Assembly: GCA_964499425.1 (NCBI GenBank)
Contig: CAZCLD010000002.1
Coordinates: 1 to 51,751, forward strand
Length of the DNA stretch: 51,751 nucleotides
Direction: 5' to 3'
Source: an uncultured Candidatus Peribacteria bacterium
Lineage (GTDB): Bacteria > Patescibacteriota > Gracilibacteria > UBA1369 > LOWO2-01-FULL-3
Shown here: piece by piece, positions 1-51,751 of the stretch
Layout of the letters: every line of letters starts with the position of its first letter
How positions within the stretch are numbered: the stretch's first letter is position 1
Made by a program: the position numbers and the translations under genes
The notes under the pieces: generated by a model
Told to the model about the DNA's origin: nothing
Seen by the model: only the letters and a program-made list of their open reading frames with translations
Databases searched by the model: none

Positions 1-2
1 AA

Positions 3-79
3 TGGTACCCGAGACAGGATTCGAACCTGTGACCTTCGCCTTAGAAGGGCGCTGCTCTATCCAGCTGAGCTACTCGGGC
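3..79 (-). tRNA. tRNA-Arg (anticodon TCT), CCA encoded
   Basis: Reverse complement folds as GCCCGAG-TA-GCTC/AGCTGGATA/GAGC-A-GCGCC-CTTCTAA-GGCGA-AGGTC-ACAGG-TTCGAAT-CCTGT-CTCGGGT-A-CCA. The anticodon loop CTTCTAA gives TCT. Confidence 0.9.
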
Positions 80-129
80 ATAGTACTGACTAATTTTCTT
101 TTGTTTTTCCTCGTATTTTAGTTTGATCT

Positions 130-190
130 ATCCGAGCAGCTGCGCTTTTGATAGTGAGCTGAGGGCTCCCCAGCTGAGCTACTCGGGCAT
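130..190 (-). pseudogene. Truncated tRNA-Arg-like remnant (acceptor 5' strand plus D-arm copy, rest decayed)
   Basis: 21 nt (170-190) are identical to 61-81, covering tRNA nt 1-19 plus 2 upstream nt. A D-stem GCTC/GAGC and a degenerate 3' acceptor CTCGGAT (130-136) remain. There is no anticodon or T arm and the total is only ~59 nt. Confidence 0.5.
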
Positions 191-207
191 GTTGTGAAGA
201 TTATAGA

Positions 208-990
208 TCAACTTATTAATATAACAAGCTCTTCCAAGTTAATTAGATCGTTCTCAATTGCTATTGCTACTGCAAACACGATTGAGTTATTTAGCATGTG
301 AAATACTATGGCCGGCCATAACGATTTAGAATGGATAACCATACGATTTATGATCAACCCAAGTATAAATATTGGGATGAAACTCTGCCAAGGTACGTGC
401 AATACAGCGAAAATTGTCGCAGTTAATATGCTGCCCCAGAAGACTCCTATCTTGTTCGATAGGGTTCTGAGAAAGAACCCACGGAAAATTAATTCCTCCA
501 CAATTGGTGCGATTCCTACAACCATCACCCCTACTATGATCAGATTTGGAATTCCATTTCCAAAAATTGGGAGGATTTCCTCTTGAACTTGATACCCGGG
601 TATCCTGATATTTGTGTAGAGGATGAATACTGCTATTAGAATAGATATCCCGATATAGAGAAGATAGCTGCTAAGGACTAGACCAATAGTTCTAAGGATA
701 CCAATCTTTTTGAAACCGAAGTGTTTCCATTTTAATTTGTACTTTTTCTTTGTGATTATGATGAATGGCACTAGTACAGCTAGCCATTGCAAAAGAAAGA
801 TCCCCGCAAAGATGAGGACTTGGTGTTCTGTCCCTTCGATAAGCTCTTTGACATTAAAATATTGAAGGCCGACGGTTGCCAGTATTATTAGGATTCCACT
901 GATGATAATCACTGAAATTATATCCTTTACGGACCAGGGAGCTTGAAAATACTTCTTCATTCTGTAAAATGGGTTTGTAAGTATGTTCAT
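208..990 (-). CDS. CPBP family intramembrane glutamic endopeptidase (CAAX protease-like)
   Basis: 260-aa polytopic membrane ORF with the CPBP motifs EELIFRG, a downstream FAVLH, and FHMLNN. Confidence 0.85.
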   Translation of the reverse strand: MNILTNPFYRMKKYFQAPWSVKDIISVIIISGILIILATVGLQYFNVKELIEGTEHQVLIFAGIFLLQWLAVLVPFIIITKKKYKLKWKHFGFKKIGILRTIGLVLSSYLLYIGISILIAVFILYTNIRIPGYQVQEEILPIFGNGIPNLIIVGVMVVGIAPIVEELIFRGFFLRTLSNKIGVFWGSILTATIFAVLHVPWQSFIPIFILGLIINRMVIHSKSLWPAIVFHMLNNSIVFAVAIAIENDLINLEELVILIS

Positions 991-1002
991 TTTACAAAGT
1001 TT

Positions 1003-1482
1003 ATGGAGCTTCGTGAAGGGGAAAGAATTTTAAAGGTCTATCACCACCATCCAACACCCTTTGTGTTTGATGTTCTAAAAGTGATTTTAGGTACTTTTCC
1101 GTTTTTATTGTTGCTCATGTTATTCAAGCCTCTGTTCTCACATAATGTCTACATTATTATCCACCTAGTACTGCTTTTTTTGTTTTCCCTGTTGATCACG
1201 TATGTGGCCTTTATCTATTGGCTTGATAAATTGGTTGTAACTAATATTCGGATTGTTCACATCGATTGGAAGTATTTGACCATAAGGGAAGAATCTGAAG
1301 CTCTCCTAAAGGATATCCAGGATATCCAAACGATGGAGCATGGGTTTTTGGCCTATTTTCGGATTTTTGATTATGGCACGCTGAGGCTTGATACTGCTTC
1401 TTCCTATATAACTTTGGTGTTCACTCAGGCTCCAAGTCCTGAACACATCAGGCGGTTTATTTTTAAAACAAAAAAACAGTGA
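1003..1482 (+). CDS. Membrane protein with bacterial PH-like (YdbS/YdbT-type) domain
   Basis: The ORF track begins at 943, but ATG 1003 avoids overlap with the divergent CPBP gene. The layout is [12 protein letters not shown], two TM helices, then a short soluble domain. Its stop overlaps the ruvB GTG start (GTGA). Confidence 0.5.
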
Positions 1483-2495
1483 TTGAGAGTGAGGAAGAAA
1501 ATTTGGAGGAAATTGTCACTGCCAGTAGTGGTGAATTAACTGAGTTCGAAAATAAACTCAGACCTAGACGTTTGGAGGATTACATTGGACAAAAGAACAT
1601 TAAAAGCAATTTGAGCATTTCTATTGAGGCCTCCAAAAAAAGGAAGGATCCGCTGGATCATGTATTGCTTCATGGTCCTCCCGGGCTTGGGAAGACGACC
1701 TTAGCTCATATTATTGCAAATGAGGCTGGAGTGAATATCAAGGTCACTTCGGGTCCTGCTTTGGAAAAACAGGGTGATGTTGCTTCCATTATTTCTAATC
1801 TGGATGAACACGATGTTCTATTCATTGATGAGATTCATCGTTTAAAACCTGTGGTTGAGGAGGTTCTTTATACTGCAATGGAGGACTATGGTATTGATAT
1901 CATCATCGGTAAGGGTCCTTCGGCCCGTAGCATGCGAATCAATCTGCCCAAATTCACCCTCATAGGAGCTACTACTAAATTGAGCAGCATTTCTGCCCCA
2001 TTGAGATCGCGCTTTGGTAATGTTTTTAAGCTGCAATTTTATGATGAGAATGACATTAAGGAGATTATTTTGAGGTCAGCGAATATTCTTAAATGTGACA
2101 TTGATAAGAAATTGGCTAGTTTTTTGGCTAAATCTTGCAGGCAAACACCAAGGATTGCTAATCGTTTACTTAAAAGGGTTAGAGACTATGCCGATGTAAA
2201 GAACAATTCTGTTATCGAGGAGTCTGTTTTGGAAAAGTCTCTGGATGCGATTGGTATAGACGCGCTTGGGCTCGACCATATGGACAGAGATATGCTTGCA
2301 CTTATTATCCAGAAATTTCGAGGAGGGCCCGTAGGACTGAGCACGCTGGCTGCAGCAATTTCTGAGGAGCAAGCTACGATTGAAGATATATATGAGCCTT
2401 TTTTGATCCAGATAGGGTTTTTAGAGAGAACGCCAAGAGGCAGGATTGCAACTGAAAGAGCCTACGAACATCTTGGCTTTGAATTGAGTTTGTGA
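1479..2495 (+). CDS. ruvB: Holliday junction branch migration DNA helicase RuvB
   Basis: [12 protein letters not shown], Walker [10 protein letters not shown], Walker [10 protein letters not shown], and the C-terminal winged-helix region [16 protein letters not shown]. Confidence 0.95.
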
Positions 2496-2508
2496 TACAT
2501 TTTTGACC

Positions 2509-3717
2509 ATGAAATTATTGTTTCTAAGGTTTGTTTTGCTTTTTGCACTGCTTTCGTTCACTGGGTGCAATCTAATAGATGAGAACTTTAAGGATGAACC
2601 TGATTTTACCGTACTTACTGGGGTTTTGTCAGCACAGGACCCAGGAGATGAATATGAGGGGAGTCATCTCTTGACGGACTCTGAGGGTACTGTCTTTCCT
2701 GTGAGAAGTAATATGATTAATCTGGGGGCAGCTCAATATTTAGACAATGGCGTTGAGTTGACCGGTGTTTTGAATAGTGAGGACGATGTTTTTGGAGTTA
2801 CGGGTATTAAAGTTGTGGAAATTTTGTCTGATATCAGAGTTACTATGGCTAAATTCCAAGAGTATAAGAATACCGAATTGGGCTTTAGGCTTAAATACTA
2901 CGAGGATTGGACCATTCGTGAGGAAGAGGGCAAGGTCATTTTCTTTTCTCCAGAAGAATCTGAATCGCAGGAAACAATGGAAATCTCTCAGTCCCTATTC
3001 CCATATCAACCAGCTTTGGATGAGGATGGAGGTAGTGATACTCCCCTGGAGGCTTATTTCAAATCACAAGGTTGGTTTGACACCTTGGCTTATACAGAGC
3101 ACCAGATAGGGCCTGACAAGGTAGCTGCCTGGAGCATAGATAATTCAGTCAGCTTGAGGTACTACCTTTACAGAGCTGGCTTGATATATGAGATTTCGAT
3201 TAGCTCAAAGAGTGATTTTGAGGTTGTTTTTGCTGAGATGTTCTCTGAGTTTAGATTTGTAGGTTTTGGCGTAGAGGATGATTCGTCTGATGCGGATTTG
3301 GATGCGCACATTATTGATCCTCCTGGACCAACAGCTGAGCTGCCTGAGTTGGATTTTGAGCTAACTACTTTCGAGAGTCTCCCCTATTTGTTTAGTGGCC
3401 AATACCCTTCTAGTTGGTATTATGCTGGTTCATCTGGATCTGGTTCAGAAGTTTTAAGGCATTACGGCTTTGGGGATGAACCTCTTGATGAATCTAATGA
3501 GATTCTGAGCCTAGATGTAATTTCCTCTGACCTTCCAACGTCTGCTACCACGACTATTGGTGGACGCGATTTCGTGGAGATGTATTCTGCTAGAGGCACT
3601 TACACCGTCTATACATCTGTTGGTAATCGCAATTATAGGCTTAGTGGTCCTGACGAATATCAGGACTTACTTCTAACAATGGCCGCTAGTATTTCTCCTC
3701 TTGAGAGTACTGAGTAA
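2509..3717 (+). CDS. Hypothetical lipoprotein
   Basis: N-terminal signal peptide ending in a lipobox-like FTGC. The mature part is acidic and matches no family I recognise. Confidence 0.6.
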   Translation: MKLLFLRFVLLFALLSFTGCNLIDENFKDEPDFTVLTGVLSAQDPGDEYEGSHLLTDSEGTVFPVRSNMINLGAAQYLDNGVELTGVLNSEDDVFGVTGIKVVEILSDIRVTMAKFQEYKNTELGFRLKYYEDWTIREEEGKVIFFSPEESESQETMEISQSLFPYQPALDEDGGSDTPLEAYFKSQGWFDTLAYTEHQIGPDKVAAWSIDNSVSLRYYLYRAGLIYEISISSKSDFEVVFAEMFSEFRFVGFGVEDDSSDADLDAHIIDPPGPTAELPELDFELTTFESLPYLFSGQYPSSWYYAGSSGSGSEVLRHYGFGDEPLDESNEILSLDVISSDLPTSATTTIGGRDFVEMYSARGTYTVYTSVGNRNYRLSGPDEYQDLLLTMAASISPLESTE

Positions 3718-3725
3718 GCTTTCTT

Positions 3726-3754
3726 TTGACAAAATACGGTTAGCACTCTATGCT
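3726..3754 (+). promoter_or_regulatory. Putative sigma-70-type promoter of clpC (TTGACA-17-TATGCT)
   Basis: TTGACA at 3726-3731, a 17-nt spacer, then TATGCT at 3749-3754. The -10 element lies inside the CIRCE spacer. Confidence 0.5.
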
Positions 3755-3766
3755 TGTGAGTGCTAG
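3740..3766 (+). promoter_or_regulatory. CIRCE element (HrcA operator)
   Basis: TTAGCACTC-N9-GAGTGCTAG matches the consensus TTAGCACTC-N9-GAGTGCTAA with one mismatch. It sits 114 nt upstream of clpC. Confidence 0.85.
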
Positions 3767-3879
3767 GCTATTAAACCATCAACCTGTTAATCGTCAAAGT
3801 CAAATCAGGTAAAGCCATTCTAAGAACAATTTTTTTATGCTAGAATGTAATGACTTCAATATATAACTAAAATCACTAT

Positions 3880-6492
3880 ATGTCCGAATTCAATCATTTT
3901 AACAAGTTTACCAAGGAGGCGAAGAGAGCTCTTATTGTCGCTCAGGAGAAGGCCAAAGAGGCTAAACTTAGTTATGTGGGGACTGAGCACATTCTAATAG
4001 GAGTGCTCTCACAGGAGAATTCATTGGGGGCATCAATTCTGCTTAATTTTGGGGTATCTCTTGAGAACGTTTACCTAGTCCTTAAAACGGTTGGCAGGAC
4101 TAGTGCACCGACCAAGTCTAAGGATCCGGGCGGTCTCAGCGGTTTTGCGAAGGAGATTATCGAAGAAGCTGTAAAGATAGCACACGAGTATAAGCATTCT
4201 TTTGTGGGTACAGAGCATCTTCTTTATTCTCTAGTATCTCAAAACAATACTGCCGCAACTGTCATTCTTGAAAATATGAAAGTTTCACCTCAAGATGTTA
4301 AGGAGCAGATTTTGGAGATTTTTGAGAGAGCGAAAGGATTTGCTGGAAAGGATGGATCTGTAGATCCAGGCACAGCTATAGCTGAGTCTTCACCTAAGAC
4401 TCCTCAAATGATGAATCCTATTGAGTTTTTTCTTACTGGCCTCCAAGGAGTTTTGACCGGGCAGAATAAGGATTCGTATCAAAAGGAAACTTATAAGTCC
4501 AAGAAAAAGGACGAAAAAAAGAAGTCTGAAACTCCTGCTTTGGATTATTTCTCAACTGATATGGTTGAAGAAGCCAGGAAGGGGAAGATGGATCCAATTA
4601 TTGGCCGGAGGACAGAAATTGAGAGAGTAATAAGCATTTTGTCTCGAAAGACTAAAAATAACCCTGTATTAATTGGTGAATCTGGCGTTGGGAAAACAGC
4701 TGTTGCTGAGGGCCTTGCACAGGCAATTGTGCGCGAAGAGGTACCCGAAAATATGCTGGATAAAAAAATACTATCTATCTCGATGGCCTCTGTAGTTGCA
4801 GGGACTAAATATCGAGGTGAATTCGAAGAGAGAATTAAACAAATAATTGAAGAAACTAGCTCACAAGATAATGTGATTCTGTTTATTGACGAATTTCATA
4901 CTGTTGTCGGCGCTGGTAGTGCTGAAGGCAGTCTGGATGCTGCTAATATCCTTAAGCCAGCATTGTCTCGTGGGAAAATACAGGTACTTGGTGCCACTAC
5001 AACTGTTGAGTACAGAAAGAATGTTGAAAAGGATGCTGCTTTGGACAGGCGTTTCCAGGCTGTAATGGTTGAGGAAGCTACAATTGAAGCAACTAGGGAA
5101 ATCCTGGAAGGGATAAGAGAAGCCTTTGAGGATCATCACAGTTTGATTATTTCTCCTGAGGCTTTGTCCTCTTCTATAAGACTTTCTAGGAGGTATATTA
5201 ATGACCGATTTTTGCCTGATAAGGCTATAGACCTTATTGATGAAGCCGCGGCAAAAAGGCGTATCAAATCCAAAGTAAGTAATGATAAGATCAAAAAACT
5301 ACAGAGGAAGCTTTCTTCAGTAATCAAGAAGAAAGAGGAATGTGTTTCCAGGCAGGATTACGAAAAGGCAGCTGAGCTTAGGAATGAGGAGCTTGAATTG
5401 GTCAAGCAGATAGATGAACAAAAGTATGTCAGGGTGCCTCGTTCTAAGCGTGAAATTCTTAATGAAGATGATATAGCGTCAGTTGTTTCTAGTATTACTG
5501 GTGTTCCAGTTACCAAACTTGTAAAGGATGATATCTCCAAGCTCAAATCTCTAGAATCCTCCCTCAAAAAGCGGATTATAGGCCAGGCGGAGGCTATTAC
5601 AGCTGTTTCGCAGGCTATACGACGTTCTCGTGCTGGATTTGCTGATGAGAGAAGGCCAATTGGCTCATTTATATTTATGGGACCGACTGGAGTTGGTAAA
5701 ACCGAGCTTGTTAAGGCCCTTGCTGAGGAGGTTTACAATGATCGTAACGCGCTTATTAAAATTGATATGAGTGAGTTTATGGAGAGACACAATACCTCTC
5801 GGCTTGTTGGTGCTACAGCAGGTTACGTTGGCTATGAGGATGGTGGGCAGCTTACTGAAGCTGTAAGAACTAAGCCTTATAGTGTTGTTTTGTTTGATGA
5901 AATTGAAAAGGCTCATCCAGATGTTTTTAATCTTCTTCTTCAAATTATGGAAGATGGCGAATTGACCGATGCAAAAGGGCGAAAAGTTGATTTTAGAAAT
6001 ACGATAATCGTAATGACTTCTAATATTGGTGCTAAGAAATTGACCGAAAAGGCTGCGCCAATTGGATTTTCTTCGGACAATGCTGATATTGAAAAGGCTG
6101 AAGAGGACTTTGAAGCTATGAGCGATGAGATTATGAAAGATTTGAAAGATCACTTCCGACCTGAATTTTTGAATAGGCTCGACAAAGTGTTGATCTTTCA
6201 TGCTCTGACTAACTCTGACATTCACGAAATCGTTAAGTTGCACCTTAAGTACCTGCAGGATCGCCTCGAGGAGAAGAAGCTTGTAATTAAAGCGAGCCCT
6301 GGTGCATTGGATATTTTGGCAAAAGAAGGTTATGACCCTAAATATGGAGCCAGGCCTATCAGGAGGGCTCTTCAGGAGCATGTAGAAGACCCATTAACCA
6401 CCAAGTATCTAAACGGAGATTTCAAGGACGGAGATCGGGTTAATATTGTAAAGAAGGGAAAAGGCATTGATTTAGTAAAGAACAAAGCTTGA
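3880..6492 (+). CDS. clpC: ATP-dependent Clp protease ATP-binding subunit ClpC (class I Hsp100 AAA+)
   Basis: Two Clp_N repeats and two AAA+ modules (GESGVGKTA, GPTGVGKTE). The middle domain is short and carries a UVR-like motif (QDYEKAAELRNEELEL). A PIGF loop is consistent with ClpP docking. Confidence 0.9.
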   Translation: MSEFNHFNKFTKEAKRALIVAQEKAKEAKLSYVGTEHILIGVLSQENSLGASILLNFGVSLENVYLVLKTVGRTSAPTKSKDPGGLSGFAKEIIEEAVKIAHEYKHSFVGTEHLLYSLVSQNNTAATVILENMKVSPQDVKEQILEIFERAKGFAGKDGSVDPGTAIAESSPKTPQMMNPIEFFLTGLQGVLTGQNKDSYQKETYKSKKKDEKKKSETPALDYFSTDMVEEARKGKMDPIIGRRTEIERVISILSRKTKNNPVLIGESGVGKTAVAEGLAQAIVREEVPENMLDKKILSISMASVVAGTKYRGEFEERIKQIIEETSSQDNVILFIDEFHTVVGAGSAEGSLDAANILKPALSRGKIQVLGATTTVEYRKNVEKDAALDRRFQAVMVEEATIEATREILEGIREAFEDHHSLIISPEALSSSIRLSRRYINDRFLPDKAIDLIDEAAAKRRIKSKVSNDKIKKLQRKLSSVIKKKEECVSRQDYEKAAELRNEELELVKQIDEQKYVRVPRSKREILNEDDIASVVSSITGVPVTKLVKDDISKLKSLESSLKKRIIGQAEAITAVSQAIRRSRAGFADERRPIGSFIFMGPTGVGKTELVKALAEEVYNDRNALIKIDMSEFMERHNTSRLVGATAGYVGYEDGGQLTEAVRTKPYSVVLFDEIEKAHPDVFNLLLQIMEDGELTDAKGRKVDFRNTIIVMTSNIGAKKLTEKAAPIGFSSDNADIEKAEEDFEAMSDEIMKDLKDHFRPEFLNRLDKVLIFHALTNSDIHEIVKLHLKYLQDRLEEKKLVIKASPGALDILAKEGYDPKYGARPIRRALQEHVEDPLTTKYLNGDFKDGDRVNIVKKGKGIDLVKNKA

Positions 6493-6517
6493 CACCGTTA
6501 TTATTGCTACCTATAAT
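6489..6517 (+). promoter_or_regulatory. Consensus sigma-70 promoter (TTGACA-17-TATAAT), likely for rpsA
   Basis: Perfect TTGACA (6489-6494), a 17-nt spacer, and perfect TATAAT (6512-6517). The -35 element overlaps the clpC stop codon. Confidence 0.7.
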
Positions 6518-6548
6518 CGCCCTGCTTCATTGAAGACAGGGCGTTTTT
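6518..6548 (+). terminator. Rho-independent terminator after clpC
   Basis: Hairpin CGCCCTG-CTTCA / TGAAG-A-CAGGGCG followed by TTTTTATT. Confidence 0.7.
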
Positions 6549-6613
6549 ATTAGCAAGATTGCCTTTAGAACGTGAAGCTACTAATTATTAAGAGATCTTG
6601 CTAAGTAAGGAGT

Positions 6614-7871
6614 ATGACTAATTATACTAGTTCTATAATGGATGAACTGCTGAAGAATGCAGAAGACATCCAGCTGCCTGTTCCGGGATCGCTTGTTGAC
6701 GGTCTCGTAGTTTCAGTTATGAAAAACAAAGTGCTTGTTGATTTAGATGGCATGGCTACTGGGATTATTGCGGGCCAAGAAACTCAGGATAGCTCAGGTA
6801 CTATTAAGGATTTAAAGGAGGGTGATACAGTTTCTTCGTATATTTTGGAAGAAGAAAATGAGGATGGATTGGTTGTTTTGTCTCTACGTAAAGCCAGTCA
6901 GCAAAAGACTTGGGATAAATTCTTGAATGCATATGATACTGGAGAATCCATAACAGTTGCAGCTAATGAGGCTAATAAAGGCGGACTTTTGCTTAATGTA
7001 GATGGGATTAAGGGTTTTATTCCTGTTTCGCAGCTTGCCCCTCTACATTATCCTCGTGTTAACGGACAGTGCCCAGTTTCTCGGTTGGTTACAGAAATTG
7101 ATTGGGATTCCTCTACTCGTTAAGATAATTAATTTGGTTAGGGTAAGTGGCAAGCTAATTCTCTCTGAGAGGGCTGCTGAATCCGAAAAACGAAAAGGGT
7201 CTCTTGAGAAACTGGACGTTGGTCAGAAGATTAAAGGAAAGATTAGCGGTATTGTGAATTTTGGTATTTTCGTGACTTTTAATGGTTTGGAAGGTTTGGT
7301 TCATATTTCAGAAATCGCTTGGGGTCATGTAAAGGATCCTAATGATTATGGAAAACTTGGAGATGAGGTAGAAGTATTGGTAATAGGTAAGGAAAAAGAC
7401 AAGATTAGCCTTTCTATGAAGCGGTTGGTTCCTGATCCATGGATAGAAGCTACAAAGAAATACAAAGTCGGCACAATTGTCACAGGTGAAGTTAATCGTA
7501 TCACTCCTTTTGGGGCTTTTGTTAAGCTGGACGATGAGATTAATGGTTTGATTCATGTAAGCGAAATTACTTCTGACGGAGTTGATGAACCTGGAGATAA
7601 TCTTAGAGTTGGAGATAAGGTGAAAGCCAAAATTATTGCAATCGACCCTGATGACCATAGGGTTGGACTCTCAATAAAGGCTTTAGATGAGAAGACTACA
7701 AAGACAAAGGCTAGTGCCGTAGACGAACAAGGTGAGGCGAAGGCACATGGATCGGAAACGCCAGAGGGTACAGAGGCCGATGAGGAAGCTCCCGTGAAGA
7801 CAGAAAAGAAGAAAAAGACGGCTGAAAAGAAAGCTAAGTCTGAAAAAAAGGAAGAGAAGGATAGTGAATAG
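6614..7871 (+). CDS. rpsA: 30S ribosomal protein S1 (four S1 domains plus K/E-rich tail); reading frame broken near 7064
   Basis: ORFs 6614-7123 and 7002-7871 together give a collinear S1. The join reads ...IPVSQLAPLHYPRVN | DSAQFLGWLQKLIGIPLLVKIINL... and the downstream part is in the +1 frame. Four S1-domain signatures are present. Confidence 0.8.
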
Positions 7872-7873
7872 TT

Positions 7874-10666
7874 ATGGAGCTGAATTCAAATCAAAGCAAG
7901 GCTGTTTCGCATGACAAAGGGCCGCTTCTTATCATCGCTGGTGCTGGCACTGGCAAGACGAGGGTTATTACTTCGCGTATTTTAGAGTTGATTAATTCCG
8001 GCAAGGCTTCCCCCACTGAGATTCTTGCACTTACTTTCACGGAAAAGGCTTCCAATGAAATGATTGAGCGCATCGATATTGAAATGCCTCTTGGCTACGA
8101 GGAGCTGAATATTCGAACTTTCCATGCTTTTTCCGATCAGCTTCTCCGGGAATCCGGTTTGGAAATAGGTATTGATCCCGGATACAAGATCCTTAGCCAG
8201 GTCGATCAGTGGTTCTTTTTCAAGAAGCACCTTTTTGATTTCGATTTGGATTACTATAGGCCTCTGGGTAATCCTAATCGCTTCATTTATTCTATTTTGA
8301 ACCATTTTAGTAAGCTGAAGGATGAGTTAATCGATGTTGATGATTACATCAAGTTCAGTGATAAATTAAGTGGTGAAGACCAGCAGAAGATGCAGGAGAT
8401 AGCAAAGACTTTTGGAAAGTATCAGGAGGTTCTATTAGAGAATAATTATCTGGATTTTGCAGACCTGAGCTATTATGCCAATAAATTACTCGAGAAGAGA
8501 TCCTCTGTCCTGGAAAAGTATCGAAAGCAATTTAAGTATATTCTTGTTGATGAGTTCCAGGATACTAATTACGCTCAGTTCCAACTGGTCCTGAAATTGG
8601 CTGGAGATCATAAGAATCTCTGTGTGGTTGGGGATGATGATCAAAGTATTTACAAATGGCGGGGGGCGAGTCTGAGCAATATTCTTCAATTTGAGAAGCA
8701 CTTTCCTTCTACTGAGAAAATCGTTTTGACCGATAATTATCGAAGCTCTCAGAACATCTTGGATTGTTCATACTCTTTGATCCAGAATAATAATCCGGAC
8801 CGCTTGGAGCCACGTCTTGGTCTAAGTAAAAAGTTAACATGTCACTCTTCTGAGGATAATCCGGTGGAGGTCCATCATTTTCCTGATTTTATCCAGGAGA
8901 GCAGCTTTGTTGCTGAAAGAATCAAGGAACTTCATGAAAGTGAGGGAGCTGACTATAAGGATTTCGCAATTTTGTTGCGAGCCAATCAGCAAACTCACCC
9001 CTTTATAGACGAATTAAAGCAACTGGGGATCCCCTATCAAGTCAAGAACCCAAAGGGCCTTTTTTCGCTAGATGAAATCAAGGATTTGATTGCTGTTGTC
9101 CGTTTGGTCGCAGCTCCGAATGATGATATTAGCTTGCTGAGAATTTTGAAGATGGATGTGTTCGACATACAAATGTCTGAGATTTTGGAATTCCTAGGGA
9201 AGCATAAATCCCAGCTGTTTAGGCAACTTGAGAAGCCTGAGGAGCCATTGCCGGGATTCGAGGACGGGTTTTCGAAAATCCATAAGTTGTTCACACATCT
9301 AATCGAATTTTCAAAGAAGCACTCAGTCGGCTTGGTTATCAACGAATTTTTGAATGGCTCTGGTTATCTGCGATATCTGACTGAGAAGGAACATTTTGAG
9401 GTACTTGATAACATAAATGAGTTCGCCAGGCAGGTCTCTAAATTCGAGAAGGAAAATGAGGATAGTACTGCGCTTGATTTTGTGAATTACCTGAATTTGC
9501 TAGAGGAGGCTAATGCTGTTTTTGCTGTTGATAGTTTTGGTGATAGGAATTCTGTTCAAATTTTGACGGCACATGGTTCTAAGGGCCTTGAATTTGACTA
9601 TGTCTTTGTCGCTAATGCTGTCAGTCAGCGATTTCCGAGCACAAGGCGGAGTGAGCCTTTTGAAATCCCTGAAGAGCTGACCAACGAGATTTACCCCGAT
9701 GGGGATTTTCATCTACAAGAGGAGAGGCGCCTGTTCTATGTGGCCATGACTAGGGCTAGGAAGCGGCTTTTCATTAGTTATAGTGATCAATATGAGGGTA
9801 ATAAGAAATGGAAAGTCTCGCCATTTGTTCTGGAGGTGACGGCATCCGGTGCCTCAAAGGCTATTGATCATAAGCCTACCGAGGATGCTGTAAAACGTTT
9901 GCAGGTTTTTAAGGAGCCCAACAGCCCTATATTTGACCTACCTAGCTTTAGGAAGAAGCGCCTCAGTTATTCGCAGTTTGATACCTTTCAAACTTGTCCT
10001 CTGAAATATAATTATCGCTATATGATGGGTATTCCTGTGCCACCTTCTCACGCTGCAAACTTTGGTAGTAGCGTGCACAATACTCTGAATCAATTTTATA
10101 GGATTCTTAAGCAGGGCGATCAGGTGAGTTTGGAACTTTTGAAGAATCTGTATGAAAAGAATTGGTTATCTCAGGGGTATGAGAATGCTGAGCACGAAAA
10201 GACGAGAAAAGAGAAAGGCTGGGAGGTTTTGGAGGTTTTCTATGAGAGTAATAGTGATCCGTGGACGATTCCTGCATTTTTGGAGAAGCCATTTAATCTA
10301 AAGATGGGCGATTTTTGGATTAATGGAAGGATTGACCGGATTGATAAGCTTACTGATGGCAGCTACGAGGTCATAGACTATAAAACTGGTCGATCTAAAA
10401 GCTACCATAATCTTGAGAAGGATTTGCAATTATCCATCTATGCCTTGGCCTGTAGAGATGTGCTCAAGTTACCTGTTTCAATGCTGAGCCTTTACTATCT
10501 AGAGGAAAACGAAAAGCTCTCGACGAATAGAACTGATGAGTACTTAGACAGTTTATCGCACGACGTATCAGGTCTGATTAGTGAGATGGAACACTCCAAA
10601 TTCCCTGCTACTCCGGGGTTTCAGTGTAATTTTTGCGACTTTAAATTGATCTGTCCTGCAGTCTAG
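7874..10666 (+). CDS. UvrD/PcrA-family helicase fused to a C-terminal PD-(D/E)xK nuclease with a 4-Cys (AddB/Cas4-like) cluster
   Basis: Helicase motifs GAGTGKT, LVDEFQDTN, VGDDDQSIYKWRGA, TAHGSKGLEF and YVAMTRARKRL. The C-terminus has GRIDRID...EVIDYKTG and the cysteines C-PLKY ... C-NF-C-DFKLI-C. Confidence 0.85.
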   Translation: MELNSNQSKAVSHDKGPLLIIAGAGTGKTRVITSRILELINSGKASPTEILALTFTEKASNEMIERIDIEMPLGYEELNIRTFHAFSDQLLRESGLEIGIDPGYKILSQVDQWFFFKKHLFDFDLDYYRPLGNPNRFIYSILNHFSKLKDELIDVDDYIKFSDKLSGEDQQKMQEIAKTFGKYQEVLLENNYLDFADLSYYANKLLEKRSSVLEKYRKQFKYILVDEFQDTNYAQFQLVLKLAGDHKNLCVVGDDDQSIYKWRGASLSNILQFEKHFPSTEKIVLTDNYRSSQNILDCSYSLIQNNNPDRLEPRLGLSKKLTCHSSEDNPVEVHHFPDFIQESSFVAERIKELHESEGADYKDFAILLRANQQTHPFIDELKQLGIPYQVKNPKGLFSLDEIKDLIAVVRLVAAPNDDISLLRILKMDVFDIQMSEILEFLGKHKSQLFRQLEKPEEPLPGFEDGFSKIHKLFTHLIEFSKKHSVGLVINEFLNGSGYLRYLTEKEHFEVLDNINEFARQVSKFEKENEDSTALDFVNYLNLLEEANAVFAVDSFGDRNSVQILTAHGSKGLEFDYVFVANAVSQRFPSTRRSEPFEIPEELTNEIYPDGDFHLQEERRLFYVAMTRARKRLFISYSDQYEGNKKWKVSPFVLEVTASGASKAIDHKPTEDAVKRLQVFKEPNSPIFDLPSFRKKRLSYSQFDTFQTCPLKYNYRYMMGIPVPPSHAANFGSSVHNTLNQFYRILKQGDQVSLELLKNLYEKNWLSQGYENAEHEKTRKEKGWEVLEVFYESNSDPWTIPAFLEKPFNLKMGDFWINGRIDRIDKLTDGSYEVIDYKTGRSKSYHNLEKDLQLSIYALACRDVLKLPVSMLSLYYLEENEKLSTNRTDEYLDSLSHDVSGLISEMEHSKFPATPGFQCNFCDFKLICPAV

Positions 10667-11175
10667 AGGAAAAACTGTGAGCTTACCTCGTTATTGTCTT
10701 CATTCTCTTCCTTGACGTTGTTTTCCGTATCAATCATTGCCCTGATTGTCCCTTGATTCTCGTACTGGTAGATACTGCGAGATATCGGATATATGAAATT
10801 AAATGAGTCCCCCGGGCTCATGTAGGTATAGGAGTCTATGTTTGAAAATATTTCGATGAAATCCCCCTGACCGGATCCTAGAGAAATTGCGTACCTAAAG
10901 GGCGTTTGCCCGTCAATAGCTCCTGGCCCGAGGTTTTCTATAGTCACATTCACACTTATGTCCCCCTCCGGGCTGTCGGGCGGAATTACTTGGAGGCTCG
11001 CACTTAAATCGGGCTTTAGGAATTGATCTACTAGGTTGTTATCTCCGATTTCTGCCTCTTCCTGAAGCTCTATTTGCCCCTTAAAAAGCGATGTATTGCT
11101 CGTCTGAAACGCGAGCACCCCTATTACCACAGAGACCAATAGAACAGTGACTAATGTGCTTTTATGTACGCTCAT
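10663..11175 (-). CDS. Hypothetical signal-anchored protein (possible CARDB-like beta domain)
   Basis: An N-terminal TM/signal segment. The segment ISVNVTIENLGPGAI resembles CARDB-type domains, but the assignment is weak. Confidence 0.4.
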   Translation of the reverse strand: MSVHKSTLVTVLLVSVVIGVLAFQTSNTSLFKGQIELQEEAEIGDNNLVDQFLKPDLSASLQVIPPDSPEGDISVNVTIENLGPGAIDGQTPFRYAISLGSGQGDFIEIFSNIDSYTYMSPGDSFNFIYPISRSIYQYENQGTIRAMIDTENNVKEENEDNNEVSSQFFL

Positions 11176-11184
11176 GGATTTATT

Positions 11185-12270
11185 TTAAACTTCAACTTTT
11201 GGTTTGTCTATTAAAACAGACTCACTCTTCCCTCCCTCCTTTCCATCGGTAATTTTGTATATGTCCTTGTCTATTTTGCCGAATTCCTTGTATGCGGAAT
11301 TATACATATTAACTGTTGTTCCCAGGTTATTGCCCATTTTCTGCATATATGTTTCATAGCTCCCCAAGTGCCTTCCCAGATTTTGGATGTTCTTCTTTAT
11401 CTTTTCCATAGACTCCTCCATTTTCAGGCTTTTGAGACCTTGTAGGACCGTTTGAAGGTAAGCGAAAAAAGATGTTGGAGATACTATTATCACATGCTTT
11501 TTGAATGCATATTCTATAAGGTCATTTGCATTGATATCCATATTGCCGACCTTGTAGACCAGTAGATTGTAGTAAATACCTTCTGCAGGAATGAACATAA
11601 ATGCAAAATCCGTAGTATTCTCCTTTGCCCTTATGTATTTGGCAGTTTCATCTATACGATTTTTTATATCCCCCTTGAATTCCTTTTCAAGAGTTTCGCG
11701 CTTCTTGTCATCCTTTTCCTCTATAATTTTGTTGTATTTCTCGAGTGAGAATTTTGCGTCTATAGGGATTATCTTTTCTCTGAAGAAAATTGCTGCATCA
11801 ACGATTTCTCCATTCTCAAATTTGTACTGCATTTTATACTGATTTGGCTGGAGTACATGCCCCAGCAATGTTTCTAGAAAGTACTCTCCTAGAATCCCTC
11901 TTTGCTTTGGATTTTTGAGAATACCTTCTAGGCTTTGAAGCTTTTCAGAGAAATTTAGCACCTGTTTGTTTGTCTCTTTTACTGTGGAGAGTTCGTGGGT
12001 TATCTCTTTTATCATCTTTGCACTTTCCGTGAATTGCTTTTGCATTGTGTTAGACGAAACCTCAAGCCCTTTTGCCAGGCGCTCTTGTATTTTATCGAGT
12101 CTATCTTGTACCTCTTTGCGATCCTCGTTCCCCGATTCCCGGAGTTCCTTACGAAGGGCTTCGATGTACTCAAACATCATTTCGCTGTTTGAGCTTGGTT
12201 TGTGGCGATAGATTATAAATCCAAGCGCTGCGAGAATTGAGAGGCCAAGTATTGCAATTAGAATTTCCAT
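11185..12270 (-). CDS. rmuC: DNA recombination protein RmuC
   Basis: N-terminal TM helix, a long coiled coil, then the RmuC nuclease-like core (DAAIFFREKIIPIDAKF, FMFIPAEGIYY). Confidence 0.85.
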   Translation of the reverse strand: MEILIAILGLSILAALGFIIYRHKPSSNSEMMFEYIEALRKELRESGNEDRKEVQDRLDKIQERLAKGLEVSSNTMQKQFTESAKMIKEITHELSTVKETNKQVLNFSEKLQSLEGILKNPKQRGILGEYFLETLLGHVLQPNQYKMQYKFENGEIVDAAIFFREKIIPIDAKFSLEKYNKIIEEKDDKKRETLEKEFKGDIKNRIDETAKYIRAKENTTDFAFMFIPAEGIYYNLLVYKVGNMDINANDLIEYAFKKHVIIVSPTSFFAYLQTVLQGLKSLKMEESMEKIKKNIQNLGRHLGSYETYMQKMGNNLGTTVNMYNSAYKEFGKIDKDIYKITDGKEGGKSESVLIDKPKVEV

Positions 12271-12366
12271 GACTGTATTCTTACGGATTCTGAGCTTTTA
12301 TTCAACCTTTACATTAAACCTGTTTTTCCGTAGACTGCTTAAGGCTTTTTCATTGTTTTAGGGCTT

Positions 12367-14475
12367 ATGTCAACCAAAATCGCCGATTTGGCAGAAAAAT
12401 TAGATTTACCATTGAAGCAGCTTAAGGAGAAAATTGTTGAGTTGGGTTTTGAGTTAACTCCAAGAGCTAGGGTTATTGATGATGAAATTGCTGAGCTTAT
12501 ACTGGATGAATTGGGCAATGAAGACTCTGATGCTGAGGATGCACCTGCCGAAAAAGAGGACATTGCTGAGATTTATGATGAGATAATTGCAGAGGAAAGG
12601 GAAAGGGAGATTGTTAAGAGCCAGCGTAAGAAAACCGCTGGTAGAGACACTAAAAAGAAGACTACGATCGACACAGAGGTTGTGAGTATTGAAGGTGCAA
12701 TTTCAATTCCTGAATCAATAGCTGTCAAAGAGTTTGCTGAAAAAACTGGATTGAATGCAGCGAAAATCATTGGTGAACTTATGAAAAATGGAATTTTGGC
12801 GAATATTAATCAGCAGATTGATTTTGATACGGCTCAGGTTATTGCAGATGATTTAGGGATTAAGATTAAACGAATTCGTGATGTTGCCGGCGCAGAGGAA
12901 TTTATGGCTGGTGATATTTCAAATCTGCTCAAAGAGGATGATTCTTCTCTGATGCAAGACAGAGCACCAGTGGTAGTCGTTATGGGACATGTAGACCATG
13001 GTAAGACTCAACTTCTTGATGCCATTCGTGAGACTGATGTTGTCGCCAAGGAATCTGGTGGGATCACTCAGCATATTGGTGCTTATCAGGTTGAGAAGAA
13101 GAAGAAACTGATTACTTTTCTAGATACACCTGGGCACGAGGCATTTACCTCAATGCGAGCTCGTGGCGCCAAGGTTACTGATATTGCTATCCTGGTTGTG
13201 GCCGCTGATGAGGGAGTTAAACCCCAAACCATTGAGGCCATTAATCATGCTAAGGATGCTGGGGTTCCAATTATTGTTGCTATTAACAAAATTGATAAGC
13301 CCGAGGCCAATCCTGACAAGGTTAAAGGGGAGCTGGCGGAGCATGAGCTGCAGCCGGAAGATTGGGGGGGCAAAACTGTAATGGTGAATGTTTCTGCTTT
13401 AAATGGCGAAGGGATAGATTCTCTGCTTGATATGGTACTTCTGACTGCTGAAATGGAGGAACTCAAGGCAAATGCTGAGCGTGAGGCTGTTGGGACTGTG
13501 ATTGAGGCGCATCTGGATCAAAATCTTGGTCCGGTTGCGACTGTTCTTGTGAATACCGGTACACTAAAAATCATGAATAGTGTGATTGTTGGAAATACTT
13601 ATGGACGCGTTAAGCTAATGCAGGACCATAATGCTAAAAAGGTTAGAACTGCTGGTCCTTCTACCCCTGTACTAATTGCGGGTCTCAATTCAACTCCGCG
13701 TAGCGGAGACATTCTTCAAGTTGTAAAGAGTGAAAAAGTCGCGAGGGAGAGAGCTGAGGAAATAGGTATGATTACCAAGAAAGAGTCCATGGATAAGCTT
13801 TCTGCTACTAATCAAATTATTTCTCAGGTTAAATCCGACAAAATTTTGAAACTGATTGTTAAGGCGGATGCGAAAGGGTCCATGGAGGCTATCAAGCAAT
13901 CTATTGCTAAAATCAAAGATGATGAGGTTGCGATCAAATTGATCCATACTGGGGTTGGTCGTGTAACTGAGTCTGATGTGATGATGGCTTCTGCCAGTAG
14001 AGGTCTTGTTGTCGCTTTTCACAGCGATTTTGATTCCCCAAATGTAAAGAGGACTGCCGAACGGGAAAATGTCGAGGTAAAACAATACACTGTTATATAT
14101 GATTTGATTGAGGATATAAAGAAGATTTTGAGTGGTTTGCTTGAGCCTGAAATTGTTGAGAAAGTGATTGGAAGGGCTGAGGTGAAGAAGATCTTCCTAA
14201 CCAAGAAAAAGGAGATGATAATTGGTGCAAGGGTTCTTACCGGAAAACTCAAGAACAAAGCTAAATTGAGGATTATCAGAGGTGTTACCGCGGAGGAAGA
14301 GGATAACATCGTTGGCAATGGCGAAATTGATACTTTGAGGAAGGTTGAGGAAAAGGTCAAGGAGATCAAAGAGGGTAATGAATGTGGAATTAAGTTTGTC
14401 GGTGATCCAATTGTTGAGGAGGGAGATATCTTGGAGGCCGTTGAAGTATCAGAAAAAATCCGAACGATCGCTTAG
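12367..14475 (+). CDS. infB: Translation initiation factor IF-2
   Basis: GTPase motifs [16 protein letters not shown] and NKID, followed by the IF-2 C-terminal domains. Confidence 0.95.
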
Positions 14476-14477
14476 TT

Positions 14478-14870
14478 ATGGAAAAGTTAAAGAAAATAAA
14501 GCTAGAGAGCTTTGCAGATAATCGCGGTGTTTTGACGCCAATTGAGATCAAAGATTACGTCGATTGGCCTGTTAAGCGAGTATACTTTTTGACAGATGTG
14601 ACTGAAGCGCGCGGTGGGCATGCTGTGCGTGGCGAAAAGAAAATGTATGTCTGCCAAAAGGGTCGTGTGCGGGCTCGCCTTCATGATGGTGAGCAATGGC
14701 ATGAATTTGCACTTGAAGGCCCCAATGACGCTATTTTGATGAATGATATGTGCTTCCGAGATTTTTATGAATTCTCTCCTGATGCTGTACTTATGGCTAT
14801 CTCTTCGGTAAACTACGTTCCTAGTGATTATATTTACGATCTAGAAGAATTTAAAAAAGAAGCATTATGA
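14478..14870 (+). CDS. FdtA/WxcM-like sugar 3,4-ketoisomerase (cupin)
   Basis: 130-aa cupin with the FdtA-type pattern F-DNRG-L...VKRVYFL...ARGGHA. Its stop overlaps the rfbB start (ATGA). Confidence 0.65.
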   Translation: MEKLKKIKLESFADNRGVLTPIEIKDYVDWPVKRVYFLTDVTEARGGHAVRGEKKMYVCQKGRVRARLHDGEQWHEFALEGPNDAILMNDMCFRDFYEFSPDAVLMAISSVNYVPSDYIYDLEEFKKEAL

Positions 14871-15901
14871 AAATTTTGATAACAGGGGGGGCTGGTTTCA
14901 TTGGTAGTAATTATGCTCATTATAGGTTTGAAAAATACCCTTCCGATGAAATATATGTCTTGGATAAACTCACCTATGCTGGAAATCTGGATAATTTGAG
15001 TGCTCTTATGGATGAGGAGCGGTTTCACTTTATTCAAGGCGATATTGCGGACAAGGCTTTTGTGGAAGCTCTATTCGAGCGCGAGAAGTTTGATAAAGTT
15101 GTGAATTTTGCCGCTGAGACGCATGTTGATCGTAGTATTACTGGCCCGTCGATTTTTGTTCTCACAAATATTGTTGGGAGTCATAATTTGCTTGAGGCAG
15201 CCCGGTTGAACGGTGTGAAGCGCTATCATCAAGTATCGACTGATGAGGTATATGGTGATCTAGGGACTGATTCTGATGATCTTTTCACTGAAGAGACTCC
15301 AATTGCGCCAAATTGCCCTTATGCCGCGTCTAAGGCTTCTGCTGATCTGCTCGTTCGCAGCTATTTTGAGACTTATCAAATGGGCGTGACTGTTAGCCGG
15401 TGCAGCAATAATTATGGACCTTATCAATTTCCAGAGAAGTTAATCCCCTATTTCTTTCGTTTGATTTCTGAGGATAAGCCCGTGCCTGTGTATGGGGATG
15501 GCAAGAATGTGCGCGATTGGCTTTATGTGATCGATCATTGCGTGGCGATTGATACGATCTTGGAGAATGGTCGTATCGGTGAGGCTTATAATATTGGTGG
15601 AAATAATGAAAAGACGAATTTAGAGATCACTAAATTTTTGTTGGATTTTCTTGGACGTGACGAGAGTTTGATCACTTATGTGGATGATAGACTTGCTCAT
15701 GACAGACGTTATGCCATCGATGCTTCAAAGATGAAGGATCAGTTGGGTTGGGAGCCTTCTGTGGATTTCCCTGAGGGCATACAGAAGACTTTTGATTGGT
15801 ATAAAGAGCATGAAGAGTGGTCACATAAGTTAATGGATAAGATTGAGGAGAGAAAGCATAAGAAAGTTAGTAAGACTCCGCTTGAGACTAGTCGGGTCTA
15901 A
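14867..15901 (+). CDS. rfbB: dTDP-glucose 4,6-dehydratase
   Basis: GGAGFIGSN Rossmann motif, YAASKASAD catalytic YxxxK, and full-length SDR-extended architecture. Confidence 0.9.
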   Translation: MKILITGGAGFIGSNYAHYRFEKYPSDEIYVLDKLTYAGNLDNLSALMDEERFHFIQGDIADKAFVEALFEREKFDKVVNFAAETHVDRSITGPSIFVLTNIVGSHNLLEAARLNGVKRYHQVSTDEVYGDLGTDSDDLFTEETPIAPNCPYAASKASADLLVRSYFETYQMGVTVSRCSNNYGPYQFPEKLIPYFFRLISEDKPVPVYGDGKNVRDWLYVIDHCVAIDTILENGRIGEAYNIGGNNEKTNLEITKFLLDFLGRDESLITYVDDRLAHDRRYAIDASKMKDQLGWEPSVDFPEGIQKTFDWYKEHEEWSHKLMDKIEERKHKKVSKTPLETSRV

Positions 15902-15954
15902 ATGTTGGCCGATGAAGCCTGAACGTGACTAACCTTGCATGAGTTAGCCGTTTC

Positions 15955-16425
15955 ATGGTAGTTTTAGACATCATGGAAGACGAAGAAATACAAGCAGATG
16001 TTGGAGTTTTGGATCCCGTGGAGGTGACCGAGGATACGCCTCGCTCTACGGGGATTGATCGTCGTGGATTTGTAGTTGGAAGTGTTTCGGCTGCGGTAAC
16101 CCTAGGCTTGACCCTCGCGGGTTTTAAGGCTAGAGCACAGGACGCTGTGGATGACAAGGAAAGGCAGGCTGCTTATGAAAAAGTGAGGAAAGAAGGATTG
16201 GCGCGGATTGAGAGGAAGGAGAATTATACGTTAAAGTTTGATGGTCGCTTTAAGGGTGGGCACGACATTTTGGCTGTGAGATTTAAGAAGGGTAAATCAG
16301 CGCTGTTTATCCTGAAATATGCTGGTGAGAAGCTTTTGGAGAAGAAGCAATATGCTGTCAGTTCCTACAGTGGATGGCTTGATCACTATAAGGAATTGGG
16401 GTTCAAGGTTTCTGAGCTGGACTAG
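15955..16425 (+). CDS. Hypothetical protein with twin-arginine (Tat)-like signal peptide
   Basis: DRRGFVVG, then the hydrophobic stretch SVSAAVTLGLTLAGF, then KARA. Local G+C looks higher than in neighbouring genes. Confidence 0.6.
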   Translation: MVVLDIMEDEEIQADVGVLDPVEVTEDTPRSTGIDRRGFVVGSVSAAVTLGLTLAGFKARAQDAVDDKERQAAYEKVRKEGLARIERKENYTLKFDGRFKGGHDILAVRFKKGKSALFILKYAGEKLLEKKQYAVSSYSGWLDHYKELGFKVSELD

Positions 16426-16484
16426 TTAAGCTATAAAATCATTTCGATTTCTGCTATAATTGGGGGATTGTTAGCGCTTTAAGT

Positions 16485-17510
16485 ATGAGTGGACCTGAAT
16501 CATTTGGATCTGATAGAGATGTTCGAAAAACACCAAAACAAACTTTTGTGTTTGAGGATGAGCTTGAGATCGATGAAAGCAACCAGGGTTCGCCTGAAAC
16601 TGACAGGAGTGTGGATAAGGATGTAGTTTCAATCCGAGAGGAAGCAGAGGAGGGACTTCAGGGGAAAATTGAGGTCTCAAAGGAAGTATCGAATCAAATT
16701 AAGGATCTTACTTTAGAATACAAAAATAACCTAGGCGAGGAGAATCTCGGCAAGCCATTCGATATCGAGGATGAAAAGCGTCTGGCCGAAGTTATACCTG
16801 AGGAAGAAATACGGGTTAGGGTTATCATGAAACTTAAGGATCAGGAAGGCCTCGAGGGCAAGGACGTCGTCATGGCTGCTGTGCTTGAAAAGATGCTTCT
16901 TTCATATAACAAGAAAAAGGAAGAACTGACGGGAGACGTAAACTCCTATACTCCTTCTCGTCTTCTTGAAGAAGGAGTCGACTCTGAGGCTGTGAAGACA
17001 AAATTGGCGCAGAAAGAAGCTACCTTTGGTCTATTTCAGGAATTGGGGCTTCTAAAGAAAGGGACTTATGATCCTGGTAAACCACTCAACTTCGAGTTGG
17101 CGTTCTCTAATCTTAATACTGCCATTGAAAAGGGAGAGATTACCCTGAAAGACTTTATCACAAAGTATGCTGAGGTCCTTGATGAGGATCCAAAGCAGAC
17201 CATGCAGAATTTCATCAACTTCTATCCTGACTTTAAGAAATTCGGAGGAATTGCTTTGATGCAGGATCGAGCAACAGATCAAGGGAAACTCGGGGACATG
17301 CATGACGCAGTCGCATCTGGGAATTTGGGTGACTTTTATTCTGAGTATGCGAGTGGTTTCGCAGCAGAATGCCCATTCCTTGATAAAGCTGTGGCGGAGG
17401 CTACAGTGAAAATAGGAACCGAAGAGCATACAGCCGAACCTTCAGAGAAGGAGCCAGAATTTGTAGTACAAGAAAATGCCGCCATCGTTGAGGGTGATCG
17501 TGAGAAATAG
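16485..17510 (+). CDS. Hypothetical acidic protein
   Basis: 341-aa ORF with no recognisable motif. An extended -10 (TGCTATAAT, 16452-16460) lies upstream. Confidence 0.6.
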   Translation: MSGPESFGSDRDVRKTPKQTFVFEDELEIDESNQGSPETDRSVDKDVVSIREEAEEGLQGKIEVSKEVSNQIKDLTLEYKNNLGEENLGKPFDIEDEKRLAEVIPEEEIRVRVIMKLKDQEGLEGKDVVMAAVLEKMLLSYNKKKEELTGDVNSYTPSRLLEEGVDSEAVKTKLAQKEATFGLFQELGLLKKGTYDPGKPLNFELAFSNLNTAIEKGEITLKDFITKYAEVLDEDPKQTMQNFINFYPDFKKFGGIALMQDRATDQGKLGDMHDAVASGNLGDFYSEYASGFAAECPFLDKAVAEATVKIGTEEHTAEPSEKEPEFVVQENAAIVEGDREK

Positions 17511-17589
17511 CAAATTTGGTAAGCTTAAAGAGGAGTATGATCGGGGTGAATCTACAGTCGAAAATGAGGATATTGATGCATGAAGCCCT

Positions 17590-18372
17590 CTACGCTGCCA
17601 TTTCCAATTCTTTCATCAAGTAATGTGTAGTTGGTATCACCCTTATTGGCTGATATGGATGGTCAACTGGATCCTCACTTAAGCGAATGGAATGACCTGG
17701 AGCACTGTGTATAACTATCGGTTTTCCGCCTGGGCCTTCTGTGTCTGTAATTGTCACCGAAGCCCTATTAGTTCCTGGTGCTGTAGCTGTCCTTACAACT
17801 GCGCTTTGTAGAGCTGCACTGAGTGGGGGCCTTACAACTCCTGAAGTGTAGCCATAGCCCTCCCTCCACATATCTATTGTAGCGTTTATATGTGCTATCG
17901 TTTCTGGCGGATATTCTCCTCTGATTTCTAGCGCTAACCCTATCTCTGTTGGGGTATGACTGCAGCGACCGCTTATGTAGCTAAATATTGCTCTTGTCTC
18001 AGGATCATCTAAGTCAAACTTACGATTATGAATTTGCGCTACGTTTCCTGGGACAGTAAATACACCAGGATCCTTGTATTCTCCCATATGGCTTACGTGC
18101 ATACTAAGATCAAACGGGTTTTCACCAGGGCTGGTTGCTTGAGCGCGTAGTTGCCTCTGTATTTCTGTAAAGCAAGCGCTGCCAACAATGTCTGATATCT
18201 CATAAAAGGCTGTCCCAAGTAGCCACCTATTTACTGCTTCACATTCTGCATGGGTCATTCTCCCTAATAAATCCTGTGGGTAAATTAATGGATTCGCTTC
18301 TCTATCAGTTAATCTCATTAACTTCGGATTTAGCGTCATCGCAGCTGCGTGGCTAAGTTGTGCAGGTGTCAA
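17590..18372 (-). CDS. Hypothetical protein
   Basis: 260-aa ORF with a TTG start as tracked (ATG alternatives lie downstream). A 100-nt spot count (17701-17800) gives 48% G+C against ~40% elsewhere. No family recognised. Confidence 0.55.
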   Translation of the reverse strand: MTPAQLSHAAAMTLNPKLMRLTDREANPLIYPQDLLGRMTHAECEAVNRWLLGTAFYEISDIVGSACFTEIQRQLRAQATSPGENPFDLSMHVSHMGEYKDPGVFTVPGNVAQIHNRKFDLDDPETRAIFSYISGRCSHTPTEIGLALEIRGEYPPETIAHINATIDMWREGYGYTSGVVRPPLSAALQSAVVRTATAPGTNRASVTITDTEGPGGKPIVIHSAPGHSIRLSEDPVDHPYQPIRVIPTTHYLMKELEMAA

Positions 18373-18506
18373 ATTTTGAAATACTAGATCGCGATCTTCC
18401 GCCGTTTCTACTCCTGTGGTGCTGGCTTTTTCATAATTTGGGTTATTAGTATCTAATTATAGGGCTTATTCCGTGTTTGTCAAACCCTTTCAACCTCTCC
18501 TTTTAT

Positions 18507-18535
18507 TTGCTCAGTTCATAAAAAATCTCTATATT
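18507..18535 (+). promoter_or_regulatory. Putative promoter of proS (TTGCTC-17-TATATT), predicted leaderless
   Basis: -35 at 18507-18512 and -10 at 18530-18535. The proS ATG (18542) lies 7 nt after the -10 hexamer. Confidence 0.45.
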
Positions 18536-18541
18536 TGGGTC

Positions 18542-20251
18542 ATGCGTTATTCAAAGCTTTTTGGAAGAACCCGGCACAATCCCCCATGCGATGCTGATAG
18601 CAAGAATGCTACATTGCTTACTCAAGCTGGTTTCATCGAGAAATTGGCAGCGGGGATTTACAATTTGCTGCCACTTGGCCATCGAGTTTTTACCAAAATT
18701 AACACAATTATCCGTGAAGAAATGAACGCGGTGGATGGACAGGAGATCCTGATGCCTGCACTTCACCCGATTAGCCTTTGGGATGCTACTGGCAGAAATC
18801 GTACAATGGATGACATTCTCTATCGAACTCACGCTTCTGGAAATAAGGAATTCGTCTTTGGTCCGAGCCACGAGGAAACGGTCACTCCCCTGGCGGCTAA
18901 GTACATTCAGTCCTACAAGGATATGCCGCTTAGCGTTTATCAGGTCCAGACGAAATTTCGAGATGAACCTCGGGCTAAATCCGGCCTTCTCCGTGGCCGT
19001 GAATTTGGAATGAAGGATATGTATAGTTTTCATAGTTCTGAGGAGGATTTGGATGAATACTATGAGCGTTCTAAGACCGCATACTTTAATGTCTTTGAGA
19101 GATGTGGGCTTAAGGCTTATCTTTGTGAAGCTTCTGGTGGCCCATTCTCCGATAAGCACTCTCATGAATTCTCTATAGTCACTCCCGCCGGCGAAGATAC
19201 GATAATCGTTTGTGAGAAATGTGATACAGCTCAAAACCTTGAGATCGCTGAGGGAAAAGTTGCGGATCCGGAGGAAAAAGAAGAAAAAGAATTACCTCTT
19301 GAGGAAATCGATTTGGATCGTGGCTTTTCTGTTAAGGAAAACGCTGAGGCTCATGGGGTTCCTGAGTACAAAATTCTAAAAACAGTTGTGTACGAGGTTG
19401 AGGATGCCGGACTGCTCGGTGTTGTTATTCGTGGCGATTTGAGCGTGAGTGATGTCAAACTTGAGAATTACGTAAAGAAGCAATTGCGCGCTGCAAGTCC
19501 TGAGATACTTGAGAAAGCTGGGCTGGTACAGGGCTATATTTCTCCTGTCAATCTACCAAAAGGCGTTAAGTTATCATTCATTGCTGATCATTCTATCAAA
19601 AATGTGAAGAATTTCTCTACTGGCGCTAATGCCAAAGCAAAGGACTACAAAAATGCTAATCTTGGCAGAGACTTTACGATTGATGATTTCACCGATTTGG
19701 TTGAGGTTAAGAGTGGTTTTGACTGCGGGAAATGTGGCAAAGCGCTCAAAGAGATTAAGGCAATCGAGGCTGGGAATATTTTCAAATTGGGGACCAGGTT
19801 TAGTGAGGCTTTTGGATTAAATTTTACCGATAAGGACGGTAAATCCAAGCCTGTTGTCATGGGTTGTTATGGTATCGGTAATACGCGTTTGATGGGGACT
19901 ATTGTGGAGGCACTGTCCGATGAAAATGGGATGATCTGGCCCCTCTCTGTTTCTCCATACCACCTACACATGGTAACGATTGGTAATGATGACGAGGTAA
20001 TGAAAGCTGCTGAGAAGTTGTACAAGGATCTCCAGGGAGCTTCTGTTGAAGTTCTTTTTGATGACAGAGATGAAAGTCCAGGTGTTAAGCTGAAGGATGC
20101 AGATTTGATTGGCATTCCTCTTAGAATCGTCTTGAGTAGGAGAACACTTGAAAAAGACTCAGTGGAATGGAAAATACGCACCGAAAAGGATCCAAAAGAC
20201 GTCAAATTAAACAATCTAATCAAGGAAGTTGAAGGTTTTATTGCTGGGTAA
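18542..20251 (+). CDS. proS: Proline--tRNA ligase (bacterial type with insertion domain)
   Basis: MRYSKLFGRT N-terminus, class II motifs (FRDEPRAKSGLLRGREFGMKD, GCYGIG) and a C-terminal anticodon-binding domain. The ORF-track start at 18473 is probably too early. Confidence 0.9.
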   Translation: MRYSKLFGRTRHNPPCDADSKNATLLTQAGFIEKLAAGIYNLLPLGHRVFTKINTIIREEMNAVDGQEILMPALHPISLWDATGRNRTMDDILYRTHASGNKEFVFGPSHEETVTPLAAKYIQSYKDMPLSVYQVQTKFRDEPRAKSGLLRGREFGMKDMYSFHSSEEDLDEYYERSKTAYFNVFERCGLKAYLCEASGGPFSDKHSHEFSIVTPAGEDTIIVCEKCDTAQNLEIAEGKVADPEEKEEKELPLEEIDLDRGFSVKENAEAHGVPEYKILKTVVYEVEDAGLLGVVIRGDLSVSDVKLENYVKKQLRAASPEILEKAGLVQGYISPVNLPKGVKLSFIADHSIKNVKNFSTGANAKAKDYKNANLGRDFTIDDFTDLVEVKSGFDCGKCGKALKEIKAIEAGNIFKLGTRFSEAFGLNFTDKDGKSKPVVMGCYGIGNTRLMGTIVEALSDENGMIWPLSVSPYHLHMVTIGNDDEVMKAAEKLYKDLQGASVEVLFDDRDESPGVKLKDADLIGIPLRIVLSRRTLEKDSVEWKIRTEKDPKDVKLNNLIKEVEGFIAG

Positions 20252-21137
20252 AAATGGGATGCTCGGTTCTTGCTTCTTGAAGCATCTTGCAGGGAGTGAG
20301 GATTTTGAGATGTATGCTTTTGACAAGGAGGAAGTTGATATCACGAACGCCAAGTCTGTTACAGCTGCGTTTAAGCGGATTTCGCCGGATTTCTTGATCA
20401 ATTGTGCAGCTTATACTGCTGTGGATGATTGTGAATCCAATAAGAAGGAGGCCTTTCGAGTTAATGCTCGGGCTGCTGGAGTTGTGGCGGAGGTTTGCAA
20501 GGAGGAGAATGCTACGCTGATCCATTTCAGTACTGATTATGTTTTTGATGGTGAGAATCCTGAGGGATATAGCGAGGATGATGAATGCTCCCCCATAAAT
20601 ATTTACGGTGAGACCAAGCGTGCTGGGGAAGAATTGATTATGAGTACGCTTGATGAACACTATATAATCAGGACTTCTTGGCTTTTTGGTGAGGGTGGGA
20701 AGAATTTTGTGGATACTATGATTGATTTGGGAAAGACTCGTGACGAACTTAAGGTTGTCAATGATCAAATCGGTTCACCAACTTATACGAATGATCTTTG
20801 CAAGGCTGTAATTAAGTATTTTTTGAGACCCTATCTAGCCGAAGTGCCTACGCATCATGTGCGTTCTTTTAATACTGAGGAGGAATTTGGTGAGAGGCAG
20901 GATTTTGGTGTTTATCATCTCACAAATTCGGAGACTTGTTCTTGGTTTGAATTTGCAAAAGAGATCTTTGGACTAATGAATATAGATGTAAAGATTGATG
21001 CAGTAGATTCTGGCGAATTTAAGAGGCCTGCTAAAAGGCCACACTGCTCTGTTTTAAAGAACACAAAGCTGCCAGAATTGCGCAGATGGCATGAGGCGCT
21101 TGAAATCTATCTTCAGCTAAATCATGGCTTGACATAG
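20229..21137 (+). CDS. rfbD: dTDP-4-dehydrorhamnose reductase
   Basis: The N-terminus (M)KVLLLGKNGMLGS uses a TTG start. Also present are NCAAYTAVD, YGETKRAGE (YxxxK) and VNDQIGSPTYTNDL. Confidence 0.85.
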   Translation: MKVLLLGKNGMLGSCFLKHLAGSEDFEMYAFDKEEVDITNAKSVTAAFKRISPDFLINCAAYTAVDDCESNKKEAFRVNARAAGVVAEVCKEENATLIHFSTDYVFDGENPEGYSEDDECSPINIYGETKRAGEELIMSTLDEHYIIRTSWLFGEGGKNFVDTMIDLGKTRDELKVVNDQIGSPTYTNDLCKAVIKYFLRPYLAEVPTHHVRSFNTEEEFGERQDFGVYHLTNSETCSWFEFAKEIFGLMNIDVKIDAVDSGEFKRPAKRPHCSVLKNTKLPELRRWHEALEIYLQLNHGLT

Positions 21138-21179
21138 CCCTATTTAACTACTATCGTATGGCACATTATCAATTTTTGT

Positions 21180-21902
21180 ATGTCAGAATTTGCTAGCCGC
21201 GATCAAATAATTGAGGACGTAGAAGCATTTCATAGAAGTGCCTGGGAAATCGCATTGCACTATCAGGGGCTAGACGCTGAGGATTTGACTGTGGTTGACC
21301 GCCCACCTCACGCAAAAGAGGTACATGCCGGCGATGGAATGGTTGTAGATATTTTGAGGCCAGATGAGAGTTCTCCATTAGATCTTGGCGCTACTTTTGC
21401 TGACTTGGTCAAAGAAGGCGTTATTGATCCTGACACAGCTGATGCTGTTCAGGCTGAGGTTAGGGAGCAACTCAATGGTACGCTTGAGCTGGGGATGGTG
21501 GTAATCGATGATCGCCCGTGTATCGCGCGCGAGTACGAGCTGAATCCACTTCTCTTCTCTGGTTTAACAGAGGCTGATGCAGAGGCATTCCAAGCCCGTT
21601 GCCAACAAGCTGTAAGAGATTTGATGGAGCTTGGGGCAGTTGAGAGCAAGGATGATTTTCCTCCTGAAATGATCCCTCCAAAAATTCTGGCCTTACGCCC
21701 TAGTCGCGGATTTAGAATTGTGGGTAGATCGGTGAATGCCACTGACTCAGATTCTCTGGATTTCCCATGGCAGGGAATTAGGGGTGAAATGCCAGGCTCT
21801 AGCATACATTCCATGGAGGGAGACAAGAGTAATCTAGTTAGGGCTGTGATTTTGGAGGCAGTACGAAGAAGACTGAATGCCTGCCTACCTTTGGATGCAT
21901 AG
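21180..21902 (+). CDS. Hypothetical protein
   Basis: 240-aa acidic ORF that looks richer in G+C than its rfbD and rfbA neighbours. No motif recognised. Confidence 0.55.
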   Translation: MSEFASRDQIIEDVEAFHRSAWEIALHYQGLDAEDLTVVDRPPHAKEVHAGDGMVVDILRPDESSPLDLGATFADLVKEGVIDPDTADAVQAEVREQLNGTLELGMVVIDDRPCIAREYELNPLLFSGLTEADAEAFQARCQQAVRDLMELGAVESKDDFPPEMIPPKILALRPSRGFRIVGRSVNATDSDSLDFPWQGIRGEMPGSSIHSMEGDKSNLVRAVILEAVRRRLNACLPLDA

Positions 21903-21945
21903 AAATTATTGCGATTAAGGCAATTTTGCTGTTTAATTAGCGCAT

Positions 21946-22758
21946 ATGAGAGGAATTATTCTTGCTGGGGGAACAGGTAGTAGACTGAATCCCCTGACAA
22001 AGGTGACTAATAAGCACTTGCTTCCGGTTTACAATAAACCGATGATCTATTATCCCCTTTATACTTTGAAAGAGGCAGGGATTACGAATGTCATGATAGT
22101 TTCCGGCAAGGGCCACGCTGGTAGCTTTTTAGAGCTTCTTGGCTCTGGCTCGGAGTTAGGGATGAAGATCTCTTATGAAGTCCAAGAGGAGGCTGGAGGG
22201 ATTGCCCAGGCGCTCGGTCTAACACAGGATTTTGCTAATAACGAGAAGGTTGTAGTGGTTTTAGGAGATAATATTATTGAGGACAATATCAGCTCTGCAA
22301 TTAGTGAGTTCAAAATGCAGCCGAGAGGCGCCAAGATTTTCCTGAAGGCAGTAGATACTCCTGAGGCTTACGGGGTTGCTCAGCTTGAGAATGACAGAAT
22401 AACCTCAATTGTTGAGAAACCTGAGAATCCAGTGTCTGATCTAGCAGTAATTGGCTGCTATATGTATGATCCTCAAGTTTACGACGTGATTACAGGCCTT
22501 GAGCCATCGAACAGGAATGAACTGGAGATTACTGATGTTAATAACTACTATTTGCAGCAGGGCACATTAAAATATGAGGTTCTTGATGGTTTCTGGGGAG
22601 ACTGTGGGGAATCATTTGATAGTCTGATGGAAGCTTCTTCCATGGTTCAAAAAAGTGATTTAGCCCGAGTGGATGAAAAACTTTCTTTACTTCCAAGAAA
22701 ACACAAAAACTTAAATCCAGATGAAAAAAATACTAGTGACCGGGTCTATAGCATATGA
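21946..22758 (+). CDS. rfbA: Sugar-phosphate nucleotidyltransferase, glucose-1-phosphate thymidylyltransferase-like
   Basis: MRGIILAGGTGSRLNPLT...NKHLLPVYNKPMIYYPL signature, LGDNI, and VEKP. Confidence 0.75.
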   Translation: MRGIILAGGTGSRLNPLTKVTNKHLLPVYNKPMIYYPLYTLKEAGITNVMIVSGKGHAGSFLELLGSGSELGMKISYEVQEEAGGIAQALGLTQDFANNEKVVVVLGDNIIEDNISSAISEFKMQPRGAKIFLKAVDTPEAYGVAQLENDRITSIVEKPENPVSDLAVIGCYMYDPQVYDVITGLEPSNRNELEITDVNNYYLQQGTLKYEVLDGFWGDCGESFDSLMEASSMVQKSDLARVDEKLSLLPRKHKNLNPDEKNTSDRVYSI

Positions 22759-23656
22759 CCACCTACTTGGTTTCGATGGTAAATTTAGCGACAGCATTAT
22801 TGCAGAGCAGCTTAAGAATTTGAGTATTTCCTTCACCGCGAATTCTCACCATAGTGATTTTGGCGGGTGTGGGGCTAATATCGCCTACAATTTGAGACTT
22901 CTTGATGAATCTCCTTTGCTTTTTGGGGTTGTGGGTAACGATTTCGATAGATACAAGGTTTGGCTTGAAAAGAATGATATTTCTACCGAAGAAGTGATAA
23001 TTGATAAAAACCACCCTACCGCTCAGGCGTTTGTTTTGACTGATGTGGAGCACCATCAAATAGCTATCTTTTCTCCAGCGGCAATGGCGGAGCATGAAAT
23101 TGAGATAAAGCTTAGGAATGAAGACTTTTCTACTGTAGAACGGGCTATTCTTTCCCCCGAGCAACCGGCTCGCATGCTTTATCTCGCAAAGTACTTTAGT
23201 GAAAATTCTCTTAGCTTCATTTTTGACCCGGGGCAATCGATCCCTGTTTTATCTCGGGATGATCTTTCATTCATGATCGAAAAATCGAGCGGAATGATTC
23301 TGAACGAATATGAGTGTGAAATTTTGATGCAAAAACTGGGTTTGGGCCTTGAGGATCTGGCTTTAGAGAGCGGATTTTTGATTAAGACCCTAGGCGCTGA
23401 AGGGTGTGAGCTCTATAAAAATGATAAAGTGGTCAGTATTCCGGCGTTTCAGGATGCAATAGTGGTTGATGCTACCGGCTGTGGTGATGCTTTTAGGGCT
23501 GGATTGCTACATGGGCTATCTATCGACGAGTCACTTGAGAACTCCTGTGCAATCGCCTGTACAGTAGCTTCTTTTGCTGTTGAAAAAGAGGGAACGCAGA
23601 ATCATAGCTTTACAACCGAGGAAATTGCACAACGTCTTAAATCAATACCTTCCTAA
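22721..23656 (+). CDS. PfkB-family carbohydrate/nucleoside kinase
   Basis: N-terminal GSIAYDHL, GGCGANIAYN, and the C-terminal PfkB signature DATGCGDAFRAG. Confidence 0.8.
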   Translation: MKKILVTGSIAYDHLLGFDGKFSDSIIAEQLKNLSISFTANSHHSDFGGCGANIAYNLRLLDESPLLFGVVGNDFDRYKVWLEKNDISTEEVIIDKNHPTAQAFVLTDVEHHQIAIFSPAAMAEHEIEIKLRNEDFSTVERAILSPEQPARMLYLAKYFSENSLSFIFDPGQSIPVLSRDDLSFMIEKSSGMILNEYECEILMQKLGLGLEDLALESGFLIKTLGAEGCELYKNDKVVSIPAFQDAIVVDATGCGDAFRAGLLHGLSIDESLENSCAIACTVASFAVEKEGTQNHSFTTEEIAQRLKSIPS

Positions 23657-24713
23657 GGATTTTTTCCATTTCTGAATGATCCTCCTTGGCCCTCTTGCTG
23701 AATTTATCGAGTTTGCCCCTGAATGAGTTTTTGTTTTTCATTATCCCGTTAAACACTTTCATCATGTCTTCTGAATCGACGTCCTCCATATTGAATAGAT
23801 ATTCAGAAAGTCCTGCATATTCTAAAAAGGCCTCAACCTTTGGGGCATAGTTTATGGCTATGAAAGGTGTCTCAGTTTTTATTGCCCCTATGATTGAGTG
23901 TAACCTCATTCCTAGCACAAAATTTACCGAATTATAGGATTTTAATATATTGGTCTGTGATCTTGAGTGATTGACGCTATTACCATGTTCCATCATGCTG
24001 ATAACGTCTTCGTGAAGTTTAAAGTCTTGCTTCTCGCCCTTTTGGAAATCCACGAGCTTGATACTCCAGTCTTTCTCAACGAGCTCATCCAAAAAATTGG
24101 CAATTTGTTTTTTGAAAAGAAGACTTATGTAATCCATTTGTCTTAGTGCAACTATTGCCCTTCTCTTCTTGTTATGATGGATTTGCGTTTTAGAGCAGAA
24201 TGCTAAATCTGGAGAAATGAGGATTTGTTTTTTAACCCCAAGAGCTCTAAGTCTGCCTCTTGATTTTTGATCTCTTACAACTATTAATTTTGCTTTTTTG
24301 AATATTCTTCTCACAATGAATCTTCTTATAAATCCCTTGAGATTGCCGATGCTTTGTCCAAGCATTATTACTGGTTTTTTGTAGCGATATGCTCTGAGTG
24401 CCTGTATTCCCCAGATTAAATTAGCGTTGAAAGTTAGAGAACCGAACAGCCCTCCCCCACCTAGAATAAAATAGTCGCATTCCTTCACCGCCTTTTTTGT
24501 TTTGGAGGTATCTGTGAAGAAGCTCCTTAATCCAGCCGGAAATTTTTGCGCTGAGAGGACCTTGTGCTGCCTTGCTGTTTCTACCGGGTTAGCGCTTAGC
24601 ACGGTGATCTGGGCGTTTGGATCGATGGATTTTAGTGTTTCCAAAACACCACTTAGGATCATTTCGTCCCCTAAGTTATCTGCACCATAATTACCACAAA
24701 CTACAATTTTCAT
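23637..24713 (-). CDS. Polysaccharide pyruvyl transferase family protein (CsaB-like)
   Basis: MKIVVCGNYGADNLGDEMIL N-terminus and GGGGLFG, both typical of the PS_pyruv_trans family. Confidence 0.65.
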   Translation of the reverse strand: MKIVVCGNYGADNLGDEMILSGVLETLKSIDPNAQITVLSANPVETARQHKVLSAQKFPAGLRSFFTDTSKTKKAVKECDYFILGGGGLFGSLTFNANLIWGIQALRAYRYKKPVIMLGQSIGNLKGFIRRFIVRRIFKKAKLIVVRDQKSRGRLRALGVKKQILISPDLAFCSKTQIHHNKKRRAIVALRQMDYISLLFKKQIANFLDELVEKDWSIKLVDFQKGEKQDFKLHEDVISMMEHGNSVNHSRSQTNILKSYNSVNFVLGMRLHSIIGAIKTETPFIAINYAPKVEAFLEYAGLSEYLFNMEDVDSEDMMKVFNGIMKNKNSFRGKLDKFSKRAKEDHSEMEKILRKVLI

Positions 24714-25306
24714 CGTTTAAAAGTATAGCTTCTTCTATGAATATCACAAAACCCGAATTTACTTATATTACTGCGATGTTGTCTGGTGCCGTAGCCTTTA
24801 TGTTTAGCGAAGCCATACTCAGGATATTTCTTAGAGTAATATTTCATTATCGCGTCTCTTGTAACTTTAGCGAGGATTGAAGCCGCAGCTATGGCCGGCA
24901 CTTTTTGGTCCCCCTTGATTATGGTTTGGAATGGAACAGCGACAATTTGTTTGTCCCTGCCATCGATGAGCACCAGGTCTGGTTTTTGTTTTAGCCCTCT
25001 GATGCAAAGGTCATTTGCAGCTATTGTTGCATTCAGAATGTTCACTTTGTCAATTTGTGTGTGGCTTACAATCCCGATCGCGTAATCAATGCAGTTTTTT
25101 AGGATGATTTCGAAAAGTTCTTCTCGCTTTTTTGGTGAAAGGAGTTTTGAGTCGTTGAGGCCCTTAATGTTGGCATCTTTTTTTAGAATTACGGCGGCTG
25201 AGACCACTGGTCCGGCTAATGGCCCTCGTCCTGCCTCGTCTATTCCCGCAACAAAATTAAATCCCAGACTTTTAAGTTGGGATTGAATGGGGATGAAGGG
25301 TGCCAT
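24710..25306 (-). CDS. rnhB: Ribonuclease HII
   Basis: GIDEAGRGPLAGPVV, DSKLLS, and ASILAKVTRD motifs. Confidence 0.9.
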   Translation of the reverse strand: MAPFIPIQSQLKSLGFNFVAGIDEAGRGPLAGPVVSAAVILKKDANIKGLNDSKLLSPKKREELFEIILKNCIDYAIGIVSHTQIDKVNILNATIAANDLCIRGLKQKPDLVLIDGRDKQIVAVPFQTIIKGDQKVPAIAAASILAKVTRDAIMKYYSKKYPEYGFAKHKGYGTRQHRSNISKFGFCDIHRRSYTFKR

Positions 25307-25318
25307 TTGTGAATGGTT

Positions 25319-25933
25319 TTACTCTTCCTTTTTGGGTTCCTCGGCTGGAGCCTCTGCTTTTGCTTCGGCGGTCTCAGGCGGCTCGGGGGTGGTGTTTTCA
25401 GGAGCTGTCGCTGGCTTATCCTTGCTTTCTGGCGTTTCCGATCCAGGTGCCTTCGCCTCGCTTTGCTCGCCTTCGGCACTAGCCTCCTCGGCGCTAGGCG
25501 CGATTCCATCTTTTTCTTTCTTAGCCTTCTCTGCTTCTTCATGTGCCTCCGCTAGCGCTGCGGCACTGTCCTCCATCTCTGCCTCAGTGACAAATCCTTC
25601 CTTTAGTCTTGCAGATTTACCACTTCTTTCTCTCATGTAGTATAGCTTTGAGCGTCTAACCTTAGCCTTTTTCTTGATTTCTATCTTCACAATTGTCGGT
25701 GAATATAGAGAGAATACTTTCTCTACACCAATTCCCTGGACAATTTTACGAACTGTAAAAGTTTTATCAGCGCCGTGTCCACTGTTTAGTTTGATCACGA
25801 GGCCTTCAAAAATCTGGATTCGTTCCTTTTCGCCCTCCTTGATTTTCTGATGTACACGCACCGTATTACCAGCTCTGATGGCTGGAACTTTTTTCTTGAT
25901 AGCTAGTTTTTGTACTTCCTGTAAGACTGACAT
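25319..25933 (-). CDS. rplS: 50S ribosomal protein L19 with ~85-aa acidic/Ala/Pro-rich C-terminal extension
   Basis: The first ~118 aa match the L19 core (RAGNTVRVHQKIKEGEKERIQIFEGLVI...RRSKLYYMR). The remainder is a low-complexity E/A/K/P tail. Confidence 0.9.
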   Translation of the reverse strand: MSVLQEVQKLAIKKKVPAIRAGNTVRVHQKIKEGEKERIQIFEGLVIKLNSGHGADKTFTVRKIVQGIGVEKVFSLYSPTIVKIEIKKKAKVRRSKLYYMRERSGKSARLKEGFVTEAEMEDSAAALAEAHEEAEKAKKEKDGIAPSAEEASAEGEQSEAKAPGSETPESKDKPATAPENTTPEPPETAEAKAEAPAEEPKKEE

Positions 25934-25979
25934 AGCAAATTTTTACGCTCACGCAATATATAGAAGAGTGCCCTTTTAA

Positions 25980-26579
25980 TCAAGAGATTTTGTTGATTGG
26001 GATCTGGTTTTCGTTTTTGTTCATCAGGTCCGTCACGAATTTATCCTTGCAGTTTAACCTGTACTTGAAGTCTTCCTCGTTCATTATTGTGAATTTAACG
26101 GGTCTTTTGGTCCGAAGATCATTATTTATGTAGCTTGCGAGCCTTTCTTTATCCATATTACCCACAATCATCATGTCGACACTTGTTGTAGGCTTACCCA
26201 CAAATAATCCAGAGAGAGCAAGTATTCTGACGTCTCCCATTTTTGAAATGTCCTTCGCAAGTGACTCATTGGAGGATAGAGCTTTTACAATTATGCTCTT
26301 TAATTCTTCTAGAAAGATAAAGTTTTTGTTCACATAGTAGTATTTCTTCCGAAGTTTTGTACGCGATCTCAAGAAACCAAGCTTCCTGAGGTTGTCTAGT
26401 TCACGCCGAATAGAGTTGATTTGTTCGTCGAGCTTTCGTGTTAATTCCCTGATGAAGTACTCTTCCCCCGGATTCATTAGGAAAACTGTCAAAAGCTTAA
26501 TACGCGTGTTTGATGTAAATAATCGCTTTAGCATGCCCGAAAATATTGCCCTTAATTGTTGCCCAAGCGAAATGTACAC
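25980..26579 (-). CDS. Winged-helix (ArsR-like) transcriptional regulator with C-terminal uncharacterised domain
   Basis: RIKLLTVFLMNPGEEYFIRELTRKLDEQINSIRRELDNLRKLGFL is a wHTH pattern. The start may instead be the internal Met at 26534. Confidence 0.55.
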   Translation of the reverse strand: MYISLGQQLRAIFSGMLKRLFTSNTRIKLLTVFLMNPGEEYFIRELTRKLDEQINSIRRELDNLRKLGFLRSRTKLRKKYYYVNKNFIFLEELKSIIVKALSSNESLAKDISKMGDVRILALSGLFVGKPTTSVDMMIVGNMDKERLASYINNDLRTKRPVKFTIMNEEDFKYRLNCKDKFVTDLMNKNENQIPINKIS

Positions 26580-26616
26580 AAATTGTATACATCATGCAAT
26601 ATTTTTTTGAACGCTC

Positions 26617-26856
26617 TTAGAAATCCTGCTCTTCCTCATCCTCTGGCACTGCCAAAACCTTTGTTAAAAATCCGTGATAAAGAGCACCGGTTATTATTCC
26701 CACAACTGCTACTCCCAGAAATACTATCGTTGGATTTTGTCGGACATCATAAAAGAGGAATTTGAGCTGGCTGCATTGAGCCCCGATGTTTCCAAAAGAT
26801 AGTACGAGGATCAGTACCGTAAAGATAATTGATAATGTGAGATAGAGTGCTTTCAT
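26617..26856 (-). CDS. Small two-TM membrane protein (LapA-domain-like)
   Basis: 79 aa with two hydrophobic helices and an acidic C-terminus. Confidence 0.5.
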   Translation of the reverse strand: MKALYLTLSIIFTVLILVLSFGNIGAQCSQLKFLFYDVRQNPTIVFLGVAVVGIITGALYHGFLTKVLAVPEDEEEQDF

Positions 26857-26890
26857 AGGAAAATTTGTTATTTCTTAGTCAGTTTAGTTT

Positions 26891-28162
26891 TTATGCCAAA
26901 ACTTTGTCAAATAGTTTTCTTAAAGCTAGGCGATTTTTTAATTGTACTTTGAGTTTTCCACCATCGAATTCTGCTTGGATCTTTTGCTCCTGCTCTGGTG
27001 GGTAATTGGCCTTTATCTTCTCAAGCTCGCCCTTAAGATCCTCCTCAGTCACCTCTACTTTCTCCTCTTTTATGAGGTGTTGGAGAGCGAGTCTGATCTT
27101 AATGCGTCTTTCGCCTTCTGGGCGATACTTTTTTCGCAAATCGTCTTCTGTGGTTTTTGATTGTTCAAGGAATTGGGCAAATTTTATTCCTTTTTGCTCA
27201 ACATCTTCCTTCATTTCCAAGAGAATGTACTCTGATTCCTCATCTACCAGTGCTTCTGGCATTTCAACCTTTGTCATTTTGAGTAGTTTTTCTATGTATT
27301 CATTCTCCTGTTTTTGCTTTGATTCAAGGTCTTTTTTGGCTTGAATGTTTTTTTCAATTTCTTTTTTGAAATCTTCAACAGATTGCTTTTTCCCCGTCAT
27401 TTTTTCGATAAGCGCATCGTCTAGCTCAGGAATTGTTGGCTCCTCAATTCGTTTAATCTCAGCCTTAAATTTCATCTTCTTATTTTGAAATTCCTTTTTC
27501 CCGTAATCTTTGGGGAATGTAATGTCGAATTCCTTTTTCTCATCCTTTTTTAGACCGATGAGTTCTTCTTCGAACCCTGGAATAAGGGATCCTTCTCCTA
27601 TAATTACTGGATGATTGGAGCTTTTTGTATTCTCTACCGCCTTCCCTTCTTCATCAAAACCTTCAAAGTCCACCTCTACCCGATCCCCTTTCTGAATAAC
27701 TCTATTTGCATCTTTGAATGTTGTACCGTATTTTTTCATGTCTTCTACCACTTGGTCTATATCTTTGTCTGTGACTTTTGCTTCTTCCTTCTTAATTTTG
27801 ATTGATCTGTAGTCCTTTATCTCAACTTCTGGGAGAATGGCCACTTTTGCGGTGAAAGTAAGGGGTTCCTCACTGTCGATATTCACCTTTGGGCGAGAAA
27901 CTACCGCCAGTTTTTCCTTAACCACCACTTCAGCATAGGCATGCTGAATGGCATACTGCTGAGTCTGTGCTTTTATCAGGTTCTTGTCGACATATTCCTC
28001 CAAAACATTTGGAGGGACATGGCCTGGCCTGAACCCTTTGACTTTTACGTCCTTTGAAATTTCATCACATGCTTTTTTCTTAAATTCATGCATTTTCTCA
28101 GGTGGAACTGTTGCCTTTATTTCCACCTCCGATTTTGGAAGTTTTTTGACTGTGTAGTCCAT
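26891..28162 (-). CDS. tig: Trigger factor
   Basis: 423 aa from MDYTVKKLPKSEVEI, with an FKBP-type PPIase core (GDRVEVDFEGF...HPVIIGEGSLIPGFEEEL). The tracked ORF extends 106 codons further upstream into the divergent gene, which I treat as spurious. Confidence 0.9.
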   Translation of the reverse strand: MDYTVKKLPKSEVEIKATVPPEKMHEFKKKACDEISKDVKVKGFRPGHVPPNVLEEYVDKNLIKAQTQQYAIQHAYAEVVVKEKLAVVSRPKVNIDSEEPLTFTAKVAILPEVEIKDYRSIKIKKEEAKVTDKDIDQVVEDMKKYGTTFKDANRVIQKGDRVEVDFEGFDEEGKAVENTKSSNHPVIIGEGSLIPGFEEELIGLKKDEKKEFDITFPKDYGKKEFQNKKMKFKAEIKRIEEPTIPELDDALIEKMTGKKQSVEDFKKEIEKNIQAKKDLESKQKQENEYIEKLLKMTKVEMPEALVDEESEYILLEMKEDVEQKGIKFAQFLEQSKTTEDDLRKKYRPEGERRIKIRLALQHLIKEEKVEVTEEDLKGELEKIKANYPPEQEQKIQAEFDGGKLKVQLKNRLALRKLFDKVLA

Positions 28163-28256
28163 TTGTACTTGATTAAATAGGGATTTATGGTAGTTTGAGG
28201 TACTCGATGTACCTGGTTTTCCCGGACATCCTACCTTTAAAAGTGGCCCAAGGCAA

Positions 28257-28285
28257 TTGTTTTTGAGGCCAAAATATGATAGAAT
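28257..28285 (+). promoter_or_regulatory. Putative promoter of the giant orphan operon (TTGTTT-17-TGaTAGAAT)
   Basis: Extended -10 TGATAGAAT at 28277-28285 and a weak -35 at 28257-28262, 22 nt before ATG 28308. Confidence 0.4.
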
Positions 28286-28307
28286 ACTTGGATAAACTGA
28301 ACCTATT

Positions 28308-30995
28308 ATGGCAGATCTTTCTGAGGAAAATTTGGAAGCAAAACAAGATGAATTTGAGGGTGAGCAGTTGGATGCTGTGAATGCTTTGGAAGCCGCTAAT
28401 CCTGACAATGTTGATCTTGGAGGTGCTAATCCACTTGCAGTCCAAATTGGTCTGATCAGTACTGATACAGTTGACGCCATTAATGAGGCAATGCCAAATC
28501 ATAACCTTCTTTTTCAGAGAGCTCTTGCGAAAGAACGTGGAAGCAGGCCAGGGCCTGATGCCTTTAAACATGCTTTTCGTTCTGTGTATGGGAAATTCTT
28601 GCTTGAGGAGGGCGATACACAGTTGGAGGCAGACGGTAGCCCTCTTATGACTAAGCTCAAGGCTGTTCTAAAATTCCCCGTTGGACCAACTGGATTACAA
28701 GGTCGAACTGAGTTATTGGCTGCAGTTCGAAGGCTTAAGATGCTCCGAGTTGCTGGAACGATTGATCCCGATGAAATGATTAATAATGCTTTTGCTACAA
28801 GTAAAACGGCCGGAGAGCGAAAGGGACTTGAAAGGGAATATAATGATGAAGTCAAAGCACAAAAGAAACTCAAGACCCTCTATGATTTTTTTAGTGAGTC
28901 TGAGAATATTGATGCCCTTACAGAACCATTCACTGAATTGAAGACCCTAGTCGTTCCCCCGGCTGCTGGTGATGAGCCCTTTAACTCTAAGATTCGAGCT
29001 CTATCAAATGAAATTGATGGATTAAAGTCAGCGCGAAACGCAGTGAAAAACATGAATGAAAACCAGATTTCACAGGAGGTAGATAAATTAGAGAGGATCC
29101 ACATAAGAGACAATCCCGGTGTTCCATTTGATCGTGATAGGGCAGCTGAAGATCTGAGAACAAGGCCTAATACACAGAGGAATGAGCTTTCTACAGAGAT
29201 AGCAGAGAAAGATCTTGAATTATCGAGATTAACGGAGGTTAAAGCTAAGGCTGAGGCCTTTAGAAAGATACTGTCTGAATTGGTCACTAAGCTAAAACTA
29301 GCTGATGAATTTGGTCTGAAGGATAGCTTCACAGTTACAAATCCTGATGGCACTACGGTAGATCATGCTGTATCAGATTTGGATACTGAATTAGGTGATA
29401 TAAGGCTTACTGATAACGACTTTCATCCACAACAATTGATTGAGCTGTATGAAAAGTTTGGTGGGTTTTTTGAGGACAATGTTCAGGTTGATGATTTTCT
29501 TGAGAGTTTTGATCAAAAGATGGCTGACCAGGATGATGATGTAGATAAAGCTAAGAGAAAGCTATCTACTGCCAAAAGTGAGGTTTCTCTAGTTTCTAAT
29601 CTGTCTGATGCGGCTGCGGGTAAGCGCCTTATTGCCGCTATAGTTGCGGAACAAAATCCCGAGATGAGCCTGGCTGATCAACAAAAGCTAGCTTCGTTAA
29701 TTCTAGCGGATGATGTCGCCACTATGCAGACCGAGGCTGATTATGATGAGCTGGCTAAGCGTGGCAGTGCTGAGCTTATAGATACCGTTAGACAGGCCGG
29801 TTTTCAGCGTAAATTAATCGGACTTCAATATGAGGAGGGTGGTAGTACTCAGCACCCTTTCAAGGATCTTAAGCCAGAGGACTTTGATACTTGGCCTAAG
29901 ATTGAGAGACTCTTTAAGATCGGCCGACTTAATCATCAAAATGGATTTTTGGTTTTAGCAGCTTTCAAAAATTATGATGGATTTAGAAGCACCCCTTCTA
30001 TCCAGTCTGTTAAGCTGGAGAAAAAGCTTAAAGAAGCCATAGCTGAGGAATTGGGAGTAGATGAGCGTATGGATGAGTCTGGAGTTAGTAAGATTCTTAA
30101 CAAAGCGTTCGCTGATCAAATGAAGAAAGCGACGCAACTTGTCGACGCCTATTTTACTCACCATGACAGGAATGTTGATGACTGGGATTTTGATAAAATT
30201 AATGAGTTAAATTTAAGATACAAGCATATATGTGAATTACGTAAACGAGGTAAACATGGGGGCATTACGAATGAAGTCTTTAAAAAGAGATTGGATGATC
30301 TTATTGAGGAGGCAGAGGATGCTGAGCTTATTGATCAAGTCGACTTTTCTCAGAATACTATTTTGGCTGAATTTTGGAATAGTCCTTTTTCTCAGTGGTT
30401 TAGAGATAGAGGCCACGATGTCGGCAAATATCTGGGCAGGAAATCTGGATCTGTACTTATGAGTGGCGTAAAACTAGGCCTGCATGGAGTCTGGGGCACA
30501 ACAAAATTGGGATTGAGTGGTGCTTATCAGACTGCTATGGCACCTGTAAGGCTTGCTAAATATCCTTTAATGGTTGCCGCTAAGCCCTTTGTGGGATTTA
30601 TAAATTTGTTTAGACGTCAGAAATGGACTCCATTACCAAGGATTCGAGATACTGTTAGGAATGATGCTGGCCGTGTTGCTGGGTATTTTAAGGAGAAGGC
30701 TACAGGCACCGCGCAAGGCGCCGGGGAAAAGCTCACAACCATTCCTGTTAATGAATGGAATCAGGTAAGCTACGATCATAAGAATTATGCAGAACGCTCA
30801 AAGTTGGATCCTTCATCCTTGAAAGAGCAAGCCGAGGAATTGAAAGAGAAAGGAGATCCTACTCCGCTTCAAGTTGCTGGCTCCCCCTATATTAGTCTTG
30901 ATAGATATAAGAAGGAACTTGCTGATTTGGATAAGATCCTCGGTCAAAAGCCTGTTGAGGAGCGAGGTGACGACACTAAAACTGAGGCCGCTTAA
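28308..30995 (+). CDS. Orphan 895-aa acidic helical protein with C-terminal Gly/Ala-rich amphipathic/hydrophobic module
   Basis: Long uninterrupted ORF. The hydrophobic block is SGSVLMSGVKLGLHGVWGTTKLGLSGAYQTAMAPVRLAKYPLMVAAKPFVGFINLF. No catalytic motif recognised. Confidence 0.8.
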   Translation: MADLSEENLEAKQDEFEGEQLDAVNALEAANPDNVDLGGANPLAVQIGLISTDTVDAINEAMPNHNLLFQRALAKERGSRPGPDAFKHAFRSVYGKFLLEEGDTQLEADGSPLMTKLKAVLKFPVGPTGLQGRTELLAAVRRLKMLRVAGTIDPDEMINNAFATSKTAGERKGLEREYNDEVKAQKKLKTLYDFFSESENIDALTEPFTELKTLVVPPAAGDEPFNSKIRALSNEIDGLKSARNAVKNMNENQISQEVDKLERIHIRDNPGVPFDRDRAAEDLRTRPNTQRNELSTEIAEKDLELSRLTEVKAKAEAFRKILSELVTKLKLADEFGLKDSFTVTNPDGTTVDHAVSDLDTELGDIRLTDNDFHPQQLIELYEKFGGFFEDNVQVDDFLESFDQKMADQDDDVDKAKRKLSTAKSEVSLVSNLSDAAAGKRLIAAIVAEQNPEMSLADQQKLASLILADDVATMQTEADYDELAKRGSAELIDTVRQAGFQRKLIGLQYEEGGSTQHPFKDLKPEDFDTWPKIERLFKIGRLNHQNGFLVLAAFKNYDGFRSTPSIQSVKLEKKLKEAIAEELGVDERMDESGVSKILNKAFADQMKKATQLVDAYFTHHDRNVDDWDFDKINELNLRYKHICELRKRGKHGGITNEVFKKRLDDLIEEAEDAELIDQVDFSQNTILAEFWNSPFSQWFRDRGHDVGKYLGRKSGSVLMSGVKLGLHGVWGTTKLGLSGAYQTAMAPVRLAKYPLMVAAKPFVGFINLFRRQKWTPLPRIRDTVRNDAGRVAGYFKEKATGTAQGAGEKLTTIPVNEWNQVSYDHKNYAERSKLDPSSLKEQAEELKEKGDPTPLQVAGSPYISLDRYKKELADLDKILGQKPVEERGDDTKTEAA

Positions 30996-31006
30996 ATTAA
31001 ATAATT

Positions 31007-31393
31007 ATGACAAAGAAAAATCAAAAAATCACTGATGAAGACAAAGAGGTAATTGATACTCTCGTATTGGCAGATGTCGTATATGATGCTGTTCTTAGTG
31101 AATTGAATCTGGGAGATGACCCCCTTTATAAGCAACTTGTTCTAAATATGCTAAAACGACAGACTAAAAATCACATCGTTTTCAGTATTTGGAATAATTT
31201 GACCGATGAGCAGTCTAAACACCTGCGACAATATATTAATCAGAGTGCTAAAACTGCACCTTGGATGCGTGAGGATGACATTTTGATGGAATTTGCGCAA
31301 ATGTACCCCGATCTGAAGGAGAAGATTTTTGCTGGTTTGACTGAGTTTTTCCAGAGATTCATTGATAAATTCAATGAGATTAGTGAGGCGTAG
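31007..31393 (+). CDS. Orphan small helical protein (128 aa)
   Basis: Starts 11 nt after the upstream gene. It appears acidic and helix-prone, with no TM segment. Confidence 0.7.
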   Translation: MTKKNQKITDEDKEVIDTLVLADVVYDAVLSELNLGDDPLYKQLVLNMLKRQTKNHIVFSIWNNLTDEQSKHLRQYINQSAKTAPWMREDDILMEFAQMYPDLKEKIFAGLTEFFQRFIDKFNEISEA

Positions 31394-31422
31394 GATTTGA
31401 GGTGTTTTTCGCCATTTGATAC

Positions 31423-31451
31423 TTGTGAAAAAGGCCTTTTTTTGGTATAAT
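31423..31451 (+). promoter_or_regulatory. Internal promoter (TTGTGA-17-TGgTATAAT), predicted leaderless start for the 1277-aa gene
   Basis: -35 at 31423-31428 and a perfect TATAAT with TG extension at 31446-31451. ATG 31459 lies 7 nt downstream. Confidence 0.5.
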
Positions 31452-31458
31452 TATATGA

Positions 31459-34400
31459 ATGGAAAACAAAAATAAAAACAGTTTTATGGTTAAACGACGT
31501 ATTTTTTATGAAAATCGCTCGGTCTATAAGGATGGCCCTCCTGAAGTGGCTGCCGAAAAAACTGCTGATGAGAGAGCTCTAGATCAGGTCAAAACTCTTT
31601 ACGAAAAGGCTGGTTTACCTGAAACTGAGAAAGACAGGGTTTCGAAGGAGATTTTTGATTCCCTAAAAGCAGCTCTTAAGACTAAGAAAATCGACCTCAA
31701 GGTGGCGAGCGAGGCCCTTGCTTCTGGTAAGGCAAAGCATTTATCTGCTTTGGTTGCTGCCCTTTTAAAGAATCCTGATGTTACTAAACTCGATCCAGCT
31801 CTCATAGAATCAGCAGAAAAGGAATTAAAATTGCCTGAATTTGTGGCAATGGTTAAGCATAAAGGTGCTAAAGATAGAGCAAAGCTCAAAGGTGAGGCTG
31901 CGCGTGAAAGACTTAAGGATGAGCTTCCTGAGCTTCCTCGGAAGGCCCCGCTTTCTAAGGAGGACTTCATCAAGAAAATTGACAGTGGAGAGGAACAACA
32001 CTCGCTAGATCCTATTAAAATCGCTGTTAAAAGGGAGAAACACCAGATAAATGCGGACAAATGGGATCATTCGAGCATTGATGGTCTTCGTAGAATATAT
32101 GCAGACGCTAAAAAAGTTCTTGGCCCTAAAAAGATAAATACGCCTTTCTATAAGTCTCTTTTTGCGACCTTAGCTAATGCCGCTGACGAGAGCACTAATC
32201 ATTACAGGGGTTTAAAAGATGAAAACTATGTAGCCTGGTTTAAGAATCCAATTAAATATCGAGAAAATTTGATGACTCTACCTGCTAAACCTGGAGGGTT
32301 TTGGGGAGGTGAGCAATTTGTTAGGGCCCATGAGCATTTACACTATCTACAGAGTGAGGTCTTAAATTCTCAGGATGTTGCACATGTCGCCACTCTTGCT
32401 AAGCAGGAGGGCATGGATTCTGACCCTGTGGCCACAAAAGTGACAGATTTCTTTTCTAGGAATTTATCAAAGATGCAGAAAGCCGTTAAGGAGCGGGATT
32501 ATGCGACTATGGGTCTTTATGCAGTAGGTATTTATGCTTTGTACAAGTCAATTGAGAAACTATCAGGTGGTAAGGACAGCAAAATCCGTAAGTGGCTTTT
32601 GTATGGTGTTGCCGCTTATGCCGGTCACCGATTTTTGCAGAATGCGGGTTATGATATTTTGAAAATGACTGGATTCAAGGATAGAGATTATGAAGTTGCA
32701 GGGACTCCTTTTGAGATTATGGATCAATTCCTTAAAGGTAAACCTGAATACAAGGAATATGATCATTCTGTGGCTTTTAGAGTTTCTGAGGTTAAACTAA
32801 CTACAATGGAGAAGCTTCTTGATAAAACGAACAAGAAGGGTGACTTCTTCATTCATCCAGCGGATTTTCCTTCGATATTTCCAAAATTAGCTAAGGAACA
32901 TCCATTTGAGATGGGACTTGCTGAGCGTGGACTTAGCGACAGCGAGGGAATGAGTAATAAAAAATTGACTGCAGCTCAGAGAGAGTATATTCGGGTCGGA
33001 AAACAACTTTACCTTACCGCTAAAGCAATGCGGACTATTTATGAGGAAACTTTGTATATTGATGAAGAATCCCCCTATCACAATATTCCTTATGAGCAAG
33101 CCCTTAAGGACCCTAGTCGTAAATTTGGTAAGGTGCGACATTTACTTTGGGCAGCTCGAGGATATGCGACTCCGGACGCTGAGACACCTATGTTTGAGAG
33201 AGGTGTTAAACAGGCACAGGAACATTTGGCAGAAGTGTTTAAAGGAGAGGAAATTGTTGATGAAGCCATGGGAGGTGGCCACTTTTCGGGCACTTTGAAG
33301 GGTTTTCCGGTTGTGTTTGTGAAAGATGGAGAGAGTTATAAAGTATATTTGAGGAATAACTATAAGGATGTTCGAAATCCAGGAAATAAATTTACGAAAG
33401 TTCCATTGAAGGGCCCTAGAGCTGCCGCTCAAGCGAGCATTGCTTTGCGAGCCGTTGACAAGAGAATGGAAGATCTCATGGCGCCATTGCAGAATGCTGG
33501 TGGCAGAGTTTTGTCTAAGCCTACGTACGTTGATAGTGAATGGCAGACCGAAGTTGAATTGCCTGCTGCAGCTGAGTTTGGAGTTGCGACTGGGGCAAAA
33601 CGAAGAGGTATTTTGAAACCAAGGGAAGATGGCACTGGTGTAGTATTCTTTGTTGAGGGTACAGCCGTTAGAATTAATGTTGATGAATCTATTGCTAAGC
33701 AATACGAGGCAGCCCTATCCGTTGTACCGAAAATTACTTCTCAGAGAGAATTTCATGCCCTTAAAGTATTTGGAAATGGAAGACGTCTTAGACTCGAGGA
33801 TCCGACTCCTGGAGACAAGAAGCTCGACCTAATTATTGGCAAGGGTAAACATAAATTGGAAGTTACTTATGACCCTGGGGCAGACAAGTTCTCTGTTGAT
33901 GCAGCTTTAGAGGCAGCATTGGTCAAGAACCCTGCTTTCAGGAAGGAATATATCGAGGCACTTAGTGCTGACGATCATTTTGAATTGAATAAAACGTCAA
34001 ATGAGTTGAAGGAACTGATCAAGCAGTCCTGTCCGCAAGGGTTCTTGAAGTACTTTTTCAAATCCTTATCTAATTCAACTCTTAGGGGACCCCTCAGTGG
34101 TATAAACACCGACATGTTAAGTGGTAGCGTTCCAAACAATTTCACTAATATGATCGTTGAGTCTACAAAACAGCAGGCTTTTCATAAACTTCAGCAAAGA
34201 TTGAAGGGCGCTACTGATTTGGCTACTGTGGAGACCTTGAGGAAGGATGTGTTAGCTGACTTAAACACTGAGCTCAAGGTAGTTTATGACTCAATCTCTA
34301 GAGAGAATAGAAGGCGTACCGCCGCTGGTCAAGATTGGCAGAGAATGGAGTTTATGCTCAAGGTTGTGGATAAAGTTCGAGCTGCTGGATCACAAAGTAC

Positions 34401-35292
34401 ACAGTATACATTGGCAAGAATGGACCTTGAAAATGTTGCTTATAAGATGAATCTCCCTGGTCTTGCTACTGCCTCTGATGCTAATGAGGCATCTCATCAT
34501 TCAGTTCAAAAACTTATGGGTGTTTTCACCTATTATACCGCTCATTTAGATGATTCTGCCTTGGATAGTTTAACATATCCACCAAAGGTTGATCCGGCCC
34601 ATGCGGCTGATCCAACTAAGGATCCTAAACTCAGAGGTCATTATGCCCTTAATTACTTGGAATACGTTAAGGACCGCATTGCTAATGAGGCGCCAAAAAT
34701 TACAAGAGGAAAGTCACTGAGTCCTGGATTACTCCCGCACCCTAGTGATAGGAGGTGGAATATTGACGATTTTGATACTTGGTTAGCGACTAGTGGGAAT
34801 TATGATGCTCTTGATCCTTTGGATAATAAGCCTGCGTTTGCACATGATCTTAATGATCATAAGGAAGGGCCTGGTAAAAAACCAAAGCATACCCCACTTG
34901 ATCTTGAGTATAAAAGACGGCTTGTTGAAGCCAAAGATATGCTAATGACTCATGTGGGCGCGGATTTGAATATCATTGAATTGGAAAAGTATCTTAACAA
35001 TAGATCTAACGATGAAGATGAGATTGGTTTGTTCGATAAATACAGGAGTCCAAGTACAGGTAAAGTTACTTCCAAGATTTGGGAGGATACTGACTCAATA
35101 GCTGCGACTGCAGGTACAAGGAGATCGGTACAAATCAGGCTTTTAAATCAGAAAGTTAATGAATTTTTGGATTTTGTATTTAACGCAAAAGATCCAAACT
35201 CCGGCAATCTGAGATTCTTCATAAATAAACCTGGGGTCTGGGAGAGGATCAAAAAGTATTACTACAAAATTAAATATAAATTAGATCTCTAG
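31459..35292 (+). CDS. Orphan 1277-aa protein with a bilobed hydrophobic hairpin
   Basis: Long ORF. Two adjacent hydrophobic helices (ATMGLYAVGIYALYKSI ... IRKWLLYGVAAYAGHRFL, nt 32497-32637) lie in an otherwise soluble K/E-rich protein. Confidence 0.8.
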   Translation: MENKNKNSFMVKRRIFYENRSVYKDGPPEVAAEKTADERALDQVKTLYEKAGLPETEKDRVSKEIFDSLKAALKTKKIDLKVASEALASGKAKHLSALVAALLKNPDVTKLDPALIESAEKELKLPEFVAMVKHKGAKDRAKLKGEAARERLKDELPELPRKAPLSKEDFIKKIDSGEEQHSLDPIKIAVKREKHQINADKWDHSSIDGLRRIYADAKKVLGPKKINTPFYKSLFATLANAADESTNHYRGLKDENYVAWFKNPIKYRENLMTLPAKPGGFWGGEQFVRAHEHLHYLQSEVLNSQDVAHVATLAKQEGMDSDPVATKVTDFFSRNLSKMQKAVKERDYATMGLYAVGIYALYKSIEKLSGGKDSKIRKWLLYGVAAYAGHRFLQNAGYDILKMTGFKDRDYEVAGTPFEIMDQFLKGKPEYKEYDHSVAFRVSEVKLTTMEKLLDKTNKKGDFFIHPADFPSIFPKLAKEHPFEMGLAERGLSDSEGMSNKKLTAAQREYIRVGKQLYLTAKAMRTIYEETLYIDEESPYHNIPYEQALKDPSRKFGKVRHLLWAARGYATPDAETPMFERGVKQAQEHLAEVFKGEEIVDEAMGGGHFSGTLKGFPVVFVKDGESYKVYLRNNYKDVRNPGNKFTKVPLKGPRAAAQASIALRAVDKRMEDLMAPLQNAGGRVLSKPTYVDSEWQTEVELPAAAEFGVATGAKRRGILKPREDGTGVVFFVEGTAVRINVDESIAKQYEAALSVVPKITSQREFHALKVFGNGRRLRLEDPTPGDKKLDLIIGKGKHKLEVTYDPGADKFSVDAALEAALVKNPAFRKEYIEALSADDHFELNKTSNELKELIKQSCPQGFLKYFFKSLSNSTLRGPLSGINTDMLSGSVPNNFTNMIVESTKQQAFHKLQQRLKGATDLATVETLRKDVLADLNTELKVVYDSISRENRRRTAAGQDWQRMEFMLKVVDKVRAAGSQSTQYTLARMDLENVAYKMNLPGLATASDANEASHHSVQKLMGVFTYYTAHLDDSALDSLTYPPKVDPAHAADPTKDPKLRGHYALNYLEYVKDRIANEAPKITRGKSLSPGLLPHPSDRRWNIDDFDTWLATSGNYDALDPLDNKPAFAHDLNDHKEGPGKKPKHTPLDLEYKRRLVEAKDMLMTHVGADLNIIELEKYLNNRSNDEDEIGLFDKYRSPSTGKVTSKIWEDTDSIAATAGTRRSVQIRLLNQKVNEFLDFVFNAKDPNSGNLRFFINKPGVWERIKKYYYKIKYKLDL

Positions 35293-35293
35293 T

Positions 35294-36073
35294 ATGACTC
35301 CTGATCCCCCAGAAAAACAGAAGACACCGGTTGAGAAAGCTGGCTTCATAAAACTTGAGTATTATCGTCAGAGATATCCAGAGCCTATTCCGGAACCTGA
35401 ACTTGATCAATTGATTAAGTATGTTCGTCGAGATGGCAAGAACTTCTTGGTGCCAAAGAGAATGGTTAATGGGAAACCACATGGCAAAGTCTATATAAGG
35501 ATGACACCCTCTCGATATATGAGATTCCTATATACAAAGAATATTGAATATATTACTCGAAGAAAGAGAGCTTATGATGCGGCAATTAGTAGGTACAAAT
35601 TGGAGCACAGGAAATTGCAAACCTATGGTGCTACCTCAATCAGAAGGGGTGAGACACATGACAGCGAGCGGACTTCTCTTGAGAGCAGAATAGAGATTAT
35701 GCTCCATAATTGGCGTCTTAAATACAGGAACAAGGGCAGTTCCCCAAGTGCTAAGAGGGCCCTTGGGAAAATCAAGGCTCTACAGCGCAAGTTGGCTAGG
35801 ATGAAACCTCAAACCTCTGGCGAATTATTGACGGGTACTTTCAATAAATACCATTTTGATGTTGATAAATTGAATGCGGCTGCAGACAAACATGCTGCTG
35901 GGGATCGACTTGTTCTACGGGGAGTAAGAAAGATTACTAAATTCACTGGTCACCTCGTAGATCTGCAAAAATTCTATACAGAAGAGATTGGCTTTCTTGA
36001 AGACCAATATGTCGAACCTCTTACATTAAGAATTAATATTAATCGCGCCTATAGGGAGCCACTTAAAAAATAA
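35294..36073 (+). CDS. Orphan basic (K/R-rich) 259-aa protein
   Basis: Starts 1 nt after the upstream stop. It is rich in R/K/Y and matches no family I recognise. Confidence 0.7.
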   Translation: MTPDPPEKQKTPVEKAGFIKLEYYRQRYPEPIPEPELDQLIKYVRRDGKNFLVPKRMVNGKPHGKVYIRMTPSRYMRFLYTKNIEYITRRKRAYDAAISRYKLEHRKLQTYGATSIRRGETHDSERTSLESRIEIMLHNWRLKYRNKGSSPSAKRALGKIKALQRKLARMKPQTSGELLTGTFNKYHFDVDKLNAAADKHAAGDRLVLRGVRKITKFTGHLVDLQKFYTEEIGFLEDQYVEPLTLRININRAYREPLKK

Positions 36074-36083
36074 ACATACAATT

Positions 36084-39000
36084 ATGTCTAAAGAAAAACC
36101 AAAAAAAGAAAATCTCAAGGAAGCCATTAAACGTATGGCTCCAGAGTATGTTGATGGAGTAATGAACACCTACGATCAGTTGAATGATACGATTTCGAAG
36201 GGTTTAATTACATCACCTGAAATTGCTGACGATTTAGCTTCAGCCCAGGATCAGCTTGATGAAATTAGTAGAACCTTAATTGATGAGGCCCAAAGACCTG
36301 ATTTGGATGAACAGCTTGAAAATCAGAAAAGGGCCTTGGTTGAGGATTTTGTGAGCGAGTTGGATGAGATCAGTAGTGAAGTTTTGGGAGCGGTTCTTGA
36401 GCCACCCAGAAGCCTCGAACTTGAAAAGGTAAAACCTTCTGGTTTTGCTCGTCTTCGTGAAGCCGCTGAGGGAGAAGAAGTTATTAATCAGTTTTCCAAT
36501 GCTCAGAAATTGGAAATGCTGGAAGCTCTCACAGCCTCAATATCTGACAACCAAAAGCTGCAACTACAGCAAATTGCCATTCTAAAACAGGTTTTGCAGT
36601 CTATCAGGCGAGATATTAAAGAGGCTGAAAAGTTTGGTCCAGGGGAAAATACTTGGGGTGAGTGGTGGACTCAGAAGACGGAGCTTGAGAGTACTACTTA
36701 CCTTCGCCTACATCGTATTAACCATTGGATTAGGGAGCTTGATGCAATGGCTGTTGAAATATCTAAACCAACTGATTGGGTTTATGAAAGAAAAGAAACT
36801 GAGTTGCCATCAAATTTGCCTGCCAATCTAAAGGGAAAAGGCTTTTATACTGATCAAAATGGCAAACTTCGAAGGGCTGATTATGATGGAGTATACGAAA
36901 TTCAGGCAGATGACTCAGTTCTTTATACTAGTTCAGATGGTATGATTCATAAGTTGCCTCCAGGCGGTAAAGTGGATACAACATGGGCAGCACTACCAGT
37001 CAAAGAACCAAAGGGGCTACCTTATAATCTCAAAGGAAAGGGATTCTTTAAGGATGCTAATGGTGACTTGCGAAGAAAAGATTTTCCTGGCACATATGAG
37101 TTGAAGAAGGGGGGAGTTCTTGTCTATACCTATCCTGATGGCTCAAGATCTACTTTAGCCGCTGGGTATAATATTGATTCGACGACAAGTTTTCTTGGTT
37201 GGGACAAAGAAAAGGTCAAAGAACCCAAGGATTTGCCAAAAAATCTACGAAAGAAGGGCTTTTTCAACGATGCAGATGGTGCCTTGCGTAGGCAAGGGTT
37301 TTCAGGTGTGTATGAACTCAAGGCAGATGGTTCCCTTGTCTATGTAGATGATTATGGGATAAAGCAGACTTTGCCCCCTGGAGGTCGGATGGATACCAAG
37401 AAATTAGCAGACCTTATCGATCCAAAAATGACATCTCTCCTTAGGGGATATGACCAGGGAAGGCGATTCTTTGATAAGACAGGAAGGCTTAGAACACCTG
37501 GGAATTTCAGCCAGTTGCAAACCCATTACATTGCCTTAATTGATCATATGAGAGATAGAAGGGATTATGCCTCTGCAGAAAGATTGATTGAAGACAATTT
37601 GTTGGCTCCTTATTTTGTTGAGGCAAGAGAAAAAATCAGTGCAAAAGATAAAGCGAGATTGCGCAGGGTCGCAAGGGCAAGAATAAATAAAATCCTGACA
37701 GAGGAGGTTTTGGAAAAATGGGGCGAAGGCGACCCCGCCAAAGGGATACCACCTATGACGGAAGAGCAGCAAAACTTATATAGGGATCAATTGATTGAGG
37801 AAGAATTTGTAAGAAGACAGAATCACTTCTTAAGGGAATGGAACGATGGTCGCCCCTTTAAGGTGAAGGGACATGAAAAAACAATAATGGAACAGTACAG
37901 AAGTATTTCTGGTGCTGGAAGTGCGATAGCAGACGCAACTTGGGATATGATAATTGAAGAGGTTGCTATCAATGCACCTTTGATTGTTGCTTCTGGTGGT
38001 GCCGCATCGGTTGTCCGAGCTGGTCTTACTGCAGGCGCACGTGGTTTGATAGCTACGGGCCGATTTGCACGAATTGGTCTCGTTACAGGACGTGCCTTGA
38101 GAGCCGGTGTGATGGTGGAAAATGCTGTTACGGCTACTAGTGGTGTAGGTAGAGCCCTGTACTGGGGAGGTCGTGGAGCTGGATTACTTGCAGAGGGTGC
38201 TGTATTCGAGGTGTTACATACAAAATTGCAAGGGCATGACTTTTTTGATGAAAACTTGCCGCCTTGGTGGAAGAGGATTCTTTGGACTTCCGCTACTTTG
38301 GGCGCTTTCCATCTTTCAGGTGCAAAAGCTAGACAACTAAATAAGTATATAAAGAAGAATGCTACGAAGCTTTTTCCCGAAGCAGCTATTCGAACTAAAA
38401 TCATGGCAGCTTCTACCATTCTTAATGCCGAAGCATTCACCATGTTAGCGGTTGGATGTGTAAGACATTATGCGGAAGTTGGTGATTTAGAGGATTGGGA
38501 ATTAGTAGATGAGTTACTTAGATCCTATATGGCCGTTGGTGCTCTTCATGTAGCTGGTGGAACAGTAAAAATTGGCACACGTGTATTTAGGCCAACACCA
38601 CGACCTGGAGGAACTGGCGAAGGTACGACAACAAGTCCTCCAAGTACTCCAAAACCTGCAACTGGCCGTGTAAGGCGCTCAAGGCCTGCTAGACGGTCAA
38701 GGCCTAAAAGGCGTGCAAGACGGTCAAGAGTTGCATCAAGAGTTGCCGAAGCTATGAGGACTGAGGGATCTCAAAGCATCGAAGTTTCTAGAGTCAAAGA
38801 TTTTGGAAAAGCTGTTGAAACCTTGGCTAGCAAGGGCTTTAAATTTGAGTTACTTGAGAGCGGGGAAGTTGTTGCCAGAAAAGGTGCTACAGAAATTCAT
38901 TTGAAAGAAGTTGGAGGCTTGAAAGGAAATATTGCTGCTTTACGCGGTAAAGTTGCGTCTTTAACTGAGATGGCAAAAAAGCATCCTGAGGGTGTTGATC

Positions 39001-39974
39001 AGGCTACTATGCAACAGCTTGTTAGTGAATCGACAGCTTTATACAGATCTTCTAGAAGAATGGGGTTTTCTAGACCTACTGCTATAGCAATAGCTACTCT
39101 TGCCATGGCAGGTTGTGGGAAGCTTGAGGCTGCTGGTGAAGTTGTGGGCGAAGTGGGCTCAGCAGCTGGAGGTGGAGTCTCTACTGGGTTATTATATGGT
39201 GTCCCTGCAGCCGGATTGGTTGTTGGAGGTATGCTCTTAGCCAGTGGTATTGCTGCAGGTAGACCAAGACGTGTAGCAAAAAAAGCTTTTGGACGAGCAA
39301 ATGAGATAGCCAGGCTAGGGCGTGAAGCTAGAAAGCCAAGCAGCGAAAGAGCCCCTAGAGATGCTATTAGCGCTGAAATCAGGGATGCGATTGATGCTCT
39401 TGAGGCCACGTTACCAAAGCTAGATGAAAGTTCACATAATTTTAAAGCAGTTGAGCCATTGCTTGATATAGCTAGTGATATGCGAGATGTGATTACCAGG
39501 CCTGGCGCTCTTAATCGTGCACGGCTTGACACGCTTAGGACCAGATTTAGAGATCAAATGGCTAAGATTCATGTCCCCAAAGGCCAGCGGGTCTCTTGGG
39601 AGAATGCAAAACTAGTTGGAGGAGGTATAGTTATTCTAGCTACAACTTTGGGATGGGGATATGCGCTTCTTAAACATGAATCTGGTGGTGATAGTGGTAG
39701 TGACAGTGATGGTGATGAAGTAATAATAGATGATGACAGCCCTTATGCGCCAGGTGGGGGCCTAAGTGATGATGTTGTGATTGACGATGATGATGAGCCT
39801 GACCCAGCACCTGCGCCTGCACCGGATCCGGAGCCAGCACCTGCGCCTGACCCACCTCGTGGTCGTCGTAGACGAAGGCGTGCGCCAGCCCCTGATCCTA
39901 CACCAGCACCGGCTCCTGATCCTGATCCGGAACCAGCGCCGGATCCCCCACCAGAGATTGAATTCTTTGATTAA
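36084..39974 (+). CDS. Orphan 1296-aa polytopic membrane protein with tandem repeats, Arg-rich clusters and PAPDP tail
   Basis: The order is a coiled-coil N-terminus, three ~71-aa repeats, several Gly/Ala-rich hydrophobic segments, RVRRSRPARRSRPKRRARRSR, further TM segments, then a D-rich/PAPDP/RGRRRRRR C-terminus. Confidence 0.85.
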   Translation: MSKEKPKKENLKEAIKRMAPEYVDGVMNTYDQLNDTISKGLITSPEIADDLASAQDQLDEISRTLIDEAQRPDLDEQLENQKRALVEDFVSELDEISSEVLGAVLEPPRSLELEKVKPSGFARLREAAEGEEVINQFSNAQKLEMLEALTASISDNQKLQLQQIAILKQVLQSIRRDIKEAEKFGPGENTWGEWWTQKTELESTTYLRLHRINHWIRELDAMAVEISKPTDWVYERKETELPSNLPANLKGKGFYTDQNGKLRRADYDGVYEIQADDSVLYTSSDGMIHKLPPGGKVDTTWAALPVKEPKGLPYNLKGKGFFKDANGDLRRKDFPGTYELKKGGVLVYTYPDGSRSTLAAGYNIDSTTSFLGWDKEKVKEPKDLPKNLRKKGFFNDADGALRRQGFSGVYELKADGSLVYVDDYGIKQTLPPGGRMDTKKLADLIDPKMTSLLRGYDQGRRFFDKTGRLRTPGNFSQLQTHYIALIDHMRDRRDYASAERLIEDNLLAPYFVEAREKISAKDKARLRRVARARINKILTEEVLEKWGEGDPAKGIPPMTEEQQNLYRDQLIEEEFVRRQNHFLREWNDGRPFKVKGHEKTIMEQYRSISGAGSAIADATWDMIIEEVAINAPLIVASGGAASVVRAGLTAGARGLIATGRFARIGLVTGRALRAGVMVENAVTATSGVGRALYWGGRGAGLLAEGAVFEVLHTKLQGHDFFDENLPPWWKRILWTSATLGAFHLSGAKARQLNKYIKKNATKLFPEAAIRTKIMAASTILNAEAFTMLAVGCVRHYAEVGDLEDWELVDELLRSYMAVGALHVAGGTVKIGTRVFRPTPRPGGTGEGTTTSPPSTPKPATGRVRRSRPARRSRPKRRARRSRVASRVAEAMRTEGSQSIEVSRVKDFGKAVETLASKGFKFELLESGEVVARKGATEIHLKEVGGLKGNIAALRGKVASLTEMAKKHPEGVDQATMQQLVSESTALYRSSRRMGFSRPTAIAIATLAMAGCGKLEAAGEVVGEVGSAAGGGVSTGLLYGVPAAGLVVGGMLLASGIAAGRPRRVAKKAFGRANEIARLGREARKPSSERAPRDAISAEIRDAIDALEATLPKLDESSHNFKAVEPLLDIASDMRDVITRPGALNRARLDTLRTRFRDQMAKIHVPKGQRVSWENAKLVGGGIVILATTLGWGYALLKHESGGDSGSDSDGDEVIIDDDSPYAPGGGLSDDVVIDDDDEPDPAPAPAPDPEPAPAPDPPRGRRRRRRAPAPDPTPAPAPDPDPEPAPDPPPEIEFFD
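36804..37397 (+). repeat. Three in-frame tandem repeats (71, 72 and ~55 aa) inside the 1296-aa gene
   Basis: Repeats start at 36804, 37017 and 37233. The shared pattern is LP-NL+GKGFF-D-NG-LRR-DF-G-YEL-ADGSLVY---DG----LPPGG--DT. Confidence 0.85.
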
Positions 39975-39978
39975 AACC

Positions 39979-40986
39979 ATGATCGACTACTTAAAAGCAA
40001 AAGGCAAAGAAGTTCTGGAATATGTTAAGCCCTGGAAGTTGATTCCGGCGCTTCAAAAGGCGGTTGAAAAGGCCAAAGCAAATGAAGATGCTGGGTTTTT
40101 CAAAAAGATTGAGATATTTTGGAAATCCTTCAAGAATGAGATGAAGGGCATTAAGGAGGATGAGGAACAAGTAACAGAGGACACAACTGGGGCTGTAAAA
40201 CAGAGTGTAGATGAGGTTATGGGTGATGCAAAGGAAACTCTTGGTCTCAAGGGGGAAGTTGCCACCGAGGACAAGGAATTCTACGATGAAACCCTTGCGG
40301 TTGGTGTTGCAAGTTTAGCTGAGGTGGATGAAAGATCGGGAGGAAAAGCCAGCTCTGCCCAAACAAAGATTGACCAGGCGGCAAGAAAAGGTAAAGCAGA
40401 AAAATTAGAGATTGAAGAGTCCATGTCCGTGGCCGCTGTGGGAATTATGACACTGAGAAAACTACGCAGGAAATTTCCAAAAAAGGCTGATTTTCGAAAA
40501 GCTCTTGAGAGAATTGCGAAGCTTTCCAAAAATTCAAAATATCCACTAAACAAACTTTTGACTCAGAATGTTCTTGAGATTTTCAAATTAAAAGATGAAA
40601 GTGCAGGACTCACGTTCTTAAGTCGTTTTGGGATTAAGGCTGACCTGAAAGATAAAGCTGCTGGTGCAGTGTCTTTCGTTGGTGCAGAAATAGAAGGCGG
40701 AGAGGCAACTAGGGCGGGGGAGCTCTTAAAAAGCCTTTCTCACAGTCCTATTAAAAACCTTGATGAGCTCACTGCCTTTATGAAAAAACACTTCTTTCCT
40801 CATACGTCTAGAGGCAATGTCAAACTTGCTGTAAAATCGATTAATACTCTGATTACTAAGAGGAAGACAAAGATGACTCCAAAGGCTTTGACTGATCTCG
40901 CCTTTTATATTGATGATGCAGATTATAAACACCTTGTGGATGCACTTGCAGGACAAAAGGGTACAGCTGTCGCCAAAGCTGCTTAA
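39979..40986 (+). CDS. Orphan 335-aa K/E/A-rich protein
   Basis: ATG lies 4 nt after the upstream stop. The tracked ORF start at 39781 is an alternative-frame read-through of the upstream low-complexity tail. Confidence 0.7.
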   Translation: MIDYLKAKGKEVLEYVKPWKLIPALQKAVEKAKANEDAGFFKKIEIFWKSFKNEMKGIKEDEEQVTEDTTGAVKQSVDEVMGDAKETLGLKGEVATEDKEFYDETLAVGVASLAEVDERSGGKASSAQTKIDQAARKGKAEKLEIEESMSVAAVGIMTLRKLRRKFPKKADFRKALERIAKLSKNSKYPLNKLLTQNVLEIFKLKDESAGLTFLSRFGIKADLKDKAAGAVSFVGAEIEGGEATRAGELLKSLSHSPIKNLDELTAFMKKHFFPHTSRGNVKLAVKSINTLITKRKTKMTPKALTDLAFYIDDADYKHLVDALAGQKGTAVAKAA

Positions 40987-40994
40987 TTCTTACT

Positions 40995-41240
40995 ATGACA
41001 CGAGAACAACTACAAAAAGCCATTCTAAAACTTCTAGTAATATCTACTGTGCCTGATCATTATAAGAGAATGCTTGAAACCCTGCTTCCTGCAATGGATC
41101 TTCAAACTCTCCAGGCTACCTATGATCCCCTTTTGCTCGAGCAAAAGAAGATGAAGCGATTGGCGCAAAAGAAAAAGAGGGTTGAGCACAAGTACAAAGT
41201 AATGGTTGAGAAATTGGCTAAGATGGAAATAGAAAAGTAG
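40995..41240 (+). CDS. Orphan 81-aa helical protein with basic coiled-coil tail
   Basis: Starts 8 nt after the upstream gene and is the last gene before the promoter/ncRNA unit. Confidence 0.6.
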   Translation: MTREQLQKAILKLLVISTVPDHYKRMLETLLPAMDLQTLQATYDPLLLEQKKMKRLAQKKKRVEHKYKVMVEKLAKMEIEK

Positions 41241-41268
41241 AATTCTATGTTTGGATTTGCTCTAGGCC

Positions 41269-41296
41269 TTGACTTCTCCGCGTTTTTTGTTATAAT
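41269..41296 (+). promoter_or_regulatory. Strong promoter (TTGACT-16-TGtTATAAT) driving a non-coding unit
   Basis: TTGACT at 41269-41274 and an extended -10 TGTTATAAT at 41288-41296. No plausible ORF follows. Confidence 0.65.
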
Positions 41297-41302
41297 GCAA
41301 TC

Positions 41303-41573
41303 TTGTCTAAATTAGCTGCACAAACGCTAAATTTGGCAAGATGAATTACAGACTTTTGAAATTTTGAGCTTGATTGCAAAATATGAGAGCTGTATAGTGC
41401 AAAGGCTAAAGTGCTGGGGTGCGGCACAGTAAATAATGGCCAATTGACATGTCGAAAACGGTTTACCGTTATCGGAATACTTAACGGATTAGGGTATTAA
41501 AGGCTTTTCTAGGGCGTTTCTACATCTAAGTCTAGTTAAGGCCCCTCCCCCAAGCGGGGAGGGTTTTTTATTT
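41303..41573 (+). ncRNA. Candidate structured ncRNA (~270 nt), family unassigned
   Basis: Bounded by a near-consensus promoter and an intrinsic terminator. The predicted 5' end (41302-41327) is imperfectly complementary to 41514-41540, with about 20 Watson-Crick pairs plus 1 G-U over 26 positions. The longest ORF is 8 codons. Confidence 0.5.
41543..41573 (+). terminator. Rho-independent terminator
   Basis: CCCTCCCC-caagc-GGGGAGGG followed by TTTTTTATTT. Confidence 0.8.
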
Positions 41574-41617
41574 CTTGAGTTTTTGGAGGTAGCTGATAAT
41601 ATGGAGCTCGCGAACGT

Positions 41618-41695
41618 GGTGAGTGTAGCTCAGTTGGTTAGAGCACCTGGTTGTGGTCCAGGGGGTCGTGGGTTCGAACCCCATCACTCACCCCA
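41618..41695 (+). tRNA. tRNA-His (anticodon GTG) with encoded G-1 and CCA
   Basis: G-GTGAGTG-TA-GCTC/AGTTGGTTA/GAGC-A-CCTGG-TTGTGGT-CCAGG-GGGTC-GTGGG-TTCGAAC-CCCAT-CACTCAC-C-CCA. The extra 5' G opposite C73 is the His identity feature. Confidence 0.9.
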
Positions 41696-41748
41696 TTGAC
41701 AAGTCGTGCTTTGCATGCTATGGTCTAGTGCAATTAACAGTACCTCTT

Positions 41749-42192
41749 ATGGATGATAGAGAAGCCCGCGTGAACGATTTACATGTTGGTGGATTCAGGA
41801 AAACCACCATTGCTAAACATACTGACGAACATGGTGCCCCTGTTGACGGGGAATCTGGCAGGGCAGGCTATTTGGGACTAAGCCCTTCTGCCAGGGAAGT
41901 TTTGGAGATTGATATTGGTGAAATTTCGGGCGTTGTCAGAGATGGCATTGAAGGTGTTTCTAATGCTCTGATTGTTGGCGCCAGAGATGGAGTTGTCCCT
42001 ATGACAGCATCTTTGAGAAAGGCCTTGGGGGTAGAGAAAACAACCGCTCTGGACCAGAAAGAGACCCCTGGAGATATTGTGAGCTTGGTAAAGCGGGGTA
42101 ATCGTCTTGTTCTCATTGTTACTTCGAAGGGTGGTGCCCCTGTAGATGATTATGTAGCTAAAATGGCAGATAGGACTCCTACTCCGAGATAG
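41749..42192 (+). CDS. Hypothetical 147-aa protein
   Basis: Start moved to ATG 41749 because the tracked ORF begins inside tRNA-His. The protein is G/A/V/R-rich and appears higher in G+C than the surrounding genes. Confidence 0.5.
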   Translation: MDDREARVNDLHVGGFRKTTIAKHTDEHGAPVDGESGRAGYLGLSPSAREVLEIDIGEISGVVRDGIEGVSNALIVGARDGVVPMTASLRKALGVEKTTALDQKETPGDIVSLVKRGNRLVLIVTSKGGAPVDDYVAKMADRTPTPR

Positions 42193-42220
42193 TACGAACA
42201 ACGTTCAAACACTCACTCCA

Positions 42221-44362
42221 TTATTCGATCGTGAAATTCTCGAATCCCAACATGTTCAGCTGGAAGTTTGCAGCCTTTACGGCCTCACGGAAGGCTCCGC
42301 TTTCTACCATGCTTTCTCTGAATGGGGAATACTTACCTCCATCAAGTCCTCCTCCGACCCAATTCCTGTCCCAGAAGTCCATCCCGAATTTATTTAGGTC
42401 ATAACCTATTCCCTGGAAGTACTTTCTTCGTTTCATTAATTCATTTCTCAATATTCGGAATCTAATATCCCTTTTTGTCTCTTCAGGGATTTTTTCCGGA
42501 TGGTCATATTTTAAAATCATTTCTTGAATATCGTCTGTTAGGCCCTCTTCCATGGAACCAAGAATTTTTCCGTTTATCCAGTCTCCAATTACATATCCTA
42601 TATATACTTTACCGGCAAATTTAAGACAGGGACTAACCCAAGCGGGCATAGTACTGGACACTGCCGGTACGAATCTGCCAGCTACCGGAACATAATTTCT
42701 CGCCACCCAAGCAGATGCCCGTAGTACTTGATAAGCAGCTGGTGCTGCATATCTTTTTGCACCTTCGACAAGTAATCCTAAAGTTGTTGTTTGTGCAGTA
42801 AATGAAAGAATTGGGTGGTCCTTCATAAATCCCCTATCCCACATTGATTTAATTTTTATCTTATCCAGCCCTCCATTGTGATTTTTCCTGAAGTACTCTC
42901 TTTTTTGGTCTGGTGTAAAACTGTGCCAGCCCCGGAGCATTTTCATGATTGTCCCTTCGTCTGCAACAATCATGAACATAGCATCTTTTTCTGCCTCTGT
43001 TAGAGCCCTTTCAAAATCATAGAATCTTTCCTCAAAAGGTTTTAATTCTACTTCATCTGGCAGTGCAATCCCAAATGGAGATAGTACTTGTAATGTTCTC
43101 CATACATCTCTGCCGCTCATTTGCAGAGCTTTTGCCCTCAGGAGTGTATCAGCTTCCATCACAGAACCTTCATCTCCATGAGAGTACTGATATGATTCTG
43201 ATAGTAATTCTGAGTGTGCTTCTAGAATGCCTTCTTGGGTTGGTAATACAACTTTTTGTATGAACTTTCGATATTTTCCCGTGAAGACCGTTTTTTCTCT
43301 ATCACTTGCGAGTTGGTCTGGAATTGACCTTAGGTCTGTGCAAGCCTCAAGCATTTGATCAACTACTGATTCATCTATACCCTCTCCGATTTCCCCTAAT
43401 GCCTCCTGAATGTCTTTTTGAATCGCCTCTAGCACTACAGGGTCGTCCGGCTCAACAGGTCGACTCAATTCCCGTTCTAGCTCTACTGTTTTTTTATATA
43501 AATACGTAGTCAATGATTCCTCACTACCTCCAAAAATTGTTGCCAGTATTGATTGGCCGACATCTTGGAGTTTGTCTTTTCCCTTACCCAGTAACTCTCT
43601 GAATTCATCCCCTTCCTTGGGTTCTAATAATTCCTTAGCCTTTGATGCTACCCTCTGAGCCCACTCCTCCATCATTTCGCCATTTGCGAGTGATTTATAG
43701 AACAGGAGACTTTTTTCTAATTCTGCGATATTTCGATCTCTAGATTGTTTGGGCATTGTTAACATTTGATCCACCAAATCTCCGTACACCTCAAACGAGG
43801 TGATCATCATCTCACGTCTTGCCGCGTGTGTATCTAACGACATTTTTTCGGTGACCTTGCTGACATGCTGTTTTCTTAGAATGTCTCTAAATATTTTATT
43901 TATATGGTCTGCTTTACCGTCTTCATCTAATTGTAGCCTTAGTCTTCCTTCCAATTCTAGCCTTCTGTCATATGCATCCTGGTATTCGTAATCTCCTTCT
44001 GCTACAGCTTTCCGGAATCTATTTTTTTCAACAGCTGATGATGTTGGATAGGGCACTAGCCTCCTTAATTCTTCAATTTCTCTGTAAACCCCATTGAGCT
44101 CTTCTGCTATACGTTGAGTTTCCGGATCATCGTTACTTGATATAAGAAGCGTAGAAAAATGCTCGATCTCTCTTATTCTTCTTTCCAATAGTTTTGGCAA
44201 GAATTCTTTTGTAACAGCTTGATGAGGTTTGGCAGGCATTAATCCAAGACTCTCCTGTGCAATTTGTTCACCTAAATCATCTCGTTGCCTGTTGAGATGA
44301 CCCAGCAATTCTTCAATTGAGGGATGTAATTTTCCGCTTGGTCGTTCGTTTTTTTCAGTCAT
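42221..44362 (-). CDS. Orphan 713-aa helical protein with C-terminal hydrophobic module
   Basis: Long ORF. The C-terminal block is TTTLGLLVEGAKRYAAPAAYQVLRASAWVARNYVPVAGRFVPAV...KFAGKVYIGYVIGDWING. Its motifs are collinear with those in the 895-aa protein. Confidence 0.8.
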   Translation of the reverse strand: MTEKNERPSGKLHPSIEELLGHLNRQRDDLGEQIAQESLGLMPAKPHQAVTKEFLPKLLERRIREIEHFSTLLISSNDDPETQRIAEELNGVYREIEELRRLVPYPTSSAVEKNRFRKAVAEGDYEYQDAYDRRLELEGRLRLQLDEDGKADHINKIFRDILRKQHVSKVTEKMSLDTHAARREMMITSFEVYGDLVDQMLTMPKQSRDRNIAELEKSLLFYKSLANGEMMEEWAQRVASKAKELLEPKEGDEFRELLGKGKDKLQDVGQSILATIFGGSEESLTTYLYKKTVELERELSRPVEPDDPVVLEAIQKDIQEALGEIGEGIDESVVDQMLEACTDLRSIPDQLASDREKTVFTGKYRKFIQKVVLPTQEGILEAHSELLSESYQYSHGDEGSVMEADTLLRAKALQMSGRDVWRTLQVLSPFGIALPDEVELKPFEERFYDFERALTEAEKDAMFMIVADEGTIMKMLRGWHSFTPDQKREYFRKNHNGGLDKIKIKSMWDRGFMKDHPILSFTAQTTTLGLLVEGAKRYAAPAAYQVLRASAWVARNYVPVAGRFVPAVSSTMPAWVSPCLKFAGKVYIGYVIGDWINGKILGSMEEGLTDDIQEMILKYDHPEKIPEETKRDIRFRILRNELMKRRKYFQGIGYDLNKFGMDFWDRNWVGGGLDGGKYSPFRESMVESGAFREAVKAANFQLNMLGFENFTIE

Positions 44363-44370
44363 GATAAGTT

Positions 44371-44913
44371 TTAGAGGGTAGGCAGAATGTCATCAACGAC
44401 ATCTACAGATCCTATATCAAGAGTTTCCTTTGCTAATTCGGTTGTAATTGCAGTCCCCTCCTCTACAAGTGCTGAGTATCCTTGCGTTAAGGGAGCCGAG
44501 TAATAGTAAATGCCAGCGGCTATAAGAAGAATTACTATTGTTAGAATCGGATGCTCTTTGATCGTATCAATAACCCATTTGATACCGCCTTTGACTTTAT
44601 CCGCCACATATTTCAGTGCGGATTTAACTTTGTCCCAGGCTCTTCCAAGAATGCCCCTGGATTTTTCACGAAGCTCTTTTTCTTTCAATTTTAGTGTAGA
44701 TTCCTCTTCTTTCAGCTCAATTTCCTCATCGACACTGGGCCTTTTCTTTTTGCCAATTTTATGGCTTTTCCTTTTTGCTTTTGACATGCCTTTTCTTAAA
44801 GCCCTCAGTTTTTTCTCTAGTCTCCTTATTTCTTTGTCTGGCATGCTCGCCTGAAGCAAATCGACTTGCTCTTGTAATAATTCTTCACTGGTTGTTTCAG
44901 GTTTTCTACTCAT
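44371..44913 (-). CDS. Orphan 180-aa basic coiled-coil protein with one TM helix
   Basis: A K/R/E-rich N-terminal half, then the TM helix HPILTIVILLIAAGIYYY. Confidence 0.65.
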   Translation of the reverse strand: MSRKPETTSEELLQEQVDLLQASMPDKEIRRLEKKLRALRKGMSKAKRKSHKIGKKKRPSVDEEIELKEEESTLKLKEKELREKSRGILGRAWDKVKSALKYVADKVKGGIKWVIDTIKEHPILTIVILLIAAGIYYYSAPLTQGYSALVEEGTAITTELAKETLDIGSVDVVDDILPTL

Positions 44914-45385
44914 TTGTGTTTTTTTCGAGATGTAGGATTTGTGCTTCGAGGTATTCCTTGTATTCCTCTTTCAGATATTCGATTTCATAATGCTGCAGCT
45001 CATTTCTGACTTTTACAAGGGCAATGAGATTTTCGATTATTTCGTTCCTAAAATCTCTACTTTTTTCCATTTTTTCCAACATTCCACCGATCAAAATGGT
45101 TAGTCCATATGATCCGCTTTCCTGGAATGCTGTGAAAATTTCTTCTTCCTCCAGAATATTTCCTTTGATTCTCTCCCTTATTTTCTCCTTATTTTCGCGT
45201 AAAACTTTCTCCAATTTATTTTTCATGAATTCTTCAAAATACTCCTTGTCTAGGTCAGCACTGGCGTTCTCAACATACTTAAAAGGGCAATCCTTCAGTT
45301 GTTTGCTAATGTTCAGAACTAAATCAGGGTGTTCCTTCAAAAGAGCGAGTAACCTATGCTTTTCTTCTTTGCTTAATTCTTTCAT
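44906..45385 (-). CDS. Orphan 159-aa helical protein
   Basis: First gene of the minus-strand trio, overlapping the next gene by 8 nt. Confidence 0.6.
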   Translation of the reverse strand: MKELSKEEKHRLLALLKEHPDLVLNISKQLKDCPFKYVENASADLDKEYFEEFMKNKLEKVLRENKEKIRERIKGNILEEEEIFTAFQESGSYGLTILIGGMLEKMEKSRDFRNEIIENLIALVKVRNELQHYEIEYLKEEYKEYLEAQILHLEKNTNE

Positions 45386-45398
45386 TTTTGTTTTTATT

Positions 45399-45427
45399 AT
45401 TATATCATATTTCCGTGTTTTTGTCCA
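45399..45427 (-). promoter_or_regulatory. Promoter of the minus-strand orphan trio (TGGACA-17-TGaTATAAT)
   Basis: On the minus strand: TGGACA (45422-45427), a 17-nt spacer, and TATAAT (45399-45404) with a TG extension. The -10 hexamer ends 13 nt before the start codon at 45385, so the leader would be very short. Confidence 0.55.
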
Positions 45428-45470
45428 TTTTGCGTCAGATATTTAAGGTTGGTTGAAATAATGCTAAGCT

Positions 45471-46592
45471 GTGCATATGAGAGCCTTTATTAGGATTGTA
45501 TACAGGTTTGTGTTGAGACCTATTTTCTTCGTGCAGGATCCAGAGAGGGTACATAATAGATTTCTCTGGTTTGGTGGGTTTTTGGGGAGATATAAACTTA
45601 CTCGTGCTTTTACTGGTTGGCTTTTTGATTACAGGAACCGAATGCTGAGGCAGAGGGTTGTAGGGTTGGATTTTATCAACCCGGTTGGACTTTCTGCTGG
45701 TTTTGATAAGGACGCTGATTTGATTGAGATATTGCCCCATGTCGGATTCGGATTTACTCAAGCTGGCACAGTTACTCTCAAGCCATATGGTGGTAATCCC
45801 CCTCCTCGACTTTATCGTTTAGTAAAAACGAAGGGCCTGGTTGTATATTCTGGATTAAAAAATATTGGTATTGAAAGGGTGATTGAAAGAATGAAAGGGG
45901 TAAAGCCTAAGCATTTTCCGATTAGCATCTCTATCGGTAAAACTAATTGTCGTGACACTCATTCTACTAGCGGCGGTATCGAGGATTATTATAAATGCTT
46001 TGAGCGAGTTATTGAGAGTGGCATCGGCGATTTCTATACGATCAATATTTCTTGCCCCAATACCTTTGGAGGTGAGCCCTTTACAAGCAGCAAGAAACTT
46101 TATGAATTGCTAGAGAAGTTTCAAGACCTGAAGATTGATAAACCTGTATTCCTTAAAATGCCTACCGATCTTAAGTGGCCGGACTATGAGAAACTCCTTG
46201 AACTAGCCATTAAGCACAAAATAGATGGCGTGGTGATTGGTAATTTGAGTAAGAATAGGAAGGATGAATTGATCAAGGATAAGATCCCAGCGCATATTAA
46301 GGGAAGTATTAGTGGTCCCCCTACAAGAATGATCTGTGATGAATTGATTTCCAGGACCTACGAGAATTATGGTAAGAGGCTTAAGATTATTGGAGTGGGA
46401 GGAATATCTTCTGCGCATGACGCCTATGACAAGATCAAGAGGGGTGCCTGCCTTCTGCAATTAATTACCGGTATGATATTTGAGGGGCCCCAGCTAATAG
46501 GCGAAATCAATAAGGGCCTTGTCAAATTGCTGAAAAGAGACGGATATAAGAGTATTGAGGATGCCGTTGGGGCTTATCATTCTTCTGTTTGA
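45471..46592 (+). CDS. pyrD: Dihydroorotate dehydrogenase (quinone-type, class 2)
   Basis: N-terminal amphipathic extension, then GLDFINPVGLSAGFDKD, NISCPNT and GVGGISS motifs. Confidence 0.85.
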   Translation: MHMRAFIRIVYRFVLRPIFFVQDPERVHNRFLWFGGFLGRYKLTRAFTGWLFDYRNRMLRQRVVGLDFINPVGLSAGFDKDADLIEILPHVGFGFTQAGTVTLKPYGGNPPPRLYRLVKTKGLVVYSGLKNIGIERVIERMKGVKPKHFPISISIGKTNCRDTHSTSGGIEDYYKCFERVIESGIGDFYTINISCPNTFGGEPFTSSKKLYELLEKFQDLKIDKPVFLKMPTDLKWPDYEKLLELAIKHKIDGVVIGNLSKNRKDELIKDKIPAHIKGSISGPPTRMICDELISRTYENYGKRLKIIGVGGISSAHDAYDKIKRGACLLQLITGMIFEGPQLIGEINKGLVKLLKRDGYKSIEDAVGAYHSSV

Positions 46593-47089
46593 GCTGGTTC
46601 TTCCAACTGATTTTTTGCTATCAAACCTAAAAGCTGCATTAGCATTTTTATGTGTTTTGCTCGAGCAGTTTTCCCATGCAAAACACAGTCTTCATGCAGA
46701 GATCTGAGCTTCTCTAAAATCACCGTAAGTGCTTCTACTTCACCACTGTCTATTTTTCTTCCGGATTTATAGGTTTCCAGAATGAAGAATCCCAACTGCA
46801 CAAAAATAGAATTTCTTACTGGATCCTGTAGATCAACCACTTTTACGGGTACACAGTCCTGATCTACAATTCTCACTCTTCTGTGAACCCCATCAGCATC
46901 TGGCGAAAAAGCCGTCAAACTGGCAACCTTAGCTGCCGCATCACTGCCTTCCCTCCTTAAGGATGTCAGATCTCTATCTATTTGAACCTGATCTTCAGGT
47001 TCTGGGAGTGGAGGACCTATGATCCTGGGTATCCTGATAGCTCCCTCTCCATGGTCTTCTCCTGGTTTTTTCTTGATTCCAATCTTCAT
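46577..47089 (-). CDS. Hypothetical 170-aa protein
   Basis: Divergent from the 1137-aa gene, and its 3' end overlaps pyrD by 16 nt. No motif recognised. Confidence 0.5.
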   Translation of the reverse strand: MKIGIKKKPGEDHGEGAIRIPRIIGPPLPEPEDQVQIDRDLTSLRREGSDAAAKVASLTAFSPDADGVHRRVRIVDQDCVPVKVVDLQDPVRNSIFVQLGFFILETYKSGRKIDSGEVEALTVILEKLRSLHEDCVLHGKTARAKHIKMLMQLLGLIAKNQLEEPAQTEE

Positions 47090-47114
47090 GAGTTTGATTA
47101 TACCCCTTTTAATC

Positions 47115-47143
47115 TTGACGTCAAGGCTTTTTGGTGGTATAGT
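47115..47143 (+). promoter_or_regulatory. Promoter of the 1137-aa gene (TTGACG-17-TGgTATAGT)
   Basis: -35 at 47115-47120 and an extended -10 at 47135-47143. This supports ATG 47165 rather than the tracked start at 46982. Confidence 0.6.
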
Positions 47144-47164
47144 CTGCAGCTATTAATTTTTCTC

Positions 47165-50100
47165 ATGCCTGACTTTGAAGGTGAAAATAGGCGTACCTCC
47201 CCTAGAACTGGAGAGATAACTGAAGAAGCCTTATTTGGTGCCTTGAGAAGGACTATTGAATCCGGGCGTTCTGTTGATGAGTTGGAGTATACAGAGGGAG
47301 ATGAAATGAGAACTCTTTTGAAGGAAAGGCTATTTTTAGCAGCAGGTATTCCTCTTACTGATTTGGAAGAAGATGAGGTTGATGAGGAAGGTCTTATTGA
47401 ACCTGAAGAGGCCGATGAAGAGCCACCTGAAGAAGATGATATTCCCCAGTATAAAGGCAAATTCCATATTCCAAGCTCATATGGGCCTGACTCTCCTGAG
47501 GTAAAATCAATTAAAAAGGCTCATAAGAAGGGGCAGCCCGTAGCCTTATATGAATTCATGCAGGGGATGGTCGATTATGGTGCTGGTAAAATCCCCTCTC
47601 CAAGGATTTGGATTGAGCATAAAAGTGGCAGGAGGCATTACTATAATGGCCAAAATGGTATTAGTAGTGATCTTGACGACCCTGTTGTTGCCATTGAATT
47701 TATTAATGGAGGTCCAGGACTTAGTCCAGAGGATACAATCATCAACAGACATGGTGGTGGCGATCACACACTTGGTGAATACGGTAAGGGCATGACTCTT
47801 GCCCTAGTCTACCTTAAGACACTGGGGCTAGACGTAACGATTAGCTCTCACTTTAATGGCCACTCTTGGTCAGGCAGCCCGTTGCTCAAGCGTACTGAGT
47901 CTGGCGTAGCTAGGACCCTTGTTTTAGATGGGGAATGGGGTGAAAAGGATGCGACGGATCATACTTGCTTTAGGGTAGAGTACCCTCCCAGAAAACTCTT
48001 GGACGCTGTTACTCATGCGGGTGATTTATTTCTATATGCTAATCCTAAATATCCTGAGGCGTGTCTAGTAGATCCGGACAACGAGGCTCAAGAGAAGGTG
48101 GAAGATCCCATTCCAGTATCTAGTGGAAGTGTTCGCTGCGTTGATGGAGTTATCGAAAATGGAGAAGATGGTTCTCATAAATACATCTATATTGATGGAC
48201 TCAGAATCCCCCTTAAACACAGGGAATCTACCATTCTCCCATGGTCCGTGAAGGATTTATCTGATGCTAGATATTACTTTAGTGTTAAGCGTTCTCATGA
48301 CTCGCTATCATACTCTGGTGGATACTTATCCTTACCCCTATTGTGTGCAGTTCAACAACTTGAAAATAAAGAATTGCTGAGAAGATTAGTTGTCTGTGCA
48401 GTTTCTAACCCCGACCATGAATTCGTGGAATTCTCCGTTCCTGATTACCATTTAGATGAATGTGAGGATTTCAATGAGACCACCTCTTCCCACATCAAGG
48501 AAATATGGGCAGAAGAATATGGGGAGAATACTTTAATTGCATCAAGCCAAAAGGAACTTGATATGTATAAGAAGTTTGGCAAGGAAAAGAGGGATATTCT
48601 TTTATTACCTTCGGGTCTCTATAAATTCCTTGAGAGAGCTGGTATTTCTACAGCTCTAAATGAATCAAGCGTTCAAGATATAGAGAAATTAGGCGATGTT
48701 AGTAGGTTATATGTCCCCTCGGCGAGCCGCCCGGATAAATTTGAGAAACTAATGGACTATATTGCGGGTGTTGATGGAGATGTTGAGCTGAAAGAGATTG
48801 ATGGTGAAAAATGTATGGTTTGTCGAGTCCCGAGAGTGGTAAAAACTGTTGAAGAGTTTAATGGGCAAACAGAAAATAATCATGGGGTCGTTTTGCGTAC
48901 GGCTGCGATAATTGCAGCTTCGGAGAATTTGGATCATAAAATCTTCTCAATTGGTGATGGGCATGCTCATGAGACGAAAATGGATATTTCATCTCCGAAG
49001 CCTGATTGGTATTCAACCAAGATTGAAGTTCATGTTAAGAGTCTGGAGGCAAATCCAAAGTACAAAAGCTACGACGGGGGCACTACGTATATAATTCTAT
49101 CAGGTGAAGGATTGGAGGATTTCTTCGAGGGAGATCCTGCTGCTTATATGAAAGCTAAGCTTGAAGAAAGAGATAGAAGACGTGGGAAAATGCCGAAAAA
49201 GAAGAAGACGCAAAAGAAGGCTAAGTCTAAAGAGGCGCTCGATGATTCCTCAAATGATATTACAATCGGACAAATTGATATCACGAATAGAGAGGAGGAA
49301 AATGGTGGTGAGCCTGACCCTAGTACTAAATACCCCATTGGGAACTATCAATTTGGCACCGGTTCATTGTTTAGATATGACAGTGAAACTGAAAAATGTC
49401 ATTGGCAAAATCAATATGAATGGAAGCCATCTTCTGTAGCTGCTGTTAAACCTGTGCATTTTGACTCATGTCATGTTGAGACTGGTTTTAATTCTGGTTA
49501 TCAAGTTTTGCCTATACTAATCAGGAATGAAATAGTCGGTTATCAGGCTAGTGATGATAGTGATCTTACTTTCTTTAGGGATAAGAGAACCGGTTTGTAT
49601 GCAATGTCTGGCTCTGCAGAAAGGGTAGAGCTCTACACTAAGAAAGTTCCCAAAAGCAAATATGAAAACACCCCCCCATTGGAGCATGAGAGTGACAATC
49701 CATTAGAAGACAGCGCTTATTTGCTTCTCCCCTATTGGCAGGAGTTTATTAGAGAGATGCAAGAGATGGAAGGGTTATCAGTAGAGATGAAAGTAGCCTA
49801 TGCACAGAATATGTGGAACCACTATTTTGTATATGATGATAGTAAAGCTATAGGTGACCAGGTCCATGCTCGCGCTGAAGAGGCTCATCTCTCTGAAGAG
49901 GAGTTGAAATGCCGCATAGCCGCTAGGATTCTTAATCGTTCTAGAGGGATATGTAACTTATCTGCTACAGGCTTTGTGCTTTTATTAAAGGCTATAGGTG
50001 TGCCTTCACGGCTTTGCGCGGGTTACTGGAAACAGGGGGCCAGCTCAGGTCGTCATGCATGGGTTGAGTACTGGAATGGAGAAGAATGGTTGACTCATGA

Positions 50101-50578
50101 GAGTCAAGTTGGAGTGAGATCGAGAGATCAGTTCATAGGCAAAAGTGTTGAAGATGTCCTTCGGGCTTTCGATGATAGAATCCGAGAATTGAGTCGCAGC
50201 GTAGAGGCAAATCAGGCTGAGGTAACCGATTTAAGTGCAAGCAAGGTAGCACTACTTGCAGAATTAGAAGCAAGTGAAGCTGCTAGAGAGTCTATACGTA
50301 TGGAGGTAAGGAGAGTATCTGAGCAGAGAGACACTATGGAGCAGGCCCTGAGAGCTGAACTTGCCGAACTTACTGCTAGTGGGAAAGACCGTGAAGGTTT
50401 ACTCAAGCGACAACTTTCAGATGCAGGAGCTGATGTATTAGAACGTGATTTACTAATTGCTCAGGCAAGACGAGCGCTTGAGGCTCTGAGGGACGAAAAT
50501 CCCCTGATGGTAACCCGCGGTGGTTATCAGGAGCGTCTCACAAGAGAACTCGGTTTCCTAGATCAACAAGAGTCTTAA
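47165..50578 (+). CDS. 1137-aa multidomain protein: acidic N-terminus, possible GHKL-type ATPase fold, transglutaminase-like cysteine protease core, C-terminal coiled coil
   Basis: Transglutaminase-core pattern C-NLSATGFVLLLKAIGVPSRLCAGYW...GRHAWVEYWNGEEWLTHE (Cys codon 49952, His codon 50054, Glu codon 50099). GHKL-like segments are YEFMQGMVDYGA, EFINGGPGLSPED and LGEYGKGMTLAL (47543-47810). A/E/L/R heptad-like sequence runs from about 50180 to the stop. Confidence 0.75.
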   Translation: MPDFEGENRRTSPRTGEITEEALFGALRRTIESGRSVDELEYTEGDEMRTLLKERLFLAAGIPLTDLEEDEVDEEGLIEPEEADEEPPEEDDIPQYKGKFHIPSSYGPDSPEVKSIKKAHKKGQPVALYEFMQGMVDYGAGKIPSPRIWIEHKSGRRHYYNGQNGISSDLDDPVVAIEFINGGPGLSPEDTIINRHGGGDHTLGEYGKGMTLALVYLKTLGLDVTISSHFNGHSWSGSPLLKRTESGVARTLVLDGEWGEKDATDHTCFRVEYPPRKLLDAVTHAGDLFLYANPKYPEACLVDPDNEAQEKVEDPIPVSSGSVRCVDGVIENGEDGSHKYIYIDGLRIPLKHRESTILPWSVKDLSDARYYFSVKRSHDSLSYSGGYLSLPLLCAVQQLENKELLRRLVVCAVSNPDHEFVEFSVPDYHLDECEDFNETTSSHIKEIWAEEYGENTLIASSQKELDMYKKFGKEKRDILLLPSGLYKFLERAGISTALNESSVQDIEKLGDVSRLYVPSASRPDKFEKLMDYIAGVDGDVELKEIDGEKCMVCRVPRVVKTVEEFNGQTENNHGVVLRTAAIIAASENLDHKIFSIGDGHAHETKMDISSPKPDWYSTKIEVHVKSLEANPKYKSYDGGTTYIILSGEGLEDFFEGDPAAYMKAKLEERDRRRGKMPKKKKTQKKAKSKEALDDSSNDITIGQIDITNREEENGGEPDPSTKYPIGNYQFGTGSLFRYDSETEKCHWQNQYEWKPSSVAAVKPVHFDSCHVETGFNSGYQVLPILIRNEIVGYQASDDSDLTFFRDKRTGLYAMSGSAERVELYTKKVPKSKYENTPPLEHESDNPLEDSAYLLLPYWQEFIREMQEMEGLSVEMKVAYAQNMWNHYFVYDDSKAIGDQVHARAEEAHLSEEELKCRIAARILNRSRGICNLSATGFVLLLKAIGVPSRLCAGYWKQGASSGRHAWVEYWNGEEWLTHESQVGVRSRDQFIGKSVEDVLRAFDDRIRELSRSVEANQAEVTDLSASKVALLAELEASEAARESIRMEVRRVSEQRDTMEQALRAELAELTASGKDREGLLKRQLSDAGADVLERDLLIAQARRALEALRDENPLMVTRGGYQERLTRELGFLDQQES

Positions 50579-51696
50579 CCCTTTGCAGGCGGATTTTTTT
50601 TGATGAAATCAATAACTTCCTGGCTTTCATCAAATATATTTATCATTTCGCCGTACTTGTGTCCGTCTGATAACTGTTTTAGGAGTGGCATTACGTTGTA
50701 TTTTTCAGTCCAGTATTTCTTGTCGAAGAACACCATTGGGCTCAAATATCCGTAGGTCTCGTAGTGATTTTGAGCTGCGTCTGCAAAAATCTCCTGGATT
50801 GTCCCTGCGCTTCCAGGTGCGTAGACTATCCCATGAAGTGCGGTAGCAAGTAATACGTCTTCTCTCAGAGAATTTGAGAAATACTTTGCGATAGCGGTGG
50901 CAAATAGATTAGATGGTTCATGTCCATAGAACCATGTTGGGATTGCCAAATTGGCTGATCCTTCTGGGTATTTTTCCACTACTTTTTTGGCCTGTATTAT
51001 ATATTCAGCTTTCTTAAAATCTGTCTCTACTTTCAGAGTTTCTAAGGCATCTTTCAACTCCTCGTCAGTCTTTCCACCAAAGTATGCACCAAAATTAGCG
51101 GCCTCCATGATCCCGGGGCCCCCTCCTGACATAACATAAAACCCTTCCTCAGTCAGAGCCTTTGTCATTTTGGCTACTTTTTCAAAAACCGGATCATCCC
51201 TTTTGGCTCCATGTCCTCCCATAACACCGACACATTTTTTCTCGGTCATTCCGGAATCGTCGAAGCCAACCTCCTGTCTTAGTGCGTCATCGATAGCGTG
51301 ATCGTGTATTCTCTGGGAAAGTGCTTCATTAATGTCTATGGAATACCTAAATGACTCAAAATGTTCATATATGTGTAAGTCTTTGCTTTCGTCTTGTTCT
51401 GGAGTAAAACCCTCCAAAAGTTCCTGCCAGGTATAAAGACTTTTGCGATATGGATTGTAAGGCAGGCCTATTGCCTTTGGAAATATTGTAGCGCCCTTTT
51501 CTCTCAATTTGACTTCAAGCTCGATAGGCATCTCGCATCCCAGGAATGTCGTATTGGCGATTTTGACGTTCTCCCAATCCAGCTCGATTTCTCCCAGATT
51601 GATATCCTGAATGGTCAAATTAAGCAGCTCGTTTCCTTGATCTACAAGCCCTTTTACTGATTCTATCTCTCTGATGTATTTTTTTGGTGCGGGCAT
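50575..51696 (-). CDS. LOG-family nucleotide 5'-monophosphate nucleosidase (TIGR00730/PpnN-like) with ~140-aa N-terminal extension
   Basis: GGGPGIMEAAN and PGSAGTIQE (the PGGxGTxxE-type motif) in the C-terminal two thirds. The N-terminal region is unassigned. Confidence 0.75.
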   Translation of the reverse strand: MPAPKKYIREIESVKGLVDQGNELLNLTIQDINLGEIELDWENVKIANTTFLGCEMPIELEVKLREKGATIFPKAIGLPYNPYRKSLYTWQELLEGFTPEQDESKDLHIYEHFESFRYSIDINEALSQRIHDHAIDDALRQEVGFDDSGMTEKKCVGVMGGHGAKRDDPVFEKVAKMTKALTEEGFYVMSGGGPGIMEAANFGAYFGGKTDEELKDALETLKVETDFKKAEYIIQAKKVVEKYPEGSANLAIPTWFYGHEPSNLFATAIAKYFSNSLREDVLLATALHGIVYAPGSAGTIQEIFADAAQNHYETYGYLSPMVFFDKKYWTEKYNVMPLLKQLSDGHKYGEMINIFDESQEVIDFIKKNPPAKG

Positions 51697-51751
51697 ATTT
51701 TTATAGGTGAAGTTTTAATAATACTACCATCAACAGTACGCCAAGTATAAA

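Follow-up and report, generated by a model that had tools for sequence, protein, structure and literature searches.

What is encoded by a tightly packed cluster of seven genes that fills a quarter of the 51,751-nt stretch of DNA analysed here (the window) and whose products had been described as belonging to no known family? The cluster comes from a CPR bacterium (Candidatus Peribacteria/Gracilibacteria) whose genetic code is the standard one, and the GC content of the cluster is like that of the neighbouring genes. It comprises seven ORFs, g1 to g7, all on the + strand (to which the coordinates below refer unless stated). They encode proteins of 895, 128, 1277, 259, 1296, 335 and 81 aa, are separated in this order by 11, 65, 1, 10, 4 and 8 nt and span positions 28308–41240, i.e. 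12,933 nt or 25% of the window. The same-strand ORFs, sizes and gaps listed in an initial annotation were all reproduced exactly in the ORF listing, as was its estimate of about 12.9 kb, but the start that it gave for the cluster, 28257, is 51 nt too early. This position falls inside the 142-nt divergent intergenic region between tig and g1; the stop-to-stop frame of g1 opens only at 28296 and the real start of the gene is at 28308. The trigger factor gene tig (26891–28165, − strand), divergent from g1, forms the conserved left border of the cluster. Its start is most likely 28165 rather than 28480, to which the mechanical ORF extends, as the Pfam Trigger_N match begins at residue 107 and the orthologues have 423–424 aa.

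The seven ORFs are not due to chance, as homologues of all of them are found in the same order in other genomes. The order tig (− strand), g1 to g7, a small RNA and tRNA-His recurs in about 25 related loci, with protein identities of only 21–46% between syntenic loci; the conservation of the seven-gene order, a check named in the initial annotation, is thus observed. The left border is part of a housekeeping gene order (tig, L19, RNase HII) that is itself conserved, and the chromosomal position is identical in about a dozen divergent genomes. The cluster genes are vertically inherited core genes of the Peribacteria/Gracilibacteria lineage. They had been viewed as a single operon; they are indeed tightly packed and syntenic, but a near-consensus promoter-like site (31423–31451; TTGTGA-17-TATAAT, extended TG, 10 of 12 matches) lies in the g2–g3 gap and subsets of the genes are separable. 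One locus (L002) carries g1-g2 apart from g3–g7, three (L015, L020 and L021) are devoid of g1-g2 beside tig and four (L003, L013, L014 and L016) lack g6-g7. The genes form two separable units, g1-g2 and g3-(g4)-g5-g6-g7, and the second might possibly start at the g2–g3 promoter-like site, which is a consensus match only.

Searches of Pfam, NCBIfam, PADLOC, PHROGs, PDB sequences and phage and plasmid records gave no match for the cluster proteins, and Foldseek searches with AlphaFold models of g1 and g3 returned nothing meaningful. These models, based on alignments of 6–7 sequences, have pLDDT values of 62–64 and pTM values of 0.34–0.45; a relationship to a known fold could be missed, since they are of moderate quality and the conserved Gly-rich modules are their poorest regions. 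Alpha-pore-forming toxins and colicin Ia are among the weak neighbours that Foldseek gave for g1 (non-significant, E 1.2–2.0, TM ≤ 0.24, rmsd 36–63 Å). Flagellins and SMC arms match the g1 model equally well or better, so that these matches reflect generic long-helix similarity. The only match obtained from BFVD (E 6.6e-4) is meaningless, given its TM of 0.08–0.11 and rmsd of 25 Å. No relative of the cluster could be detected in known families or folds, in line with the orphan status given to it in the initial annotation; no confident match to unrelated known families was found, an outcome that favours this status. A motif scan of the seven proteins likewise agrees with the reported lack of Walker A, lipobox and signal peptide. 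An N-terminal signal-like segment is absent from all seven, no NTPase is encoded in the cluster and no enzyme signature is recognisable there.

The first gene, g1 (28308–30995, 895 aa), encodes an acidic (pI 5.1), all-alpha protein whose AlphaFold model displays helices of 40–54 residues. Its length ranges from 895 to 1597 aa between genomes; the variation sits in the N-terminal and middle parts and the C-terminal half (about residues 365–880) is conserved. It is an elongated all-alpha protein with a rod-like part that differs in length among genomes. The Gly-rich module previously noticed in this protein was located at about residues 705–770 (30420–30617). This Gly/Lys-rich, moderately hydrophobic module, modelled by AlphaFold with low confidence, terminates in a conserved AKYPLMxAAKPxVGFINLF and is a candidate membrane-surface or oligomerisation segment. 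The small helical protein g2 (31007–31393, 128 aa, pI 4.9) is acidic, invariably follows g1 and shares 35–55% identity with its relatives.

The best-conserved large protein is g3 (31459–35292, 1277 aa, pI 9.1). The g3 family, large yet restricted to this lineage, counts 140 representatives (50% clusters) in a set of 1.84 billion proteins, all sharing one architecture and size class and devoid of fused Pfam domains. In the AlphaFold model of g3, helical domains are found at the N- and C-termini, with the aromatic/Gly module and beta-rich domains between them. Among 39 diverse members, the invariant columns are D, Y, P, F and G, and near-invariance is mostly seen for P, G, F, W, Y and L; as judged from these columns, what is conserved is chiefly Gly, Pro and aromatic residues and not a catalytic set. 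The most conserved module of the whole cluster, rich in aromatic residues, Gly and Ala (residues 342–417, 32482–32709; RDYATxGxYAxGIYALY ... KWLxYGxAAYxGxxFxKNAGYDxLKMxG...GTP), had been described as a hydrophobic two-helix hairpin. It contains two short Tyr/Gly/Ala-rich helices, each with about 14–17 apolar residues, separated by a charged loop of 17–30 residues; the polar residues D347 and Y354 are invariant and the NAGYD motif is near-invariant. The mean Kyte-Doolittle value reaches at most 0.78 in a 15-residue window, and 19-residue windows remain below 1.2 in 13 of the 19 homologues and reach 1.45 in none of them, too low for transmembrane (TM) hydrophobicity. A bilobed TM hairpin was therefore rejected for g3. 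In one locus (L003), a copy of the C-terminal domain of g3 lies inside the g5 orthologue, which links g3 and g5.

Real TM segments, as judged by hydropathy, are confined to the g5 family among the seven proteins. This fast-evolving membrane anchor (36084–39974, 1296 aa) is conserved in its N-terminal ~100 aa and in a central Gly/Ala/Arg-rich module (residues ~440–960); its positional orthologues range from 1051 to 2438 aa and none has a Pfam domain. Three tandem copies of ~70 aa (residues 233–446, 36780–37421; LPxNLKGKGFFxDxxGxLRRxxxxGxYE...) are lineage-specific, as they are missing in the closest orthologue (L008). The protein had been called polytopic, which is weakly supported: two TM segments are convincing (residues 1040–1058 and 1177–1195), but two further ones are weak. 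The topology given here was deduced from hydropathy and the positive-inside rule only. The hydrophobic Gly/Ala-rich segment(s) at residues 1019–1060 (39138–39263), with Arg/Lys on both flanks, probably form a TM hairpin with both ends in the cytoplasm. The last TM helix (residues 1177–1195, 39612–39668), with basic residues before it and acidic ones after it, precedes a C-terminal tail of 101 aa (39669–39971; 26% Pro, 28% Asp+Glu, PAPAPDPEP repeats) that is predicted to be the sole sizeable extracytoplasmic part. More than 90% of the protein mass is predicted to lie in the cytoplasm. Among 14 positional orthologues of g5, 10 have their last TM candidate (KD ≥ 1.4) 58–131 aa from the C-terminus, usually with basic residues before the helix. 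The layout is recurrent: the N-terminal part is huge, the C-terminal half contains hydrophobic segments, and the last TM helix is followed by a short tail, often Pro-rich or acidic. The membrane association proposed earlier is plausible because g5 is membrane-anchored.

The very basic protein g4 (35294–36073, 259 aa) has a pI of 10.1, in agreement with its first description, and occupies a variable slot, filled by an unrelated protein of 300–390 aa in some relatives and empty in others. The basic, predicted helical g6 (39979–40986, 335 aa, pI 9.3) starts at an ATG and not at the TTG at 39781 of the mechanical ORF, since its homologues align from the ATG; its identity is 21–43% in 9 other loci. 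It is invariably followed by g7 (40995–41240, 81 aa, pI 9.8), a basic helical protein with identities of 42–49%. The features initially described for the cluster proteins are partly confirmed: g1 is acidic and all-alpha and g4 is very basic, but of the two small proteins g2 alone is acidic.

Our preferred reading is a tentative one: the cluster would encode an alpha-helical scaffold, specific to the lineage and for the most part cytoplasmic, that g5 would tether to the membrane. The following model can be drawn. The assembly, a structural one specific to the Peribacteria/Gracilibacteria branch of CPR, would be located chiefly at the cytoplasmic side of the cell membrane. The scaffold tethered by g5 would consist of g1, g3 and g6, and the Pro-rich tail would be the only part of g5 exposed to the wall or the exterior. 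Both small and helical, g2 and g7 would act as adaptors, and the amphipathic, Gly-rich modules found in g1, g3 and g5 could mediate membrane-surface binding or hetero-oligomerisation. Against this reading, the soluble proteins of the cluster might undergo unconventional export. As a side observation, the seven proteins contain 0–2 cysteines each; the many large exported proteins of Peribacteria are often cysteine-rich (PMC4736985), and this was counted for a cytoplasmic scaffold.

The initial annotation favoured a membrane-inserting or cell-contact apparatus, in which g1, g3 or g5 would be exported as translocator-like or Inc-like proteins, their hairpins would enter the membrane of the host or of the cell itself, and g2 and g7 would be chaperones. 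Relatives of the lineage are epibiotic predators that must breach the host envelope (PMC8080830), g1, g3 and g5 each have a Gly-rich, moderately hydrophobic module, small helical proteins come after g1 and g6, and rapid evolution, frequent in host-facing proteins, is seen in g5 and in the N-terminal part of g1. However, this apparatus is unlikely: signal peptides are lacking in all seven proteins, neither a secretion ATPase nor any other export component was found in the cluster or the window, the g3 module is of sub-TM hydrophobicity, its charged loop is long and some of its polar residues are invariant, and neither g2 nor the basic g7 matches TPR or chaperone families. The analogy with translocators and their chaperones or with chlamydial Inc proteins is not supported on these points. 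Type III translocators with class II chaperones (IpaB/SipB/YopB with IpgC/SicA/SycD) are also large and helical, hydrophobic in a central region and encoded beside small helical proteins, but here no secretion apparatus, ATPase, TPR chaperone signature or homology is found and the g3 region is not TM-grade. Inc proteins have a bilobed hydrophobic domain, made of two TM-length segments and a short loop, and are exported by type III secretion. They resemble g3 as otherwise soluble helical proteins with an apolar helix pair, and the lineage is an obligate symbiont, but the short Tyr/Gly-rich helices of g3, its charged loop and its sub-TM scores set it apart. Type III secretion is, moreover, a diderm system. 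The organism encodes a sortase, which has been likened to cell-wall anchoring in Gram-positive bacteria (PMC4736985). The weak Foldseek neighbours of g1 were also counted for the membrane-inserting apparatus. Those that are alpha-helical pore-forming toxins (ClyA, Hbl-B, AhlC), like colicin Ia, form long helical bundles, but these matches are non-significant and Pfam HBL or HlyE was not matched.

It is rather improbable that the genes have no common function and are unrelated lineage-specific hypotheticals kept adjacent by the frozen gene order of reduced genomes. Housekeeping synteny is also conserved in these small genomes, so that being neighbours says little by itself about a shared function. 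The flanking housekeeping genes are equally syntenic, subsets of the cluster genes occur without the remaining ones and slot 4 is replaceable. Nevertheless, same-strand gaps of 1–11 nt are kept across 21–46% protein identity, the g1-g2 and g6-g7 pairings are fixed, a g3 domain is copied within a g5 orthologue and the proteins have a common compositional style (helical, Gly-rich modules, no enzymes).

A conserved structured RNA element (41477–41572, 96 nt), supported by covariation and without match in Rfam, lies just downstream of the cluster. It consists of a 20-bp irregular hairpin with an invariant apical GGCUUUUCUAGGGCGUU (17 nt), followed by a terminator-like hairpin and a U run. In 13 loci it delimits the cluster on the right, and it remains where g6-g7 are absent; tRNA-His(GTG) (41619–41695) is located 47–186 nt downstream of it in nine loci, plus the window. 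The cluster and this RNA could constitute one unit, a ribonucleoprotein or nucleic-acid assembly in which the basic g4, g6 and g7, and also g3, would bind the RNA or DNA. The high pI values of these four proteins, an Arg-rich stretch in g5 (RRSRPARRSRPKRRARRSR) and the position of the RNA at the 3' end of the cluster point in this direction, but such an assembly is very improbable. The RNA is equally tightly linked to tRNA-His, so that its position may reflect general synteny, and a near-consensus promoter-like site (41269–41296; TTGACT-16-TATAAT, extended TG, 11 of 12 matches) separates it from g7. Furthermore, profile searches detect no known RNA- or DNA-binding domain, and g4, the most basic protein, occupies the least conserved slot. 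As for a mobile, phage-derived or anti-phage defence island, it is effectively refuted: such islands typically hold large orphan genes, a tRNA gene adjoins the cluster and BFVD gave its one match, but that match is meaningless, searches of PHROGs, PADLOC and phage and plasmid records found nothing, no integrase, repeats or compositional break was found and the chromosomal position is shared by divergent genomes.

Two kinds of known systems resemble the proposed membrane-tethered scaffold. DivIVA, the Scy/FilP polarisome and crescentin are long helical rods of variable length, poorly conserved and without enzymatic motifs; such coiled-coil scaffolds associate with the membrane by short amphipathic segments or through partner membrane proteins. 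The cluster proteins may be likened to them for their variable-length rods, poor conservation and cytoplasmic membrane association, but no DivIVA or other family match was obtained and g3 has beta-rich globular domains. We know of no described counterpart to a multi-gene organisation with a tail-anchored giant partner. In the terminal (attachment) organelle of Mycoplasma, HMW1, HMW2, HMW3 and P65 are large, lineage-restricted, alpha-helical/coiled-coil cytoskeletal proteins devoid of enzymatic motifs. Organelle proteins carry acidic, proline-rich domains, are cytoplasmic or membrane-peripheral and build a cell-contact structure; they evolve fast, and a wall-poor or reduced-genome bacterium devotes operons to them. 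The likeness is purely one of style and would lie in large, helical, enzyme-free, fast-evolving and lineage-restricted proteins of a reduced genome. However, Pfam, NCBIfam and Foldseek reveal no sequence or fold similarity, and here the Pro-rich acidic segment comes after the TM helix and is predicted to be external. To our knowledge, a polar structure has never been reported for Peribacteria. As a guess at its cellular role, the g5-tethered assembly would organise the envelope or the cell pole, for example the contact site of an epibiotic cell, comparable to the cytoskeletal terminal organelle of mycoplasmas.

The seven neighbouring genes under study, which together occupy about 13 kb, all lie on the + strand: g1 (28308–30995, 895 aa), g2 (31007–31393, 128 aa), g3 (31459–35292, 1277 aa), g4 (35294–36073, 259 aa), g5 (36084–39974, 1296 aa), g6 (39979–40986, 335 aa) and g7 (40995–41240, 81 aa). 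The ORF listing reproduces the number, strand, lengths and gaps (11, 65, 1, 10, 4 and 8 nt) reported in the initial annotation; the cluster start that it placed at 28257 falls inside the 142 nt that separate g1 from the divergent trigger factor gene tig (−). The edge of tig, listed as a 529-aa ORF, is set at about 28165, because Pfam Trigger_N begins at residue 107 and the orthologues have 423–424 aa. Similarly, g6 starts at the ATG at 39979 and not at the upstream TTG at 39781, as nine homologues align from this ATG. All seven genes end with TAA or TAG. Since TGA is the terminal stop of 8 of the 38 genes of the window, the standard code applies and an alternative genetic code was ruled out. 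The GC content and GC skew of the cluster run on smoothly from the neighbouring sequence. The rest of the window encodes bacterial housekeeping functions (RuvB, ClpB, S1, an AddA-like helicase-nuclease, IF-2, ProRS, dTDP-sugar enzymes, RNase HII, L19, trigger factor and dihydroorotate dehydrogenase); given this gene content and the occurrence of g3 relatives in Peribacteria and Gracilibacteria MAGs, the window comes from the chromosome of a candidate phyla radiation bacterium.

Related loci in other genomes (L001–L025) were obtained from exact and homology look-ups (L001, on a 775-kb contig of GCA_040960375.1, and L002), from genome and metagenome scans (L003–L021) and via g1 homologues (L022–L025). 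A scan of species-representative genomes with the g3 alignment gave four loci, all from uncultured Candidatus Peribacteria and Candidatus Gracilibacteria MAGs. Identity to the window protein is 23–44% for g1 (chiefly in the C-terminal half), 35–55% for g2, 28–46% by blastp and down to 21% in alignments for g3, 26% for g4, below 30% and restricted to the N-terminus for g5, 30–33% for g6 and 42–49% for g7. When 1.84 billion representative proteins were searched in full by HMMER with the g3 core profile, 140 representatives were retrieved, 112 of them below 1e-30; nearly all are 1000–1500 aa long and match end to end, and five unusually long relatives carry neither a Pfam domain nor a fusion to g1. 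The g3 family members at NCBI are named 'hypothetical protein'. In the g3 homologue of L005, located on a Candidatus Peribacteria MAG contig, two in-frame TGA codons (3196–3198 and 4141–4143) stand where the other homologues have Gly or are Gly-rich. This organism thus probably reads TGA as Gly (code 25), and the cluster would then span both coding regimes, as TGA is a stop in the window organism.

The lack of any recognisable family among the seven proteins was borne out by profile and structure searches. Pfam, NCBIfam, PADLOC and PHROGs returned only noise-level matches for the window proteins, no Pfam family recurred in more than two of 64 members of six families scanned individually, and searches of PDB sequences with profiles of g3 (built from 19 and 39 sequences), of g1 and of g6 brought up only coiled-coil and de novo-design noise. 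Paralogy of the three large proteins g1, g3 and g5 was ruled out by hhalign. Foldseek comparisons of the AlphaFold2 models of g1 and g3 (pLDDT 62–64) did not reveal any meaningful known fold: the best E-values were 0.03 for g3 against PDB (TM 0.07–0.10), 6.6e-4 for g3 against BFVD (meaningless at a TM of ~0.1 and an rmsd of 25 Å) and 0.14 for g1 against PDB, and no match exceeded a TM of 0.25. A literature search found no description of the cluster. As far as the evidence goes, the cluster belongs to no known kind of system and matches no described family or fold; this status is partly a product of shallow alignments and moderate models, as a remote relationship could have been missed with AlphaFold alignments of 6–7 sequences. 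Orphan genes abound in the candidate phyla radiation. This cluster stands out from an ordinary run of hypothetical proteins by its size of about 13 kb, its conservation in 140 or more sequence clusters, its constant place on the chromosome and its coherent architecture.

The best-conserved stretch of the entire cluster is found in g3 (residues 342–417, RDYATxGxYAxGIYALY ... KWLxYGxAAYxGxxFxKNAGYDxLKM). It had been taken for a hydrophobic two-helix membrane hairpin, a proposal that its features do not support: the helices (348–362 and 379–393) are short and Tyr/Gly-rich, do not exceed 0.78 in Kyte-Doolittle hydropathy over 15 residues (KD15), are kept apart by a charged loop of variable length (17–30 residues) and include the invariant D347 and Y354. 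This stretch looks like an interfacial or protein-protein module and not like a membrane-spanning hairpin. In an alignment of 39 diverse members, Gly, Pro and aromatic residues make up most of the invariant and near-invariant columns, which form no obvious catalytic constellation. The AlphaFold2 model of residues 150–1277 (7-sequence alignment; pLDDT 62, pTM 0.45) shows, with confidence, helical domains at either terminus and beta-rich domains in the middle; its quality is poor over the conserved module (313–590). In L003, the g5 orthologue (14580–19799) carries within residues 111–283 a copy of the g3 C-terminal domain (31% identity to window g3 1130–1276, iterated E 9e-40), and g3 retains its own. 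The domain is thus duplicated across two neighbouring genes, which links g3 and g5.

According to hydropathy, TM-grade segments are confined to the g5 family. In the window protein, they lie at 1040–1058 (KD 1.86) and 1177–1195 (KD 1.61); weaker peaks occur around 626 and 773. A short apolar run (AIAIATLAMAG) comes before segment 1040–1058, and the Arg/Lys clusters on both of its flanks fit a hairpin whose two ends lie inside. At 1177–1195, the last helix, basic residues come before the segment and an acidic tail of 101 aa with 26% Pro follows it, an arrangement that fits a C-terminal tail facing out. In 10 of the 14 positional orthologues, the last TM segment is located 58–131 aa from the C-terminus, and the tail is often Pro-rich or acidic. 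Iterated searches indicate that the orthologues have two parts in common, a domain of about 100 aa at the N-terminus and a module in the centre (~440–960), the remainder being replaced; none of the 14 has a Pfam domain. Three tandem repeats of about 70 aa (233–446) are lineage-specific, as the closest orthologue is devoid of them.

The other large protein, g1, varies from 895 to 1597 aa. It is the helical part from the N-terminus to the middle that differs in length, as would befit a rod or a spacer. Its AlphaFold2 model (6 sequences; pLDDT 64, pTM 0.34) is all-alpha with helices of 40–54 residues, the Gly-rich region 705–825 being poor. The Foldseek neighbours of this model (flagellins, SMC/MukB/JetC arms, microtubule inner proteins, ClyA/AhlC/Hbl and colicin Ia) point to generic long-helix similarity. 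The likeness to SMC arms is not significant, and SMC/MukB-like condensins have an ABC ATPase head whose Walker A and B motifs flank the coiled-coil arm, whereas no Walker A is present in g1–g7. Alpha-helical pore-forming toxins (ClyA/Hbl/Ahl, colicin Ia) match the moderate-confidence g1 model only at E 1.2–2.0 and TM ≤ 0.24, and no cluster protein matches a pore-forming toxin family in Pfam. The reported absence of Walker A, lipobox and signal peptide holds for all seven proteins. None has an N-terminal hydrophobic signal-like segment: the seemingly hydrophobic N-termini of g2 and g7 include charged residues, and the g7 segment is not kept in L001. Each of the seven proteins contains 0–2 Cys; the Peribacteria genome paper describes many large exported proteins that are often cysteine-rich (PMC4736985).

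Taken together, these data support a vertically inherited, lineage-specific and non-enzymatic set of proteins, whose mass is predicted to be overwhelmingly cytoplasmic and which includes one giant tail-anchored membrane protein. We tentatively propose, at somewhat less than even confidence, that g1–g7 build a membrane-tethered structural scaffold. It could be pictured as follows: g5 would be the tether, exposing its short Pro-rich tail outside the cell; g3 would be the conserved hub, g1 an elongated helical element and g6 a further subunit; the small proteins g2 and g7 would act as adaptors. The complex, its topology and a possible part in cell polarity or in contact with a host are what we infer. 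In Mycoplasma, the terminal organelle (HMW1-3, P65) is marked by sequence families with an EAGR box or APR domains and by an electron-dense core at the pole; it may be considered an analogue in composition and genome economy only. The cluster proteins have no Pfam match.

The initial annotation hypothesised a membrane-inserting or cell-contact apparatus resembling type III translocators or chlamydial Inc proteins. The characterised relatives within the clade are epibiotic predators (PMC8080830) and an unconventional export is possible, but the defining features fail, namely a TM-grade hairpin, a chaperone family and export signals. Type III translocators have two TM-grade helices, whereas no 19-residue window reaches a KD of 1.5 in the g1 and g3 families, most members remaining below 1.2. 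Neither IpaB/SipB/YopB nor the SycD/LcrH/IpgC TPR chaperones were matched by the seven proteins or the 64 family members in Pfam and NCBIfam, and no type III secretion apparatus or ATPase is encoded within the 51.7-kb window or the flanks of the related loci. Inc proteins possess two TM-length segments separated by a short loop, unlike the short g3 segments and their charged loop. A translocator- or Inc-like apparatus is thus unlikely.

Iterated HMM searches over all ORFs of the loci, combined with the gene map, reveal a common order: PS_pyruv_trans, RNase HII, L19, an orphan gene and tig (all −), then g1–g7 (+). Conservation of the seven-gene order among relatives is therefore confirmed, with variants. 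In L015, L020 and L021, g3 directly follows tig and g1-g2 are absent; L003, L013, L014 and L016 are devoid of g6-g7. Between g3 and g5, there is the basic g4 family, another family of 300–390 aa or no gene, depending on the locus, and the two families are unrelated (hhalign probability 0.7%). In L002, two opposite-strand genes (4766–9827, −; 862 and 819 aa) sit between g2 and g3. Their homologues (23–27% identity) in L013 (9531–13306, +) and L014 are downstream of tRNA-His, which indicates a local rearrangement and not cluster-specific accessory genes. From these variants, the robust core is g3, g5 and g6-g7, g1-g2 being a second unit that is usually adjacent. Frozen synteny alone, i.e. an order merely retained together with its neighbourhood, would account for the shared order and is an explanation to which we give slightly less credit than to the translocator analogy.

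Other orphans accompany the cluster. A 199-aa ORF without Pfam match (25980–26579, −) lies between L19 and the trigger factor gene and has counterparts by position of 184–192 aa in L001, L022 and L025; together with the adjoining 79-aa ORF (26617–26856, −), it adds to the conserved orphans of the neighbourhood. Just past tRNA-His, three ORFs without Pfam match (42221–44362, 44371–44913 and 44906–45385, all −) encode 713, 180 and 159 aa, and a minus-strand ORF of 728 aa occupies the corresponding place in L021. Further on, the sole recognisable part of a 1198-aa protein (46982–50578, +) is a transglutaminase-like core near residue 1000.

Consensus scans, the only basis of our promoter and terminator calls, qualify the claim of a single operon. 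Gaps of 1–65 nt and the conserved order speak for it, but a promoter-like site (31423–31451, 10/12 matches, extended TG) precedes g3, consistent with g1-g2 being separable from g3–g7 in relatives. Within the cluster, only weaker terminator-like matches occur (5–7 pairs, 3 G-C), and the first strong one on the + strand (41543–41563, 8 pairs, 7 G-C) lies 300 nt past g7. Another promoter-like site (41269–41296, 11/12 matches) is found downstream of g7. This region contains a 96-nt element (41477–41572, +) with 72–87% DNA identity across loci whose proteins share 21–46%. It is predicted to fold into an irregular hairpin of 20 bp, whose apical GGCUUUUCUAGGGCGUU is invariant, and a second, GC-rich terminator-like hairpin that has a conserved CAAGU loop and is followed by a U run. 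Compensatory changes affect 18 of the 34 pairs, and 91% of the cells are paired versus 81% in shuffled alignments (0/500 reach the observed value) and 36–54% with slid partners. With a covariance model, each of 13 loci (L001 24079–24174, L003 19874–19969, L008 10564–10658, L015 19424–19518 and nine others) yields exactly one copy, which scores 75–100 bits when full-length; the L019 copy is truncated (46 bits). In every case, the element is situated past the cluster and 47–186 nt before tRNA-His, and neither the window copy nor those of six other loci match an Rfam family at gathering or E-value thresholds. It is a candidate new small RNA or 3' element. Its constant association with the cluster might suggest that the proteins form a ribonucleoprotein with this RNA, a role that seems still less probable than frozen synteny.

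A mobile or defence island is scarcely credible: the best PADLOC anti-phage model reaches only E 0.007 and 13 bits (g2), PHROGs gives no phage module such as a tape measure, BFVD matches stay at a TM of ~0.1, the neighbours are housekeeping genes instead of phage-like ones, and a phage or plasmid origin was ruled out by the empty tblastn search of g3 against phage and plasmid collections.

To our knowledge, very little has been established about how bacteria of the candidate phyla radiation organise their cells and contact their hosts at the molecular level. The analysis defines a class-wide gene set (the core g3, g5, g6 and g7, plus g1-g2), removes the tempting but unsupported analogy with translocators and Inc proteins, and leads to testable predictions: the bulk of the assembly would be cytoplasmic, g5 would be a tail-anchored tether and the genes would form two transcription units. 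Should the scaffold reading be wrong, the cluster would remain a source of new folds. The only characterised relatives of the lineage are obligate epibiotic predators (PMC8080830). A more far-reaching reading, which we regard as doubtful, is that of an undescribed membrane-tethered cytoskeleton-like machine, made entirely of folds without known relatives, that would organise the contact or feeding site of epibiotic ultra-small bacteria; as part of the same doubtful reading, it would be common to the Peribacteria/Gracilibacteria branch and might include the adjacent RNA. In any case, about 13 kb, i.e. around 1% of a genome whose size is inferred to be about 1 Mb, is spent on seven conserved proteins that no current sequence or structure library places.

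Follow-up and report, generated by a model that had tools for sequence, protein, structure and literature searches.

We analyzed a 51,751-nucleotide stretch of the genome of an uncultured Candidatus Peribacteria bacterium (hereafter the window) and found that positions 41269-41573, as judged from their sequence and that of their relatives, are a genuine, separately transcribed gene for a non-coding RNA that is specific to the Peribacteria order. The conserved and probably functional part of this small RNA is its final ~100 nt (41480-41569), terminator hairpin included, a module that had been missed in a preliminary description of the unit. The tip of the module is complementary to sites in a few other transcripts, and we predict, at roughly even odds, that the small RNA is a trans-acting base-pairing RNA. 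Peribacterial genomes measure about 1 Mb and contain numerous orphan genes, and a literature search returned no report of non-coding, regulatory or structural RNAs in Peribacteria or Peregrinibacteria. The assembly analyzed here comprises 1.36 Mb in 97 contigs and is 93% complete.

The unit begins with a sigma-70-type promoter at 41269-41296 on the + strand (TTGACT, a 16-nt spacer and TATAAT with a TG extension), just as previously described; it scores 11/12 and is the top-scoring site of a 2-kb scan, suggesting that the transcript starts near 41302-41303. A promoter-like site is likewise present directly upstream of the small RNA in all 18 relatives listed. The strong intrinsic terminator that had been proposed was recovered by a terminator scan, as an 8-pair stem on the + strand (41543-41563) that includes 7 G-C pairs and is followed by six T. 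Concerning coding capacity, the preliminary description was right that there is no real ORF between these signals, but the longest frame is not the 8 codons that it gave: the longest + strand ATG frame has 11 codons (41449-41484), and GTG and TTG starts open + strand frames of 29 and 22 codons. None of these frames is conserved, because that stretch is absent altogether from most relatives. The unit therefore has the makeup of a small RNA gene, with its own promoter and intrinsic terminator and without a conserved ORF. The entire unit also folds somewhat better than shuffled sequences (z = -2.3; 6/200 shuffles equal).

Comparison with relatives divides the RNA into a variable 5' domain and a conserved 3' module. 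The small RNA is ~270 nt long in the source genus and ~100-125 nt in most relatives; among the 18 relatives listed, seven genera have predicted RNAs of 240-282 nt, one has an RNA of 162 nt, and the others range from 96 to 150 nt. A genome of the same genus (G001) aligns over the whole unit with 86% identity, and other genera align over the 3' part only (roughly 41449-41585) with about 80%. Given that relatives match only the 3' part and mostly have shorter RNAs, the ~180-nt 5' domain is a genus-level elaboration. Its first element, on the + strand like all those that follow, is a local 5' hairpin (41302-41340), present in the minimum-free-energy fold, with a folding energy of -12.1 kcal/mol here versus -7.6 in the sister species and, by eye, a G-C to U-A exchange between the two; a similar hairpin is found in genus G026. 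The adjacent stretch (41341-41452) is alignable within the genus only and undetectable in other genera, and the seven long-form RNAs gave no consensus structure for the 5' domain. A small hairpin at 41453-41474 (stem, UUUA loop, stem) is common to the long forms and is kept in G020, G036, G026 and G017 with other stem and loop letters.

These comparisons bear on the architecture proposed earlier, in which pairing of 41302-41327 with 41514-41540 would close the molecule into a rod or multi-branch structure. Such a helix can be drawn, with 19 pairs, internal loops and -11.2 kcal/mol, but it is not conserved. It is matched by 15/1000 shuffles and missing from the minimum-free-energy fold, and in the sister species, where the 5' arm has changed and the 3' arm is identical, the best duplex has 15 pairs, and its -5.4 kcal/mol is that of an average shuffle. 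Closure by the two ends has to be given up, as the 3' arm is occupied by the conserved stems P0/P1 described below and the 5' end makes its local hairpin. Two mutually exclusive hairpins had also been suggested inside the unit. The first (41457-41461 with 41466-41471) is indeed kept in other genera with compensating changes, but its rival is not, 41480-41485 being paired with 41535-41540 instead; the coordinates assigned to the second and third hairpin segments had been one base low. Covariation, to which the preliminary description had looked for confirmation, is found in the last ~100 nt, but neither the 5' domain nor the end-to-end helix is conserved.

The conserved core (41480-41540, + strand) is predicted to form one long irregular hairpin, P0/P1/P2, in the RNAalifold consensus of 21 sequences as well as in the long forms. 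MAFFT alignment with RNAalifold resolves an outer stem P0 (41480-41485 with 41535-41540), a bulged stem P1 (41486-41496 with 41521-41532) and a weak apical hairpin P2 (41499-41519; -3.4 kcal/mol alone), and places a spacer at 41533-41542, between the core and the terminator hairpin P3 (41543-41569). The lower stem features a bulged C, a G-G mismatch and G-U pairs, and the core by itself folds to the consensus structure, with -33.6 kcal/mol. At the tip of P2 lies a 15-nt motif, GGCUUUUCUAGGGCG (41502-41516, + strand), which is our proposed pairing region; it is unchanged in 21/21 aligned sequences, and its 13-nt core is present in 48/55 distinct members. In family f16 (L094, L095 and L097), duplication of the apical hairpin has produced a second, nested motif copy, and a short partial duplication is present at the same position in G010 and G052 (L018 and L019).

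To assess the structure quantitatively, we counted pairs over 54 distinct sequences. At the predicted pairs, 95% of cells are paired, compared with 81% in shuffles and at most 59% with slid partners, and 20/30 pairs are changed on both sides, with far lower values in the controls. These sequences were aligned by fitting them to the covariance model, which favours the structure; an independent MAFFT alignment gives the same pairs. P3, which carries the 5-nt loop CAAGC (41551-41555) and then a U run in the source genome, shows changes on both sides at all 12 of its stem pairs. Its loop is CAAGN in 54/55 distinct members, and at least four U follow it in 47/55, every exception belonging to family f2. 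With its near-constant loop, and with the U run lacking in some f2 members, P3 is more than a terminator. At four f2 loci (L093, L104, L106 and L108), P3 without a U run is followed within a few bases by CUUG; this is complementary to the CAAG of the P3 loop, with which it could form a small pseudoknot.

The covariance model, built from the 21-sequence MAFFT/RNAalifold alignment, detects the small RNA in 71 of the 141 genomes of the Peribacteria order, always as a single strong copy; these include 16/18 genomes of family f1, 18/19 of f2, 12/13 of f10, 15/16 of f16 and 3/3 of f6. The same model gave no convincing match in 150 genomes from the rest of the class. Weak matches outside the order and in families f3, f5 and f7 were rejected as bare terminators that do not adjoin tRNA-His. 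In Rfam 15 at gathering thresholds, two tRNAs alone pass in the window and no family is reached in the unit, the comparison by which the candidate was originally to be judged; at E up to 10, the interval 41100-41800 yields terminator-type chance matches only, of 18 bits or less. The idea of a structured, lineage-specific non-coding RNA is thus upheld, by a covarying 3' module that occurs in one order only.

The clearest indication of what the small RNA might do comes from sequences complementary to its tip. The exact 14-mer of the motif has 37 occurrences in 25 of the 37 genomes of the family, against a chance expectation of about 0.01 per genome and 0 for the reversed control. Across the 141 genomes of the order, a 13-mer occurs almost only in the RNA-carrying families f1, f2, f10, f16 and f17, plus two singletons, usually with 1-4 extra sites per genome; about 70 genomes from families that lack the small RNA do not contain it, and the reversed control has 7 matches in all. 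At about 40 of about 43 extra sites read, the complement of the motif lies on the evidently transcribed strand, although such counts overstate the support because kin are not independent. Sixteen sites follow a consensus promoter at a distance of some 35-70 nt and belong to the 5' region of a ~430-nt RNA unit. About 16 others are found 5-25 nt ahead of an intrinsic terminator, most of them within the 3' untranslated region of a zinc-ribbon gene. The remaining sites are a recX leader, a recX coding site, the rnhB start codon (in G095) and two positions before small ORFs. The longest pairing, read by eye, comprises 20 perfect base pairs and is found in G036 and G019.

When 89,947 windows of the source genome were ranked as duplex partners of the 28-nt tip, the site in the ~430-nt RNA (contig C70) came first, with a duplex energy of -31.6 kcal/mol that was reached by 0/1000 shuffles. 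The zinc-ribbon gene (C8:34712-34888) has a complementary match of 12 nt, and a 13-mer site on contig C47 was discarded as a coding-strand coincidence. We counted 41 complementary 11-mer words in this genome versus a shuffle maximum of 45, so that a single genome gives no signal at this word length. When the whole ~100-nt core was hybridized in silico to long targets, the C70 site had a duplex z-score of -0.4; as unfolding carries no penalty in this calculation, whole-core energies are uninformative, and the 28-nt tip was used for this reason.

The ~430-nt RNA is a second unclassified structured RNA, located in the source genome on the minus strand of C70, in roughly the last 550 bases (L192), with relatives at 13 further loci (L050, L052, L054, L057, L058, L060, L063, L145, L148, L151, L152, L160 and L162) and apparently two copies in G036 and G019. 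It is laid out as a consensus promoter, a 5' hairpin, the motif complement, repeated A/C-rich linkers, an H-type pseudoknot and a terminator; between genera, both pseudoknot stems show two-sided changes. Rfam contains no match to this RNA, and no ORF is conserved within it. A small protein encoded within it was considered, as one frame looked conserved, but was rejected: stop codons interrupt this frame in G011 and G045, and its letters covary as two helices. The other recurrent partner follows a gene for a conserved protein of 58-73 residues with a CxxC...CxxC zinc ribbon (L191), for which no Pfam or NCBIfam family was found above threshold. In families f1, f2 and f10, the complementary site falls in the ~110 nt after this gene, just before the terminator; the terminator-proximal sites of f16 are not tied to the zinc-ribbon gene.

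What is found in silico is therefore a conserved, accessible stretch together with conserved complementary sites on the sense strand of other transcripts, with some exceptions. In f2 genomes that carry a U-to-A change in the motif, 2/3 extra sites have the matching change, which among genomes with the common form appears at 1 listed extra site only. Genus g16 has a diverged tip and has lost motif and sites alike; no compensating partner site was found there, the near matches being coding-sequence coincidences (a DnaB-like N-terminus and a repeat protein), and the zinc-ribbon 3' untranslated region of this genus holds no convincing complement. Genome G050 keeps a complementary site after its zinc-ribbon gene though the tip of its RNA is short and lacks the motif. 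Families f6, f9 and f15, in turn, have replaced the tip by a short hairpin with other loops, keeping the lower stem and the CAAGY loop. On account of the exceptions in f6/f9/f15, G050 and g16, and of the kinship among genomes, we put the probability of the pairing model at about one half.

Based on these data, we propose that the weakly paired tip of the long hairpin would present its invariant 15-nt sequence to other transcripts, while the P3 hairpin with its CAAGY loop would double as the intrinsic terminator. The tip would open and pair over 12-20 bases with complementary sites. One partner would be the 5' region of the ~430-nt pseudoknotted RNA, and another the 3' untranslated region of the zinc-ribbon gene, at the site that immediately precedes the terminator; recX and rnhB would be possible partners in those genomes where they carry a site. 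We infer that these RNAs are expressed and pair with each other; regulation could run in either direction, and its outcome could be a change in stability, processing, termination or titration.

The replacement of the tip in f6, f9 and f15 with the lower stem kept suggests a second function, probably protein binding, which leads to the first alternative. The small RNA could be part of a ribonucleoprotein, with a protein bound to the lower stem and the CAAGY loop; the antisense matches would then be secondary or lineage-restricted. No elements are conserved more widely than the lower stem and the CAAGN loop, which persist in those three families; the last hairpin often lacks a U run in f2 and so is kept beyond any need for termination; and a strong consensus promoter with a single gene copy resembles a housekeeping RNA. 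Such a role is however at odds with the presence of the small RNA in about half of the order only, and it leaves unexplained why strand-specific complementary sites are restricted to carriers of the motif. We consider the ribonucleoprotein reading doubtful, though plausible enough to rank second to pairing. The two readings are not exclusive, and both functions may coexist. A more speculative idea, which we think unlikely and put forward tentatively, is that the small RNA, the ~430-nt RNA and possibly the zinc-ribbon protein form a new two-RNA particle or circuit, in which the small RNA would dock by 13-20 bp onto the 5' end of the ~430-nt RNA, as a core housekeeping device and not an ordinary stress regulator.

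The genomic position of the small RNA raises another alternative. As the preliminary description had noted, a tRNA-His gene lies downstream, and ARAGORN and Rfam both identify it (GUG anticodon) at 41619-41695 on the + strand. The small RNA is on the same strand and directly upstream of tRNA-His at 20/20 loci and at 34/37 further ones, that is 54/57 loci in at least six families. Such linkage would fit a stretch that is functionally part of the tRNA-His transcript, as a leader, a part of the precursor or a read-through attenuator, and in the eight f2 members that lack a four-U run after the last hairpin read-through is plausible. Against this, the full terminator is present in 47/55 members, and the gap between the small RNA and tRNA-His varies from 45 to 360 nt, with unrelated insertions in several genomes. 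Every locus read in f1, f2, f6, f10 and f16 has a promoter-like site in the gap; in the window this is TTGAGT, 16 nt and TAATAT (41575-41602, + strand), which scores below the scan threshold there and is found as the same block before tRNA-His in f1. No T-box or other tRNA-related leader was matched in Rfam, and no conserved structure competes with the terminator. The small RNA and tRNA-His are thus two adjacent transcription units, with the promoter-like site and, in some genomes, the insertions between them. The co-transcription by read-through proposed earlier need not be invoked, since a promoter-like site separates terminator and tRNA in every relative examined, and we hold a function within the tRNA-His transcript to be improbable.

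Two observations on the surroundings of the gene may be added. At L008, L011, L012 and L016, the gap is enlarged by 150-270 nt of hairpin-rich sequence, which the source genome lacks and which may represent small insertion elements near the tRNA gene. On the other side, an 81-residue gene (window 40995-41240), the last of an upstream cluster of orphan genes, ends just before the promoter of the small RNA, and a similar C-terminal end is seen by eye before the small RNA in several f1 genera (L005, L006, L009, L014 and L017). From this shared end it follows that the order of orphan cluster, small RNA and tRNA-His is kept within f1.

It is also conceivable that the 13-15-nt word is a signal at the DNA level, such as a site bound by a protein or the terminus of a small mobile element, and that its RNA-level features are a by-product. 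The word does occur in both orientations, at 2-5 sites per genome, and it stands a few tens of bases behind a promoter in the ~430-nt RNA gene as well as in the short forms of the small RNA. Yet it lacks palindromic symmetry, is oriented with transcription at about 40 of 43 sites, and occurs at syntenic, not scattered, positions. Moreover, the word lies within a covarying structure and has been duplicated in f16 as a nested hairpin. We consider a DNA-level signal very improbable.

Finally, that the unit is a diverged universal RNA (6S-like RNA, SRP RNA, tmRNA or a detached piece of 23S rRNA) is scarcely credible and has largely been refuted already, even though its ~270 nt and strong promoter in the source genus fit the 6S type and Rfam finds no 6S, SRP RNA or tmRNA in the source assembly. 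The preliminary description had seen no hallmark of tmRNA, RNase P RNA, SRP RNA or a T-box, and indeed none of them matches, at E up to 10 in Rfam. It had left room for a 6S-like RNA, a suggestion that is not supported. The resemblance to 6S RNA (RF00013) is limited to the source genus, where the small RNA is ORF-less, ~270 nt long and preceded by a strong promoter; unlike 6S RNA, a rod of about 180-200 nt whose paired ends close it around a large central bubble, it is mostly ~100-125 nt long and conserves neither a closing stem nor a central bubble. RF00013 has no match in the source genome, and an end-to-end helix of the 6S kind is lost in the sister species and absent from the long-form consensus.

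A diverged SRP RNA was considered and rejected, as neither SRP RNA nor the Ffh M domain was found in the order. RF00169 matches 0/141 order genomes and RF01854 0/5, and the Ffh M domain (PF02978) was detected in 0/61 genomes versus 14/14 controls; there is accordingly no SRP RNA to be found. The hairpin loops of the small RNA are UCU and CAAGY, not the GNRA tetraloop of SRP RNA helix 8. SRP subunits are absent from many bacteria of the candidate phyla radiation (CPR) (PMC8080830).

Two separately encoded tmRNA pieces were considered in turn, as the source genome has SmpB (C4:12530-12955) and no tmRNA was found in its assembly by ARAGORN or Rfam. Neither ARAGORN nor RF00023 finds a tmRNA at the small RNA locus, and 52/61 relatives have an ordinary tmRNA at other loci, on which ground the idea was rejected. 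A detached 3' piece of 23S rRNA, comparable to the chloroplast 4.5S RNA, was suggested by a loose resemblance to helix 101 and was rejected, the 23S being full length in four relatives and its 3' end lying before the 5S gene on C55 of the source genome. No complete 23S gene is assembled there, the 5S gene being 427 bases from the start of C55. Given SmpB, the tmRNA of relatives and this 23S 3' end, the missing tmRNA and 23S are assembly gaps and not losses. RNase P RNA is on contig C6 in the source genome, and over the order tmRNA, SmpB and RNase P RNA are found, while SRP RNA and the Ffh M domain are not.

Taken together, these results point to an order-wide, single-copy RNA gene with a covarying structure and few predicted partner sites, which yields testable RNA-RNA pairs in unculturable bacteria; the small RNA and the ~430-nt RNA are both candidates for new RNA families. 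Among known systems, the small RNA is most readily compared with the trans-acting RNAs RyhB, GcvB and RsaE. Like them, it has its own promoter, an intrinsic terminator within the mature RNA and no ORF, and it would use a short, weakly structured, invariant stretch against several unlinked transcripts, including the start-codon region of rnhB in one genome. It has no sequence or Rfam relationship to these RNAs and is confined to one CPR order; its proposed pairing stretch caps a long conserved stem, and its main predicted partners are a non-coding RNA and a 3' untranslated region, not ribosome-binding sites. The predicted pairing between parts of two non-coding transcripts recalls GcvB-SroC, the chb spacer with ChiX, and 3'ETS-leuZ with RyhB and RybB. 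As in such sponge pairs, one partner derives from a 3' end and the gene adjoins a tRNA gene, but here the tRNA-linked RNA is no tRNA spacer, having a promoter and a terminator of its own. The display of a complementary stretch at the tip of a stem-loop is shared with CopA/CopT and RNA I/RNA II. Those antisense RNAs are encoded opposite their targets and are fully complementary to them, whereas the small RNA is encoded elsewhere and would share 12-20 nt with its partners.

Follow-up and report, generated by a model that had tools for sequence, protein, structure and literature searches.

GHKL/GHL ATPases work as DNA clamps, chaperones and kinases, and transglutaminase-fold enzymes are usually regulated via calcium, zymogen cleavage or location. 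To our knowledge, there is no earlier case of a Bergerat clamp that directly controls a thiol protease or transamidase. The 51,751-nt stretch of DNA analysed here (the window), from an uncultured Candidatus Peribacteria bacterium, encodes a 1137-aa protein (P0002) that joins a GHL-type ATPase module to a transglutaminase module. The preliminary description knew of no described family with this fusion, and our literature search found no paper on a GHKL-transglutaminase fusion. The domain architecture is well supported. It runs from strap, Bergerat fold and transducer through a motif-less, probably Bergerat-like domain and a basic, flexible linker to a Cys-His-Glu module and a dimerising coiled-coil tail. 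We read the protein, with confidence about evenly balanced for and against, as a cytoplasmic multidomain enzyme combining a GHL clamp with a TgpA-like transglutaminase or cysteine protease, in which a nucleotide-gated dimeric clamp controls thiol active sites. This conserved covalent fusion would be the first such case in which a Bergerat clamp could exert direct control of that kind, and the assignment of folds to a large unnamed gene of a very small symbiont-type genome aids annotation.

Like the GHL clamps (MutL, Hsp90/TRAP1/GRP94, GyrB/ParE, Topo VI-B, MORC, and SMCHD1), the protein has a general-base Glu, a GxxGxG pattern where the lid ends, a Thr resembling that of motif IV and, in its second domain, a basic residue that is conserved; it is also predicted to form a strap-and-lid N-terminal dimer and has a separate C-terminal dimerising element. 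Unlike them, the family has Gly or Asn after an invariant Gln at the N-box Asn position, carries Asn where the G1 box normally has Asp, and is barely linked to the superfamily by sequence profiles. A second, probably Bergerat-like domain followed by a transglutaminase domain is absent from all named GHL families, and the fold scores favour no single one of them. Among predicted structures, the nearest neighbours of the N-module are the MPN635_N (PF25856) proteins of phages and bacteria and phage RIIA. In the ESM Atlas, the N-module matches with a TM score of 0.68 over 302 residues to clusters that are 78-79% PF25856, a likeness that is structural only, and one PF25856-rich cluster carries HATPase_c_3 in 16% of its members. 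In BFVD, the best match has an E value of 3.5e-12 and is followed by RIIA proteins. No sequence-level link of the N-module to the MPN635_N or RIIA proteins was found; these proteins are about 300-530 aa and 600-800 aa long, respectively, and the transglutaminase domain was not seen in them.

The coding sequence lies at positions 47165..50578 of the plus strand, with the stop codon counted in. The ATG at 47165, within an open frame of 46982-50578 (ORF translation), is backed as the start by alignment with the closest homologue, P0003. The preliminary description was right about the ORF but began the gene at 47115, from where frame 1 runs into stop codons; that position belongs to the -35 hexamer of a promoter-like site and was rejected as a start. 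All of the motifs that it quoted were located in the protein. The first 94 residues (47165..47446, +) form a lineage-specific leader to which just P0003 and the fragment P0112 can be aligned, and consist of a short helical-looking stretch followed by the very acidic linker remarked on before, with a net charge of -18 over residues 65-95.

Downstream of the leader lie a strap (residues 95-112) and a Bergerat-fold GHKL nucleotide-binding domain that extends to about residue 305 (47447..48079, +), followed by a transducer-like second domain assigned from fold alignments (residues ~314-470; 48104..48574, +). The predicted structure of residues 95-470 has a pLDDT of 95.3 and contains the Bergerat alpha/beta sandwich, and its best 50 fold matches are exclusively GHKL-plus-transducer ATPases. 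The alignments to GRP94, ParE, TRAP1, MutL, and Topo VI-B extend to model residues 312-376. The transducer-like domain carries the segment YIYIDGLRIPL at residues 340-350 and a nearly invariant R376-S-x-D-S380 motif (R376 in 66/67 relatives, S380 in 64/67). Sequence searches give a much fainter signal. Neither Pfam nor NCBIfam reports a GHKL match on the 1137-aa protein, HATPase_c is reached by just 8 of the 67 relatives with E values of 0.0023 or worse, and a phmmer search of the PDB with the protein retrieves TgpA alone (E 0.065). The family profile reaches VanS as the sole GHKL chain in the PDB, at a non-significant E value of 0.43; its TAL-effector and RsgI matches were judged spurious. 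Stand-alone N-modules of 162-734 aa were not found via profile search. The preliminary description had called the segment GHKL-like and held that a missing profile hit would leave the N-terminus unassigned. Sequence profiles alone come close to that outcome; the fold model overturns it and places the boxes in the correct order and on the correct secondary-structure elements.

The residues of the nucleotide pocket are Glu130, Gln133, Gly134, Asn181-x-Gly-x-Gly185, Gly204-x-x-Gly207-x-Gly209, and Thr267. On the model, the three segments picked out from the sequence are the N box (YEFMQGMVDYGA, residues 129-140), the G1 box (VAIEFINGGPGLSPED, residues 175-190), and the G2 box (LGEYGKGMTLAL, residues 203-214). 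Conservation was counted over 67 relatives that are 20-49% identical in sequence. The catalytic general base of motif I, Glu130, is present in 67/67, as is Gln133, directly before the Mg-binding position. At that position, the Asn of the ExxxN motif is replaced by Gly134, and the relatives have Gly (43/67) or Asn (24/67). The G1 box reads N181-G-G183-P-G185 instead of DxGxG; the adenine-binding Asp position is Asn in 56/67 and Asp in just 1/67, while the two glycines are retained in 50/67 and 59/67. The yeast Hsp90 substitution D79N is reportedly a classical nucleotide-binding-dead mutant. The G1 register is backed by the end of a strand in the model and by the VanS alignment. The G2 box retains the complete GxxGxG pattern (G204 in 64/67, G207 in 65/67, G209 in 67/67), and Thr267 is kept in 65/67.

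Since the Mg-binding Asn has become Gly and the adenine-binding Asp has become Asn, the pocket sequence suggests that canonical ATP binding may be weakened or changed. VanS-type histidine-kinase CA domains, in which an Asn aligns to the G1-box Asn of the family (E 0.43, not significant), provide a precedent for a working Bergerat pocket with Asn for Asp, and histidine kinases with a G1-box Asn, namely VanS, ThkA, and one that prefers GTP, can bind nucleotide (PMC10017428). Unlike the GHL module here, the VanS-type CA domain is a kinase module of one domain and has no transducer. A degenerate pseudo-ATPase, in which the GHKL fold would serve as a nucleotide-independent dimerisation element or scaffold and the transglutaminase would be the sole catalytic part, seems unlikely to us. 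The two substitutions, the failure of Pfam HATPase_c on the protein itself, the weak ATP binding of VanS with the same G1 Asn (PMC10017428), and the probable presence of a second Bergerat-like domain without any motifs in the same chain all speak for it. However, Glu130, each of the G2 glycines, Thr267, and Arg376 hardly vary at 20-49% identity, so a ligand-free pocket is hard to reconcile with the alignment. The Asn is also retained by about a third of the members, and the invariant Gln133 could replace the lost Asn in metal binding. On our reading, the N-module would bind and hydrolyse nucleotide. The suggestion that the fold may be degenerate or inactive, drawn from the replacement of the N-box Asn by Gly, is accurate about the residue in P0002 but is not the likelier reading, because the remaining nucleotide-site residues are nearly invariant. 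Nature has, in effect, run an experiment on the GHKL pocket in this family: an 'indispensable' Asp has given way to Asn, and Gly and Asn alternate at the Mg-binding position beside an invariant Gln.

Two copies of the N-module modelled with ATP and Mg give a canonical strap-and-lid dimer with an ipSAE of 0.68 (0.67, 0.68, and 0.68 in the separate runs), compared with 0.00 for the best control; the ligands were carried along unscored. The runs agree in at least 96% of contacts, and the partner pLDDT is at least 83. The predicted contacts run through the strap (95-112), the lid together with the G2 box (187-211), and a segment next to Arg376 (377-385). In calibration, 20 of 30 proteins solved as same-chain pairs scored this high, as did 1 of 23 solved as single chains, counts that apply here only roughly because a custom alignment was used and ligands were included. 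The prediction may also owe its score to the resemblance of the module to GHKL dimers of known structure.

The middle domain (residues 503-675; 48671..49189, +) is probably a second Bergerat-like alpha/beta sandwich without nucleotide-binding motifs. Its origin by duplication of the first GHKL domain finds no sequence support (hhalign probability 2.7%), and an ESM Atlas search with residues 495-690 returned no usable match. It is followed by a Lys/Arg-rich linker of low confidence (residues 676-695; 49190..49249, +), in which the pLDDT drops under 50 over model residues 209-219.

The transglutaminase module (residues 696-987; 49250..50125, +) is TgpA-like, consisting of a beta-rich N-terminal portion and a papain-like core, and shows the fold of the entire periplasmic domain of TgpA of Pseudomonas aeruginosa (PDB 6g49/6g4h), an inner-membrane protein that is the closest solved relative of this module. 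The transglutaminase core proposed earlier is borne out: Pfam Transglut_core (PF01841) matches residues 918-976 with an E value of 2.2e-10 and a score of 41.2 bits (cut-off 23). The triad lies in the motifs RGICNLSATGF (Cys930), GRHAWVEYW (His964), and WLTHES (Glu979). Cys930 is present in 34/37 relatives and His964 in 35/37, so the Cys and His, whose loss from homologues would have spoken against the assignment, are kept in nearly all of them. Position 979 is Glu in 32/37 and Asp in 3/37, which differs from TgpA and the Pfam Transglut_core proteins, where Asp is usual; the joining of the transglutaminase domain to an ATPase module is a further difference. The catalytic Cys is missing in 3 relatives, so not all members can depend on catalysis.

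The tail (residues 990-1137; 50132..50575, +) is rich in Ala, Glu, Leu, and Arg and, in keeping with its earlier description as heptad-like, has a 3.5-residue hydrophobic periodicity that was matched by 0 of 2000 shuffles; Pfam gives a weak APG6_N coiled-coil match. In 23/67 relatives, a hydrophobic-helix scan finds a hydrophobic helix in place of the coiled-coil tail. No hydrophobic helix was found anywhere in the 1137-aa protein, and none of the 67 relatives shows an N-terminal membrane helix or a signal peptide. Unlike TgpA, which has a polytopic N-terminal membrane domain and a periplasmic transglutaminase domain, the protein has neither a polytopic membrane domain nor an export signal, and its transglutaminase domain should thus be cytoplasmic.

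In the mechanism that we propose, the coiled-coil tail would join two chains. Nucleotide would close the lid and allow the N-terminal modules of both chains to pair by exchanging their straps, a manner of dimerising known from other GHL clamps. With the clamp closed, the two thiol active sites would be placed on a substrate protein or unmasked for it, and the substrate would then be cross-linked, deamidated, or cut. The analysis itself shows the folds, the conserved motifs and triad, and a predicted homodimer; the coupling of the ATPase to the transglutaminase, the substrate, and the biological role are inferred. Being sporadic and solitary, the gene probably has an accessory role. A more far-reaching reading, which we put forward tentatively and hold to be rather doubtful, is that the family represents a new class of GHL machine, in which a nucleotide-driven, strap-exchanging clamp would gate a thiol protein-modifying enzyme and not DNA or folding clients, with a built-in pseudo-Bergerat domain and a rewired pocket that may favour another nucleotide over ATP, such as GTP.

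We found 124 homologues, including 82 with an E value of 1e-10 or lower, and the architecture recurs in about 80 clusters of metagenomic proteins. Among the full-length representatives retrieved from clusters at 50% identity, about 60 combine the N-module with the transglutaminase module, and these apparently all come from unassigned metagenome contigs or from bacteria of the candidate phyla radiation. Some variants are longer (1383-2204 aa), and their N-terminal extensions contain no Pfam domains. Clear full-length relatives are present in 3/301 genomes of the phylum and in 0/9 of the same family, with which synteny is too eroded to reveal an insertion site. All-against-all BLAST of the neighbouring genes across seven loci and the window recovered the 1137-aa gene alone, and the neighbours of the homologues are unrelated housekeeping genes by Pfam. 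The neighbourhood check proposed for the LOG gene and the 170-aa gene gave no partner, as neither adjoins any homologue.

The sporadic distribution and constant solitude of the gene also bear on the reading of the protein as a single-protein conflict system, for anti-phage defence or as a weapon of a mobile element, whose clamp would sense foreign DNA or protein like MORC, paraMORC, and Tiamat and whose thiol enzyme would be the effector. Some distant members fit this picture, lying beside an integrase/NUDIX/TrwB-like cluster, by Bro-N, helicase, N6_N4 methyltransferase, and ResIII genes, or near HicAB, as do the uncharacterised phage proteins and RIIA that are the closest structural neighbours of the N-module and the basic linker, which could bind nucleic acid. 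However, the close homologues are found among housekeeping genes such as those of the Trp operon, LeuRS, PBP2, and pyrD, no relatives were found by sequence in phage records or viral contigs, and the composition of the 1137-aa gene is not anomalous. PADLOC-DB 2.0 (2023 library) at E <= 0.01 gives no family for the protein, two neighbours, and three relatives, except for a chance-level LeoBC match, and in PHROGs the protein has a single marginal, unnamed match (E 0.0041), whereas the three relatives have none. We consider a conflict system improbable; if true, it would add a new single-gene defence architecture. A structural or maintenance role close to the membrane is very unlikely. In that case the enzyme would cross-link or trim proteins of the cytoskeleton or of envelope assembly on the cytoplasmic side of the membrane, with its ATPase acting Hsp90-like on the client. 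In favour of it, the terminal helix of the 23 relatives would be a tail anchor, TgpA is a membrane protein, PBP2 (L011), PBP1 (L016), VanW (L018), and M23/SLH (L009) genes lie near homologues, and the best fold matches include Hsp90-family proteins, but P0002 itself has no such helix, the cell-wall neighbours are unconserved and common genes in any case, and the sporadic distribution speaks against a core function.

The divergent 170-aa ORF (46577-47089, minus strand) exists and is an orphan, with no relatives of its product in 100 genomes of the class, but its proposed partnership with the 1137-aa gene is not supported by the neighbourhoods. The promoter attributed to the large gene is a promoter-like TTGACG-17-TATAGT with a TG extension (47115..47143, +), which matches the consensus in 10/12 positions as a pattern only; such sites are no more numerous in the region than in shuffled sequences. 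The divergent ORF carries a promoter-like site of its own, and the palindrome CTTGACGTCAAG, which contains the -35 hexamer, is common to the plus-strand and minus-strand sites.

HMMER, run exhaustively against 1.84 billion cluster representatives, returned 124 matches to P0002, the 1137-aa GHKL-transglutaminase protein encoded at 47165-50578 on the plus strand, 82 of them at E ≤ 1e-10. Domain-wise phmmer of the retrieved sequences found the N-terminal module (residues 95-470) together with the C-terminal module (720-990) in about 60 proteins, which are roughly 930-1500 aa long. For the middle part (470-720), 26 relatives show recognisable sequence similarity, and only the closest relatives share residues 1-94. 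The family is real and conserved, its named loci lie in Candidatus Peregrinibacteria and Patescibacteria MAGs, and no source gives any member a name. The fusion had been suspected to be absent from described families, and we found no account of it in the full-text literature on GHKL, HATPase, MORC or Bergerat proteins with transglutaminase; a comparative-genomics paper reports transglutaminase fusions only with helicase and HEPN domains, none with GHKL (PMC3710099). The individual domains are of known kinds, and we regard the architecture as very probable; P0002 would represent a GHL ATPase whose effector is without precedent and whose pocket is unusual. A 2204-aa member from a marine MAG (L012:422-7036, plus strand) is extended at its N-terminus by about 900 residues that match no Pfam family, and the members P0026 (1515 aa) and P0031 (1595 aa) each carry about 490 extra N-terminal residues, likewise unmatched.

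The preliminary description read a GHKL ATPase near the N-terminus; P0002 has no Pfam GHKL match, and the assignment rests on the structure model. Among 67 relatives, 8 reach HATPase_c (best E 0.0023) and one reaches HATPase_c_3, while VanS is the sole GHKL chain that the family profile reaches in the PDB (E 0.43); sequence profiles are nearly blind to the GHKL nature of this module. The model of residues 95-470, built from the alignment of these relatives, has a pLDDT of 95.3 and a pTM of 0.92, and its predicted fold is unambiguously GHKL, in agreement with 87 Foldseek matches at E ≤ 0.001. The nearest predicted-structure neighbours come from phages and Bacillota, are uncharacterised and carry PF25856 (MPN635_N; TM 0.68 over 302 residues); phage RIIA proteins come next, and a search for a sequence-level link to either found none. 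The ATP-lid segment (residues 185-203, window 47717-47773; G-L-S-P-E-D-x-[VI]-I-x-x-H-G-G-G) is similar to the repeat of TAL effectors, L-T-P-E-Q-V-V-A-I-A-S-H-D-G-G-K-Q-A-L, and this likeness made a TAL effector the top PDB match of the family profile, a spurious one (E 0.0069, the sum of 11 weak repeats).

Pocket conservation was counted over the 67 relatives, which are 20-49% identical to P0002. The general base Glu130 is present in all 67, the G2 box is kept (Gly204 in 64, Gly207 in 65, Gly209 in 67), and so are Thr267 at the expected motif IV position (65/67) and Arg376 of the second domain, within an R-S-x-D-S motif (66/67). The N-box follows Y-E-[LF]-x-Q-[GN]-x-x-D-Y, in which Gln133 is invariant and the next, Mg-binding position (Glu+4) alternates throughout the family between Gly (43/67) and Asn (24/67). 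The G1 Asp position holds Asn in 56 of the 67 and Asp in one. The same change in Hsp90, D79N, reportedly abolishes nucleotide binding. A rival reading of the module, a pseudo-ATPase scaffold, we consider unlikely. Histidine kinases provide rare but functional examples of a G1 Asn: ATP binding by VanS is weak, in ThkA the Asn hydrogen-bonds to adenine, and GTP is the preferred nucleotide of one such kinase (PMC10017428). The replacement of the N-box Asn by Gly is true of P0002, but the remainder of the pocket is strongly conserved, which disfavours a degenerate or inactive fold and from which we infer that the pocket probably still binds nucleotide, perhaps with altered affinity or specificity.

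Modelled with ATP and Mg, two copies of the N-module are predicted to form a pair at an ipSAE of 0.68 (runs 0.67, 0.68 and 0.68; best of three controls, 0.00). The prediction may simply echo solved GHKL dimers, and it therefore shows likeness rather than binding. Contact agreement is at least 96% and partner pLDDT at least 83; in the tool's calibration the ipSAE mark is reached by 20 of 30 proteins whose solved structures pair one chain with itself and by 1 of 23 proteins solved as single chains, a calibration only rough for this dimer, which used its own alignment and included small molecules. The predicted interface comprises the well-conserved strap (95-112), the lid and G2 box (187-211), 230-231, 244-251 and 377-385 beside Arg376, and corresponds to the canonical closed-clamp interface of GHL proteins. 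By analogy with MutL, Hsp90 and MORC, and going beyond the folds, residue conservation and predicted dimer, a C-terminal dimer would be constitutive and an N-terminal dimer transient and nucleotide-driven, and clamp closure would position or unmask two thiol active sites on a protein substrate. We give this gated clamp an even chance.

The transglutaminase core noted earlier was confirmed by Pfam (Transglut_core, residues 918-976, E 2.2e-10; 41.2 bits, cut-off 23). An alignment of 37 relatives has Cys930 in 34 and His964 in 35, and position 979 is acidic (Glu in 32, Asp in 3). The module is thus an entire TgpA-like transglutaminase/cysteine-protease domain, beyond the core alone. Unlike TgpA, which has a membrane domain and export, P0002 has neither a membrane domain nor an export signal and carries an ATPase module in the same chain, and its transglutaminase should therefore act in the cytoplasm. 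The three members lacking the Cys, P0008 (L001:8001-10991), P0017 and P0018, appear to be pseudo-transglutaminase forms of this architecture; two also lack the His and Glu, and all three retain the GHKL motifs.

Of 301 phylum genomes sampled, 3 hold a clear full-length relative by the N-module profile (P0002's own 1.36-Mb genome, which its relatives place in the candidate phyla radiation, G033 and G001); the profile gave one weak match in 200 genomes of the class and none in 9 other same-family genomes; these sets are samples, and absence means not found among the genomes searched. No two loci have a neighbour gene in common. The P0002 gene is flanked by pyrD and an SLOG/LOG-like gene, and close homologues adjoin the Trp operon, LeuRS, PBP2, M23 peptidase and M16 peptidases. 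Genes beside some distant members are mobile or defence-type: an integrase with NUDIX and a TrwB-like ATPase; Bro-N with a helicase, N6_N4 methyltransferase and ResIII; and HicAB. A single-gene conflict system is a doubtful reading of the biological role. A membrane-proximal structural enzyme is less probable still. Both roles are compatible with the clamp mechanism. A hydrophobic helix occupies the tail position in 23 of 67 relatives. Four homologues have cell-wall genes nearby, namely PBP2 transpeptidase (L011:11151-13391), class A PBP (L016:21680-23744), VanW (L018:8362-10266) and M23 peptidase with SLH (L009:944-3433), but these keep no constant position and could be there by chance. In P0002 the tail (990-1137) has the heptad signature proposed for it, reached by none of 2000 shuffles, and the Lys/Arg-rich linker is modelled at low confidence.

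The SLOG/LOG-like gene (50575-51696, minus strand; 373 aa; LDcluster4 E 3.6e-9, Lysine_decarbox E 1e-3) is convergent with the P0002 gene and overlaps it by 4 nt. It was not found beside the homologues. One same-family genome, G365, has a 56% identical orthologue and no match to the N-module profile, and the two genes are therefore not linked. The divergent 170-aa ORF P0127 (46577-47089, minus strand), which overlaps the convergent pyrD end by 16 nt, has no Pfam family, and 100 genomes of the class yielded no relative. This orphan is a putative gene; with no neighbour shared among loci, the idea of a partner is therefore unsupported.

The peptide motifs quoted in the preliminary description all occur in P0002, and the 1137-aa protein exists; the start it placed at 47115 is wrong, as that frame contains stops. 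The open frame spans 46982-50578, and the ATG at 47165 is supported by P0003, the closest homologue at 43-44% identity, whose alignment begins near residue 13. A promoter-like site, TTGACG-17-TATAGT, has its -35 hexamer at position 47115. Divergent promoter-like sites on both strands (window 47097-47143) share the palindrome CTTGACGTCAAG (47114-47125), in which their two -35 hexamers sit back to back. On the minus strand the -10 (TATAAT) runs to 47097, leaving just 8 nt to the start codon of the 170-aa ORF (ATG at 47089), and the predicted transcript would be leaderless or nearly so.
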